From Chiloscyllium plagiosum (taxonomy: Eukaryota), in NCBI RefSeq assembly GCF_004010195.1, contig NC_057754.1, forward strand, positions 2,605,498 through 2,669,497: a DNA stretch of 64,000 bases, read 5' to 3'. Below, one piece after another: positions 1-64,000 of the stretch. The translations under genes were made by a program, and so were the position numbers. Each line of letters begins with the position of its first letter. Within the stretch, counting starts at the first letter, position 1. The notes under the pieces were generated by a model. That model did not search any database. It was not told the origin of the DNA and was given only the letters and a program-made list of their open reading frames with translations.

Positions 1-325
1 TGTTGGCTCATGGCATGGGGTGAAAGGCGCACACACACCAATCACTAGTCTGTCCACTTGTATGAGCCTCCACTTATTGTCTCATTTGGCACGTGATGGC
101 TGTTTTGTAGCAGCACTCCCCCTGCTGCTGAGCCAGGGTTGCTGGCCTGAGTTGCAAACTTCCTAACCCAGATGAAACAAGCTGAAAAAAATGCCGATTG
201 ATCTGATATTTGGTCACTTAGCTGCTGGGGCGTCCCCCGTCATTCAGTTGCAGATTGGTTTTGCCAGCAGTTTTACCCAAACGTGTCTCACCTGCTGCTT
301 ACTCTCTCTTTATTTTCCTGACCAG

Positions 326-418
326 GTGCTGTACATTCAGGCGTTTGTCTTGGTCTTCCTCATCGGCAAGTTCATGCGGAAGGTGTTCTTTGGGCAGCTG
401 CGTGCTGCAGAGATGGAG
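326..418 (+). CDS. SYVN1: SYVN1 coding exon (VLYIQAFVLVFLIGKFMRKVFFGQLRAAEME)
   Basis: ccag|GTG...GAG|gtgaga; 93 nt. Confidence 0.96.
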
Positions 419-1257
419 GTGAGAATGTAACAGCTGTAGCAATCTCTGGCCCTGGTGGGCTATTGCAACCTAACTGCGGAGAGCCAGCTACAAAGTTGTG
501 CAGTTGGTGACTAGGCATGTCATTTCCTCGGTTATCATTGGCACATTGCTGTGGCAGTGCATTCAGTCACAGAGAATTGGGTTTAGACTTGAAGGAACTT
601 CCAGAGAAAGTGGTGAATGTGGGTCCAACTGCCATGTTTAAAAAATGTTGGATAAGGAAATTTAAGAAATGTTTGGAGGGAGATGGACCAAGCGCAGGCA
701 GGTGGGACTAGTTTTCTTTGGCATTATGGTTGACATGGACTTGTTTCCTTGTTGTATGGCGCTATAATTTTTATTAAAGGGATTAAGGGCTACGGGGAGA
801 GTGTGGTAAGTGCTGTTGAAATGCCCATCAGCCATGATTGAATGGCGGAGTAGACTTGATGGGCCGAATGGCCTTCCTTCCACTCCTATGTCTTGTAATT
901 TTTGCCAGACTCTGAGGAAAGGACAGGGCAGAGAGGTTGAGCTAATATGGGTACCTAGTTCAAAGTGTTGATGCATAAGCCATAAATCAAGGAGGATTAA
1001 CAAAACAGCTAGACTGGGTTAGGAGTACCGAAGGAAGGAAGCTGTTGGCTAAGTCTCTCGAGAGCAGTGATCTCGTCCCAGCTGGAGTGTTGAGGTGGGC
1101 TTTTGTGAAAGGATGCACAGGGAATATACCATGATGTCTCCAGGGTTGATGACGCCACTAGGCTTGTTGTCTTGATTGAAAGCCAAATGCTGAGAATGTT
1201 GGCGAAATTTGGTAGGTCTGGAGTTTCCACAGATGCTGCTAGACCTGAGTTTCTCCA

Positions 1258-1748
1258 TTCCACACCTCTCCCCTCACCTCTATCCAAGGCCCTAAAGGAG
1301 CCTTCCACATCCATCAATGTTTTACCTGCACATCCACCAATATCATTTATTGTATCCGTTGATCCCGATGCGGTCTCCTCTATGTTGGGGAGACTGGACG
1401 CCTCCTAGCAGAGCGCTTTAGGGAACATCTCTGGGACACCCGCACCAATCAACCACACCACCCTATGGCCCAACATTTCAACTCCCCCTCCCACTCTGCC
1501 GAGGACATGGAGGTCCTGGGCCTCCTTCACCACCGCTCCCTCACCACCAGACGCNNNNNNNNNNNNNNNNNCCCTCCTCTCACTTATCTCTCCACCCTTC
1601 AGGCTCTCTGCCTGTATTCCTGATGAAGGGCTTTTGCCCGAAACGTCGATTTCGAAGCTCCTTGGATGCTGCCTGAATTGCTGTGCTCTTCCAGCACCAC
1701 TAATCCAGAATCAGGTTTCCAGCATCTGCAGTCATTGTTTTTACCTTT
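1258..1748 (+). mobile_element. Degenerate Penelope-like 3' fragment (GIY-YIG region + tail), same family as 27173-28604
   Basis: Aligns by eye with 28115-28600 but has frameshifts and stops; carries the hammerhead core at 1620-1647. Confidence 0.85.
1616..1651 (+). ncRNA. Minimal hammerhead ribozyme motif
   Basis: attc-CTGATGA-a-gggc-tttt-gccc-GAAACGTC-gatt. Confidence 0.7.
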
Positions 1749-3939
1749 CTCCATTCCATGTTTATTTCTGGCCTGTTTCTCCTTGGAATAGAGCCAGTGA
1801 AGGGAATACTCAGAAGAGTCAATGTTGAGCATCTGTTCCTAATTGCTCATGTGCGTGTGTGCGCCAGGACGCACAGATGGAGCATTCTAGGAAAGGTTTT
1901 TGTGACATAGAAAGAGACCCTTCAGCCCATCATGTCCTTGTTGGTCATCAAACACCCACCTACTCTAATCCCATTTTCCAGCACCTGGCGCACAGACTAG
2001 TATCTAGTAGACAGGCATTTCAAGTGTTTGTAGTTCTGAAATGTCTTTTGGGTTCCTGCCTCTGCTACCCTTTTCAGGGAGTGGGACCTTGCTGTGCACA
2101 TCCTTGGCATCTGCGTTTTCCCACGTGACCAGAGTGACTTGGACCAAGTCCTTCAGGGGGGCTGCGCACAACACACTGGGGAGTTTCTGAAGGTAGAGGG
2201 TTTATTTTTTTGTAGGAGTGAGAAGTGTTGTATCAAGGCCAGGCTGCCCCAATGTAAAGGGGCTGAATGGCCTCCAGGTGTGGTTGAGGAAAATGAGGGT
2301 GAATAGACCCACAAAGGCTACATTTCCCATCAGTATTTGGGGCAATGGGTGAGGAGGAATCTTTGAAACTGAAGTGGTGATTAGTGTTTGTGCTGTCTGA
2401 TATCGTGCAGATGGACTTAATAGTTTTCAAAGAGGAATCCGAAATGATGGGAAAGAATAGGGTGAGGGGGTGACTGGATTAGTGTTCCAGCTTTGTGTGA
2501 ATGAAGGGAAAGTATCCAATCATCTTGTATTCCCTTGGTTCCCTGTTGAAATGTCTGTGTGGCCACGAGGGCTTGTCAAGGGCAGTAACTGTGTCTGCTA
2601 CCTCTAGCTCCTTATACCCTACACTGTTAACGTAGCCTGGCACCTTTCGGTTTCTCCTTGTGAAGTTTCAGCCAGTCACCCAACAAGTAAGGTGTAAAGT
2701 CTGTCTGTAACATGGTTGAGGTAGATGCCACCTGGCTGTTTGTCAGAGGGCCACAAACCTCCCTGTGTTGTGTAAAGGTTTCAAGTCAGAACGTTATCAA
2801 TGTTGTTCCACGTGGCCAACCCTTGACTCACTTCTTCTGAGCTGGAACTCTGCTGCAAATCTAGTCAGCCTCGACGGCAGATTAATTGGCTGACTCACGC
2901 TGGGACATCTGCGGTCTCGGATCAGTAACTGGCACGTAGAAGGAAGTTAGTCTGACTGCTGCACTTGCTTGTGGTTATTGAAGGAGGAACAGTGCAGTGT
3001 TTTCACTGTCCCCCTCCATTGGTGCCTCTGAATTAGCATCACCATGACACCAATCCTGTCTGGTGCAGAGTTCTAATAGCTGAGAGGTCCCTCCAGGCTT
3101 CAGACAACCAAAAATATATTTTGGCATATTCTGACACACGCACACTGCTCTTAACTCCCTGACTCCAGTAGCTATCGAATTCATTGCTCAGTGCTCTGCA
3201 CACTTACTGCTGGCAGCCTGAACTAGCGAAGTGTTGATGTCCAGCACAATCTAGGTGTCCTTGTTCATGTGTAATTCAAAGCTGGTTAGGTAGTCAGGCA
3301 AAGGGTATGTTCACTGTTATTGCTAAAACAAGAGTACTGAAGTAGAGCTGACTTGGTGCAGTGCCTTGGTGTGACTTCGCAAAGTTTTCCTGTGTTCAGT
3401 CTCCCCCTCCCCCTCAGTCAGTCAAGTGGGCTGAAGGCCATCCTAAGTAGACCTGTCCCAGCGAGTGAAGAGCCTTCTGTTTTGGGATCAGTCCGCTGAC
3501 ACTCGTTGCTCTGTCTGTGGCTTGTTCTGCACCAGTGCAGCAAGCAAATTAAAGAAATCGTGTGTTGGCCTGTTATTACAAGAGGCTTTGTGCGCTGGAT
3601 GAAAGCTGCAGGTTTATGGAGTGTTGGTGAGACTGCACTGAGAGTATTGTGTACAGTTACCGAGAGAAGGATATGCTTGCCTTCAAGGGAGTGCAGCAGA
3701 GCTTCAACAGACAGATCTCTGGGATGATGGAATTGTCCTGTGGGAGAGGTTTGAACAGACTGTGCCTCTATTCTCTGAAGTTTAGGGAAATGAGAAGTGA
3801 TCATATATGAAATTCTTACCAGCCCTCCACAGGGTGTCTGCGGAATGAATGTTTCCTGATTGCGAGGTTGTGGAGAATCCCTTCAGTTAAGCCATGGTGA
3901 TTGGATATTCTAATGCTGTTTTCTTCCTGTTTTCTACAG

Positions 3940-4092
3940 CATTTAATCGAGCGTTCCTGGTACGCTGTGACTGAGACTTGCTTGGCATTCACTGTCTTCA
4001 GGGATGACTTCAGTCCACGCTTTGTGGCCCTCTTCACCCTGCTGCTCTTTCTCAAGTGCTTCCACTGGCTAGCTGAGGACAGGGTGGACTTT
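3940..4092 (+). CDS. SYVN1: SYVN1 coding exon (HLIERSWYAVTETCLAF...EDRVDF)
   Basis: tacag|CAT...TTT|gtaagt; 153 nt. Confidence 0.97.
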
Positions 4093-4319
4093 GTAAGTGT
4101 TTCTGGTGTTTCACACTCCTGGAGTGCTGATGAGTCAAGCATGTACATGCTGTGAAATTCAAGTTGTAGATGTGCATTAGACTGTCTTCCTGGTTTTGTA
4201 GCCATCCCCTTCCTGCTGACTCTGATTTGGTAGAACGGCGGAAAGGGTTGCGGGGAGCGGAGGGGGCGCAGTTGATGATGGGTCATTGCTGTTAGCAACG
4301 CACTGCCCGAAAGAACATA

Positions 4320-5180
4320 CACTCAGAGCTGTACAGCACAGAAACAGACCCTTCGGCCCAACCCGTCCATGTCGACCAGATATCCTAACCTCATCCAGTC
4401 CCATTTGCCAGCACTTGGCCCATATTCCTCCAAACCCTTCCTCTTCATATCCCCATCCAGATGCCTTTTCCGTGTTGTCATTGTACCAGCCTCCACCACT
4501 TCTCTGGCAGTTCATTCTGAAAAGGTAGCTCCTTAGGTCCCTTTTATATCTTTCCCCTCTCACCCTAAACCTATGCCCCTCTAGTTCTGGACTCCCCGAC
4601 CCCAGAGAAAAGACCTTGTCTGTTTATCCTATCCATGCCCCTCATGATTTTATAAACCTCTATAAGGTCCCCCCTCAGCCTCCGACGCTCCAGGGAAAAC
4701 AGCCCCAGCCTGTTCAGCCTCTCTCTATTGCTCAAATCCTCCAACCCTGGCAACATCCTTGTAATTTTTTCTGAACCCTTTCAAGTTTCACAACATCCTT
4801 CTGATTGGAAAGAGACTAGAATTGCATGCAATATTCCAAAAGTGGCCTAACTAATGTTCTGTACAGCGCAACATGACCTCCTAACTCCTCTATGCAATGC
4901 ACTGACTAATAAAGCTAAGCATACAGAATGCTGCCTTTACTATCCTATCTACCTGCAACTCTACTTTCAAGGGACTATGAATCTGCACGCCAAGGTCTCT
5001 TTGTTCAGCAACACTCCCAGGACCTTGCTATTAAGAGTAGAAGTCCTGCTCTGATTTGGTTTTCCAAAATGCAGCACCTCGCATTTATCTAAATTAAACT
5101 CCATCTGCCACTCCTCAGCCCATCGGCCCATCTGATCAAGGTCCTGTTGTAATCTGAGGTAACCTTCTTCGCTGTCCAGA
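4320..5180 (-). mobile_element. CR1/HER1-type LINE 3' fragment
   Basis: Minus-strand translation LGLFSLERRRLRGDLIEVYKIMRG and WQMEFNLDKCEVLHFG. Confidence 0.9.
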
Positions 5181-5669
5181 TTCAGTGGGAATTTTTCAAA
5201 ACCAGAATTTGGATGAATACTTGGAAAGGGAGAGACTTGCAGGACCACAGAGTGGCATGGGAGAATGGAAGGGAGACTGTGGGACTGATTGGGTAGTTCA
5301 ATGAAGTCAGCACAGGCATGATGGGCCGAAAGGTTGATTGCTACAACAACAACTGAAAAACAGTCTTTTGCCAGTCTGGATTGTGGGGGAGAGGTTAGTT
5401 TTGTCCCGATCAATCCAGATGTGCAACCACTTGCTGTTCCCGTGCTGTGCACTGCAGCAACGTGATGGCCTACAGCAGATGCCTCTCAGCCTCAGAGATT
5501 GGTTTCAGCTACATTCCAAGTCTTGGTCTTGTCACTGGCTTTAAGCAGAGGAGAGAAGAGGATCTTTTCCATCTCTCTGCGAAGAGAAATGGAACCCTTC
5601 CAGGCATCCACATCATCCCTTCTTCGAGCTCATTATTAACATTGTAAAGCCCTATTTACTCTCTCTACT

Positions 5670-5910
5670 TCTGAAAGTAAAGCTTTCACTGTTCCACCCC
5701 CCCCCCCCCCCAGGGCAGGACAGCATGGGGTTAGATACAGAGTAAAGTTCCCTCTACACTATCCCCATCAAACACCCCCAGGGCAGGACAGCATGGGGTT
5801 AGATACAGAGTAAAGTTCCCTCTACACTATCCCCATCAAACACTCCCAGGGCAGGGACAGCATGGGGTTTGACACAGTTGAGCTCCTATCACACTATTCC
5901 AATCAAAAGC
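5670..5910 (+). repeat. ~58-bp minisatellite (gatacagagtaaag.tccctctacact.tccccatcaaacac.cccagggcaggacagcatggggtta)
   Basis: 3-4 tandem units. Confidence 0.85.
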
Positions 5911-6173
5911 TTTTGCCATTTCCTGCAGCAGCCACAGTAAGTGAATTCAAGACAGTTTCATGTTGTGAGCTTCTTCCTGCTAGGGCTGGGACTCGGCAAA
6001 TTCATTAGATTAAGGTTGCAATCTTAGCAGACAGTGGGGTTGAATGTTAGTCCAAGAAGATAGAGCCTAGAAGCCTCCCCCCATTGTCAGCTTGTTTTGC
6101 CTGTAGCACTGCACTGTCGTGGATTGTGTGTGTGCATCATCTGAACGTGTTTCTATTTTGCGTTTCTGTACAG

Positions 6174-6222
6174 ATGGAACGGAGTCCAAACATCTCGTGG
6201 CTGTTTCACTTCCGAGTTGTCT
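6174..6222 (+). CDS. SYVN1: SYVN1 coding exon (MERSPNISWLFHFRVV)
   Basis: tacag|ATG...GTCT|gtgagt; 49 nt. Confidence 0.96.
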
Positions 6223-6507
6223 GTGAGTATTGTACCTCACGGTTGAGTGAAAGTTTCACGTCATTCTTGGGTTTCATGCAGTCTACATTTAGTCCAGTGG
6301 GGATACAGACTTTGTCTGCAGGTCAGCTACTGTGAACAGGTTGATCCGGGAGACTGTGGAAGCTTCTCCCATACAGGGTGGTGAGGTTTTTGTGGGATCT
6401 GGGTCACTTGCTCTGGAGCCAACTCTTTTCCTCCTGCCCTGATTAAGAAATTCAATCTCTAGTGTTTGTGTCCCTTTGCTCAGAACCAGAGGCACCCTGA
6501 GAGAAAA

Positions 6508-6852
6508 GGTGGAACAGTGGCTCAGTGGTTAGCGCTACTACCTCACAGCACCAGGGACCCAGGTTCGATTCCAGGTGCCTGTGTGTGTGTGTGTGTGGAG
6601 TTTGCACATTCTCCCTGTCTTTGCGTGGGTTTCCTCTGGGTGCTTTGGTTTCCTCCCACAATCCAAAGGTGTGCAGGTCAGATGAATTGGCCATGCTAAA
6701 TTGCCCGTAGTGTTCAGGGATGTGTCGGTTAGGTGCATTAGTCAGGGGTAAATGTAGAGTAGTAAGGTAATGGGTCTGGGTGGGTTACTCTTTGGAGGTT
6801 CGGTGTGGACCTGTTGGGACGAAGGGCCTGTTTTCACATTGTGGGGATTCTA
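6508..6852 (+). mobile_element. HE1-type tRNA-derived V-SINE
   Basis: A/B boxes (tggctcagtgg, ggttcgattcc), V-core gagtttgcacattctcc...tttcctcccaca, LINE-like tail. Confidence 0.85.
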
Positions 6853-9077
6853 AGTTGCTGTTTTCTGTTTCAATTAAATCGCCAACAAGGTCCTGCAGTC
6901 CCATGTGACAAAGTGGGGAGTTGACCGTGCTGACCGTTGTCACTGCGCTACCATTTCGTGTCTCTTCATCAATCCCTTCTTTCTGTGACCGATCAATTCC
7001 AGTCACGTCTCCATAATGACTTGAGTTGTGATTTCTTCACCTTTGGGTGACTGTGAGATATCCCAAAGCAGTTTGCAGCCAGTTACTTAGTATTTGAGAT
7101 GCGCGAGGTCGCACAAAGACCAATTTGCTGGACATTAAATGTTGGCATTGCTGGTGATGCCCACATACCCACAATTGATTCTTTTTATTTTAAACAAAAA
7201 TTTGCCTTGAGATCTTGAGATGGCAGAAAGGGTTTAGCACTCATCTGAATGAAGGCACTTCTGATAGTGTAGTGCTCATGCAGTTTGTCACCATCTGTGT
7301 CATCCTTGTTGATGTATTTAGGTTTCAGGCGTTGGACCTTCAGGCTCTAAGTGGTGACTCCCTCATCTGCAGCTAACAGCGCAAAGGGACTGGTTTGTGC
7401 AAAAGTCCCCAGTCCCCCTCCGGTTCAATTACAAGAAGCAGATGCTGAGGATTTGCATAGACGTTACTAAATACTGAAGTGGACCTTCCCCCTTCACGGC
7501 TCCACACAGCTGCTGCTTCGAGATGACGTGTCTTCTCGGTATTTGCCACAGCTTGTGGAGAGCAGGCCACCTTTTTAAATCAAGCTCAAGGGAGCAGCCA
7601 GCTTTCTGGTGGCGCTGCTCCTTGTGGCACCCTTACACAAGCTGCCGTGTCTCTCTGCTCGTAAGCTGCTGACCTGTCCTTAAATCATCCTGCCCGCAAA
7701 CTGTCAACTGAGATCGGAAAGGAAAATCTAGAGCAGGGGGCAAGAAGGCCAGAAATTAGATAATGTGAATAGTGTGTAATTATTCCCTTCAGTGGTGGAG
7801 AAACAAGATTGTTTTCATAAACGGTGAGAGGTTAGAAACTGCAGGTGCCTGAAGGGACTTGGGCATCTATGTTCATGAGTTAGTTTATAAAAGAAGTAGT
7901 GTGCAGGTTGACTGTCAAATTAGAGTACGGCAGTGATGTCTTACTGCAGTTGTACGAAGTTTTTGTGATACGAGAAGCACTTATTGTACGGTTTTGTTCT
8001 CAGGCAAGATGGTCTTGCCGTTGAGCGTGAGTGCAGTGAAGATTCACCAAACTGATCCTAGGCCAAGGGCCTAAAGGGGGGGTTATTGGCTTTGGGGCAG
8101 CAGATTCCTCAGCCAGAATCATGGTCTTTATGCTCATGGTAACCAGAAGGTAATGAAGTGCCTCCTAAAGCTCTTTGGGAAAGTGCAAAACCTGGTGTTT
8201 ATAAAGTGGAGAAAGAAAAGTCTGATCCCACCATAATCCAAGGCTTAAGTAATTGCTATTACATATTAACTGCATCTGACAAACTGCTGTTCACAGTAGA
8301 GAGAAGCCCCTGTCCCATCGACAGGGCGGAATTGAAGGACAAATAGTGTGAATACCAAAGATCAAGTAACTTATAAGGCAAGAGTAGAAACAGAGAACCT
8401 CCTGAAAGGACAGTGGAAGACAAGGGGCATTGTCAGGGAGCTATTGCAAAACCTTGCTTAGGTATTATGACCTCAGGAAAATAATTGCAGCTTCACAAGT
8501 TAACAAACAGCACCCCCCCTCCGTGTGATGCAGCTAGCAAATGTCTGGGGATGGGCCTAAAGGGCAGAGAAGAGATGGCAAGCACTGATGTCAATGTTGC
8601 TGTAATCATTGTGACAAGGCATGTATAAATATCCTGTTGGAGAGGAGGAGTGTCTTTGAGTCTGTCTCCAGTGACCTCTTCTAGGCTACAATGAGAAGGA
8701 GTTCCAAAAAAAGATTTTTAGCCCTGAACACAGGGCTAAGGCTCCTCTTTTAACATCCCTCGCCAACAGGGTGGCAGGAGCAATGAGGAGAAATTGAGGA
8801 AATTTTGCCTGGATTTTCTGGGCTTGCACAATATGATACAACTTGGTTCCTTCTCAACATGAGTGTCCCAAGTATTGGACAAGATGTAAATATTAGATTA
8901 CACATTGGGATGTGCTGTTGTGTATCAAATGTAATCTTAGCAGCTCCTCCCTGGGAGTCCAGAGGGAGCTTTACTTTGTACCTAATACCTATCCTTGGAA
9001 TATCTCATCGGGACGCTATTGAGGAATCTTTACTTTGCCTCTAACCCTGCAGTATAGTTGTCCTGGGAATGCATTTT

Positions 9078-9346
9078 TTTTTTGGGATGTCGGTTTGCTC
9101 GCTGTGCTGGGAGGTTCATTTCCAGACCTTTTGTCACCCTACTAGGTAACAGCTTCAGTGGGCCTCAGGCGAAGCAGTAAACATGATTCCTGCTTTCTAT
9201 TTATATGTTTGGGTTTCTTCGCCTGAGGCCGGCTGAAGATGATGTCTAGTAAGGTAACAAAACGTCTGGAAATGAACCTTTCAGCTCAGTGAGCAAACCT
9301 ACATCCAGAACCTCAACCTGAGCAACAAATCTTCTCAAAACACGCT
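9078..9346. mobile_element. Palindromic Penelope-derived element
   Basis: Inverted arms (ggatgtcggtttgctc... / ...gagcaaacctacatcc); TSD aatgcatttt at 9068-9077 and 9347-9356. Confidence 0.8.
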
Positions 9347-9465
9347 AATGCATTTTGGTGTTTGGTACTGACACGATTACCTACAATGGAATGATCTTCG
9401 TTTGCAGCATTCAGATGTTCATGCTTAGGATTTTAAAGAAACATCTTGCCTTCTTTCTCTTGCAG

Positions 9466-9569
9466 CACTGATGGGTTTACTGGCTCTGTTGGATCTGCTG
9501 TTTGTAAACCATGCCTGTCACAGCATCATGACCCGGGGAGCATCCGTCCAGCTGGTGTTTGGCTTTGAG
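9466..9569 (+). CDS. SYVN1: SYVN1 coding exon (SLMGLL...GASVQLVFGFE)
   Basis: tgcag|CA...GAG|gtgagg; 104 nt. Confidence 0.96.
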
Positions 9570-9685
9570 GTGAGGATTTCCTCATGGGAGTGTGTGGCGG
9601 TGACAGTGGTGGATGCCTGTGGGCCGCCAACAGGGAATGAATACCTTTTGAAAACTTGTTTTCTTTTCTCTTGAAAGTAGTAATC

Positions 9686-10005
9686 CAGGTACACAATCCT
9701 TTATCTGAAACTCTCAGAACCAGCTGGTCTTTGGAATTTTTCAAATTTCGGAATAAGTGACCGTGAAACTTTTAAAAATCTTGCCGCACAGCAGCCTGTG
9801 AGAGTAATGGGCCCTGAGATAGAATTAAGGCCTCCCCCGCGCATGCACACACACACACACACACACGTCACATCTGAGTGACGCACGTCACATGGGTGTG
9901 GAGTTGGGACAACTGTTTGCACGCCAAACAACCTTGTTATTGAGATAAAAACTTGACAAAAAAACCTTCGGATTTCGGGATTTTGGATAAAGGGTTGTCT
10001 ACCTG
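9686..10005. mobile_element. Tc1/mariner-Tigger-type MITE
   Basis: TIRs caggtacacaatcctttatc / gataaagggttgtctacctg, TA on the right flank; internal (CA)n. Confidence 0.75.
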
Positions 10006-10929
10006 TATTCACGTAACCCTCCCAGGGCTGCCATTTACCTGGTTCCAAAGTGCGACCTGTCCTGTGTCTGCATCTCTCTCCTTTCTCTCTCTTCCCCCAC
10101 TGCCATACATTCAGAAATAACTTCACAGGTTTTACCAAAGAAAATGGGAATTTATTCGGTCTATAGTCACAGTCCAGCAAGCACTCTTTCATTTCAACCA
10201 GGAGACAGTTAATGGGTTCTTTGCTTTCCCCCCCCCCCCCCAGCTGTTGTAACTCCCCCGCCCCTCCTTAATGTGGATGAGTAGCAGGCAATGGAGTTGG
10301 GTTTCCTCTGTCAGGTGTAAGGGTTATACCTGAACATTTTACCCACAATTCAGTTCTCAGCTCATTGCCAAAGGTGACCAAGGTTTAAAGACTGAGATGT
10401 GGGGCTGAGTTGTTTAATTCTGTCTCTGTGGCAAACATGTCATCATCTTTTGAGAAATGACACTTATTCCTGGGATTTGATAAGGAGAACAGGTCACAGG
10501 CCAGGACTCCTGCAGTGAGGGAGTCACCTCCTGACTCTACAAGGCTCAAGTCAAGAGTGAAGTGGAAAACTCTGTATACCTAGAAGATCCTAAAATACTT
10601 GAAGCTCCACACTATCCAGGACAAAGCAATCCACTCGATTAGCATCCTATCCACCACATTCAGCATTCAGTCCCTCCACACTGACTCAGTGGCAATGCCA
10701 TCTGCAGAAACTCGCATTTTTTTTTTAGCAGTATATTCCACATCAGTGAACTCTACCAATGCAAAGGACAAGAGCAGCACATCCATGGCAACACTACCCG
10801 CAAGGTCCTTTCTGACCGTCCTAACTTGGAGATATATTGCCATTCCTTCTGTGTCATGGAATCAAAATCCTAGAGTTTGTTGCCTGCCTGCATTATAGGT
10901 CTACCTATATCCAGCATTTCAAGAAAGCA

Positions 10930-11125
10930 AAAACTGAAAGAATTGCAGATGCTATACATCAGAAGCAAGAATAGAACTTGCAGGAAAAGCTCTGCAGGTT
11001 TGGCAGCATCTGTGAAGAGAACATTCTAGGAAAGGGTCACCAGACCCGAAGCGTTATCTCTGATTTATCTTCACAGATGCAGCCAGACCTGCTGAGCTTT
11101 TCCAGCAACTTCTGTTTTTATTTCA
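10930..11125. mobile_element. Older palindromic Penelope-tail-like element
   Basis: Arms gcaggtttggcagcatctgtgaaga / tcttcacagatgcagccagacctgc; decayed core around gggtcaccagacccgaagcgtt. Confidence 0.55.
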
Positions 11126-11391
11126 AGAGAAAAGTTCACACTACATCCTTGGTGGGCAATAAATGCTGGTCTAGCTAGCGATATCCTGAAACGTTTGGAA
11201 ATATATCAGTGATTCTGTCAATTACCCTTGCCCTAGTTGTTCTGATGACCCATTGAATGGCAGATACTACAGTGGCATTAAAACAATAGCGATTTGTGTC
11301 CCAAGTTGGCATAGTGAGACTCTTGGGCGGTGATGGTGATGTCGTGGTTGTGGGGCTGATGCTTTAACCTCTGTCCTGTGTTCCCTTACAG

Positions 11392-11518
11392 TATGCCATT
11401 CTCCTCACAATGGTGCTGACCATATTCATCAAATACATTCTGCACACCATCGATCTTCAGAGTGAGAATCCCTGGGACAACAAGGCTGTGTATATGCTCT
11501 ACACCGAGCTCTTGACAG
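11392..11518 (+). CDS. SYVN1: SYVN1 coding exon (YAILL...ENPWDNKAVYMLYTELLT)
   Basis: tacag|TAT...ACAG|gtaccg; 127 nt. Confidence 0.96.
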
Positions 11519-11777
11519 GTACCGGGAGGGGCGGTGGTCGAGGCGGCTTGTAAAATTGCAGGGTGTGAGATGTGTGGCAATTCTTGCTCTGGGGTTTCAA
11601 ACGAGACTCTGAAAGGGCGAATGTGTTTTGGACTCTGATAGGTAGATTGAAGATCAGCTGGTAACTTTCATCTCGGATATCCTTTGCTTAATTCCAGGCT
11701 GTGGTTATTGTACCATCTTTCTCGTGGTGCGTGGCTGCCGCTCTTGTTATCAAAGCTGATCTTTCCGTCTGTTTCAG

Positions 11778-11877
11778 GGTTCATTAAGGTGCTGCTCTAC
11801 ATGGCCTTCATGACCATAATGATCAAGGTTCACACGTTCCCTCTGTTTGCCATCCGTCCCATGTACCTGACCATGAG
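11778..11877 (+). CDS. SYVN1: SYVN1 coding exon (GFIKVLLYMAFMTIMIKVHTFPLFAIRPMYLTMR)
   Basis: ttcag|GG...ATGAG|gtgagt; 100 nt. Confidence 0.96.
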
Positions 11878-12077
11878 GTGAGTGCTCCCATGAGAAGGAG
11901 GTGATGTTTCGGTTTTAGCCCTCTCCTCCTGCACAGGTAGACTTGATGGCACCAGCAGCTCCTAGATGAAAGGGCTGTGTCTGGAGAAACTTGAGTTTTC
12001 AGCTGCTGGGCAAGATTGGGTTGGAGTTAGACTCTGTGCCATCAAGGCCAGATTTGAACAGTTCAGCCATTCTTTGA

Positions 12078-12750
12078 CGTGATGGCTCCGTGGTTTGCAT
12101 TGCTGCCTCAGCACTAGTAACCCAGGTTCAATTCCACCCTCAGGCGACTGTCTTGTGGAGTTTGCACACTCCCCCTCCGTCTGCATGAGTTTCCTCTGGG
12201 TGCTTCAGTTTCCTCCCCCAGTCCAAAGATGTGCAGGTTATGGTGGTCAAAAGGTGGGACTGCAGATGCTGGAAACCAGAGTTTAGATCAGAGTGGTGCT
12301 GGAAAAGCACAGCAGGTCAGGCAGCATCCGAGGAGCAGGGAAATCGATGTTTCGGGCAAAAGCCCTTCATCAGGAATAGAGGCAGAGACCCTGAAGGGTG
12401 GAGAGATAAATGTGGGGGGCAGCTGGGGAGAAAGTAGCAAAAAGTACAATAGGTGAATGGGGGTGGGGTTGGAGGTGATAGGTCAGAGGGGAGGGTGGAG
12501 TGGATAAGTGGGAAGGGAGATGGACAGGTCATGAGGACAGTGCTGAACTGGAAGGTTGGAAATGAGGAAACTGGTGAAGTCCAGCTTACGGTGGGTTCAC
12601 TGTGCTAAATTGCCCATAGTCCTCAGGGATCCGCAGGCTAGGTGGTTTAGCCAAGGGAAATGCAGGCTTAAAGGGAGTAGGGTAGAGGGGTGGGATGCTC
12701 TTGAAAGGGTCAATGTTGACCGAATGGCCTGCTTCCACACTGTGTACGGA
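12078..12750 (+). mobile_element. HE1-type SINE split by a PLE insertion
   Basis: Head and V-core at 12078-12240, remainder at 12590-12750. Confidence 0.75.
12250..12585 (-). mobile_element. Penelope-like tail inserted into an HE1 SINE; hammerhead motif at 12344-12373 (-)
   Basis: Reverse complement reads cctgatgaagggcttttgcccgaaacatcg; SINE halves lie on both sides. Confidence 0.8.
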
Positions 12751-13406
12751 TTGTTTGATAGCCCAACACACTTCATATGGTGTGTCCCTTTTAAAGTTGC
12801 AATCCTGGTAGATGAGGTTAGCAAATGCTGCCAACCTCTCATAGGCACAGCAAGATGCCCCAAACTAGCCAACCAGATGAATACCCAGCAGCTTTGTTCA
12901 CCTAGTTAGCTGAAGGAGGCATATTGACTGGAGTGACTGGGGAATTTCCCTGTGCTGGGAGTGTCAAGACATAGGATACTTAGAGAAAGCATTTAAAAGG
13001 ATTGGAACGAAGTTCTATCAAGGAGGGGAATTGAGAGCAAAGGATCACAGCATCAGGCATTTAAAGTTTTATTTCTTGCATCATTTTGGTGGTAGCGTGT
13101 TACAGGGGCCTTCCCAAAACAGGACAGGATACCAGACTTCAAGAAGGGAAACTGTTTCTTTGACTTTTAGACTTGTGGACTGGAAATCTATAAACGTCCA
13201 TCAGCCATCTTTTCCAAATAGTCTCTCTGTGTTTCTTTCCTTCCCCACCTTGCCCAGCTTTCCCCCAGCGCCCTAGCTGACAGGTTCCTTGCAGCTTGTT
13301 GTGGCCCGCTGTGTTTTTGAATGCTGGCAGTGCAAAGGGATTGGTGTTGGGCCAGGAGCTTGTGGCAGTCGTACCAACCTAACTGTCTCCCTGCCTCCGT
13401 TTCCAG

Positions 13407-13472
13407 GCAATTCAAGAAGGCAGTGACTGATGCCATCATGTCGAGAAGAGCAATTCGCAACATGAACACGCT
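13407..13472 (+). CDS. SYVN1: SYVN1 coding exon (QFKKAVTDAIMSRRAIRNMNTL)
   Basis: tccag|G...CT|gtgagt; 66 nt. Confidence 0.96.
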
Positions 13473-14089
13473 GTGAGTACTGAGCTGGGTGACCTCACTT
13501 TCACTCACTTGCCCTTTTTGATTGTCATCCTCTGCTGTGGTCAGCAGAACTTGTGTTTGATCTCATGCTTTTCCCAGTTGGTGGTTGATTCTTTTTGGGA
13601 TTTGGCTGGGCCAGCATTTATTGGATATTCCTGACTACCCCTTGAGAAGGTGGTGGGGAGTTGTTGTCTTTAACCGTTGCAGTTCTTGGGTACACCCATG
13701 GTGCTATTCAGGAGGGAGATCCAGGAGTTTGACCCAGAGGCACTGAAGGAACAGCCAGTATATTTCCAAGTTGGGGCGGTGTGTGGCTTGGAGGGGAACT
13801 TGCAGGGGGTGGCGTTCCCATGAATCTGCTGCCCTTGTCCTTCAACATAGAAAATATGGGTTTGGAATGTTCTGAGAGGCTGCAGTGCGTCTTGTAGATC
13901 AAGCACAGTTCTGTGACAAGTAATGGAGGGTGTGTGACTGTGGAAGGTTGACAATTACGTTCCAATCAAGGATGCTGCTTTGTCGTGGATGATGTCAAAC
14001 TGCTCGAGTGTTGAAACTGCACCCAGCCAGGCACCTGAGGAGTATTCCATCGCACTTCGAACTTGTGCCGTATAGATGGTCGACAGGCT

Positions 14090-14920
14090 TCCGAGCTGGG
14101 AATTTGGTTTGCAGACATTTTGTCCCCTTTCTAGGTGACGCCCTCCGTGTCATGGAGCCTCCTGTGAAGCACTGCTGTACTGTTTCAGTTGGAATTTATT
14201 TGGTTTCATTCCCGCTGCTTCGGATGCTGGTTCCAGTTGTATGTTGCAGTGGTCGGTATATTAGCTCTAGGTCAATGTTATTGATGGAGTCCGTCGATGA
14301 GTACCAAGCTTCTAGGAATTCTCTGACTCTCTTCTGTTTGGCCTGTCCTACTGTTGTGTTGTCCCAGTCGAATTTATGGATTGTGGCTGTGTGTACCCGC
14401 ACCTGTGTGTCTGTGTATAGCTACAAGGGACAGCTGGTCTTGGCATTTAGTGGCTAGTTGATGTTCACGAATGTGGATGGCTAGTTGTCGGCCTGTTTGT
14501 CCTAGATAGTGTTTTGTGCAGTCCCTGCATGGAATCTAGTACACCATGCGTGTCTCGCACACGATGGGTATTGGGTCTTTTGTTCTGGTGAGTTGTTGCT
14601 GAGCTATCGGTTTATTTGCTGTCGTAAATCCGAGTGGTCGGAGGAGTCTGGCTGTCAGTTCAGAGGTGTTGTTTACACCAGGCAGAGTAGTTAGTGTGTT
14701 GGGCCAAAACCGCTGGCAGCAGTAACGAGAAACAGTGGGAATGAAACCAACTAAGTTCCAACTCACACAGTATCGCAGCGCTTCACAGGAGGCTCCACGG
14801 CACTGAGCAGGTCGCCGAGAAAGGGGGATGAACGATCTGCAAACCAACTTCCCAGCTCAGTGAACAAGCCCACAACATCTGCAACCGGCAGCTGAACTAC
14901 AAATCTTCACACAAACCTTG
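14090..14920 (-). mobile_element. Penelope-like fragment with degenerate GIY-YIG C-terminus and an inverted terminal copy
   Basis: Minus-strand translation HKFDWDNTT...REFLEAWYSSTDSIN...IYRPL; 14093-14175 is inverted at ~14775-14860. Confidence 0.8.
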
Positions 14921-15554
14921 GGCTTCAGGATGTCATGAGGTCAAAGCTGCTAGAGCACAGAAGCCCACTCCACCCAGAGTCCACCTTGTGAGGCAGTGAG
15001 TTGTCCCTCGCTGCATTTCTTAAAATCTGTTGTTTCTCTTATTCGGGTTTCTGCAACACCTGAAATCTGTGTTCCTGAGACAGAGTTCCATCGGTCAATG
15101 GGAACAGCTTTGCTTTATCTACTTTATCTAATCCTGCCCTATTCTTGATGAGCTCTCCTCTCAATCTACTTTCAGTCCATGGCAAACAGTCCCAACTACT
15201 CCACCAGCCCTGGAACCATTTTCATGAACACCCCCTGCATCCTTGCTGAAATGCAGTGACCGCAACTGGGCATGATGCTGTAGTTGGTGCCTAGCTGAAA
15301 CTTGATACTTGTTCAGAATATCCTCCCTGTCTTTGACAATACCCAGTACATATTCCTAATGTCTCTCACAGTTGGACCTGTCACCCTTTGTTGTACTGCT
15401 AAAGATATATTGGCAGTGTCAGTCACTCTGTATCACTGGAGCCGTGAAGGTCTGCAGTCGCTCACTCTGTCTATCTCCTGCTGGTGTATACTGCTGCACT
15501 GAGTCACTTGTGATGTCCTAAGCCCCCATAACACCTTCTGTCTGTTTCCGGCAG

Positions 15555-15671
15555 GTACCCCGATGCCAGCCTAGAGGAGCTCCAGCAAACCGACAACGTC
15601 TGCATCATTTGCCGTGAGGAGATGGTAACTGGAGCCAAACGCCTACCGTGTAACCACATCTTCCACACCAG
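15555..15671 (+). CDS. SYVN1: SYVN1 coding exon, RING-H2 first half (YPDAS...CIICREEMVTGAKRLPCNHIFHT)
   Basis: ggcag|G...AG|gtgagt; 117 nt. Confidence 0.97.
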
Positions 15672-16870
15672 GTGAGTATCGCCAATCTCCAATGTCCCCT
15701 CCATATCCCAGGGCCTGAGCGGGTTTGAAAATAATGAACTAGACCATCGAGTCGGTAGATTAACATCAAAATGAAGTTTAATTTTTTAAAAATTTACCTT
15801 TGGAGCAGATGTTTCTCATTCAGCCACCCACCCATCTACCTGTGTAGGTCAAGGTTAAAGATCCAGTGATGAAATAGAGTGGAGAGATCCCAATAGGTTT
15901 CCAGTTGACAATTGTTCGCCTAATCAATTCTAGACACTCCCACACAGAGCAAAATATAAAATTCTTCAAAACAGATGACTCAATTCTCTGGTGCTATTAT
16001 GGAATTGCTGGATAGGGTGAGGGATTGGATCTGATTGGGCAGTGGGGTAGGCTTGAGGGGCCAAATGGCCTGCTGCTGCTACTTTTCTTGCCTTTAGCTA
16101 CTTATTTTCCTGTCCATCTCGTGCTGTGTCCCATTGACACCAACAGTTCACCCCCTGTGATCTTGTCTTTTTGTCAAGTGATGGATGTTAGTGTGAAATT
16201 CGATCCTGTGGAGACTTGTAGCCCTGACCTGATCTTTCCTTCCTGCGTGTCTCCACTTGTCTGCAGGTAGTGCTGTGATGCCGGACTTGTGTGACTAGCT
16301 CACTGTTTGTTCCTTGGCCCATTGAAATTGCTCACGTTGCCATGTGCCTCCATCCCTCCATGGTAGAGCTTTTCCCTCTCTGGGTTGCAGGTTCAGGGTT
16401 CACTCAGAGGTTTGCATGACTCCTCCAGCCTTTCGCTCCATGTCTTTTGGGTGAAACTCTAAACCCAGTTTTGATCTGATCCCCTCGGGTGGCTGTTAAG
16501 AAAACACCCTTCCACTTTTTAATATTTAAAAAAAATTTGGGCGTCCAGAGCCCAATATTTCTCTTATCAATATCACCCATTGGGGGACTGAGGAGTCATG
16601 ATGACTATTCATCTGTAAATGGCATCTTGCTAGCCTGCTCTGCCTCCCTCCAGCACAGCCCCAAACCAGTTCTGGTTGCGAGTCCGTTCTGCCAGGAATC
16701 TCTGCTTTGACTCCCACTTTAATGTGACGGGAAGCCTGCCAAACTGACAGGCCCTGGGTCAGGTGGTGTGTGTGGTGCTGCCGCTGCATGGACCTGTCCG
16801 TTTTCCTCGCCTGCTAGCTAGTAACTGCTTTCTTTCTTTTTTTTTCCTTCTTTTTCGTTCCCTCCTGCAG

Positions 16871-17019
16871 TTGCCTCCGTTCGTGGTTCCAGCGGCAGCA
16901 GACGTGCCCCACGTGTCGCATGGACGTGCTGCGAGTCACACTCCCCACCCAGACGCCGCCGCCGCAGCCGCCTCAGCCGCAGGTGCCACAGACCCCCCTG
17001 GTCCCCCAGCAACCCAATC
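16871..17019 (+). CDS. SYVN1: SYVN1 coding exon, RING-H2 second half (CLRSWFQRQQTCPTCRMDVLR...PQQPN)
   Basis: tgcag|T...AATC|gtgagt; 149 nt. Confidence 0.96.
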
Positions 17020-18069
17020 GTGAGTCGCAACCTGAATCTGTCCACTCCCCAGCTTCCCTCCTTTCTCTCTCTTCCCCCCCGCCCCACCCTGCCTTGCCAA
17101 TGCTTTCCTATCCACAACCAGTAAGCTTTGCTATACTGCTACCCCAGGGTGGGTATACCGGCCTTGGAGCCTGAAGAAAACTGGCACTAAATTATTTGCT
17201 GTTTCTTTTTTTAAAAAAAAACACCGAAACAAATGAACAGAATGGCTGACTTCTGCACTGTAGCAATTGTGAATTCTGCGATAATTTGAGCATGTGTTGA
17301 CCCTAGATATAGGAGCTTAAAGGCACCATTAGATTTGAGGTGTTAAGGATGATTGAAGGATCCACAGGGAAGCTATTTCCTCTGGTGTCTGGGGTGCACA
17401 GAAAGATCCCAGAGCAAAGGGGGCAGCACTTTTGTTTAAAAGTCCAAGCCAAACCATTCAGGGGAGAAAATGTTGATGCCGAGCGGTGAGTTACTGAAAA
17501 TGTCAAACTGGCGATCAATCCGTTTACTATCTCCTGCTTTAAAGAAGGTAACTTCAAGTGAATGACATTAGATCAGTTAGGTCCAGGAGAATTGGTTTTC
17601 TGGGGTGCTTTGTGAATAGGCTGGTAAGAGCACGTTCAACAGGGGATTTCCAAAGGGAAATAGGTAAGTTCTTAAGGGAAAAATCTGCAAGTCTGTAGCG
17701 TTTGTTGGCCAGTTCAACATGCCTTTAAGCTGTGTCTTACTCCGACCTCTCAAGGAGCAGTTAACAGCCTGCACTGCTCTGGGTCGAGAGTCACATGGGG
17801 GTGGACGGCCGATTTCCTTCCATAAAGGTTTTTTGTGAACCACAATAGATTTTTACAAACATTGACAGAGGCTATGTGATTGCCATTAGGCTAACTTTAT
17901 TTTTATTCCAAGTTTCCAGTTAATTTAAATTACCGTCTTTGCCAAAGAATTCCTATCCATTGAGCAGTTAATCACTTTTATTCACCCTTTAATAAAAATC
18001 ACATTTGGCTGTGTAGGTTTTGTATTGCTTGGCAGAACGTGACTGTCTGAAGCAGCTTCAGTGCAGTAC

Positions 18070-18368
18070 ACTGGCTGAGTGGTTAGCACTGTTGCCTCCC
18101 AGCGCCAGGGACCCTCGGCCAATTCCAGTCTCTGGCATCTACCTGTCTGTCATTTGCACATTGTCCCTGTGTCTGCATGGGTTTCCTCCGGGTGCTCCAG
18201 TTTCTTCCCAATTCGAATATTAGGTGGATTGGCCGTGCAAAGTTGCCCGTTGTCTCCAGGGATGTGCAGGCTATGTAAATCAGCCATGGGAAATGCAGGG
18301 TTACAGGGAAACGGTAGGGGGTCTCGACAGGCTGAATGGCCTGCTTCCACACTGTAGAGATTCTATGA
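18070..18368 (+). mobile_element. HE1-type SINE (diverged)
   Basis: Same head, core and tail motifs as the other copies. Confidence 0.8.
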
Positions 18369-18909
18369 ACCATCGAGACATCTCCGGGAAGGTGGAATGC
18401 ATTGGAGTAATTGGGGCAGTTGAGTAAGAGCTGTTCTCGAAGGATGCTCTGGAAGGGAGCTCAGCAGTCGGGGAACAACTGAGGTGCTTGAAATGGGAAG
18501 GGCTGGAAACTTTGCCATCATCGTGAGCTCAGAATCTGAAACACACCACACTGATTGCACTATATAGCAGCAGTCCGTAACAGCTTGAGTTTATATTGCC
18601 CCTTTTTCCTAAAGTGTCATCCATAAATGACATGTTTCAGTAAGTCCGGTCTCTTGTATGTAAGCTCCCTGTAGTCAGCAGTGAGATAAGTAACCTATTG
18701 ACATCCATAATTCAGTGCCAGCTTGCTTAAACAATAGAACGATTACAGCATCAGCTGACCAGGACAGTGGGAATAATCCCCTCCAAAGTAAAGGCCTTTC
18801 TATGCCCCCCGTACAACATTTAAAAGACATTGGACAGGTACGTGGTCCCAATACAGGCAAATAGGACTGCTTCTGATTCTGATCAGCCTGCTATAGGACA
18901 GGGTTAGGG

Positions 18910-19390
18910 TTCAGAAAAGATTTATAAGGATATTGCCAGGGTTGGAGGGCTTGAGCTATAGGACAAGGCTGAACAGGCTGGGGCTATATTCCCTGGAGCA
19001 TCGGAGGCTGAGGGGTGACCTTGTCAGGGTTTATAAAATCATGAGGGGCATGGATAGGCTGAATAGCCAAGGACTTTTTTTTTTCCCCAGAAGAGGGGAG
19101 TCCAAAACTAGAGGGGCATAGGTTTACAGCGAGAGGGGAAAAATTTAAAAGCAACCTGAGGGGCAACTTTCTCATGCAGTGCGTTTGTGGAATGAGCTGC
19201 CAGAGGAAGTGGTGGAGGTTGCTACAATGACAACATTTAAAAGGCATCTGGTGGGGCACGTGAATAGAAAGGGTTTGGAGGGATATGGGCCAAATGCTGG
19301 CAAATGGGACTAGATTAATTTAGGATATCTGGTCAGCTCGGACGAGTTGGACCAAAGGATCTGTTTCCATGCTTTATGATTCTGACTCTG
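18910..19390 (+). mobile_element. CR1/HER1-type LINE 3' fragment
   Basis: LGLYSLEHRRLRGDLVRVYKIMRG plus 3' tail. Confidence 0.88.
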
Positions 19391-19407
19391 GTCAAGTGTT
19401 TTAGTAA

Positions 19408-19501
19408 AGTCAGATGAGGGGGGAGCGGAGGTAAATGAGTCAGATGAGGGGGGAGCGGAGGTAAATGAGTCAGATGAGGAGGGAGCGGAGGTAAATGAGT
19501 C
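19408..19501 (+). repeat. 30-bp tandem repeat x3 (agtcagatgaggggggagcggaggtaaatg)
   Basis: Three near-identical units. Confidence 0.9.
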
Positions 19502-19837
19502 TGGGTGGGTTACTCTTTGGAGGGCTCAGTGTGGACTTGGGCTGAAGGCCTACTTCTTCAAGGTGGAAGTATAAACCTGGAATGTGAATCACCTGGAGCG
19601 AGTTTTAATTCTATAAATTCTTACTTTAAGGCTAGTCTTGCTGCTGGGGACCTTTGCAAAACTGGTGAACTGGGAGGGGGGTCAACTGCATGTATTGGGG
19701 AACAACTTGCAGCGAGAATATGGGAGAGGCAGGACTGTACTTCGTGGTCCCCCTACAGGGCTTTGTGTGTTGCTGAGTCGTACACATTCACGCTGTGTGG
19801 TGTGCCTGGTCCTCACTGCTGCTGTTCCTTTTCCCAG

Positions 19838-19987
19838 TGCCTCCAGGGATGCCGCCCTTTCCGCCAGGAATGTTCCCCTTCTGGCCGCCCATGGGCCAGC
19901 ACCTCTTCCCGCAGGCTCCTGGTGCAGCTCCGAATGTGCCACAATCAAACACGTCAGCTCCTGCTGGTGCAGAGGGCCAGGCAAGCG
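19838..19987 (+). CDS. SYVN1: SYVN1 coding exon, Pro-rich (PPGMPPFPPGMFPFWPPMG...)
   Basis: cccag|TG...AGCG|gtaagt; 150 nt; matches the PPFPPGMFPxWPPMG motif. Confidence 0.93.
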
Positions 19988-21920
19988 GTAAGTGGTAACG
20001 TGTGAGGTGGTGGGAAATGGGAGAAACGTGAAGCAACAACATTGTTTTGGAAACCAAAACAAAAAATAAATAAAAACGACAATCAGCCTACCCACAGTAA
20101 CAGAGGAAGCAGTTTGTACGGTCCCAGGCTCCCACCAATGAGGTGACATTTGGGTCACCTGTGTTTGACGGTTGCATATTAGGAAAGCGACTGGGGCAGG
20201 TTCTGGAGGGGCTTGAACAGGGTAGACATTGGCAGTCGGGGAATCTAGAGCACAGATTCTGGCTAACAGGCCGATCACTTGGGACTGAGATGAGGAGGAA
20301 TTATTTCTGTGAAAGGGTGACGAGTCTTTGGAATTCTCTACCCCAGAGGGTTGTGGAATCTCCATTGATTACATGCGCTGGTGAGTGAGGCGTTTTTAAA
20401 TGTCAGTGATTGAGGAAAAATGGAGTTGAAGGTCAAGATCACATGACCGTATTGAAAGATCGACTAATATTTCTACTTCTCCTGGCACATGTGTTCTCTT
20501 CTTGCCTCCATGCAGTGGCTGTGGAATCCATGGCCACCAAGACCTCTGTTTAGCCTCCCATCTGAAGGACAGCAATAGCCTCCAACTTCAGGTCAGCTTG
20601 GGTTTGTGCTCGGGTGTCAGTGGAGTTGGCACTTGTGGGCCCCAAAGCGTGTGCTTGCTGGTCAGTATGTTGTGTGTGGTAGTGATCTGGTTGGCCCATG
20701 ACCTCACAGAGGAGCACGGCATCCAGTGTGATGTCACTGGCAAGCCAGGTCACAGACTCAAGACTGTGAAAGAGAAAGGAGGGTGGGGGTGAAGTGTTCC
20801 TCAGTCACCTCTGACCCGTTGATGGAATCCAGCAAGAGTGCCCATCGCCATAGCAAGCGAAGGGAGAAGGCGGTCATCAAGCTGAGGAGTTACTCGGAAT
20901 TGCAATGCCGTGGTGAGGGAAAGAGAGAGTTCTCTCCAGCTAGAGTTTACAGAGGGGGAAGGAGAAATAGGCCACTTCTGAAGTAACTCCTCCCTCCATG
21001 CCAGTCCCCCGGCAGGGCAGCTCCTCCCTCCATGCCAGCTGTGGGAATGTCAGCCCCATGTTTCAGCCCTGGTGGGTTGAAGACCTGAACACACTCAAAG
21101 TTCTGACTCTGGGTTGAGTGAACCCCACTGAATCCAAGGCTGACATCTGGTGTCGATGTGCAAGAGTGAAATCCCAACTCCAGGCCCAGTGTCTGGAATG
21201 AGCAAGGGAATGCAATTCCCCCTCAGCACTGATTAGGGGTGTGGCGGGTTGCCAGTGGGAGCCCGTTTCTCACTAACGTCACCCATCCCAGCAACTCTGG
21301 CAAGCAACTGAGCTTTTAACAGTTGATCCACGGAGAGCATTCAAAGCAGAGTGTGGTATGGGAGAAAATGAGCAGTGACGTGGAGTGATTTCTAAAAGCT
21401 GTGTGTTCACCATAGTGTATTCTTAGATGAGGAAATAGGTGGAATAAACCTTTTTTAAGGTGGTGTCCTGACTGAGCTCCGTTGGCAAACAACTAGTTCA
21501 TAATCCCCCTGTTTGAGCTTCTACATTGTTGACCCAGGAAGGCCCAGAGATCAGTTTGTTCTGGATAGGGACATGTGGGGGGGGACAAGAATGGAATGTA
21601 ATGATCCCGGAGATTATAGCATTAGCACCACTGTCACCATGTTTACTCCAATTCCCAGCTAGCCCTGTCCAATCAGGAGTGCAGATATTAAGTCTTTGTC
21701 TGTCCCAAAGTATTTGGCTGGCACTCAGTTACTTTACTTTTGAGTATAGGGAAGGTACAGAAGACAAGCCTGCCTGATTTTTAAGCACTCTGAACCGCAC
21801 TGCTATTTGTTAGTCTCTTCTGAAATGCCTCTTACTTCCCAACAACCCCAATGAGCCTTTGCATTAATATACTTGTTCTGTTTCTCTCCCCATTTCTCCT
21901 TCCCCCTCTGTAAACTCTAG

Positions 21921-22061
21921 CTGGTGAAGAATCCCGGAGCACTGAGACCATGTCGGGGACTGGATTGGAGACGCCCGGTGCTGGATCAATCCCAGGATTT
22001 CCCTTCTCCTTCCCTCCCTTCCCGTCGGCTCCTTGGGTGGGAATGCCCCCCCCTCCGTTTG
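21921..22061 (+). CDS. SYVN1: SYVN1 coding exon (GEESRST...PGFPFSFPPFPSAPWVGMPPPPF)
   Basis: tctag|CT...TTTG|gtaagt; 141 nt; phases fit both neighbours. Confidence 0.9.
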
Positions 22062-22834
22062 GTAAGTGTAAGGCATGCGCTGTGATGGTTTGATGTACGT
22101 GCTCGTGAGTAACTCCAGTCTCCCATTATTGCAGCTGCTTTGGGTTTAGCACGCTGACTCTGTCCCAGTCTGCAGCTATACTGTGCTACAGACCGGCCTG
22201 TTGCTCTTAAAGGATTACCTTCACAGTGATACATGGCACAGAACAGAGTGTCAGTTTGGTCAGATCAAATTGAGCACCACTTGCAGTCAGACTTGTGCTG
22301 GTGAGGAGAATTGACTTGTTCAATTCCAGACCATAAACACTCTCCTCCATTCTTTTGCAACCCTTCCTTTTCTCCGTGATGTCTTATTTGAATGGGTCTG
22401 TTGTCTGCAAAGGTACTGTGCTGTCTGTTCTTACTGCTATCATTAACACCTACTTCTGCATCTATATCACTCTTCTACCACCATTAGTACTCCTTTTGTT
22501 TTTTATTCTTTTGCTTTGGGTACCCTCACTATCTTCGTTTCATCTCCTCTTGCTTCCCCTTTACCAATAGCATGAGAACCATCATTTTCCAGTTCCCTTC
22601 ATTTCTGATGTAGAGCCAGATTAAATTGGACTTGAAAAGTTACCTCTGGTTTTTCTCTGCATAACTGTCTGACCTGAGTTTCTCTAGTGCTTTATTTTTA
22701 TTTCAGCTTTGCAGTATTTGTCTCTATTTGTTTGTAGATACTCAGCTTTGAGTTGGCACCCATGGAGTAGCACTTTCTGTGGGATATGAGCTACAGCTGC
22801 TCTTATTTTTTTTTTTGCCCCTCGTTCTTTTCAG

Positions 22835-23021
22835 GAATGCCTCCGATGCCGATGCCACCATCTGGCTTTGCCGGATTGACAGACGAGGAGCTCCGAGCGA
22901 TGGAGGGTCAGGAGCGTCAGAACCTGGAAGCACGGCTCCAGTGTCTTCAAAACATTCACACACTGCTGGATGCAGCCATGGTGCAGATCCATCAATACCT
23001 CTCTGTTGTCGCTACTCTCAG
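22835..23021 (+). CDS. SYVN1: SYVN1 coding exon (MPPMPMPPSGFAGLTDEELRAMEGQERQNLEARLQCL...)
   Basis: ttcag|GA...TCAG|gtaggc; 187 nt. Confidence 0.96.
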
Positions 23022-23234
23022 GTAGGCTGGGCCACCGTATCGCAGGGCCTAGTATTGAATAAGGCTTGGGCAGACTCACCCAGTTTAAGTCAAATGTGTG
23101 CAGTGTCTCGCAGCCCCTCTGCTGGTCCAGACTTACTGAATTCTGATGATTGAATTCAAGTCTGATCCCTCTGACCATGCAGTGCAGTAAAAACCTTGCA
23201 GCACCAAGGAAAGCTGCCTTCAAATTCATTGACA

Positions 23235-23920
23235 TGATGTGGGCATCGCTGGCTAGGCCAGCATTTATTACCCATCCCTAATTGCCCAGAAGGCAGTTGA
23301 GTCAGCCCTGTTGCTGTGGGTCTGGAGTCTCATATTGGCCCGACCAGATGGGGATGGTGTTTACCTTCCCTAAAAGACATTAGTGAACCAGATGGTTTTT
23401 TCCTAGCTATGGGTAATGGATTCATGGTCACCATTAGACATAATTCCAGATTCTTTTCTAATTAAATTTAGATTAGCAAGTTTTGAGAAGATTTGTAGCT
23501 CCGGTCGAGCTTCTGGACGTAGGTTTGCTCGCTGAACTGGAAGGTTCGTTTTCAGACGTTTCGTCACCATACTAGGTAACATCTTCAGTGAGCCTCCAGA
23601 CGAAGCATTGCTGGTGTTTCCTGCTTGCTATTTATATTCACCACAGGAAATGACCTCATCAGCCCAAGGAAACACAAGCTTATAAATGGAAAGCAGGAAA
23701 CACAAGCTGTGCTTCGCTGGACACTCATTTAAGATATTACCTAGTGTGGTGACGAAACATCTGAAAATGGACCTTCCAGTTCAGCAAGCAAACCTACATC
23801 CTGAATTTAAATTCCACCATCTTCTACAAGAGGATTCTAACCCAAATCTCCGGAACACGACCCAAGTCTCTGGATTAAAAGTCTCGCGATTTAATACCAG
23901 ACTTCTATTGCCTTGTTCCT
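23235..23920 (-). mobile_element. DeuSINE/SacSINE-like element (interrupted by a PLE)
   Basis: Reverse-complement similarity to the + copy at 57575-57870 (aatgctggcctag, ccatctggttcact, gatggtg..aattt). Confidence 0.6.
23475..23801. mobile_element. Palindromic Penelope-derived element nested in a SINE; hammerhead core at 23555-23588 (-)
   Basis: Inverted arms; minus strand reads tca-CTGAAGA-t-gttacc-tagtat-ggtgac-GAAACGTC-tga. Confidence 0.8.
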
Positions 23921-24149
23921 TTACCAGCCCCTTCCCCCGTGAGACCGTCACAAATATCTCCCAGAAGCAAGGTCACCTTTGGCACCCTCGATAGCTACAC
24001 AGCACAGTCTAATTGTCAAAGATTATAACTGGCTGGATTTTAAAAGTGACCAAGTGATTACGTTCTGGATCTATTGCAGGGAGGGGGACCTCATTAAGAG
24101 TTAAATGTAGATTTTCAAATGCACCCTGTCATTACTGTCCTCTATCTAG

Positions 24150-24301
24150 TCCGCCCAGACCAACGGCAACTACCAGCTCAGCACCAAGCACAGAGTCAAC
24201 GGATCCAACGTCTGGATCACAGGTGGATTCCACTGGAGACTCCCCTCCTCCTGCTTTCGACAGCACCTCTGCACAATCTCCCTTGCAACCTGAAGAAATA
24301 G
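24150..24301 (+). CDS. SYVN1: SYVN1 coding exon (PPRPTATTSSAPST...EEI)
   Basis: tctag|T...ATAG|gtacca; 152 nt; PPRP start and phase fit. Confidence 0.88.
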
Positions 24302-25164
24302 GTACCAGTTTCTACTGGATCTGTTTGCTGGCATGGGGGGGAGCCAGTCAGTTTGGTCTCCGAGAAGCTGACCAACTTGCTTCATGGTAGGGCTTTGGGG
24401 GGTGGTAGGTGGTGGATAGGTTAATAAGTTCTGATGCGGGACTGTCTGAGCTCTGAGCTGGCATTTTTCACGTTTGTCTTTCCAAGCGGGAGGCCAAGGG
24501 GAAGGTTTAAGAGGTTTGAAAATAGGAAGAAAGAAGCCAATTGGACTTCACGCCACAAAGTTAAGGGGAAATGCAAGGCATTATTGATGTTTGGAACGCA
24601 AGTGTGTTCAAGTCAAAAGACTGAATTACAAGAGCGTTTTGCAAAACCTCTACTGTTATTGGGTGTGAAGGTTTCTTGTTGAGATATTCTGAGGTTTTGT
24701 TTGGTTTTGAAGCTTTTGTGACCTTCACACATGATCTCCTGCTGTTATCACATCATTCTCCACACACAGTACACTTCAACAATAAATAATGCACAGGAAT
24801 GTAGCATCACACTACTTTGCTTTGTGCATCAGAGAGAAATTTACCAATGAGGATTCTTTCCGGGAACAAGCAGGGTTAATCCTCGGTCGTGGAAGCACAA
24901 GGAATTTTCTAACGTGTTAGTAGACCGTTCAGCCCATCTGCTGCTCGCTAGTGTTTCTACTCCACACCAGCTCCCTTCCACCCCATCTTGTCATCTCACT
25001 GTAAAACAGTCACAGGAGGGTGCAGAGATTCAACAGAAGCTTGTAGCACAAAAGACAAAAAGCCAAAAGAAGCAAACTGAGTAATTTCTAATTCTAGAAA
25101 GTCATTTGAAAAACAACTTCAACATTCAGCAGAATAAAGTTTCAATCTATTCCCAATGCCATCA

Positions 25165-26400
25165 GTAGAGTCAGATGTACAGCACAGAAACCGATCCTTC
25201 GGTCCAACTCATCCTTGCTGACCAGATATCCCAACCCAATATCGTCCCATTTGCCAGCACTTGGTCCATATCCCTCTCAACCCTTCCTATTCATATACCC
25301 ATCCAGATTCCCTTTAAATGTTGTAATTGTTCAAAGTTTGTCCGAAGATTTGTAGCTCGGGTGCTCGTTGTTGTGGTTCTGTTCGCCGAGCTGGAAGTTT
25401 TTGTTGCAAACGTTTCGTCCCCTGGCTAGGCGACATCATCAGTGCTTGGGAGCCTCCTGCGAAGCGCTTCTTTGATGTTTCCTCCGGTGTTTATAGTGGT
25501 CTGTCCCTGCCGCTTCCGATTGTCAGTTTCAGCTGTCCGCTGTAGTGGTTGGTATATTGGGTCCAGGTCGATGTGTTTGTTGATGTAATTGTACCAGCCT
25601 CCACCCCACTTCATCTGGCAGCTCATTCCATACACACTGAACTCTGTGAAAAGGTTTCCCCTTAGGTCCCTTTTAAATCTTTCCCCTCTCGCCCTAAACC
25701 TATGCCCTCTAGTTCTGGACTCCCACACCCCAGGGAAATGACTTTGTCTATTTACCTTATCCATGCCCCTCATGATTTTATAAACCTCCATAAGGTCACC
25801 CCTTCAGCCTCTGACACTCCCGGGAAAACAGCCCCAGCCTGGGTCACCCTTCAGCCTCCGATTCTCCAGGGAAAACAGCCTCAGCCTCTCCCTACAGCTC
25901 AAACCCTCCAACCCTGGCAACATCCTTGTAAATCTTTTTTGAACCCTTTCAAGTTTCACAACATCCTTTTGATAGGAAGGAGACAAGCATTGCATGCAAT
26001 ATTCCAAAAGTGGCCTAACCAATGTCCTGTACAGCTGCAACATGACCTCCCAACTCCTGTACTCAATACTCTGACCAATAAAGGAAAGCATACCAAATGC
26101 CACGTTGACTATCCTATGTATCTGTGACTCAACTTTCAAGAAGCTATGAACCTGCACTCCAAGGTCTGTTTTCAGCAACACTCCTTATGACCTTACCATT
26201 AAATGCATAAGTCCTGATCAGATTGGTTTTCTCAAAGTGCAGCATCTCACATTTATCTAAATTTAAACTCCATCCGCCGTTCCTCAGCCCATTGGCCCAT
26301 TTGATCAAGATCCCGTTGTAATCTTCTTCACTGTCCACTACGCCTCCAATTTTGGTGTCATCTGCAAACTGACTAACTATATCTCCTATGTTCACATCCA
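25165..26400 (-). mobile_element. CR1/HER1-type LINE 3' fragment (hosts a PLE insertion)
   Basis: [24 protein letters not shown] and tail motifs on the minus strand. Confidence 0.88.
25331..25583 (-). mobile_element. Penelope-like tail inserted in a CR1 LINE tail; hammerhead core at 25408-25442 (-)
   Basis: TSD tgtaattgt (25322-25330 / 25584-25592); minus strand reads gca-CTGATGA-t-gtcgcct-agcc-aggggac-GAAACGTT-tgc. Confidence 0.82.
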
Positions 26401-26664
26401 AAACTGCAATTTAAAATCCAAAGAATACCTCAATATGAAGTTTGATTTCTCCCCAGTTTCTGACATCTGACCTGTGAACTCATCTTGCATGAATAGCCTC
26501 AAGATTGAGAGCTCAAACTCTCTCCAGCTTCTAATAACCAAACACTTCTGGTGTGGAAGTTCCACAAACTAAACTTTGCTTTTCCATACTGAAGTAATTC
26601 TGCTTGTCCTGTACAGTCCTGCACATGTCTCTTGCAGAATACAAAGCTTGCTTCTGATCCAAGG

Positions 26665-26958
26665 GGAAAGTGAGGACTGCAGATGAGAATCAAGAGTGTG
26701 GCACTGAGAGAGCACAGCAGGCCAGGCAGCATCTGAGGTGCAGTAGAATCGACGTATTGGGCATATTCCTTTCATCAGGAATGAGGCTTGTGGGCTGAGA
26801 GATAATTGGGATAAACTCCCATTTATCTCTCAGCCCCCTGGCCAAAAAGCCTAATTCCTGATGATGGACTTTTGCCCGAAACATCGATTCTCCTGTACCT
26901 CGAATGCTGCCTGGCCTGCTGTGCTCTCTCAACACCGCGCTCTCTTGCTTCTGATCCA
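26665..26958. mobile_element. Palindromic Penelope-tail element (hammerhead-like core at 26858-26886)
   Basis: Arms gagagcacagcaggccaggcagcat... / ...atgctgcctggcctgctgtgctctc. Confidence 0.75.
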
Positions 26959-27172
26959 AGTCAGGCCACCTCCAACAGCTGCCTGAAGCTTTCAATCTCT
27001 TTGGTTAGTAATCAAGGTTACAAAATCCATGTTTATGCCACCTGTCATAAGCCACTATGTTACAAGGAATGCTTCATTTACAATTTCAGGGATTTGCAGG
27101 CATTTACTCTGACATATACTGGATTAGGTTCCAGAAGGAACTTCTTCTGATCTAGCTTTTTCAAACAAAAAC

Positions 27173-28604
27173 CCCACTGGTCCTCACCTACCACCCCACC
27201 AATCTCCATGTACAGCGCAAAAATTCCACCGACACCCTCCTTCGACTGACCGAACTGGTCCTCACCCTGAACAACTTTTCTTTCCAATCCTCCCACTTTC
27301 TCCAAACAAAAGGAGTAGCCATGGGCACCCGCATGGGCCCCAGCTATGCCTGCCTCTTCGTAGGGTATGTGGAACAATCCATCTTCCGCAACTACACTGG
27401 CCCCACCCCCCATCTTTTCCTTCGCTACATTGATGACTGTATCGGCGCTACCTCGTGCTCCCACGAGGAGGTTGAACAGTTCATCCACTACACTAACACC
27501 TTCCACCCCGACCTCAAATTCACCTGGACAGTCTCGGACTCCTCCCTCCCCTTCCTAGACCTTTCTGTTTCTATCTCAGGCGACCGAATCAACACGGACA
27601 TCTACTACAAACCAACCGACTCCCACAGCCACCTGGACTACCCCTCCTCCCATCCTGCCCCCTGTAAAAACGCCATCCCATTCTCCCAATTCCTACGTCT
27701 CCGCCGCATCTGCTCCCAGGAGGACCAGTTCAAAATACATACAACACAGATGGCCTCCTTCTTCAAGGACCGCAATTTCCCCCCCGACATGGTCGACGGT
27801 GCCCTCCACCGCATCTCCTCCACCTCCCGCTCCTCCGCCCTTGAGCCCCGCCCCTCCAACAGCCATCAGGACAGAACCCCACTGGTCCTCACCTACCACC
27901 CCACCAATCTCCATGTACAGCGCATCATCCGCCGTCACTTCCGCCACCTCCAAACAGACCCCAGCACCAAGGATATATTTCCCTCCCCACCCCTATCAGC
28001 TTTCCGTAGAGACCACTCCCTCCGCGACTCCCTTGTCAGATCCACACCCCCCACCGACCCAACCACCACTCCCGGCACCTTCCCTTGCAACCGCAGGAGG
28101 TGCAACACTTGCGCCCACACCTCCCCCCTCACTTCTCTCCAAGGCCCCAAAGGAAACTTCCATATCCGCCACAGATTCACCTGCACCTCCACCCACATCA
28201 TCTACTGCATCCGCTGCAGCCGGTGTGGCCTCCTCTATATTGGGGAGACAGGCCGCCTACTTGCGGAGCGATTCAGAGAGCACCTCTGGGCCACCCGGAC
28301 GAACCAACCCAACCAACCTGTGGCACAGCATTTCAACTCCCCCTCCCACTCCACCGAGGATATGCAGGCCATTGGACTCATCCNNNNNNNNNNNNNNNNN
28401 NNNNNNNNNNNNNNNNNNNNNNNNNNNNNNNNNNNNNNNNNNNNNNNNNNNNNNNTCCTCCATGTCCCTCCTCCCTACCTTTTATCTTCTCCTGCTGAAC
28501 ACTCTCTGCTCATTCCTGAAGAAGGGCCTGTGCCCGAAACGTCGAATCTCCTGTTCCCTGGATGCTGCCTGACCTGCTGTGCTGTTCCAGCAATAAAGTT
28601 TCAA
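27173..28604 (+). mobile_element. 5'-truncated Penelope-like retroelement (RT + GIY-YIG endonuclease), young copy
   Basis: Open frame with RT motifs (KGVAMGTRMGPSYA, LRYIDD, LPFLD), a Cys-rich linker and GIY-YIG (IIYCIRC...LYIGETGRLLAERFREH). Flanking direct repeat caaacaaaaac (27162-27172 / 28605-28615). Contains an N gap. Confidence 0.92.
28512..28547 (+). ncRNA. Minimal type-I hammerhead ribozyme in the PLE 3' region
   Basis: attc-CTGAAGA-a-gggc-ctgt-gccc-GAA-ACGT-C-gaat: intact core, stem II, palindromic stem III, stem I attc/gaat. Confidence 0.75.
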
Positions 28605-29105
28605 CAAACAAAAACTTCACCAAAGGGACCAAATGCATACACTCAATGACAATTTGTTGAATCTCTCTCACCTTTTCAGCCCTGTTCATTCGCCTCAACC
28701 ACTTTGTCATCGCGTGGCGTTTATTCTCCAACTCTGGGTAGAGGGGTTTTCATTCAAACCACCGGACATGAGGGACATGGTGACAAACTGGGAAGAGATG
28801 AGTTCAGGGGCTAATGTCTAAAAGCAGTTCACCATCCAGAGTGTGAACATTAAGTGGAGCAGGACCTGGGCTATATAATGTAGTCGTTCAGGATCCAGTC
28901 AGAGTGGGTGGGATGCTATTGGGAGGGTGGAGAGGAAGGCTTCATGAGAAATGAAGGGGTCCTCACTGGTCATAGAGATGGACAGCATGGAAACCCTGTC
29001 CTTTTTTTCCCCCCTCCCCTACACTCCTGCATCGGCTTTTGGGTGAACTGGTTTTGTTTTTATTCTTCTTAAAAAGCAATGTTATTCTTTGTTCAATGTT
29101 TGCAG

Positions 29106-29257
29106 GGCAGATTGACCTGGAAGGGGCAGTGGGATACTCTGTACCTGACTCGGCCGAAGTCCCGGACGATGAGAAGGACGCTCTCAGTGAACCAGATGCA
29201 GCCGAACTGCGCCGACGGCGGCTGCGGAAACTCGACCTACCCAGTGGCCGTCACTGA
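29106..29257 (+). CDS. SYVN1: SYVN1 last coding exon (...EPDAAELRRRRLRKLDLPSGRH*)
   Basis: tgcag|GG; conserved EPDAAELRRRRL; TGA at 29255-29257. Confidence 0.95.
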
Positions 29258-32200
29258 CCGCTCGGATTAGACTACACGGCTCGACGCCGGGTCAGAGACG
29301 GGCGGTGGGAGGGATGGGAGGGAAACTGGAGGATGGGAGACAGCCAGAGAGAACGTGGGGAGGGCTTGGGCTGCAGCAAGAGAGGGTGCCACTGTGTTCT
29401 CCCTCCCCTCTCTCTCTCAAAGATGTGTTTTCTTTTCATCCCTCTATTCCCCACCCACCCCGACCCATCACCAAGTGCCATTGATCCTACCCTAATGCAG
29501 GGAATCCAAGCTTTGAATGTCGCTGCTGAAGACTCTGCAGCAAGTCTGAGAATATCGAGAAACGTCCAGTAAAAGGCAACAGATACACCAGCTGCGATCT
29601 CTTACGCTCTCTCGTTCTGTCCTTCTCCATGCGCACACCCTGATGTTTGTACCAAAATTTGGCAAGATTTCTCTCCCATCCTCCCCTCTGCCCATCCCCA
29701 CTTCAGAAGGTCAATTGGGTTTGGACAGGGCTCCTGTTGCTATCTGGCATAGGGTCTTTGCGTGCTCGCTCGTGCTGTTTCTTTCTCTCTCTCTCTCTCC
29801 ACCAAGCCCCTTCTCTCTCTGTATTTGCCGCCTTCTCTCCTCCGTCCCCCTGTATAATATCTGACAGTCAGTCTATCTCTGGTGTTGCTGTGCGACAGGA
29901 CCACACCTCAGTAGCCCTGTGTCCACTGTTGTCAACGGGACGATCCATACAGTGAGCCTGCCCTCCTCGATGCACTTTGGCGACCTCTTCTCTTTCTCCC
30001 TGCCCCCCGCCACCACCAAAAAACACTTGCTGTCAACCAACCACAGCTGCAATAATTGTTTTTGACTTTGGATTCTCCAAATCCAAAGCGTTGATGTACC
30101 TTCCCCTTCTCTGCATGAACAGCCAGAGGGTGAGAGGTGACATGATCCACCTCCAGCTACATGGGTTAAAACAGCTTGGAATGGACTGAGTCTCGACGTG
30201 CTGGAAGACAGCTGCATTAAATATCATGCAGATCATTTGCCCGTCTTTCAAATGTTTTTAACCTTCCTATTCACTTGGTTTAATAATATGGCTCATGTGT
30301 TGGATCAAGAGTTTTCTCGAACATTATAAAACAGCAGAGCGATCAATGATCACAATTAAGTAGATGCTCATCTGCTTTTCATGTGAGAGGGAGGTAATAT
30401 CTCTCCTTTGTCTGAATAAGCCTCTTGTCAATCTTGGGCGCGGGTATGGTGGAGAAAGAGTGTGAAGAGGCTTGGATAGGAGATCTGGGAACTAGGTCCA
30501 AGAGGGACACTTCAGCAGTTAAACTTTCACCCATTGCAATAGGATTAAACTGACAGCTTCTTTCAAACTAAATAGACACAGCTTGTGACTTTGGGACTTG
30601 TAGATTGGCTGATTTTTTTTAAAAAGTTTTTAATTTTACATAAAGCACTTTGTTTCTCATTTCAAATCCATTGTAGAGAAGTCCCTATTTCTTACTTCAT
30701 GTCAAATATATTAGAGTTGTGTTTGTGCGCATATAACATGCGCTAGTCAAGAGGAGGGGGGTTTTGTCAGTTTTCCTTTCCCGCTCTCCTGACCAATCGT
30801 TCTCTGGGGATTGGCGAGGGGCCTGCAGCCCCCACCCTGGTTTGCCCCCTGGCAATTACTCTCTCTTATTTTTGGTGCCAACTGTGATTTCAGAGGCTGT
30901 GGAAAGGGTCGAGCAAGTGAATCCGCTAGTTTGTCAGAAACAGACACGAGGGAAGGGGACAGGCCTGCCTTCCCATTCCTCTCTTTTTGCTAATTTCTGC
31001 CCAGTGTAAAGATCAGTGGAAATGGCATTGCGCAGATTTATTCCCACCACTGCTTTCTTCAATGTTCCCCTGTCGATTTAAAAGATTTAATTGTTGCATG
31101 CACAAGAAATTTACATTCTCTATTTGCAAAAAGCAGCTTTGTAATTTCACTTCACAGAATGACTGAACTGGCTGGTATTTCACAACAATCCTGTTGGCAT
31201 GTATTGTTGCCAGCAGTTAACAGTGTGAGAGAACCTGTCTCCCCTTCTCCCTCTGGTGACCAATATAATCCAGGACTTTGGAAAATTCAGTTTCCCTTTC
31301 CAGTGTCAATATTGAGTTGGCTGATTTGTGAAGGGGAAGATCGATCTCCCCATGTCCCAAGGTGGTTGGTGAGGGGTGTGCTGGAGATGTGGGCTGTACT
31401 GTGGAATCCCAAGGGATTGACTGCTGAGGCTGCTGTACAACTCACCCTCCCTGGGGGCAAGGTGAGCAAAGCCATTGTGCTATTGTGACAATGTGGACTC
31501 CTCTACCTGGCTCATGCCAGTTGTAATACACGGCCTCCATCCACTAAACTGCATGCAGGAAGAATTGGCCCTCCCATCTAAGACCCTGAGTGAGGATGAG
31601 ATGGGATTTTCGTGTGGACAGAGCATTCTGGATATGGATGTGTCAGGTTTTTTGGGGCTGTTGAAGGATCTGTCACCTCCACAACCCCTTCCACCTGCCA
31701 GTTGACATTAATTGGAGGGTTGGGGAAGGTAGGCACTTGATGGTTTTGCTGTGGGGGAGATGGGTCACGTAAACTTTGCAGTGTGGTCTGGATTGAGCTT
31801 GCAGTTAGTGGCTTCTGTTGCTCTTGCTCTGAATGACAGTGCTAAGAGCTTGCAAGGAATCTTTTCCTGTTGTTGTAGTGGAAAACAGAAGGGAAATGAG
31901 GCCTGTTATTGTCCCTCTCCCTCTCTTTTGGGTAATGCTGAGTGTTCATTTGTAAAGTGCCTAGGATGTGTTGGTAATAAAAATTGGGGGGGGGGAGGGG
32001 GAAAGAGAGAAAGAGTCTGAGGGCGTGCTAGCCTTCATTAATCTGTAACACAATAATTGGGATGCAGGGTTCTGTTGGAAGCAATTAGACCTACTATAGT
32101 GTTGGATGCTGTCCTTTCTTCTGCAATCACCCTCTTTGTTGCTGTGATACCAAGTAGAACACTGTTGTCTTGATAGAGGCATCTATGCGAGTTGTAACTC

Positions 32201-32657
32201 ATTGACACCACCAAAATTAAGCAGAATCAAACAAACCAGGCAGTTTGGCGGAAGAATACTGCTCCCAAAACAATAATACTGCTCCCTAAGGAATAAGGCT
32301 TCCTCTTGTTTTTTTTTTCTATTTGGATTTGGCTTTTTGAAGACTAAAACGTTCCAAACCTTTCTGGTTGCCCGATCAGCAATGTTTCTTTTTTTTAAAA
32401 CCCATTTTTTCCCCACCACCAAAAATTTTGGGAAGTATCAATTTTGAGAGTGTGTGTGTGTGTACATGTGTCAGATCTGTGATTTTGAGGGTTGTTTGGA
32501 TCTGAGACATGTGACCTACAGCAACCATTTTCAGGTTCTCAACCTAATGTAAGGAATCTAAATGTAAGAGCTCTATACAGGTGAGGGTTTTGTGGTTGAT
32601 TATTTAATTTGTACATATTGTATAAAATTTTAATAGCTGGAATTGTACATACTGCAC

Positions 32658-32663
32658 AATAAA
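32658..32663 (+). terminator. Probable SYVN1 polyadenylation signal AATAAA
   Basis: AATAAA preceded by several TGTA motifs and followed by GT/T-rich sequence (tctgtcttgtgtgtggtcttt), at the end of a largely TE-free 3'UTR-like tract. Confidence 0.7.
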
Positions 32664-34340
32664 TTCTGCTGGTTCTGTCTTGTGTGTGGTCTTTCTAACA
32701 ATCCAATAGTGGTCATGTTTATTTTCACATAAACAAGTTAGCAGATGTCTGTACTGTCAAAACCCTATTCCAGTGCCAACATATCTTATGTTCCTTTGAC
32801 AATACTTTCTATTACACTTTAATTTGTACTAACGCAACAAACATCCAGCAGTCAAATGCAAATGTGCCTCCTGTAAGCTTTTCCTCCATGTTGCAAACCA
32901 TCCTGTTGTGGAACTATTTTACCGTTCTTTAAGGGTGTACCTATATCATACTGACGCCAGAAGTTCGTAAAGGCTACTCACCACCATTTCAAGGTGAATT
33001 AGGGATAGGTAGTAAATGCTGGCCCAGGTATTCATTTCTTTCTTTTCTCTTTCCCTCCTCTCTCTCTTCCCCCCCCCCCAAAAAAAAGCCCATTATTTTT
33101 ATCAACCTGTTCAGACAGCTCTGGCCACCTGGGACTTGAATCTGCAAGGTTGAGGCACTATCACTAGACTTAGGCCGGTTAATTAAAAAGAAGTGCGTTT
33201 AATTGTTCCAATGTTATGACACACCTCTGGGGCAGGTGGGCTTTAAATTCAGACCATCTGCCTAGGGAAAGGCATGCTACCACTCCACTATAAGATTCTC
33301 CGCAAGCCTAGGTAGAAGTCTTTTTTTAAAAAGACCTTGTTAATGTACAGAGGCTGACAACAATGCCTTGATTTTAAGCAGTGTCCCTCACTCCTTTAGG
33401 ATATCCTAGATCAGGTTACAGTTAATTAAGTAGTCATTCTGCTGGAGGAGGATATTATTAGTTTGTACCTGACAAAGATCTCTAAATCGAAATGAGATAA
33501 TCAGATAATGTTTTAGTAAGATTAGTGGCAGTGTCACAGAAGCTTCTTCCATTAAGACTGTAATGGTTAAAGTGTCCTTCTGCTATAGATAAGGATTTTA
33601 ATTTAATATCAGATTGATGCAAACTACCTCGGAGAGTGTAGCATCCTTCAGAGCTCAATGCATCCAGGAAAAAGCACTTGCTTGGTACCCCTATCCACCA
33701 CCCAAAACGTTCATTCCCCTTTTCACTACCGACTCTCAGTGGCACCAGTGTATACCATCTACAGTACAAGGTTCACAACAAGAACTCACCAAGTGACAGT
33801 ACCTAATAAATCTGTGATCTCTTTACAAGCTAGAATGACAGGGGTATTGTGGGTGACCGCACAATACATTGTCTGAATCAGTTCAAAAGGTGGCTCACTA
33901 TCACATTAGAGGACAATGAGGTATTGGAAATAAATGCTGGCCTAGCAAGTTAGAGGCATGCAGCATGGAAACAGACCCTTCAATCCAACCAGTCTATGCC
34001 ACTCAATCTGAAATTAAACTAGTCCCACCTGCATGCACTTGGCCCACATCCCTTGAAACATTTCCTATTCATATAGTTTAAAACATTGATATTCTTTAAA
34101 AACAGCTGCAACTCAGTTGGGCATATTCTCACCTTGGAGACAATGGTTCTGGATTCAAGTTCCACTATAGGGACTTAAAAACTAAAATCAAAGCTGACAT
34201 TCCCAATGTGAGAGGGAAGGCCACACAATCAGAGGTGCTGTATTTTTTATGAGGATGTTAAAACTTGATTTTAACATTTGATGGCTCTGGATAACTTAAA
34301 AAAAACTATAGCATTATGTTGAAGAATAAATCAATTATTT

Positions 34341-34428
34341 CTCACCTGATGAAGGAGCGGCACTCCGAAAGCTAGTGTGCTTCCAATTAAACCTGGTGGA
34401 CTATAACCTGGTGTTGTGTGATTTTTCA
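34341..34428 (+). mobile_element. Short PLE-type tail with an intact minimal hammerhead (34343-34377)
   Basis: cac-CTGATGA-a-ggag-cggca-ctcc-GAA-AGCT-A-gtg; same family as 53752-53966. Confidence 0.72.
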
Positions 34429-34827
34429 CTCAATTATCTCTGGTTTAGAAGTGAAATAGTGGATTTCAAACATTAACTATTTCTCTCTCCACAGATACTA
34501 CTCGACCTGACCCACAATCAACATTGCAGAACCTCCATGAATTGGTGATTATTAAATTGCTGTTTGAAGATTGATAAATGCAAATTGACCACCACATTTC
34601 CTACTTTACAAGTATCTACTGTACATTTCAAAAGTAATTAGTTCACTGTAAAGCACTTTGAGATATCCAGTGGTAATGAAACATGCATGCAAATAGTTGC
34701 AAACACGAGTCTGCAATAGCAAGTGTGACTTATCATTCCAAAGTGAATGAGAACTGTCAGCCCAGCAATAAATAAATAAATGCTGAGGATCATTCCAAAT
34801 TCAATCATTAATTTCCCATTATTATGA

Positions 34828-35448
34828 CATCATAGAACATAGAAAAATACAGCGCAGTACAGGCCCTTTGGCCTTCGATGTTGCGCCGATCCAAGCCCAC
34901 CTAACCTACACTAGCCCACTATCCTCCATATGCCTATCCAATGCCCGTTTAAATGCCCATAAAGAGGGACAGTCCACCACTGCTACTGGCAGGGCATTCC
35001 ATGAACTCACGACTCGCTGAGTAAAGAATCTACCCCTAACATCTGTCCTATACATACTACCCCTTAATTTAAAGCTATGCCCCCTCGTAATAGCTGACTC
35101 CATACGTGGAAAAAGGTTCTCATGGTCAACCCTTTCTAAACCCCTAATCATCTTGTACACCTCTATCAAGTCACCCCTAAACCTTCTTTTCTCCAATGGA
35201 AACAGCCCCAATTGCCTCAGCCTCCCCTCATACGACCTTCCTACTATACCAGGCAACATCCTGGTAAACCTCCTCTGCACCCGTTCCAGTGCCTCCAACA
35301 TCCTTCCTATAGTATGGTGACCAAAACTGCACACAATACTCCAAATGCGGCCGCACCAGAATCTTATACAACTGCAACATGACCTCAGGACTCCAGAACT
35401 CAATTCCTCATCCTTCCTATAGTATGGCGACCAAAACTGCACACAATA
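34828..35448 (-). mobile_element. CR1 LINE 3' fragment (different subfamily)
   Basis: [15 protein letters not shown]...RGRFFTQRVVSSWNALP. Confidence 0.88.
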
Positions 35449-35503
35449 AATCATTGTAAATTAAACTTTTTCTTTGTGTGTAACTGTGGGAGCTTAAAGA
35501 ATA

Positions 35504-35751
35504 CACCTTCAGTGGTGTTTAGGCAACACGTTAGCTGATCCCAAGCCGCCTCGACACCTCCCAGTCACCAATATTAGGAAATTTAATAAACACTTTGCAA
35601 GCAGGGCTTTTCTCTGTAGATGACCAAAATATTGCAACAGAAATATTGCTTGCAAAACGTTGACTAGTTCTCCTAATATTGGTGATGACTAGTACAGACA
35701 TCTAGATGGCTTAGGATCAACTGATTTGTTTCCTAAACACCTCTGAGGGTG
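35504..35751. mobile_element. Palindromic MITE-like element just upstream of the PRPF39-like promoter
   Basis: Arms caccttcagtggtgtttaggcaac...tcaccaatattagga...ttgcaagca and tgcttgcaa...tcctaatattggtga...gtttcctaaacacctctgagggtg; TA on the left flank. Confidence 0.7.
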
Positions 35752-35879
35752 CATTATTTTAACTCCCACCCAAATAAAAAGTTTAATCTGCGGTGAGTCA
35801 TAGTCATGGAAAATGAATACCTGTAATTGAAATTGGAATGATCTTCAGCAAAGGTGCAGAAAACTTCTCCTTTCCTCCC

Positions 35880-36440
35880 CTTCCCTTCCCTTCCCTTCCC
35901 CCCATCCCCAGTCAGAGCAGTTTCCGGTTCCGGTGCCTCAGACGATGGTGACAGGAGTAATGGAGGCGGTGGATAATCCGTGGCTGGAGCCCGAGCGGAA
36001 TCCGCCGGCATCCGCTCCATCGGGTGGTGAGTGATCGCGGTCCTGTCACTGATGGCGAGAGAACGAGCGGACCGGTCGAATGGCGCCGATATTGACCGGG
36101 GAGAAGCGACAGGGGGTGGGGGCAAAGGATGGCGGATACGAGAGATTTGTCACCGACGCCGTGGAAGGGGCGGGGGTTGTGTTGGGGGGAGGGAGAAGAT
36201 GGACGCCTGCTCGGTCGTCGGGATACAGTCGGAGGAGAAAGAGACGGAGACACTTCCTGTGTCAGCCTCCTTTCTCTCCCTTTACCATCGCCCCCGAAGT
36301 CGGGCTGGCAAAGTCGTTCGTAATGGCGGCGAGGAGCAGCCGGCGGAGCGATCCGCGCATGCGTAGAGCCGGACTCCGGTGGGTGGCGGGGGATTTGGAG
36401 GGGGAAAGCAGACCCGGATGGGAACCCGGAAGTAAAGTCA
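35880..36440 (+). promoter_or_regulatory. CpG-island promoter of the PRPF39-like gene
   Basis: The most CpG-dense non-TE region of the window. It has ETS-type TTCCGGTTCCGG (~35921) and CCGGAAGT (~36426), NRF1-type GCGCATGCG (~36354), YY1-type ATGGCGGC (~36323) and a GC box GGGGCGGGG (~36167). Confidence 0.8.
35945..36026 (+). CDS. PRPF39: PRPF39-like putative coding exon 1 (MVTGVMEAVDNPWLEPERNPPASAPSG)
   Basis: ATG inside the CpG island, strong G|gtgagt donor; 82 nt, phase 1, which matches the open frame of exon 2. Confidence 0.65.
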
Positions 36441-36699
36441 ACTACCTCCCCACCTACCCCAAGAGAGGACAGCACATGTAACTGCAATCTTTTCTTCACA
36501 ATCGAAGGGAACACGGGTATCTGCAATCTCTATAGCGAGGGGAACACAAGTAATTGCAACCCCTTCCTCTATATTGAGGGAACAGTTTTATCTGCAACCC
36601 CTTCCTCTTCCATATTGAGGGGAACATGTGTAACTGAAACCTTTTCCTCCTCCATATTGAGGGAAATAGACATAACGAATTGCACCTCAATAGAAGGGC

Positions 36700-37106
36700 A
36701 TAGAGTTGTAGAGCTGTACAGCATGGAAATAGGCCATTTGGTAGATTCTTTTTAAGTGTTGTAATCGTACCAGCCTCCTCCACTTCCTCAGACAGCTCGT
36801 TCCATTCGTGCACCAGTCTCTGTGGAAAAAGTTGACCCTTAGGTCCCTTTTAAATCTTTCCTCTCTCACCTTAAACTTATGCCCTCATGTTTTGGACTTT
36901 CCTATCCTGGGAAAAAAGACCTGGGCTATTAACCCTATCCATGACCTTCATGATTTTTAAACTACCTTCAGGTCACCCCTGACGCTCTAGGGAAAATAGC
37001 CCCATGGTATTCAGTCCCTTCCTATAGCTCAAACTCTCCAACCCTGACAACATTCTTGTAACTCTTTTCTGAGCCCTTTTAAGTTTCACAGCGTCCTTCC
37101 TATAGC
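36700..37106 (-). mobile_element. CR1/HER1-type LINE 3' fragment
   Basis: Same tail as 4320-4800. Confidence 0.82.
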
Positions 37107-37313
37107 TGGATGTAATGATCACCCCCCCCTCCCGTAGAAGGGAATAGTGTAAATACCACGTCTCTCAGACTGACTATACATGTAACTACAGCCCCTTGCC
37201 CCAAATAGAAGGGGATATGTATAACTACCATGCTACTGACACACACATACCACCTTCTTTCTTGATCTTCCCCACCGCTCCCACCACCATAGAGGGAAAT
37301 AGATGTAAGTACC

Positions 37314-37631
37314 GGCACGGTGGCACAGTGGTTAGCACTGCTGCCTCACAGCGCCGGAGACCCGGGTTCAATTCCCGCCTCAGGCGACTGACTGTGTGGA
37401 GTTTGCACGTTCTCCCCGTGTCTGCGTGGGTTTCCTCCGGGTGCTCCGGTTTCCTCCCACAATGCAAAGATGTGCAGGTAAGGTGAATTGGCCATGCTAA
37501 ATTGCCCGTAGTGTTAGGTAAGGGGTGAATGTGGGGGTATGGGTGGGTTACGCTTCGGCGGGATGGTGTGGACTTGTTGGGCCGAAGGGCCTGTTTCCAC
37601 ACTGTAATCTAATCTAAAAAAAATCTAATCT
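37314..37631 (+). mobile_element. HE1-type SINE, young copy with (aatct)n tail
   Basis: CpG-intact head ggcacggtggcacagtggttagc, B box ggttcaattcc, V-core. Confidence 0.9.
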
Positions 37632-37825
37632 ACCTCCTGAGTCAAGAGAATTCAATATAGCTCTCTCCCTTTTCCTCCAGTACTGAGGAATACCACCTAT
37701 ATAGAGGGAAAGTGATGTAACTCACCTCTACCTGCATAATGATAAATAAGTGTTAACTCCCCCACCCCCATGGAGGGAATGTCTGGAACTACCCTCAGCA
37801 CAGAAGGAAACAGCTGTAACTCCCT

Positions 37826-38832
37826 CATAGAATCTTAGAGATGTACAGCATGAAACAGACCCTTCGGTCCAACCTGTCCATGCTGACCAGATATCCCAAC
37901 CCAAACTAGTCCCACCTGTAAGCACCTGGCCCATATCCCTCCAAACCCTTCCTATTCATATACCCATCCAAATGCCTCTTAAATGTTGCAATTGTACCAG
38001 CCTCCACCACATTCTCTGGCAGTTCATTCCATACACGTACCACCCTCTGTGTGAAAAAGTTGCCCCTCAGGTCTCTTTTATATCTTTCCCCTCTCACCCN
38101 NNNNNNNNNNNNNNNNNNNNNNNNNNNNNNNNNNNNNNNNNNNNNNNNNNNNNNNNNNNNNNNNNNNNNNNNNNNNNNNNNNNNNNNNNNNNNNNNNNNN
38201 NNNNNNNNNNNNNNNNNNNNNNNNNNNNNNNNNNNNNNNNNNNNNNNNNNNNNNNNNNNNNNNNNNNNNNNNNNNNNNNNNNNNNNNNNNNNNNNNNNNN
38301 NNNNNNNNNNNNNNNNNNNNNNNNNNNNNNNNNNNNNNNNNNNNNNNNNNNNNNNNNNNNNNNNNNNNNNNNNNNNNNNNNNNNNNNNNNNNNNNNNNNN
38401 NNNNNNNNNNNNNNNNNNNNNNNNNNNNNNNNNNNNNNNNNNNNNNNNNNNNNNAGATCCTGTTGTAATCTGAGGTAACCCTCTTCGCTGTCCACGACAC
38501 CTCCAATTTTGGTGTCATCTGCAAACTTACTAACTGTACCTCTTGTGCTTGCATCCAAATCATTTATGTAAATGACAAAAAGTAGAGGGCCCAGCATTAA
38601 TCCTTGTGGCACTCCACTGGTCACAGGCCTCCAGCCTGAAAAACAACCCTCCACCACCATCCTCTGTCTTCTACCTTTGAGCCAGTTCTGTATCCAAATG
38701 GCTAGTTCTCCCTGTATTCCGTGAGATCTAACTTTGCTAATCAGTTTCCCATGGGGCACCTTATCGAACGCCTTACTGAAGTCCATATAGATCACATCTA
38801 CTGCTCTGCCCTCATCAATCTTCTTTGTTACT
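37826..38832 (-). mobile_element. CR1/HER1-type LINE with RT domain (spans an N gap)
   Basis: [11 protein letters not shown]...SGVPQG..LGPLLF..YINDL...FADDTKIGG. Confidence 0.9.
38100..38454. other. Assembly gap (other gaps at 1555-1571 and 28384-28455)
   Basis: Runs of N. Confidence 0.99.
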
Positions 38833-40914
38833 CCTGATTAGCAGGGATTAACCTCTGCCCCACATGTGTAACTAGCTCCTCACAGGCCCACAGAAGTGAA
38901 TAGATGTAACACCCGCCCCACCGTCACCCTTCTGCTGTATACAGTGACAGAATTGTTGTGGTGTTGGAGGACACCATTCAGCCTACCATGGCTTAGTACT
39001 GTCTTCTTAAAAAAAAGATGATGCTGGAGAAATGCGGCAGGTCTGGCAGCTCCTATGGAGAAAGAGAAAAACAGAGTGGATGTATCGAGTCCAGTAACAC
39101 ACCTCTTCAGAATGACTTGATGCTATTCTCCTGCCTTTCCCCTTTGACTGTAAACATTTTTCTACCAATCATCTCAATTTCCTCCTGAACGCCTTGATTG
39201 TATCTACCTTCTCCACCACAACGTATTCTCACATTGCATTGTCAATTTTTGTGCAAAACCCAGTTTGTCCCCTCATACGTCATACCTTGCACTTCTCAGG
39301 AATCCTGCCTACACAGCTGTTGTATTCCAAGCATTGCTCAAAAGTCAAAAGAAAATAGAAACCAAAAGTCTCACTCTATTACTAATGGGTGTTTCCCTTA
39401 AGCTTAAAAATCAAGTTCCAGAAGAACAACCTTGAAAGCCTCATTATTTACCTTGATGGGCCACAAAACAAACAAAGTCCATACAAACTTATTCACTCTA
39501 AAGCTAGGCTTCAGAACTGTTTAAAAATAAATCATCGTGGCTACAGCATACTTAGGAGTTAATAATATACTTCAGGCACAGAAAACCCACAGGTTCAAAC
39601 CAAACTCAAACTTAGGAAAGTTATTTTTAAAAAATAAATCTATGTACATAAATCACACAGTTTACATTCACAGTTGTCATGGAGGAGCAGAAGAAACTAA
39701 TGGTCTGATGCAGCATTGAGGGGGTGCAATCCTGTTGGAAGGGTTGGGAAGGAGTCAGTACTGAGGCGATGGACAGTGTCAGAGGGCCAGTGCCAAGGGA
39801 GCTCCCCCATCAAAAGGCCACCTTTTGAGCTAGATAGAGGCTCCACCTGCATATTTGAGGTGGATGAGAAGGATCCCACTGTCACTATTTTTGAAGTGTA
39901 GTGTTGTTCCATGATGTATAGGGGCCAATTTGATCCCACAAACAGTATAATGATCTGGTCGTTACCACCTTGTTGCTTGTGTCACCTGTCTGTGTGCAAA
40001 TTGAATGCCAGGTTCCTATGTTTCAAAACCAACTTCACTTTCAGTTACTTCACTGATTTGATTATAAAATGCTGTGGTGTTTGGTTATTGTGAAAGCTGC
40101 TGTGAAGCTGTCAGTTTTCCCCATAATGCTGGTGACGCTCTGTGAGTTATTAGTCTGTCACCAAAGCTCTTATTTTGAGGTGATAAATTCAGCTTTTTGT
40201 GTTAAGGGGATATCAGCCTCCCGTGTAGTCTTTGCCTTTAAAGGTTGCAGCACGTTCTGCCGACTGAGGTTCCATGAAGGTGAAAAATGTTGGAATAATC
40301 CCGCAAAACTTGATTTTCTTGCTTCAAGGCTTGAGCTACCTTCCCCAGGATTTGCACAGCTTGGAATTGGTCCTATTTTCAATTTCATTCACCAGCATTT
40401 CTGTAAAATCCCGATTGATTGTGACATCTTCCATAATCAAGTGTGACAGCTGTAGTACAATGACTACGTAGGCTGTTGTGCTATTCTTAGTTTACACTTC
40501 GTGTTTAATTTGATTCAACATAGCTTAAGTCTCTGTTGCTTGCATCCTAACTTGCTGAGTCCCACGCATCATTCTCCCTTGTAAAAGATGACCTACATTT
40601 GTGCAAAGTTAAGCAATCCTTTCTTTTAAAAAGCCTGCTTTTCAAATCCCTCTGTGAACTTGATCCATGCTGTCTCTGCAATTTCCTGTGGTGGAGGGGG
40701 GGGGGGGAGGCGAGCGGTGGGTATTCGTAGCGGATGGTGTTCACAAGCGATTGTTGTTGTCACTTCAGTATTTTCCCATGGTAGATTTTGGAACTGAACA
40801 TTCTATGTCGGCAGCATGGAGCATCCTGAATATTTTCTTTGCACATGCAACCTGTTCTCGCTGTCGTTAACCCATCTGGAGCTGAGGCTTGCGACTATTT
40901 ATCACTGCTGTTTA

Positions 40915-41640
40915 CATACATGTGAGGTATTGCCTTTGGTAAGGCAAATCCGGTCTACACTTATACACTTAATGGTGAGGTCCTGGGGAGTGTTGCTGAA
41001 CAAAGAGACCTTGGAGTGCAGTTTCATAGTTTCTTGAAAGTGGGGTCACAGGTAGACAGGATAGTGAAGAAGGCGTTTGGTATGTTTGCCTTTATTGGTC
41101 AGTGCATGAAGTAAAGGAGTTGGGATGTTGCAGCTGCACAGGACATTGGTGTTGGAAAGCTGTTGTGAAACTTGAAAGGGGTCAGAAAAGATTTCCGAGA
41201 ATATTGCCAGAGTTGGAGGATTTGGGCGATAGGGAGAGGCTGAAGAGGCTGGAGCTGTTTTGCCTGGAGTGTCAGAGGCTCAGGGGGTGACCTTGCAGCA
41301 TGGTTAGGGTGAATAGCCAAGGTCGTTTTCCCCAGGTAGTGGAGCCCAAAGTTAGAGGGTATAGGTTTAAGTTGAGAGGAGAAAGATATAAAAGGGACCT
41401 ACGGGGCAACATTTTCACACAGTGGGTGGTACATACATGGAATAAGCTGCTAAAGGAAGTGGTGAAGGCTGTTATAATTACAACATTTAAAAGTCATCTG
41501 GATGGTTACATGAATAGGAAGGGTTTAGAGCAATTTGGGCCAAGTGCTGGCGAATGGGAGGATACTAATTTGGATGTCTAGTTGGCATGGACAAGTTGGA
41601 CTGAAGGTTTTTTCCATGCTGTACGACTCAATGACTCTGC
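40915..41640 (+). mobile_element. CR1/HER1-type LINE 3' fragment ending just before PRPF39-like exon 2
   Basis: RGERYKRDLRGNIFTQ...WN plus tail. Confidence 0.85.
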
Positions 41641-41682
41641 TTTGAGTCCGTGAGCATTAACGTTTTCCTTTTTGTTTTGCAG

Positions 41683-43199
41683 ATGATGAGCAGAAACTAT
41701 TCAACAAAAGCCGCCGCGGTGGGAGTAATCCGTGCATCACGCAGAATTTGCCCACTCGGGTTCTCGGCTTGCGTGTTGATGAGACTGCCGTGGAGGAGGC
41801 CTCTGCTGACAGCCCAAGCCCCTGTGACGGGGACACTGGAGAAGAATCAGCAGCCAGTACTCCAGCACCGAGTGACGGAGACACTGGAGAGGAGCTAGCG
41901 GCAGATTCCACTGCTGACACCGGGGAGGAGTCTGCAGCTGATTCTACTGGCCCTAGTGACGGAGACTCTGGGGAAGAATCAGCAGCTGATTCCACAGGAC
42001 CCCACGACACACGAGAGGAGTCAGCCGCAGACTCCACCGGCCCGAGTGATGGTGACACTGGCGAGGAGTCCGCAGCAGACAGTCCTGCTCCCTGTAATAT
42101 CGACAGGCTACTAGACACAGCAGCTGACTCCACCGGCCCAAGTGGTGGGGCCATTAGGGAGGAGACAGCTGCTGACAGTCCTGGCCCATGTGATACAGAC
42201 AGTGTAGAGCAGGCAGCTGCAGGTAGTCCTGGTCCATGTGATGGGGACACTGTCGGCGAGACTGCTGCTGAAAGCCCTGGTCCCTGTGATACAGACACTA
42301 TGCAGCAAGGCCCTGCAGGGAGTCCTGGTCCTTGTGATACGGACCCTGTGGGGGACGCGGCTGCTGACAGTCCTGGCCCCTGTGACACAGACACCATAGA
42401 ACAAGGAGCTGCAGGTAGCCCCGGTCCCTGTGACACAGACACTGTCAGGGGGACAGCAGCAGGTAGCCCCGGTCCCTGTGACACCGACACTGGCGTGGAG
42501 ACAGCTGCAGCTAGTCCTGGCCCATGTGATACGGACACTGTTGGGGAGTCAGCAGCTGACAGTCCAGGTCCCTGTGATGGAGACACGGTAGGGGGTATGA
42601 CTGCAGATAGCCCTGGTCCCTGTGATACGGACACTGTAGGGGAGACAGCTGCTGACAGTCTCAGCCCACGTGACCGAAATGAAGTAGAGAAACTGGCTGC
42701 TGAAAGCCCACGTCCGTCTGGTGTTCAGAGCTCAGCCGGAGAGCTAGCTACAAGTCCCAACCCACCAAGTGACCAGGACACTGTGGCAGAGATGGAGATA
42801 GATGGACTGGGTATGGACAAGGAAACAGCCGAGGAATCACTGGTTGCCGAGTGCACGAACATAGACCATGGTCAGGACGCTTTGAGTGGACTGGCAGCTG
42901 ACTCTTCGAGCAGTGCGACAGCGCTGGAGGCAGTGACCCTGCTCCCCGCGAGCACCAACGGTCCAGAACACGCAATGGACAAACTGATCCATCCTGACAT
43001 TGCAGACTATATGGCGACGGAGAGCACCACTGACTGTCTGGATGCGTACGGGCAGGCCAGTGGTGATTATGGAGTCATAGAGACTGAGGACAGTGTCCCT
43101 CCGTACCCCACCGACTTTGAGAAGTATTGGAAAATAGTTGAGGACAATCCATATGATTTTACAGGATGGACATATGTCCTGCAATATGTGGAACAAGAG
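41683..43199 (+). CDS. PRPF39: PRPF39-like exon 2 (1517 nt; 16-aa repeat array then PPYPTDFEKYWKIVEDNPYDFTGWTYVLQYVEQE)
   Basis: Strong polypyrimidine acceptor tttgcag|AT, no stop in frame, GAG|gtaagg donor. Confidence 0.88.
41805..42790 (+). repeat. Coding tandem repeat, 48-nt / 16-aa unit, ~20 copies (consensus ADSPGPCDTDTVGETA)
   Basis: SPGPC recurs at exact 48-nt spacing from 42177 to 42609, flanked by more divergent units. Confidence 0.95.
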
Positions 43200-43927
43200 G
43201 TAAGGCAGTCGTTGTGTCGGTGTTACTGTGCTAGCATGCCTTCTATATCACTTGCCTTTTTTTCCCCTGGTGGTAAACTCCCAACAGCAGTTTAACTAAG
43301 AGAGCAAGTGGACAAGGGTCTCTCTGCTGTAGTTTTTTTTTCCCAACACCGGTATTTTTAGCAACACTTCTGTAATGTGATGCCTTCTGTGCAGTGAGGT
43401 GGGGCTCTAAAGTGCGAGAGTGATTTGACACCAGAACAAGTGGGGATCAGAGGCGGGTGTTTGGATTGCGACTGTCACTCAGTTCTGAAGCAGGGCCGGT
43501 GAGGGTGTGGATATAGTTTCACCTGATGTGAGTGTGTCCACCGACTTAACGTCAAACAGAGGAAAGTGAATTCAAAGCAAAGCAGTGTTGGAAAGACTTT
43601 GACAATCTCCTGCAGAGGGGAGACTGCGTGGGTCAGGGACTAGAGAATTTTGAGGTTGATGGGGCGCCTGCAGGACAGTGAAGGGATGTGACGGCAGGGA
43701 CAGGGTCTTGGCACAGTCTAGCGTCTTGGTCAGAGGCATCCAGGATGAGTTGCAGGTTGTGTGGGAAGGAAATCAGGGGGCCAGCAAGAGAAACAGTGGT
43801 GTAGAGGTAATATGGGTTGACGAAAGACAACATAATCTTCACTGGAGGTGGAAATAGGTGGTAAGGATGTGGGATGAAGGTGCTCTCTCTGAGGTTGGAG
43901 TCATCTGGAGGAGGGTGAGGGTGTTTT

Positions 43928-44252
43928 TAGATTCGATTCCTGACCGTTTGGAAACAGGCCATTTGGCCCAACAAGTCCACACTGACCCTACGGAGAGTAA
44001 TCCAACCCGACCCATTCCCCTGCCCTTTATTTATCCCGACTAATGCACCTAACACTATGGGCAATTTCCCATGGCTAATCCACTCTAACCTGCACATCTT
44101 TGGATTTGTGAGAGAAAACCGGAGCACCCAGAGGAAACCCACACAGACACGGGGATAATGTGCAAACTCCACACAGACAGTTGCCCAAACAGGAATTGAA
44201 CCCGGGTCCCTGGCTCTGGGAGGCAGTAGTGCTAACTGCTGTGTCACTGTGT
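43928..44252 (-). mobile_element. HE1-type SINE
   Basis: Reverse complement of the V-SINE pattern seen at 37314. Confidence 0.85.
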
Positions 44253-44534
44253 TACCCACAGAGGTTGAGAGGTGATATTTCTCATCCAGGCCAAGGAAAG
44301 CGATGGGACTGGATGGGTTACCAACTAATGCGATGTGTCTTGACAAGGTTCCACACAGGAGATTGCTGAATAAGATTAAGAGCCCATGATGTTAGGGGCA
44401 AGGTATTGGCATCAGTAGAGGATTGACTGACTGACAGAAGACAGGGAGTGTGGACAAAGGGGGATTTTTCAGGATGGCAGCAGGTGACTAGTGGGAATTC
44501 CACAGGAGTCCGTGTTGGAACTATGACTATTGGA

Positions 44535-44870
44535 AGGTGAGGTAGCTCAGTGGTTAGCATTGCTGCTTCCCAGCACCAGGGGCCCAGGTTCAATTCCAGC
44601 CTCAGGCGACTGTGTGGAGTTTGCACATTCTCCTCCTGTCTGCAGGGTTTCCTCTGGGTGGTCCAATTTCTCCTCTCAGTCCAAAGATGTGCAAGTTAGG
44701 TTAGTTGGCCATGCTAAAAAAAGATCCCATAGTGTCCTAGGATGTGTAGGTTAGCCATGATAAAAACCCAATGTGGGTTACAGGATGAAGATTTGGATGG
44801 GATGCTCTTCGGGGGGGGTCACTGCAGACTTGATGGGCCAAATCACCTCTTTCTGTGCTGTAGGGATTCT
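44535..44870 (+). mobile_element. HE1-type SINE nested in an old CR1 fragment
   Basis: V-SINE motifs flanked by CR1 RT-like remnants (44270-44530 and 44880-45790). Confidence 0.8.
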
Positions 44871-46727
44871 ATATTTACATTACACATTAATATTCTGGAC
44901 AGAGAAACTAAGGGCGTTGTTGTTAACTTTGGAGGTAATGCACAGAAGAGTGGAAGGATGGGTAGTGTTAGGGAAGTGGCGGCTTTGCAGAAGGACAGAC
45001 CAGGAGAGTGGGCAATGAAGTGGCAGGTGGAATACAGTGTGGGGCAAGTGTGAGATTAGGCACTTCGGTCGGAACAATAGAGATGTAGACTGTCTTCTAA
45101 ATCGGGAAAAGCTTCAGAAATCTGCAGCACCAAGGGACTTGCGAGTCCTGGTTCAGGATTCTCTTCCAGTTGACATGCAGGTTCATTTGGCAGTTAGGAA
45201 GGCAAATGCAATGTTAGTGTTCATTTTGAGAGGGCTAGAATATAAAAGCAAGGATGTACTGCTGAAGCTGTAGAAAGCTCTGGTCAGGCTGCATTTTGAA
45301 TATTATGAGCAATTTTGGGCTCCTTCTGTAAGGAAGTTTATGCCTGCCTTGGTGGGGTTCCAGACGAAGCTCACCAGAATGATCCCGGGAATGAGGGGCG
45401 TGCTTGAGGACTCTGGGTCTGGTACTTGGTGGAGTTTAGAAGGCTGAGGGGGCAATCTGATTGATTGAAACTTCCAGAACACTGAGGGGCCTGGATAGAG
45501 AGGATGTGAAAAAGTTGTTTTCTCTCGTAGGAGAGGCAGGACCCAAAGGCACAGCCTCACAGTAAAGGGTCAACCTTTATGAGCAAATGAGGAGGGAGGG
45601 TGTCAAAGTCACAGCTGCAGAATGCTGTGGAGGCCGAGTCATTGAGTGTCTTAGGACTGAGGCCTAACAGTTCTCGATTTGCGAGAGGGTCAATAGTTAA
45701 CAGGAGATGGCAGGAGCAAAGGTTTGAGAAACAGATCAGCCATGATCACATGGCGGAGCAGACTCAATGGCCAACTTCCGCTTCTATATTTTAGGCTCCT
45801 TGATCAAATGCACAATTGTGCCAGGGCAGAGCTGTATGGCTTCGTGGTAGGGGAGTGTCTGTCAATGGGTGTGAATCTGTAATAGGTTGGAGAAAAGGAA
45901 ACACCATTGGCCGAGGGGAGAGAGCATTCAGTTGGTGGGTTGGTAGAGGAATGGGAGAGGATGCTTCCCCTGGCAGGGGTGAGGAAATGGACAGGCCTCT
46001 GTGCTGTCCTTTCAGCGAGGTTCCTTAATTAGTGAGTGATCAGCAGTGGGAGGGTGGAATACTATGGGACAGTCACTAGAGTTGTTTGTAGAGTTCAAGC
46101 CAATATCAAGGACTTGACCAAATGATCTAAGCTGATGCCCCCAGGGCCAGCACTAGGGGAGTGCTGCACTGTCGGAGCTGCTGTTTCCTAATGAGACTTT
46201 AAACTCTGGCTATATCAGGTGGGTGTAGAAAAGTCCCAACTGTATTTTTGAAGAAAATTAGAGTGTTTTCCACGGGTAGCCTGGCCAACTTTCTCACCTG
46301 GCCAACGTTCCTAACTGCTCGCTCTATGTTTATCTGGGGCCCACCTGTCCTCCTCCATCCCTTCAGGACAGGAATATTCCAAGACAAATGGGATTTGTGA
46401 TCTCCATCCCCACCTTCAGTCACTGAGCCTGTCCCCACAGGAAAATGGCTGGGGCACCAAGGTCAGGTGACTTTCTCTTCTGCAGTTCCACTGTCATTGG
46501 CTCGTGTAGCTTCCCCAGAGAGTAGGTGCTCCCTCACTCCCTTGCCTGCTTCAGTTGCTGAGGCTATAGACGTGAATCCCAGCCGAGCAGGCAGGCAGAG
46601 AGCAGTGTATCCCAGGACTCCTGGCTTAGCAGGTTTGGCAATGTCTCTGACTGGAACGTAAGGTCGTGTGTCTCGGGGCGTGGTGCAGGACTGGGCTGCT
46701 CTCTTGTTCATTCTGGTCTTCTTTCAG

Positions 46728-46853
46728 AATCACATCTGGGCCGTGCGGAAGGCATTCGATGCGTTCTTCGCCCGCTATCCCTATTGTTATGGCTACTGGA
46801 AGAAATATGCCGACATAGAGAAGCGCCTGGGGTTCACCAAAGAGGCAGAGGAG
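46728..46853 (+). CDS. PRPF39: PRPF39-like exon 3 (NHIWAVRKAFDAFFARYPYCYGYWKKYADIEK...)
   Basis: ttcag|AAT...GAG|gtgagg; 126 nt. Confidence 0.96.
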
Positions 46854-47399
46854 GTGAGGGGACTGACGTGGGGAGCTTCGGGGGCTGCTGTTTCTTTTGG
46901 GTTATTTAAGCTGATAAATGTTGCTCGCATTCTACCGAGAGGAGATCCAGCTGACAGTTTCCCTGGAATTTGCCTATCTGTCAGATTACAGCTCGAGTCA
47001 TCTGCTTGGATGTGATGACAGCTGCCAACTTGTGTCTGCAAAAAGTTAAATCATTGCCCATGCACATCTTGTGAAACAGATGTCCTTTTTGCTTGTCAGC
47101 ATAGAGTAAACAGTAGAGATTGAGAGTGTGTATGAAAACTGTTTATCGTCCCTTCTCTCGCTCACCCAGAACACCAGTGTCTGCTCTCTCCACTCTGCGA
47201 TGGTTTCTGCCTGAACAGCTCTCAGTAGCAGAGCACCCCCGAGATCCAGCAATTCACCGTGTGAATAATCTCTTCCTGATCCTGCTCCTTCCTCTGTCTT
47301 CTCTTTACGTTAATGACTGTATTACTGCCACCTTCCCAAGTTAATAGAAATCCGTGCAGGATGGTGGAGCTTCTTCACCGTTGGCACAAGCTCTGCTCA

Positions 47400-47885
47400 T
47401 TAAACGTTCACAGGACAGGGGCAGCATAGCGTTAGATACAGAATAATTTTTTGTCTACTGAAAGTAAAAGCTGCTTCCATTCCTTTTTAAAGTGAAAGTA
47501 GAATTTTCTCTACACTGTTCCCATTAAAAAACCCCAGGACAGGGACAGCACAGCATTAGATACAGAACAGAGATACTGTTTCAATCAAACATCCACAGGA
47601 CAGTTAATACACAAGGTTTAATACAGATTAATGCTCCCTCTAGTATTTTAAACAGAAAGTAAAGCTTTCTTGCAACTGTGTCCCCATCAAACTCTCCAAG
47701 AACAGGTACAGCTCTCTGTACCCTTTTAAAGTGTAAGAAAAGCTCTCAACACTGTCCCCATTAAAGTCCCAGGTCAGGTACAGGATGTGTTAGATACAGA
47801 GTAAAGCTCCCTTGTCGTTGTTCCCATCAAACACACATAGGACAGGGACAGCGTGGGGTTATTTACAGAATAAAGCTCCTTTCAT
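47400..47885 (+). repeat. Diverged array of the same ~58-bp minisatellite
   Basis: Recurrent ttagatacaga.taaagct...cccatcaaac...ggacagggacagc. Confidence 0.75.
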
Positions 47886-47977
47886 GCTTCACTGTGCCTA
47901 GAGCCACGTTCTCTGAAACATACCATAATTCTCCCGATACATTCCGATAGTTGCAGCTTGCTGTTTTTCTGCTGCAG

Positions 47978-48096
47978 GTTTACCAGCGAGGACTCCAGTC
48001 CATCCCACTTAGTGTCGATCTTTGGGTTCACTACATCACATTCCTACAGGAGATCCTCGATGCTACCAATCCTGAAACTCCTGCTAAACTCCGGAG
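47978..48096 (+). CDS. PRPF39: PRPF39-like exon 4 (VYQRGLQSIPLSVDLWVHYITFL...)
   Basis: tgcag|GTT...AG|gtaagc; 119 nt. Confidence 0.96.
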
Positions 48097-49466
48097 GTAA
48101 GCCCATGTCATCTGACTTTGAAGTGGACAGGGATGGGGGGAGTCTGTGCCTGGTGCCCAAACCTGAGTTGTTGTTTGTTTCTGAGCAAGCTGGATTATGA
48201 CTGAACTGGTGTTATTTCAACCCCTTGTTTTTCAGCAAGGCTTCACGGAGATCCCAGGTTGTTGCAGCACACAGAATTGCAGAGGCAGGACAGGCATGTA
48301 AGATCACAGAATCTTTTGGGTGTGGGAAATTCCACCCCGGCTTAACAAACGGAAAATAAGGGATGGCAGCATTTGGTCAAAGAAGCAACAGCAAACTGCG
48401 GGCAGTCCTGTTTGGCAGCAGGTGGCTACGATCTGGCAGGCACTGTTTCCACGTCCAGGAGTGTCCCTTCTTCTTGGTTATCCTATTTGATTCACTGCCA
48501 TTCACTACCATCTTAATGCGCAGCAGTCGTACTCTGAGCCTACGCGCCAACATTTGTGCTCCCCAAGGATTTGAAACTTGTCATCATGGTGAAAGTCTCT
48601 TTGTCCAACAATAGTTGTGCCATCTGCCGCGACCTTCATTCAGCTGGCCTCTCTTTCCACGGGCTGTGGTACCCTTCTCCAGGTCGACCAGCAGCACTCC
48701 CCATGTCTTGAGGAGCTGATAGGTTTGAGCTGCTGGCTGTGGACATAGCTGACGTTCCAACGAGGTGCTGAGAAAATGCAGCTTGCTCACAGGTGAAGAT
48801 CAGGAGTATTCTCTGGCTGTCGTTGGCACCATCCTAAACTGATGAACCTGTCTGTGCTGATTGAGCGAGCTTTGCAGCGACCAGTTGGTTGCTGTGTCGC
48901 CACCTTTCCAGGGGCTGCATAAATGAAGGAAATAAGACTTGAATTCCTAGTCAATGGAAGGACGTTTTGAAGTGAAGACCCTGTTGTAATGGAGGCACTG
49001 CAACCAGTTGGCACACAGCAAGCTCTTGCAGGAGAAATGTTGGCCTCGGGACACCGGGTAGAATCCTCCCTCTCCGTGCATGGACACAACCACGCAGACT
49101 TACATACATACACACAGACCCATGCACACGCATGCGCACATACTCTCATGCACACTGACCCATGCACGTGCGCGTGTGCGCACACACGCAGGCACCAGCT
49201 GCTCTTCTACCAGTGCCTGTGGGAAGCCTTGCACCCAACCACATGGGACCTCAGTTTAATGTCTCATCTGAAAGGATACAGTAGAGTGATGTCCCTGAGC
49301 AACAGTGGAAACAGTCATTGAGATGGTGGGTAGGGAGTTCTTGATGTAATGCTCCTAATCAAGATTCATATTTATTGGCCTCTGTAGCCTGCACTGCTTT
49401 GGACTGTTGATGGATCCACTTGGGCTGTTTGTTTGTTTGTTTATTTATTTATGTATTTATTTGCAG

Positions 49467-49634
49467 TGTGTTTGAAATGGCGTTGGCTGCTGCTGGCACA
49501 GACTTCCGTTCTGACCGGCTCTGGGATCTATATGTGAACTGGGAGAAGGAGCAGGGTCAGCTGAAGGCTGTAACTGCCATTTATGACCGGGTGCTATCAA
49601 TACCGACGCAATTGTACAGTCACCACTTTGAGAA
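49467..49634 (+). CDS. PRPF39: PRPF39-like exon 5 (VFEMALAAAGTDFRSDRLW...HHFEK)
   Basis: tgcag|T...GAA|gtaagt; 168 nt. Confidence 0.96.
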
Positions 49635-51285
49635 GTAAGTAAAGGAAGGGCTCTTGCACGATTAATGCGCAGTGTTGTAAATTATGCTCACCGTTGATCC
49701 GGTAACCCGACTGGTGTCATAAAAATATATCCAGCACAGAAACCAGGAAACTTCCGTGTTTCTGCTTCACACAGGCCGCCTCCTACTCCTCCCCTCTGTC
49801 TCCCTTGCATTTATTTTTCCCTTCTATGTTTATCCAGCTTTCTCCCTAAATACATCAACATCTTTCACCTCAACCACTCCCTGTCTGTGTGTGTTCCACA
49901 GACTCTCTGCTCTGAACTTTCTCCTTAGTTGGAGATGATTGGGGGCCTGTTGGCTTTGCCAGCGATGCCCGTGTTGCATAAATGCATTTTTCTTTTTTGG
50001 TTAAAGAGAGGATGCTCCCTGGATTGGCTGTGTCAGTTTGGGAGCCAGTGACCGACAGGAAAAGACCCTCTTCACCATCCACCCCATCCCAAGCAATCGC
50101 CATGTTCTGTGCACCACGCTTGAACTCTTCCCGTCACCTGGTAGTGGAGATTTCCTGGGAGAGATGTGAAACCAAGTTTAAAATCCAGAGGCAATCAGAA
50201 GTGGACAATTCCCCTCTGACCCACTGCCTGGTTTACAACTGAAACTAGACCGGACGTTGCCATTAACCCTGAATTGTTTGTAAGTGTGTAATTGTGTACA
50301 AGTTGATTTGCAACCCTGCTGATAACTGGTCCAGTTCACTTGTGTAGCAGCAATGCATCCTCTCCCTGGCTCCAAATCAAACGAGCAGTTGCAAACGAGA
50401 TGAGGCCAGAAGTTGTTTGTCCAGAGTTGCTCACATCGGCTGGGGCAGCAAGGTATTTGTTAAAGATCTGCCGTTGCAGCAGCAAATTAATGTCATGTCT
50501 CCCATGGAGACCCAGACTGCTTCAGGACATCTGGTTCCATCCCCCAAAGGATATTGGTAATTGGTTCACGCTACAGGAACAGTAGGCTCTGCCAAGACAG
50601 GGGAAAATGCTAGCCACACATCCCCGGCCTGATGCCTGCTGGGAGGGGTCCTGAGTGAGAGTCCATGCCTTTGGGAGTGAGCAGTGACTTTTTTTTCTTA
50701 ATCCTGTGCTAACGTAGTGTTTTAGCACAGTAAAGCATCCTGAGGCTTGATCCCAAGAATAGTTATCAAACAAATCAACATTTGACATGCGAGATATTGG
50801 GGACGGATGACTTCAGACAAGGTCAAAGAGGTCAGTGTTTGGGACTGTCATGAGTGGAAGGAAGAGGCACGGAGATTTAGGAAATTCCAGAGTTTAGGGG
50901 TTGCGAGCAGCTGAAGGCGCAGCCACTAATAGAGCTGTTCAAACCAAGATGTTGGGAGGGTGTTCGCAAGACTGGAATTAAAGGAGTGCAGAGTTCTCTG
51001 GGTGGTGGTGGTGGTAGGCTGTGGAGGAATTGCAGAGACAGGGAGAGATGAGGGCATAACTGAGCATTTTAGCGTTGAAGTGTTGTCGGACCAGGAGCTC
51101 TTGTGGGTCGGTTCATGTAAGGAGCAACAATAAATGGGACTCTGTGCAAGTTAGGATGCCAGGCAGCAGGAGGTTGAAGGTGGAGGGGAACTGTCCCTCC
51201 TGCCTGTCGTCCAGACTTCACGCAGCGATGGTTTTACCCAAACCAGAGGCTGTCTCTAACTCCAGGTCTCTTGACTGTCATGCAG

Positions 51286-51457
51286 GTTTAAGGACCATGT
51301 GCAGAGCTACTCACCGAAGGACATCCTGTCCACTGACGAGTTCCTCAGACTGAGGTCAGAGGTCGTAAGCAACCTGGCGGCAGCTGAAACGGAGTGCGAC
51401 GAGGGGCCCCCTGGAGATGACCCTCCGCCCGGTGTGGGGACCACCGATGAGGAGAAG
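51286..51457 (+). CDS. PRPF39: PRPF39-like exon 6 (FKDHVQSYSPKDILSTDEFLRLR...PPGDDPPPG...EEK)
   Basis: tgcag|G...AAG|gtgacc; 172 nt. Confidence 0.92.
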
Positions 51458-52042
51458 GTGACCCGTTCAAATTTGTTTTTCCTCACTGGAGGTTTATTTA
51501 CGTGACTTGGCCCGTTTCCCAACCTCGTGAAGCTGGTATGTCAGTCCTTTGTGATCAAACCTGAGGTGGTGGGCAGAATGAGCTGATGGTGATTGCAGAT
51601 CTGCTGCTGGTAGTTGTTGCTGGAATGCGTGGTGATGGCAGGATCATAGCTGACAGTTGACAAGGAGCCCAAGGGTGGGGAGTTGTCACTTGGACGATGG
51701 GTTGACGCTCTCTGGATCGTAGTACAGCAAGACTTGTCCTCCTTGAGACAGTGTTGCTCCGTAGGTTTAAAGGCTTGCAGCAGGCCCCAGGAATGTTAGC
51801 AGCTCCTGCTCATCCTGACCCAGGGGCAGTGCTGTGATCATTAACTTTCCTCACTGTGTGTTTGACTCAGTTCCCCCCCCTCACCTTCCTGTGGGCTGCT
51901 GCTTTAGCAGAAACCAGACCGACCATCCTTGGTGTTGCATGGGTAGGGGGGAGGGTTCTTTCTCAGGTTTATTTACAGGTCTGCCATTTTGCAGCCCTAA
52001 TTTCACTGACCAGTTTCCTATCACTATAACCTTCCCTCCCAG

Positions 52043-52150
52043 GCTGACACCGAGCTGGAGAAGATCCGAGCCCACCTGGCAGCCACTCGGCATGAGATGT
52101 ACCTGCTGAATGAGGAGGAAGTTAGCAAGAGGTGGAATTTCGAGGAGGCG
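52043..52150 (+). CDS. PRPF39: PRPF39-like exon 7 (ADTELEKIR...NEEEVSKRWNFEEA)
   Basis: cccag|GCT...GCG|gtaagg; 108 nt. Confidence 0.95.
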
Positions 52151-52564
52151 GTAAGGATGCACCCACTGCCCGGTGTGTAACTTGCTCACCCTAGCTCAGA
52201 TTGACAGTGCTCTGTGCTTCCAGGGTGGGCAACCGTTAGGCAACCTGCCCACTCTGTTCATTTTGGAGAGTCAACTCACTGCCTGCCCACCCGTCTGTCT
52301 CTCTCTCTGTCCCTGCCCGCCTGTCTGTCTCTGCCTGCCCGCCCGCCCGTCTCTGCTTGCCCGCCTCTCTGTCTCTCTGCCCCCCTTTGAAGGGCAGAGC
52401 CTAAGAATTGTTCAGAAAATATGTGAACCCTGAAGAATCTACATAAATTACATTCGGTTGGAATAGTTTAAGGAAGGGGGGATGTGCACGAGGCTAGAAT
52501 TGGGTGAGTGTGGAGTTTTCTGTTCCCTCATCTGCTGCTGGTTATTCTGTCACCCTGCCCTCAG

Positions 52565-52729
52565 ATTAAGCGGCCATACTTCCACGTCAAGCCCCTCGAG
52601 AGAGTGCAGCTGAAAAACTGGAAGGACTACCTGGATTTTGAGATTGCCAGTGGCACTAATGAGCGGGTTCTGGTATTGTTCGAGCGCTGTATGATCGCCT
52701 GTGCTCTGTACGAGGACTTCTGGATTAAG
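52565..52729 (+). CDS. PRPF39: PRPF39-like exon 8 ([12 protein letters not shown]...[11 protein letters not shown])
   Basis: ctcag|ATT...AAG|gtgaag; 165 nt. Confidence 0.97.
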
Positions 52730-53158
52730 GTGAAGCCCCCTTTTCTCAGATGCTTGCACCCGGGGGGGTCACCCCTCCCCGGCTGTTCTGCAGATCTTAC
52801 CCGATCGGCAGCTTCTTGTGTTTTTTGTTCCTTTTTGAAGTTTTGTGTTTGTTGGTTTATTTTTTTTGTTTTTGCAAGCGTTCCAACAAAAAAAAATTTC
52901 ACATTTTACTTTGATGATCTGACTTCTAACATAATCTTTTAATTCCATTGCTGTTTTATCTGCACGTGTTGCTTCAAACTAAAGAAGTTAAGGGATTGCT
53001 GAAGAAATGTATAAGCGTGTTATCACTGTGAGTGCCCCCTCCAGTTCTCAATAAGCTGTACCATGATGCCTTTTTATTTTTTAACACCGGCGCCCAGTGC
53101 GTCGGAGCAGTTGATCTTGTTTGCCTTCATCCCCTTTCCGACTTCCTTCTGCCTGCAG

Positions 53159-53285
53159 TATGCCAAATACCTGGAGAACCACAGCGTCGAGGGAGTCCGC
53201 AACGTTTTCCAGAGGGCCTGCATGGTCCACCTGCCCAAGAAGCCCACCCTGCACCTGCTGTGGGCCGCCTTTGAGGAACAGCAAG
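53159..53285 (+). CDS. PRPF39: PRPF39-like exon 9 (YAKYLENHSVEGVR...LWAAFEEQQ)
   Basis: tgcag|TAT...CAAG|gtgagg; 127 nt. Confidence 0.97.
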
Positions 53286-53319
53286 GTGAGGACCCACCCG
53301 GTCACTCCCCGGTGGCGGC

Positions 53320-53742
53320 GTTGTGAGGAGAGGCTGCGTAGGCTGGGGCTGTTTCCCAGGACCATCGGAGGTGACCTCTATAGAGGTTTATAAAATCGTG
53401 AGGTTGGGGGGGGGGCCACAAATAGGATGATTAGCCAAAGTCTTTTCCCAGGGTCGGGAGAGTCCATAACTAGAGGGTGTAGGTTTAAGGTGAGGGGTAG
53501 GGGAAAGGGACCTAGGGGGCAGCTTACTCACCAAAATGTATGGAATGAGCTGCCAGAGGAAGTGGTGGAGGCTGGTTCAATGATAGTATTTAAAAGGCAT
53601 CTAGGTGGGTATGTGAATAGGAAGGGTGAAGAGGGATATGGGCCGGGTGCTGGCAAATGGGACTAGATTGATTTTAGAATATCTGGTCGGCATGGACGAG
53701 TTGGACCGAAGGGTCTGTTTCTGTGCTGTACATCTCTGACTC
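53320..53742 (+). mobile_element. CR1/HER1-type LINE 3' fragment
   Basis: WNELPEEVVEAG plus tail. Confidence 0.85.
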
Positions 53743-53751
53743 TTAAAAATG

Positions 53752-53966
53752 TCGATAGTAGTCATGATTTGGACATGCCAGTGTTGGACTGGGGTGTACG
53801 TAGTTACAAATCACACAACACCGGATTATAGTCCAACAGGTTTAATTGGAAGCACTAGCTTTTGGAACGCCGCTCCGACCACCTGATGAAGGAGCAGCGC
53901 TTCGAAAGCCAGTGCTTCCAATTAAACCTGTTGGACTATAACCTGGTGTTGTGTGATTTGTAACTT
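53752..53966. mobile_element. Palindromic hammerhead-containing non-autonomous element with 15-bp TSD
   Basis: TSD tgactcttaaaaatg (53737-53751 / 53967-53981); ~75-bp inverted arms; CTGATGA...GAAA at 53883-53907. Confidence 0.85.
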
Positions 53967-56448
53967 TGACTCTTAAAAATGCCTCCCCCTCCCCCTCCTA
54001 TTACATATTGGCAGAGACAGAAGCCTGTCTAAATACTCTGGTTCAGATTTAAACAGCTATTAATCTGTGGTTGAGTTTAGTTAGTCTCTGAGGGTAGCCA
54101 TGAAATTTTCCTCCAATGTTATAAAATCCTGCTTCCTTTACTGATCTCCTCTGAGGAAAGAAATCTGCTGCCGGTAACTGGTCTGGCCTACCTGTGACTC
54201 CTGACTCTCGGAAATATGGTCAACTCTTAACCACCATCTGAAATGGCTGAGCAAATAGCTCCGTTCAAGGGGCAATTAGGGATGGGTGGCAAATACTTGC
54301 TCTGTCAACAATGTCAAGGTCGCACAACAGAGTAAGAAGGTGACTGAGAAATAGCTACTGTACACAGTGTGCACTGTAAATCTACAGAAGTCATTAAAGA
54401 TAGTGGAATGAGAGAGCTGGTATTTACACACACAGTATATCAGGCTTGTTAATATAAGCATCGCATACAACAGCAGGGAGGTTATATTGAGCTTATACAA
54501 GACTGTTTGGACCAAGGCTAGAGTGGTGTGCCACATCGTATCAGATGAACGTTAACACCTTGGAGAGAGTATGGAAGAGGTTTGAGGGTAGATTGGGAAA
54601 TTGGGACTGTTGTCTTTAGGGAGGAGGTTTGATAGAAGTCTGGACAGTGGGCTGGAGGTGAGTAAAATGGTCAGAAACCATGGGGCACAGTTCAAAAGTG
54701 TTGTGCAAAAGAAGTACCTATGGTGAAGAAAGTGTCTGTTTTTCACGCAGTGAGTGGGTAGGGTTTGGAAGTGTAGAGGAGGCAGGTTAAGCTGAGCCAT
54801 TCAAGAGGGCTTTGAATGGTTATTACAGTGGGCAGGGTTGGTGCGGCTGAAGCCAAGAGTTTGGCTCTAAGTTCAAACGTGCAGAAACCTAGTATGGTCA
54901 CCATGGGCTGAATGGCTACCCTGTGCCTCGGTTCAGTGAAATCTTACTGGGGCAATTATTTCATCCATTCATCATGTATATCTGGAGAGGATACAAGCCT
55001 AACCGATGCAATCTGTCTTCATAATTATGTCATTTGACCATTTTGCCCCCAATGGATGTCACCCCCGCCAGTTTACACTGCCACAGCTGTCTCTCGGGTA
55101 AGGAATTCCAAAGATTCGGAAGCCTCTAAGTGAAGCAATTCTTCCTCAAACTGACAGCTCCTCATTCTGAGCCCCCTCCTATTTGTAGACCCTTCAGTCG
55201 GGGAGAAGGAGGAAGATGCACCCTCTCCATCCTCCCTCCTGTCGAACATACTTCATAATCTGATGTAATCATCTCACTCTGATTTGAATATAAGCTCATT
55301 GTACTCAACCTGTCCTGGTAAGAAGGCCTGTTCAGGGAGCTATATTAATCACCGTTTCAGTGTTGGTATGTGTGGGGGAGGGGGGGGGGGGGGGACAGTC
55401 ATGGGATTGAACTTTGAGAGCCAACCAGACAAAGTGAGGGTAGTTAATCAAGCTAATGGAGCTGAACTGGCAGGCACTCCAGAATGGAGACAGGAACCAT
55501 AAATGCAGAGGCATTACACAGGATGTGAGTTCAGCAAAAAAAAAGATTAACACGAGGCCATTGTATCCCTTTTAATAACAGTTCAGTCCGTTTGCTTCAG
55601 TGCACACTATGTCTAAACAGTTCCACCTCGATTTGTTACACAGTTTCGGGTCAGGCCGTGCTGTTGCAAAGTCCTTTCTGAGGCAACCCACAATCTGTGA
55701 CGGTTGACCGCTGGGCTAGAAACGTGTGAATCACACAAAATGAAAGTCTCAACCTGCTGCAGACAAGACGAGAGAACCCCATCGAGGATTCTCGAGACCA
55801 GTGGCCCTTTTTTTTTATCACGGGAGTTAATGGCCTGCCTGACCTTGGGGGAGCTTGTCAACCAGGCTCGCTGTTTGCAAGGTGTTTGGTATTGTCCCTG
55901 AGTTGGCTGAAGCAACTGAGGGGCAGGCGCTTTGAGCGGGATTCACCTGTTCAGAACTGCAGCTCTCACCAAGGGATGGGTACGAGGCCAGGCTAGCAAC
56001 CAGTGAGCAGCTTCCGTGGGTGTCAGCTGGGTGAGCAGTCAAGGCCCAAGGTGGCTGTCACAGAGAGCTCTCAACATGTCAAGCTCAGACCCAGCTTCTT
56101 ATGTTTAACGGGGAAGGTGTATAGAAGTCCGAGCGGGAAGGGGTGACCGGTCTGTTATGCGGGGAGTACAAGGAGGGTGAAGGTGGTACGAGTGAGGATT
56201 GTGGGGGGGGGGGGGGGGGGGTGGTGTGAGATTTAAAATGCGAGGAGAAGGAAGTTTACAAAGTCTCTCTGATACTCCACAATACTGACTTGGTGTACAG
56301 CTGGAGAAAGGGATTGATGGGCTTGACGATGGGGAGGCCCCTCAGAAATGTGACACGCTTCTGCCTCTGCTGGAAGCTGGTTTGTGCATCAGCTGTATCT
56401 TGCCATTTTCCTTCAGCCCTCCCTGACTGATACGGAATTCTGCCCTAG

Positions 56449-56717
56449 GTGACCTGGAGGAAGCCCGCCGAATCCTCAAGTCCTTCCAGATGGTAGTGCC
56501 AGGGCTGGCCATGGTGCTGCTGCGGCGCGTGAGCCTGGAGCGTCGCTGCGGGCACCTGGACCAGGCAGAAGAACTCCTGCGTGAGGCCATTGAACAGCAC
56601 AGGGGCACCACCCTGGCCTCCTTCTTCTCCATCAAGCTAGCCCGGCAACTCCTGAAAGTCCAGAAGAACATGGCAAAGGCCCGGAAGGTGCTGCTGGAGG
56701 CTATCGAGGGAGACAAG
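56449..56717 (+). CDS. PRPF39: PRPF39-like exon 10 (GDLEEARRIL...LRRVSLERR...LLEAIEGDK)
   Basis: cctag|GT...AAG|gtgagg; 269 nt. Confidence 0.96.
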
Positions 56718-57574
56718 GTGAGGGAGATGGGGAGAGGTTGGTTAGGATAGATGCTGTGTTCCAAAGTGATGAATCCTATCATGGTACATCACAAAATGAG
56801 GCTCTTCGCCCCATCGTACCTGTGCTAGCTCTCTGCATGACCTATTCAATTAGTCTCGCTCCCCTGTTGCTTCCCCTAGATTCTCAAGTTTATTCCCTTC
56901 CAACCATCTATTGAATTCCCTTTTGAAAGCTGCTGTCTTTATTACTTCAGTTTGAGGAATGTTCTTACTTGGTGCTCTGTCAGGATGTCACAGGGATGCT
57001 TCCTCCTTTTTGGAAGAACCCAAATCTAGCCGTTACTCTTGGAAAAATAAGGAGATCCCCCATTTAAAGCGAGAGACAGTGGCATGTGAGTCTTTGGAGC
57101 TCCTATTCAAAAGGTGGGGGAAGCAGAGAGCTTCGTTAATTGTGGCAGTACTCATGGATGTTCCAGGTTGATAAAAGGCACTATACAAATGCAAGTTTTT
57201 CTTCTGTGGTAATTGCGTTGCACAGTATCATGCCCATCACCTACATGTGGCCCAAGTGGGCAGCTTCGTTAGCTTGCCGAAGGAGATACAGAAGAAAACC
57301 TGAAGCTGATTTAATTGAAGCTGGTTAGGTAGAAGTCAGCAGAGTTCCTCCAGATCATGAGAGGGATTTCGACAGGGGAACTGAGCAAAGTTGGGCCCCG
57401 GTTGAAGATTAACGACTGAAGAACTGGTGGAGGGCGTGTAGTCAGCAGAAACAGGTTTTTATTTTACCCAGCCGGTGGTGAGTAGCTGAAATTCTGAGAG
57501 CTGTGTTTGTGGCCAGCCCCACTGCTGCTTTGAGCACTGCACGTTGATGGATAACATTGGAACACTTGGGGGAA

Positions 57575-57870
57575 GCAGTGGTGTCACAATAATAACACTG
57601 GCTAGTAATTCAGGGCCCCGGGCTGATGTTCTGGCTGGAGATTTGAGTTTGAGTCCCACCAGAGAGATGGTGAAATTTGAATCCAGCAAAACAAAAGGCT
57701 AACCTAATGGTGACTGTGAAAACATTGTCAATTCTTGGAAGAACCCATCTGGTTCACTGATGTCCTCTCGGGAAGGAAGTCTGAAGTCCTTGTCTGGTTT
57801 AACCTATCGGTGACTCCAAACCCACGGTGATGTGGACAATAAATGCTGGCCTAGCTAGTGACCCCCACAT
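57575..57870 (+). mobile_element. DeuSINE/SacSINE-like element
   Basis: tRNA-like head and 3' caataaatgctggcctagc tail shared with many fragments in the window. Confidence 0.6.
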
Positions 57871-59009
57871 CCAACCAACAAATCTACTGCGAAATTCCTG
57901 TATCAGCCAAGTGCCGTTTACAAATAATTACAACCGCTCCCACTGTTACAGGACATCCAGTTAACAGGAATGACCCTGTTACTCCTGATAAGATCTGTGA
58001 AGGGAAATGTTGTTCAGCATCTATCCCGAGGACTGTTTATGCAATAACAAGGGCTTCCACTGAGTATTTAAAACACTAACATTGAAATGCTGACTCTGTG
58101 GGTTTCAGACCATCGACTGTGTTTATTTCCTGACACGTTGCACATTAAAGTGGAACCGTGTTTTCCCGTCCGGAACACTTGTCAAAGCTGTCTTCCTGTT
58201 CCGGTCACTTGATGCTGTTGTGATTGGGTTGCAGGTATACATTGCGGGTGGATTCCCATGCCCGTCTTTTTAAGATTTAGATTTTACTGTCATGTTTACT
58301 CCTGTTCAAGAGTACAGTGAAAAGTATATAATGTCGCCACACCTGGTGCCATCTTAGTACAAAGGCGCCTGGGTACCAGAACACTTGGGTACAAAGTATT
58401 AAAAGAAACAAAGTTTGAATAATTAAGCATTACCTTCATAAAGTAAGTAGAAAAATAAAGAAATAAGATAATAGATAGCAATTGTAATGTAGTGTCCCAT
58501 CTCCTGTACAGGAGAAATACTCCAATTCCCAAACTGGAATGATAGGCAAAGCTGCATTTAGAGGGGTTTTTATTTTTGCAAATTGGATGAAGGTATACTG
58601 GGCCTAGCTCGATGGGTTGAGTTGCCGCACGCTAAACTCTGAAGCTCCTACACCAGCTGGCACTGGCGGCTAGAATCCATCTCTCCCAGTTCCAGGTTAA
58701 GGAGAGCAAAGTATCCCTGGGGATCAAATTCTGGTGGTTTCCACCAAAGTGTCAGCTCCTTGGGAGCTGGCTGTCCAGTTGGGACAGTCTGCCTGTGCTA
58801 TTGTTAAGTGCATTTTCTCCATGCAGGCTGGTGTGAGGTGGTAGCCACCTTGGCAGTGTATTCTAGCACATTTTCGGCCTGTGTGTGTGGTGAAGGAGGG
58901 GGAATGCCTTGTATGTTCCTTTGTGAGTTGGGGGGGGGGGGGGGGGGGGGAGAGATGATAGTTTTGCAGTAGCTGCCTCCCTCTGATGCAGAGCCTTTGG
59001 CCTCAGCAG

Positions 59010-59194
59010 GACAACCCCAAGCTGTACCTCAACCTGTTGGAGCTGGAGTTCAGCAGTGACATCCGCGTGAATGAGGGCAACATCTTGGGCTGCTTCGAGC
59101 AAGTGCTGGTCAGCTCTCTCCCCCTCGAAACCAAAATTGTCTTCTCCCAGCGGAGAGTCGAATTCCTGGAGGATTTTGGCTGCAACGTACAGAG
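59010..59194 (+). CDS. PRPF39: PRPF39-like exon 11 (DNPKLYLNLLELEF...FSQRRVEFLEDFGCNVQ)
   Basis: cagcag|GAC (tandem acceptor; alternative start 59007) ...AG|gtgggt; 185 nt. Confidence 0.94.
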
Positions 59195-60120
59195 GTGGGT
59201 GTCACCGTTTGGTATCGGCGGTGGTGGGGGGGCACGAAATCTCTGTGCTGTCGGATCTGTAAGAAAAGCACATGCTGCGCCTCCTGCACTCCGGAATATC
59301 TCAAATTCCGAAAGCGTAGGAGAATATTTCCACTCAGAATGGGGAGACCAGAAGGGTGGTGGGGGGCATCAATATCAGACAGTCAAAGGCCAGTGGAGGG
59401 GGATAAAGAGGCTGGGAGCAGGACTCAAGCAGGATGCAGATAGCCCTATCTGTGCTGGATGCTTGATTGTGGATCAGTCATTGCCCACACTGACAATTGA
59501 GTGTCTCACTGCCAGCCCACACACTCTGTCTCAGGCTGATTGGAATATTTAATCCCCCTCACCAGTACTCCAAACCACTCTCCCTTCCATAAAGGCTCCC
59601 CTACCCTTCTTTTTGACTGGCGTACAGAGGAACTTCGATTATCCAAAGGAGATCTTGAAGTCCCGATAGAAACATCACATCAAAGACGTGTTTCCAACAC
59701 TGATCGCGTCTTTTGTTTATCGTGATTAAACAGGCACCGTCTCCAAATGACTGACCCTCCACTCTCTCGCTGTGTCTCCCCCAGCCCACACACACACACA
59801 TTCCCTGCAGTTCTGCAGAGGGGTGTAACCTAAGCCCCGCCCCCTTCCCCAGATAATCTCTCTCAAGTTGTATTGTACAGGGCAGAGTGGAACCTGTCAA
59901 AAAGTTGCAGTAAAAAGCGGTGTGTGTGCACGTGCGCACGCTACTTGGAGACTGACCCCACACAGGCAGCTGCAGCAGTCTTGTTGGTGTACAGTCCAAC
60001 TGCCCAGGAGAGGGGCGGGGTGGCCGCATGGCCAGGGGGGGAGCAATGTTGAATGGGGTTGGGAAAGGCAGGTAGGGGAATGGGGTTGGGGGGCGGGGGC
60101 TCATGTGTCTCATCACCTCA

Positions 60121-60472
60121 ATTAGATTAGATTAGATTACTTACAGTGTGGAAACAGGCCCTTCGGCCCAACAAGTCCACACCGCCCCGCCGAAGCGCAA
60201 CCCACCCATACCCCTACATTTACCCCTTACCTAACACTACGGGCAATTTAGCATGGCCAATGTTTGCACGTTCTCCCCGTGTCTGCGTGGGTTTCCTCCG
60301 GGTGCTCCAGTTTCCTCCCACAGTCCAAAGATGTGCAGGCTAGGTGAATTGGCCATGCTAAATTGCCCATAGTGTTAGGTATGGGGTAAATGTAGGGGTA
60401 TGGGTGGGTTGCGCTTCGGCGGGTCGGTGTGGACTTGTTAGGCTGAAGGGCCTGTTTCCACACTGTAATGTA
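60121..60472. mobile_element. Two HE1 SINE 3' halves in inverted orientation
   Basis: 60121-60261 is the reverse complement of the SINE 3' part; 60262-60472 is a 5'-truncated + copy. Confidence 0.85.
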
Positions 60473-61024
60473 AAGCCCCAGAGGAAAGGCATTTAATTGA
60501 TTAACCAAATAATCGATTATGCAAACGAAATAGTGCCCGTCCACCTCATTCGGATATTCGAGGTGCCCCTGTCTTAATATGACTGGTCGTGACTGTGTTC
60601 CTTAACATTGAGTGCATTGGGTCTTTCGAATGTCAAGGGCGTCCCATTCAGACTGGATTCTTTATTGTGAGAGGGCACTCACAGTGGTTCCCTACCTGTC
60701 TACCATACCAGGACCCCCTTGAATATCCGCCTGGCTGCACTGTCAGAAGTCAGTCCTTTTTCCGCTCTGCAGGCTGGTGATGCCTGCTACCTTCGGCCAA
60801 GATTAGAAAGAGCTGGGCTGTTAACAACTGGGGATCTGAGGTTTGAGACTATTAAACAACTATTTCAGCTTCTCTCTCGGAAGCGGTGAGTGATTTAGCC
60901 CCTTCACTAGCTACAGACTACAACCTGAGTGTGTCTGCTGTATCCCATTGTCAGAGCCTGATTTAGTGTCCCATGTGTTTGTTCTCCTCCTCCCCATCTC
61001 CTGTCCCCCCTCCCCCAACTACAG

Positions 61025-61099
61025 TTTGTTACACGCTTATGATGAGCATCAGAAACTCCTCAAGCAGAACTCCAGTAAGAAGCGAGCAGCTGAGAACGG
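61025..61099 (+). CDS. PRPF39: PRPF39-like exon 12 (LLHAYDEHQKLLKQNSSKKRAAENG)
   Basis: tacag|T...GG|gtgagt; 75 nt. Confidence 0.94.
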
Positions 61100-61808
61100 G
61101 TGAGTGCTAGCTGATTGTTTGTTTGATTTCGCTGCCTTTGCAGAGTGTCACTCGCTGCTCCTGGCCTACTGTCTGTTTGCAATGTGAGGGAGCAGTCAGC
61201 CTTTCAAGAGTTGGCAGAGAGTGCCCTGATCCCATTGAGTTGAGCATGAAACAACAGTGCACACTTTTGGTGTTCCTGAAGGCATCGCGTCCCTGCCCCT
61301 TGCAGACAACAGCGTATTTACCATATTCTGCTAAATCTGCGTTGATCAAATTGTCTCCTTTTAATATTGGTTGAGGTATCACATGCAGAATCAGTCCTCC
61401 GGACTCCAGTCTCTTGACTGAGCCCTGGTCCTCCCAGCAGTGCAGCGCCCCTTTGGGGGGGGCTCTCTGGTCCTCTCAGTGCGGTGCCCCTCAGGGAGGG
61501 GCCCCTGGTTCTTCCAGCAACGCCCCCCCCCCCCCCCCCCCAGGGCCCAGTGTAAGTCTTGCTGGACCTGGATTTTGTGCAGAAGGCCCCTCCTCTGTGT
61601 ATAAGAGGTAAACCTCTCCAGTTGTACACAATGGGATGCAGGTTAGTGGGGAATGGGGGAGTGGGCTGGGGGTGTGGGTTCACGAGGGCACAAAGTGGCC
61701 AAGATCTCCAAGCCCATGAGTCATCCCTTCACGGACAGGAGTCTGCCACGGACCCTCTCCCCGAGAACACTGATGTGTTTGTTGATGATGTAACCCTTGG
61801 CTCTGCAG

Positions 61809-61962
61809 CACTGAGGAACTCGAGGAGAAGCGAGCGAGGATGGACGATGCCTCCACAATCAGCACAGCAAGCACTGCCACGACCAGCACCAGCTCCACTG
61901 CCCTCATGAGTGGCGATGTGACCAGCAGTCAGGCAGCATACAACTACAGCGCGTGGTATCAG
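61809..61962 (+). CDS. PRPF39: PRPF39-like exon 13 (TEELEEKRARMDD...QAAYNYSAWYQ)
   Basis: tgcag|C...CAG|gtacag; 154 nt. Confidence 0.93.
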
Positions 61963-62705
61963 GTACAGCTCTATCTGTCCACCCCCTCACCCCCCAGAAT
62001 TTCCCTGTCCCCTCAACACACTCCCCCCCCCCCCCCTCTCTTTCAGGCAGCAAACAGGAGCCTTTCTGGTCAGCCTGAATATGTCTGTGGACAATGGTCT
62101 CTCCTCCTGTTAGTGCACAGTCCCACCCCTCACTCCACAATGTAGCCTGCTCTCTACCTGCCCACCTCTCCCAGGGTAAACTCTGTTTTGTTGACATCTC
62201 TGAAAGCCGTGTCCCCCTGAGAGGAACAGGGCAGCAGATGCAGAGGAGCACCACCCCCTGCCAATTCCCCGCTGAGCCTCTCACCATCCCCACTTGGGGA
62301 TACAACGGCTGCTCCTTCAGTGTCGCTGGGTCATAATTCTGGAGTGCCGTAGTCGGTGTAGGTGCACTCACAGACTGGTGTAGCTGTTCAAGAAGGCAGC
62401 TCACTACCACCTTCTCAGGGGGCAGTTAGGGACGGGCAGTAATTACTGGGCCCAGCCAGTGATGCACTCATCCCAGGAGCGAGTGAGGAACAAATCTGTG
62501 AAAACAGCAGCAACAGTTTGTCCAATGGGGCAAAGTGTGCAGCAGCGCTCAGATTCTTCACCCCGTGTCAGCTGGAGTCTCACCGAAAGCTCAAGCCCTC
62601 TGGCTCAGTCGAGAGCATTTAGTTGCAAATGAAGGCTGGGCTGGGTTTTCCACGGTAGACGGAGGCTTGCACCAATTTTCCGATTGTCTTTTTCTCTCGT
62701 TGCAG

Positions 62706-62768
62706 CCTTATGGATCGTATGGATATCAGAACCCGTGGAACTACAGTCAGTATTACCCACACAGCTGA
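62706..62768 (+). CDS. PRPF39: PRPF39-like last exon (PYGSYGYQNPWNYSQYYPHS*)
   Basis: tgcag|CCT; QNPWNY..YY motif; TGA. Confidence 0.94.
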   Translation, partial: PYGSYGYQNPWNYSQYYPHS

Positions 62769-64000
62769 GACGAGCCGGTGGCGTGGCTCGAAGGCGTGTG
62801 AACTATGTACATACTGAAAAAAAAGGGACCGATTTCTGTTTACCCTGCCTTTTTCTAAAGCCCCTCAGCCATAAAACACCATCCCCAGCCCCTGATGAGC
62901 AGGAAGAGACAGCCAGGCACTGGTATCGAATCCGCGAGGTGTTTTGTGTCCGTTGTGCGGTTGTGATGTTACCCCTGAAGAAAACGACGCCCGTTTCGGG
63001 GAGACCAGGCATCTTTTGCGTGCAGTTCCTCCTGACAGGTGTTACCGTCAGGCACCCTACCTTCCTCGCCCTCCTCTTCCTCATGTTTAACGTGGAGAGC
63101 AAGAAGGCACGGGCAACTTTTTAATCTGTAGAAGGGTTCGGGTAACGTTTGGTGTGTCGTTATGTTCTCTCCAAGATGGGGGGTTTAAGAGAGCAGGCTC
63201 CCTTGCCCCCTTACCTCCACCTGCCCTGCTTCTTTGGCCCTCCCTCCGCACTCCCCCAAGGTGGAGTCTGTACCCAATAACCCCTGCTGAGAGTGAACAT
63301 CTGGATTGACATCTCATGCTCCTTCCCTCACAGTGCACTACCAAGCAGCTGAGACAGAGCGAGATGGGTTGGTCTTTCTGACCTGATTTCCACAAGCCAA
63401 AGATTTTCCTTTTCTGTAATCTCCTTGTGGCTCCGGTGACGGCACTTGCTGCATCCCCTGGTGGCAGCCTGCAGGTAAGTGAGCCGTTTTCCTGGGAGGA
63501 GAGGTTTGGAATTTGAAGCAAGGCCTAATAACTTGGCACAGGTACAGCGGCTTACACCAGAAAGATACTTGAAATCTCGGGCTAGTTCATACTGCGATTT
63601 ACAGTGCTCAGTTACACGGAGTAGCCAAGCACATGACTCCCAGTACAGTTTCACGTCAAGAGTTACGGCTGTTCTAAAAGGCTGCCTCGTGTCTCGTACC
63701 CTTGACTTTCGCTGTCTGTCTCAGCCATCTGTTCAAAGATGTGAGCACCCTGCGACCCAGAGTCAGCCGCTAACTCCCCCACCCGCAACACTGGCCTTTC
63801 TGTCTTCCCTTTTCCTCGCTCTCCACCCCACTTCCTACCCCCCCCCCCCCCCTTACCTTTGAAACGGTAAAAGCTGCCGTCAGCGAGACACCGTGAGTGC
63901 GTCCCATGAGTGGGTCTCGGCTGGACGGGATCCTCTCCTGGCTGAATGCCCTTGACACGGCCCCACCTCAGGTGTAACACTAATTGTGCTCTCTGATCCC

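Follow-up and report, generated by a model that had tools for sequence, protein, structure and literature searches.

A coding tandem repeat under purifying selection in the acidic N-terminal arm of a second PRPF39 paralogue of sharks

Introduction

The best described relative of the protein considered here is mammalian PRPF39. Its dimerisation, its binding of U1C and RNA and its promotion of weak 5' splice sites are known. As presented in one study, metazoan PRPF39 is a single-gene homodimer that replaces yeast Prp39/Prp42, and the basic groove of yeast Prp42 is missing in mouse PRPF39 (PMC6582350). The supplement gives one gene id each for chicken, Xenopus, zebrafish and turtle and contains none of the terms 'shark', 'paralog' and '39-like' (PMC6582350). 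In another study, the NTD/CTD interface of human PRPF39 was the site at which GC-rich RNA is bound, and the protein also binds U1C (PMC9808567). Two PRP39-family genes per genome, as found here in jawed vertebrates, are described for yeast (Prp39/Prp42) and Arabidopsis (PRP39a/PRP39b). The jawed-vertebrate duplication differs from these pairs in that it is independent and lies at the base of jawed vertebrates.

For the long acidic arm, the closest parallel is provided by D/E-rich autoinhibitory regions of the HMGB1 type. Acidic disordered regions can autoinhibit nucleic-acid-binding domains (PMC10250230). The shark arm shares with them a large negative charge and a predicted disordered arm on an RNA-binding domain. 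In contrast to them, it has no long D/E runs and distributes its charge along a strict 16-aa repeat, the Ser-Pro-Gly-Pro-Cys core of which is fixed. A full-text literature search, carried out largely outside subscription journals, found neither the array nor a vertebrate PRPF39 paralogue described. The protein sequence itself is already present in RefSeq. New is a shark-wide, selected repeat on an overlooked PRPF39 paralogue.

Gene model and protein product

The window, the whole stretch of 64,000 nt of Chiloscyllium plagiosum DNA that was analysed, contains a PRPF39-like gene with 14 exons on the plus strand. All introns are GT-AG. Exon 1 (35945..36026) carries the ATG and ends in a phase-1 GT donor; it is in frame with exon 2 and matches aa 1-26 of the shark model P0001 with 96% identity in tblastn. 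Exon 2 (41683..43199) has the 1517 nt proposed in the sequence-only reading, is bordered by AG and GT, lies within a single 544-codon open frame and encodes the complete acidic N-terminal arm as well as the first helices of the HAT region. It is followed by exons 3-6 (46728-46853, 47978-48096, 49467-49634, 51286-51457), exons 7-10 (52043-52150, 52565-52729, 53159-53285, 56449-56717) and exons 11-14 (59010-59194, 61025-61099, 61809-61962 and 62706-62768, the last with the stop codon). The joined product comprises 1109 aa without internal stop and is identical to P0123 (XP_043538553.1), the RefSeq 'PRPF39-like' model of C. plagiosum. Shark RefSeq models of this protein (P0123, P0001, P0004 and others) carry automatic names such as '39-like', 'mucin-17-like' or 'uncharacterized'. 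A possible alternative first exon (36323..36515, plus strand) matches the N-terminus of P0121. Its frame changes partway in the window, so that it may be non-coding here.

The HAT-repeat body and C-terminal tail are encoded by 43116..62768. Three exon pieces match the N-terminal HAT domain PF23240 above the cut-off, and the C-terminal HAT domain PF23241 is matched with 98 bits. HAT-NTD, linker and HAT-CTD of mouse PRPF39 (PDB 6G70) align with aa 499-1107 (E 1e-257), and AlphaFold predicts a helical model with high pLDDT for this body. When positions are mapped via an inferred +5 offset on the 6G70 chain, R458, R464, E576 and D577 are kept in the window protein and Y536 is Phe; both proteins have a Tyr-rich C-terminal tail. 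The difference lies at the other end: The N-terminus comprises about 80 aa in the mammalian protein and 505 aa with a repeat array in the window paralogue.

A second PRPF39 paralogue in jawed vertebrates

A search with the HAT region yielded 1232 matches, of which the best 120 were listed. A maximum likelihood tree of 34 rows, rooted on three invertebrates with long outgroup branches, contains two jawed-vertebrate clades. Clade A (16 rows, support 100/100) comprises mammals together with short proteins of sharks, rays, chimaera, fishes, amphibians and reptiles. Clade B (13 rows, 95/91) unites the window gene with proteins from rays, gar, coelacanth, amphibians, turtle, lizard and kiwi. The position of the cyclostome rows at the tree base is not settled. 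Among 171 listed proteins, all mammalian (12/12) and teleost (20/20) rows are closer to clade A. By its place in this tree, the window gene is a second jawed-vertebrate PRPF39 paralogue and not the orthologue of human PRPF39. The earlier assumption of an arm added to the human PRPF39 orthologue had to be abandoned, as the gene groups in clade B and a short canonical PRPF39 exists in sharks besides it (database proteins P0074, P0052 and P0062, N-terminus 127-142 aa). For the chimaera Callorhinchus, the matches listed include the canonical copy P0042 and no paralogue.

Both paralogues occur in six genera: Chiloscyllium, Heterodontus, Latimeria, Lepisosteus, Pleurodeles and Rhinatrema. The residues corresponding to the dimer contacts, R887, R893, E1005 and D1006, do not vary in any of the 52 rows, and position 965 is Phe in 32 rows, as in the window protein, and Tyr in the other 20. 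In the mouse protein, the dimer is broken by mutating residues that are kept in clade B (PMC6582350). As both ancient copies, with identical dimer residues, are present in six genera, the use of a heterodimer by vertebrates is directly testable. Most clade B members, e.g. those of gar, coelacanth and reptiles, have short N-termini of about 80-130 aa.

The 48-nt repeat array in exon 2

Tandem Repeats Finder detects a period of 48 nt with 10.5 copies at 42159-42660. The complete array has 20 unit starts between 41802 and 42719, two of them belonging to shortened units of 12 and 14 aa. The earlier count of about 20 units was thus accurate; the array as such stood, and its length, given there as about 330 aa, is 306 aa (aa 68-373). 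Eight early units (41802..42167, plus strand) include the two shortened ones and are mostly of the AADSTGPSDGDTGEES type with Ser instead of Cys. They represent the second subtype (STGPSD) that had been noticed upstream of the Cys units. Ten consecutive 48-nt units follow at 42168..42647, with the pattern x-A-x-S-P-G-P-C-D-[TG]-D-[T]-x-x-x-x, a net charge of -31, 10 Ser-Pro sites and 10 Cys. Two degenerate final units (42648..42719) and a non-repetitive acidic linker (42720..43115) complete the arm on the same strand.

SPGPCD is encoded by 10 of 10 consecutive units, from the first Ser at 42177 to the last Asp ending at 42626. The heavy synonymous variation ascribed to this core is present in the Ser, Pro and Gly codons quoted for it, but the Cys codon is TGT in all ten units and therefore shows none. 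The other positions of the unit had been called variable. This is valid for eight columns; the Ala two residues before Ser and the Asp two residues after PCD are also invariant, so that eight and not six of the 16 columns are fixed.

Selection on the repeat

In the ten Cys units, minority bases at codon positions 1, 2 and 3 number 17, 18 and 51 (chi-square p 2e-6). The pN/pS ratio is 0.31 (column bootstrap 0.14-0.50). The dN/dS comparison between units that the sequence-only reading had suggested gives 0.18 after JC correction, and dN is zero for the SPGPCD core. With 18 full-length units, pN/pS is 0.46, and with four Ser-type units it is 0.26. When neutral evolution was simulated along duplication trees, allowing for transition and CpG bias, mean pN/pS was 0.88-0.96 and the minimum 0.40 (n=2400), i.e. 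the observed value is below every simulated one. Eight invariant columns were reached in 0 of 3 x 4000 star simulations.

Comparison with other species points in the same direction. Relative to Rhincodon and Stegostoma, 10-12 of 160 residues (6-7.5%) are changed in the ten orthologous units, 25-33 of 118 (21-28%) in the adjacent linker, which is the fastest-evolving part compared, and 12-16 of 533 (2-3%) in the HAT body. Across three relatives, none of the 14 changed positions in orthologous units coincides with one of the eight invariant columns (p about 6e-5); Hemiscyllium was excluded from this count because it has an extra unit. The proposal that the array is selected at the protein level is sustained by the pN/pS ratio, the codon-position bias and these 14 positions. 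Taken together, these comparisons give good support to purifying selection on the coding array, with A-x-S-P-G-P-C-D-x-D as the selected core. Likewise, they are good evidence that the array frame has been translated over long periods. A 355-aa antisense ORF at 41657-42724 is taken as a by-product, since variation is concentrated at third positions of the plus frame.

These data also bear on the idea that the array is mostly untranslated, with a non-coding first exon spliced into exon 2 and a start at an internal Met. Every full-length protein found is a genome-derived model, and among the database records examined, including 51 matches to proteins <609 aa, no transcript-derived shark protein spans the array. 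Three database isoforms of relatives (P0007, P0011, P0013) begin at internal Mets inside or past the arm, exon 2 of the window has in-frame Mets at 42300, 42597 and 42792, and the alternative first exon is out of frame here. The codon-position bias and the pN/pS ratio, however, indicate long-term translation in frame, exon 1 is conserved and in frame, and exon 2 contains no internal AG preceded by >=11 pyrimidines in 15 nt. We therefore consider a mostly untranslated array highly improbable.

The array in sharks, rays and other vertebrates

The array is carried by 13 of 13 shark paralogue models (27 proteins examined), whereas PGPCD is absent in 8 of 8 batoid (ray and skate) models; all shark and batoid sequences compared for the array are genome-derived. 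Conservation in other chondrichthyans, for which the sequence-only reading had proposed a search, was thus found in sharks and, as far as PGPCD is concerned, in none of these batoids. The number of PGPCD copies ranges from 3 in Mustelus to 24 in Scyliorhinus, and the arms measure 500-827 aa. The flanks differ by lineage round a common core (EEAAAD, EGSAAD, EEPPSG), and Pristiophorus has 18-aa units. Among Cys-type units of eight equally weighted shark proteins, retention is 0.91 for P, 0.86 for G, 0.75 for S and 0.89 for the downstream D. A profile of the shark unit scores 27 bits with the sawfish and 10-12 bits with two skates; shuffles of the caecilian arm reach at most 7.5 bits. According to these scores, the repeat unit is probably older than the shark-ray split and decayed afterwards in rays.

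Outside the chondrichthyans, a phmmer search with the ten units against 1.8 billion representatives gave 26 matches, one of which is the Heterodontus orthologue. Among the 18 of 25 other matches inspected, PGPCD is present only in P0228, and the remainder are unrelated tandem repeats. P0228 is an ORF in an ENA assembly, a singleton with six PGPCD-containing units of 14 aa and with T-V-E-E-like ends; its resemblance is probably chance convergence. A look-alike search in the ESM Atlas had a best score of 0.86 and provided no usable match. The Cornifin/SPRR family (PF02389) was rejected, as its 23.6 bits are below the Pfam gathering score of 34.8.

Other family members have long arms of their own. 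Salamander and caecilian paralogues (P0099, P0069, P0082, P0086, P0087) possess N-termini of 870-1130 aa. Proteins of the P0087 type (1735 aa) are found whole on Logan contigs of ~6 kb, as expected of a spliced transcript. The salamander arms lack a clear period. In the caecilian P0099, the same paralogue has at the same position a long S/T- and acid-rich tandem array with a period of 18 aa, which differs from the shark array in having neither the Cys core nor a match to the shark profile and is thus attributed to an independent expansion. A common origin of the shark and caecilian repeats was rejected on the same ground. Within clade A, the eel proteins P0102 and P0103 have acidic N-termini of 413-437 aa with an 11-aa period. 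Since shark, amphibian and eel arms are unrelated, long arms arose several times. The repeated rise of unrelated long acidic or S/T-rich arms suggests that some bulk property is useful.

This diversity would fit a weakly constrained spacer or solubility tail, in which frame, disorder and acidity are kept, the exact sequence matters little and repeat turnover spreads whatever unit arose. Variable copy number and arm length in sharks, the missing motif in batoids, the short arms of gar, coelacanth and reptiles, and the unrelated amphibian and eel sequences, including the caecilian repeat, all agree with such a tail. Homogenisation, however, has no bias to synonymous change, yet pN/pS is 0.31, and the array is 3-4x more conserved than the adjoining, equally acidic linker. 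We regard a mere spacer as unlikely.

Properties of the arm and proposed mechanism

AlphaFold, run with a 52-row alignment, gives almost the whole of aa 1-495 a pLDDT <50 and predicts no secondary structure there. The array has a net charge of -62 and the whole N-terminus of -91, and the description of an acidic disordered arm was thus upheld, its disorder as a prediction. The array contains 15 Ser-Pro sites, 25 S/T-x-x-D/E sites, 12 Cys and no aromatic residues; its longest D/E run comprises two residues. Ser-Pro is the consensus of proline-directed kinases and S/T-x-x-D/E that of CK2.

Our preferred reading, to which we assign a probability of roughly 0.35, is that the arm acts as an acidic brake on HAT-domain binding to RNA and the U1 snRNP and is tuned by multisite phosphorylation. 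Proline-directed kinases would act on the fixed Ser-Pro sites and CK2 on the S/T-x-x-D/E sites. The phosphates added would make the net charge of -62 still more negative, and the charged arm would compete with RNA for basic surfaces of the HAT dimer. The copy number of the units would set the strength of the brake, which is consistent with the 3-24 PGPCD units across sharks. In favour of a brake are the selection on the units, the predicted disorder and negative charge of the arm, the RNA binding of human PRPF39, the autoinhibition by acidic disordered regions in other proteins and the repeated rise of unrelated long arms. Several observations speak against it. Bulk charge by itself leaves the fixed uncharged A, G, P and C unexplained. 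The HAT body is not strongly basic but near neutral to slightly acidic (NTD -5, CTD +1), mouse PRPF39 has no Prp42-like basic groove (PMC6582350), the array is devoid of long D/E runs, and only 7 of the 25 CK2-type sites fall in the ten Cys units. Furthermore, outside sharks most members of the paralogue, those of rays included, have no such array.

Alternatively, the array might be a multivalent docking strip, in which a specific reader would bind each A-x-S-P-G-P-C-D-x-D unit and so be recruited to the spliceosome. A phospho-Ser-Pro binder or an adaptor of the ubiquitin system are examples of candidate readers. Eight invariant, mostly uncharged and strongly selected columns would suit such a strip, as would a core that was kept when the shark orders homogenised their units separately and the flanks diverged. 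No known motif is an exact fit. The Keap1 ETGE-type consensus is E-[TSN]-G-E. The early units resemble it with DGD[TS]GE, in which D-[TS]-G-E occurs four times at 41802-42071. DGD[TS]GE is found in 10 of 10 shark proteins tested and in the sawfish, and units of sawfish and sawshark contain a true ETGE; shuffles, however, yield at least one Keap1-like match in 6-20% of trials. Most Keap1 binders listed in one survey have E (or S) where the units have D (PMC11816071). The PGPCD repeats of the unrelated ORF P0228 could count in favour of docking, but this singleton may be due to chance among 1.8 billion proteins. Docking is a possible, albeit doubtful, alternative to the brake.

The repeated Cys could also serve as a redox or metal sensor, with oxidation, glutathionylation or Zn/Cu binding altering the compaction of the arm. 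The Cys is present in every one of the ten units, unchanged in orthologous units and flanked each time by Asp, and shark arms contain 10-35 Cys vs 0-3 in most short N-termini. On the other hand, the upstream subtype and 6 Mustelus units have Ser in place of this Cys, and such replacement in many units weakens a Cys-specific role. The Cys residues are single, 16 apart and amount to 4% of the array, which has one His; their codon is without synonymous variation, and rays lack the motif. A Cys sensor thus appears improbable. Metallothionein-like metal binders have dense, clustered Cys such as CxC or CxxC. With 12 single Cys in 306 aa, 16 apart and not clustered, the array was rejected as a binder of this kind.

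On a wider scale, one may speculate that the second PRPF39 of non-mammalian jawed vertebrates pairs with the canonical one to form a yeast-like asymmetric Prp39/Prp42 dimer, that the Ser-Pro/Cys repeat, tunable by copy number, couples U1 splice-site choice to the kinase or redox state in sharks, and that amphibians acquired arms of their own in that position. This combined scenario is quite unlikely. Independently of it, the shark array is a clear-cut example from nature of a short motif amplified 3- to 24-fold under selection in the disordered arm of a splicing factor, beside related lineages that lost or re-invented the arm. For now, it is an evolutionary curiosity within an already annotated protein, the function of which we infer.

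Neighbouring features in the window

Directly upstream of the PRPF39-like gene, the gene for the E3 ligase SYVN1/HRD1 is located at 3900-29257 on the plus strand (PF25563 matches). Human SYVN1 lies at 11q13 and PRPF39 at 14q21, in regions presumably related by vertebrate genome duplications. In the teleost model P0120, a clade A PRPF39 is fused to a ubiquitin-like/S30 (FAU-like) C-terminus, which suggests that PRPF39 and a FAU-like gene are neighbours in that teleost. The window contains no FAU-like gene. A chicken PRPF39 intron hosts a snoRNA (PMC2653536). A snoRNA search of 43200-63000 with E up to 1 found none, and no Rfam family reached its gathering score in the window. In the region of the last SYVN1 intron, weak reverse transcriptase and GIY-YIG matches at 27156-28649 (plus strand) indicate a Penelope-like element. 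A short element at 53834-53933 has near-perfect inverted ends and a weak miRNA-hairpin score. As a similar sequence is located near 34330-34420, it is probably a small mobile element.
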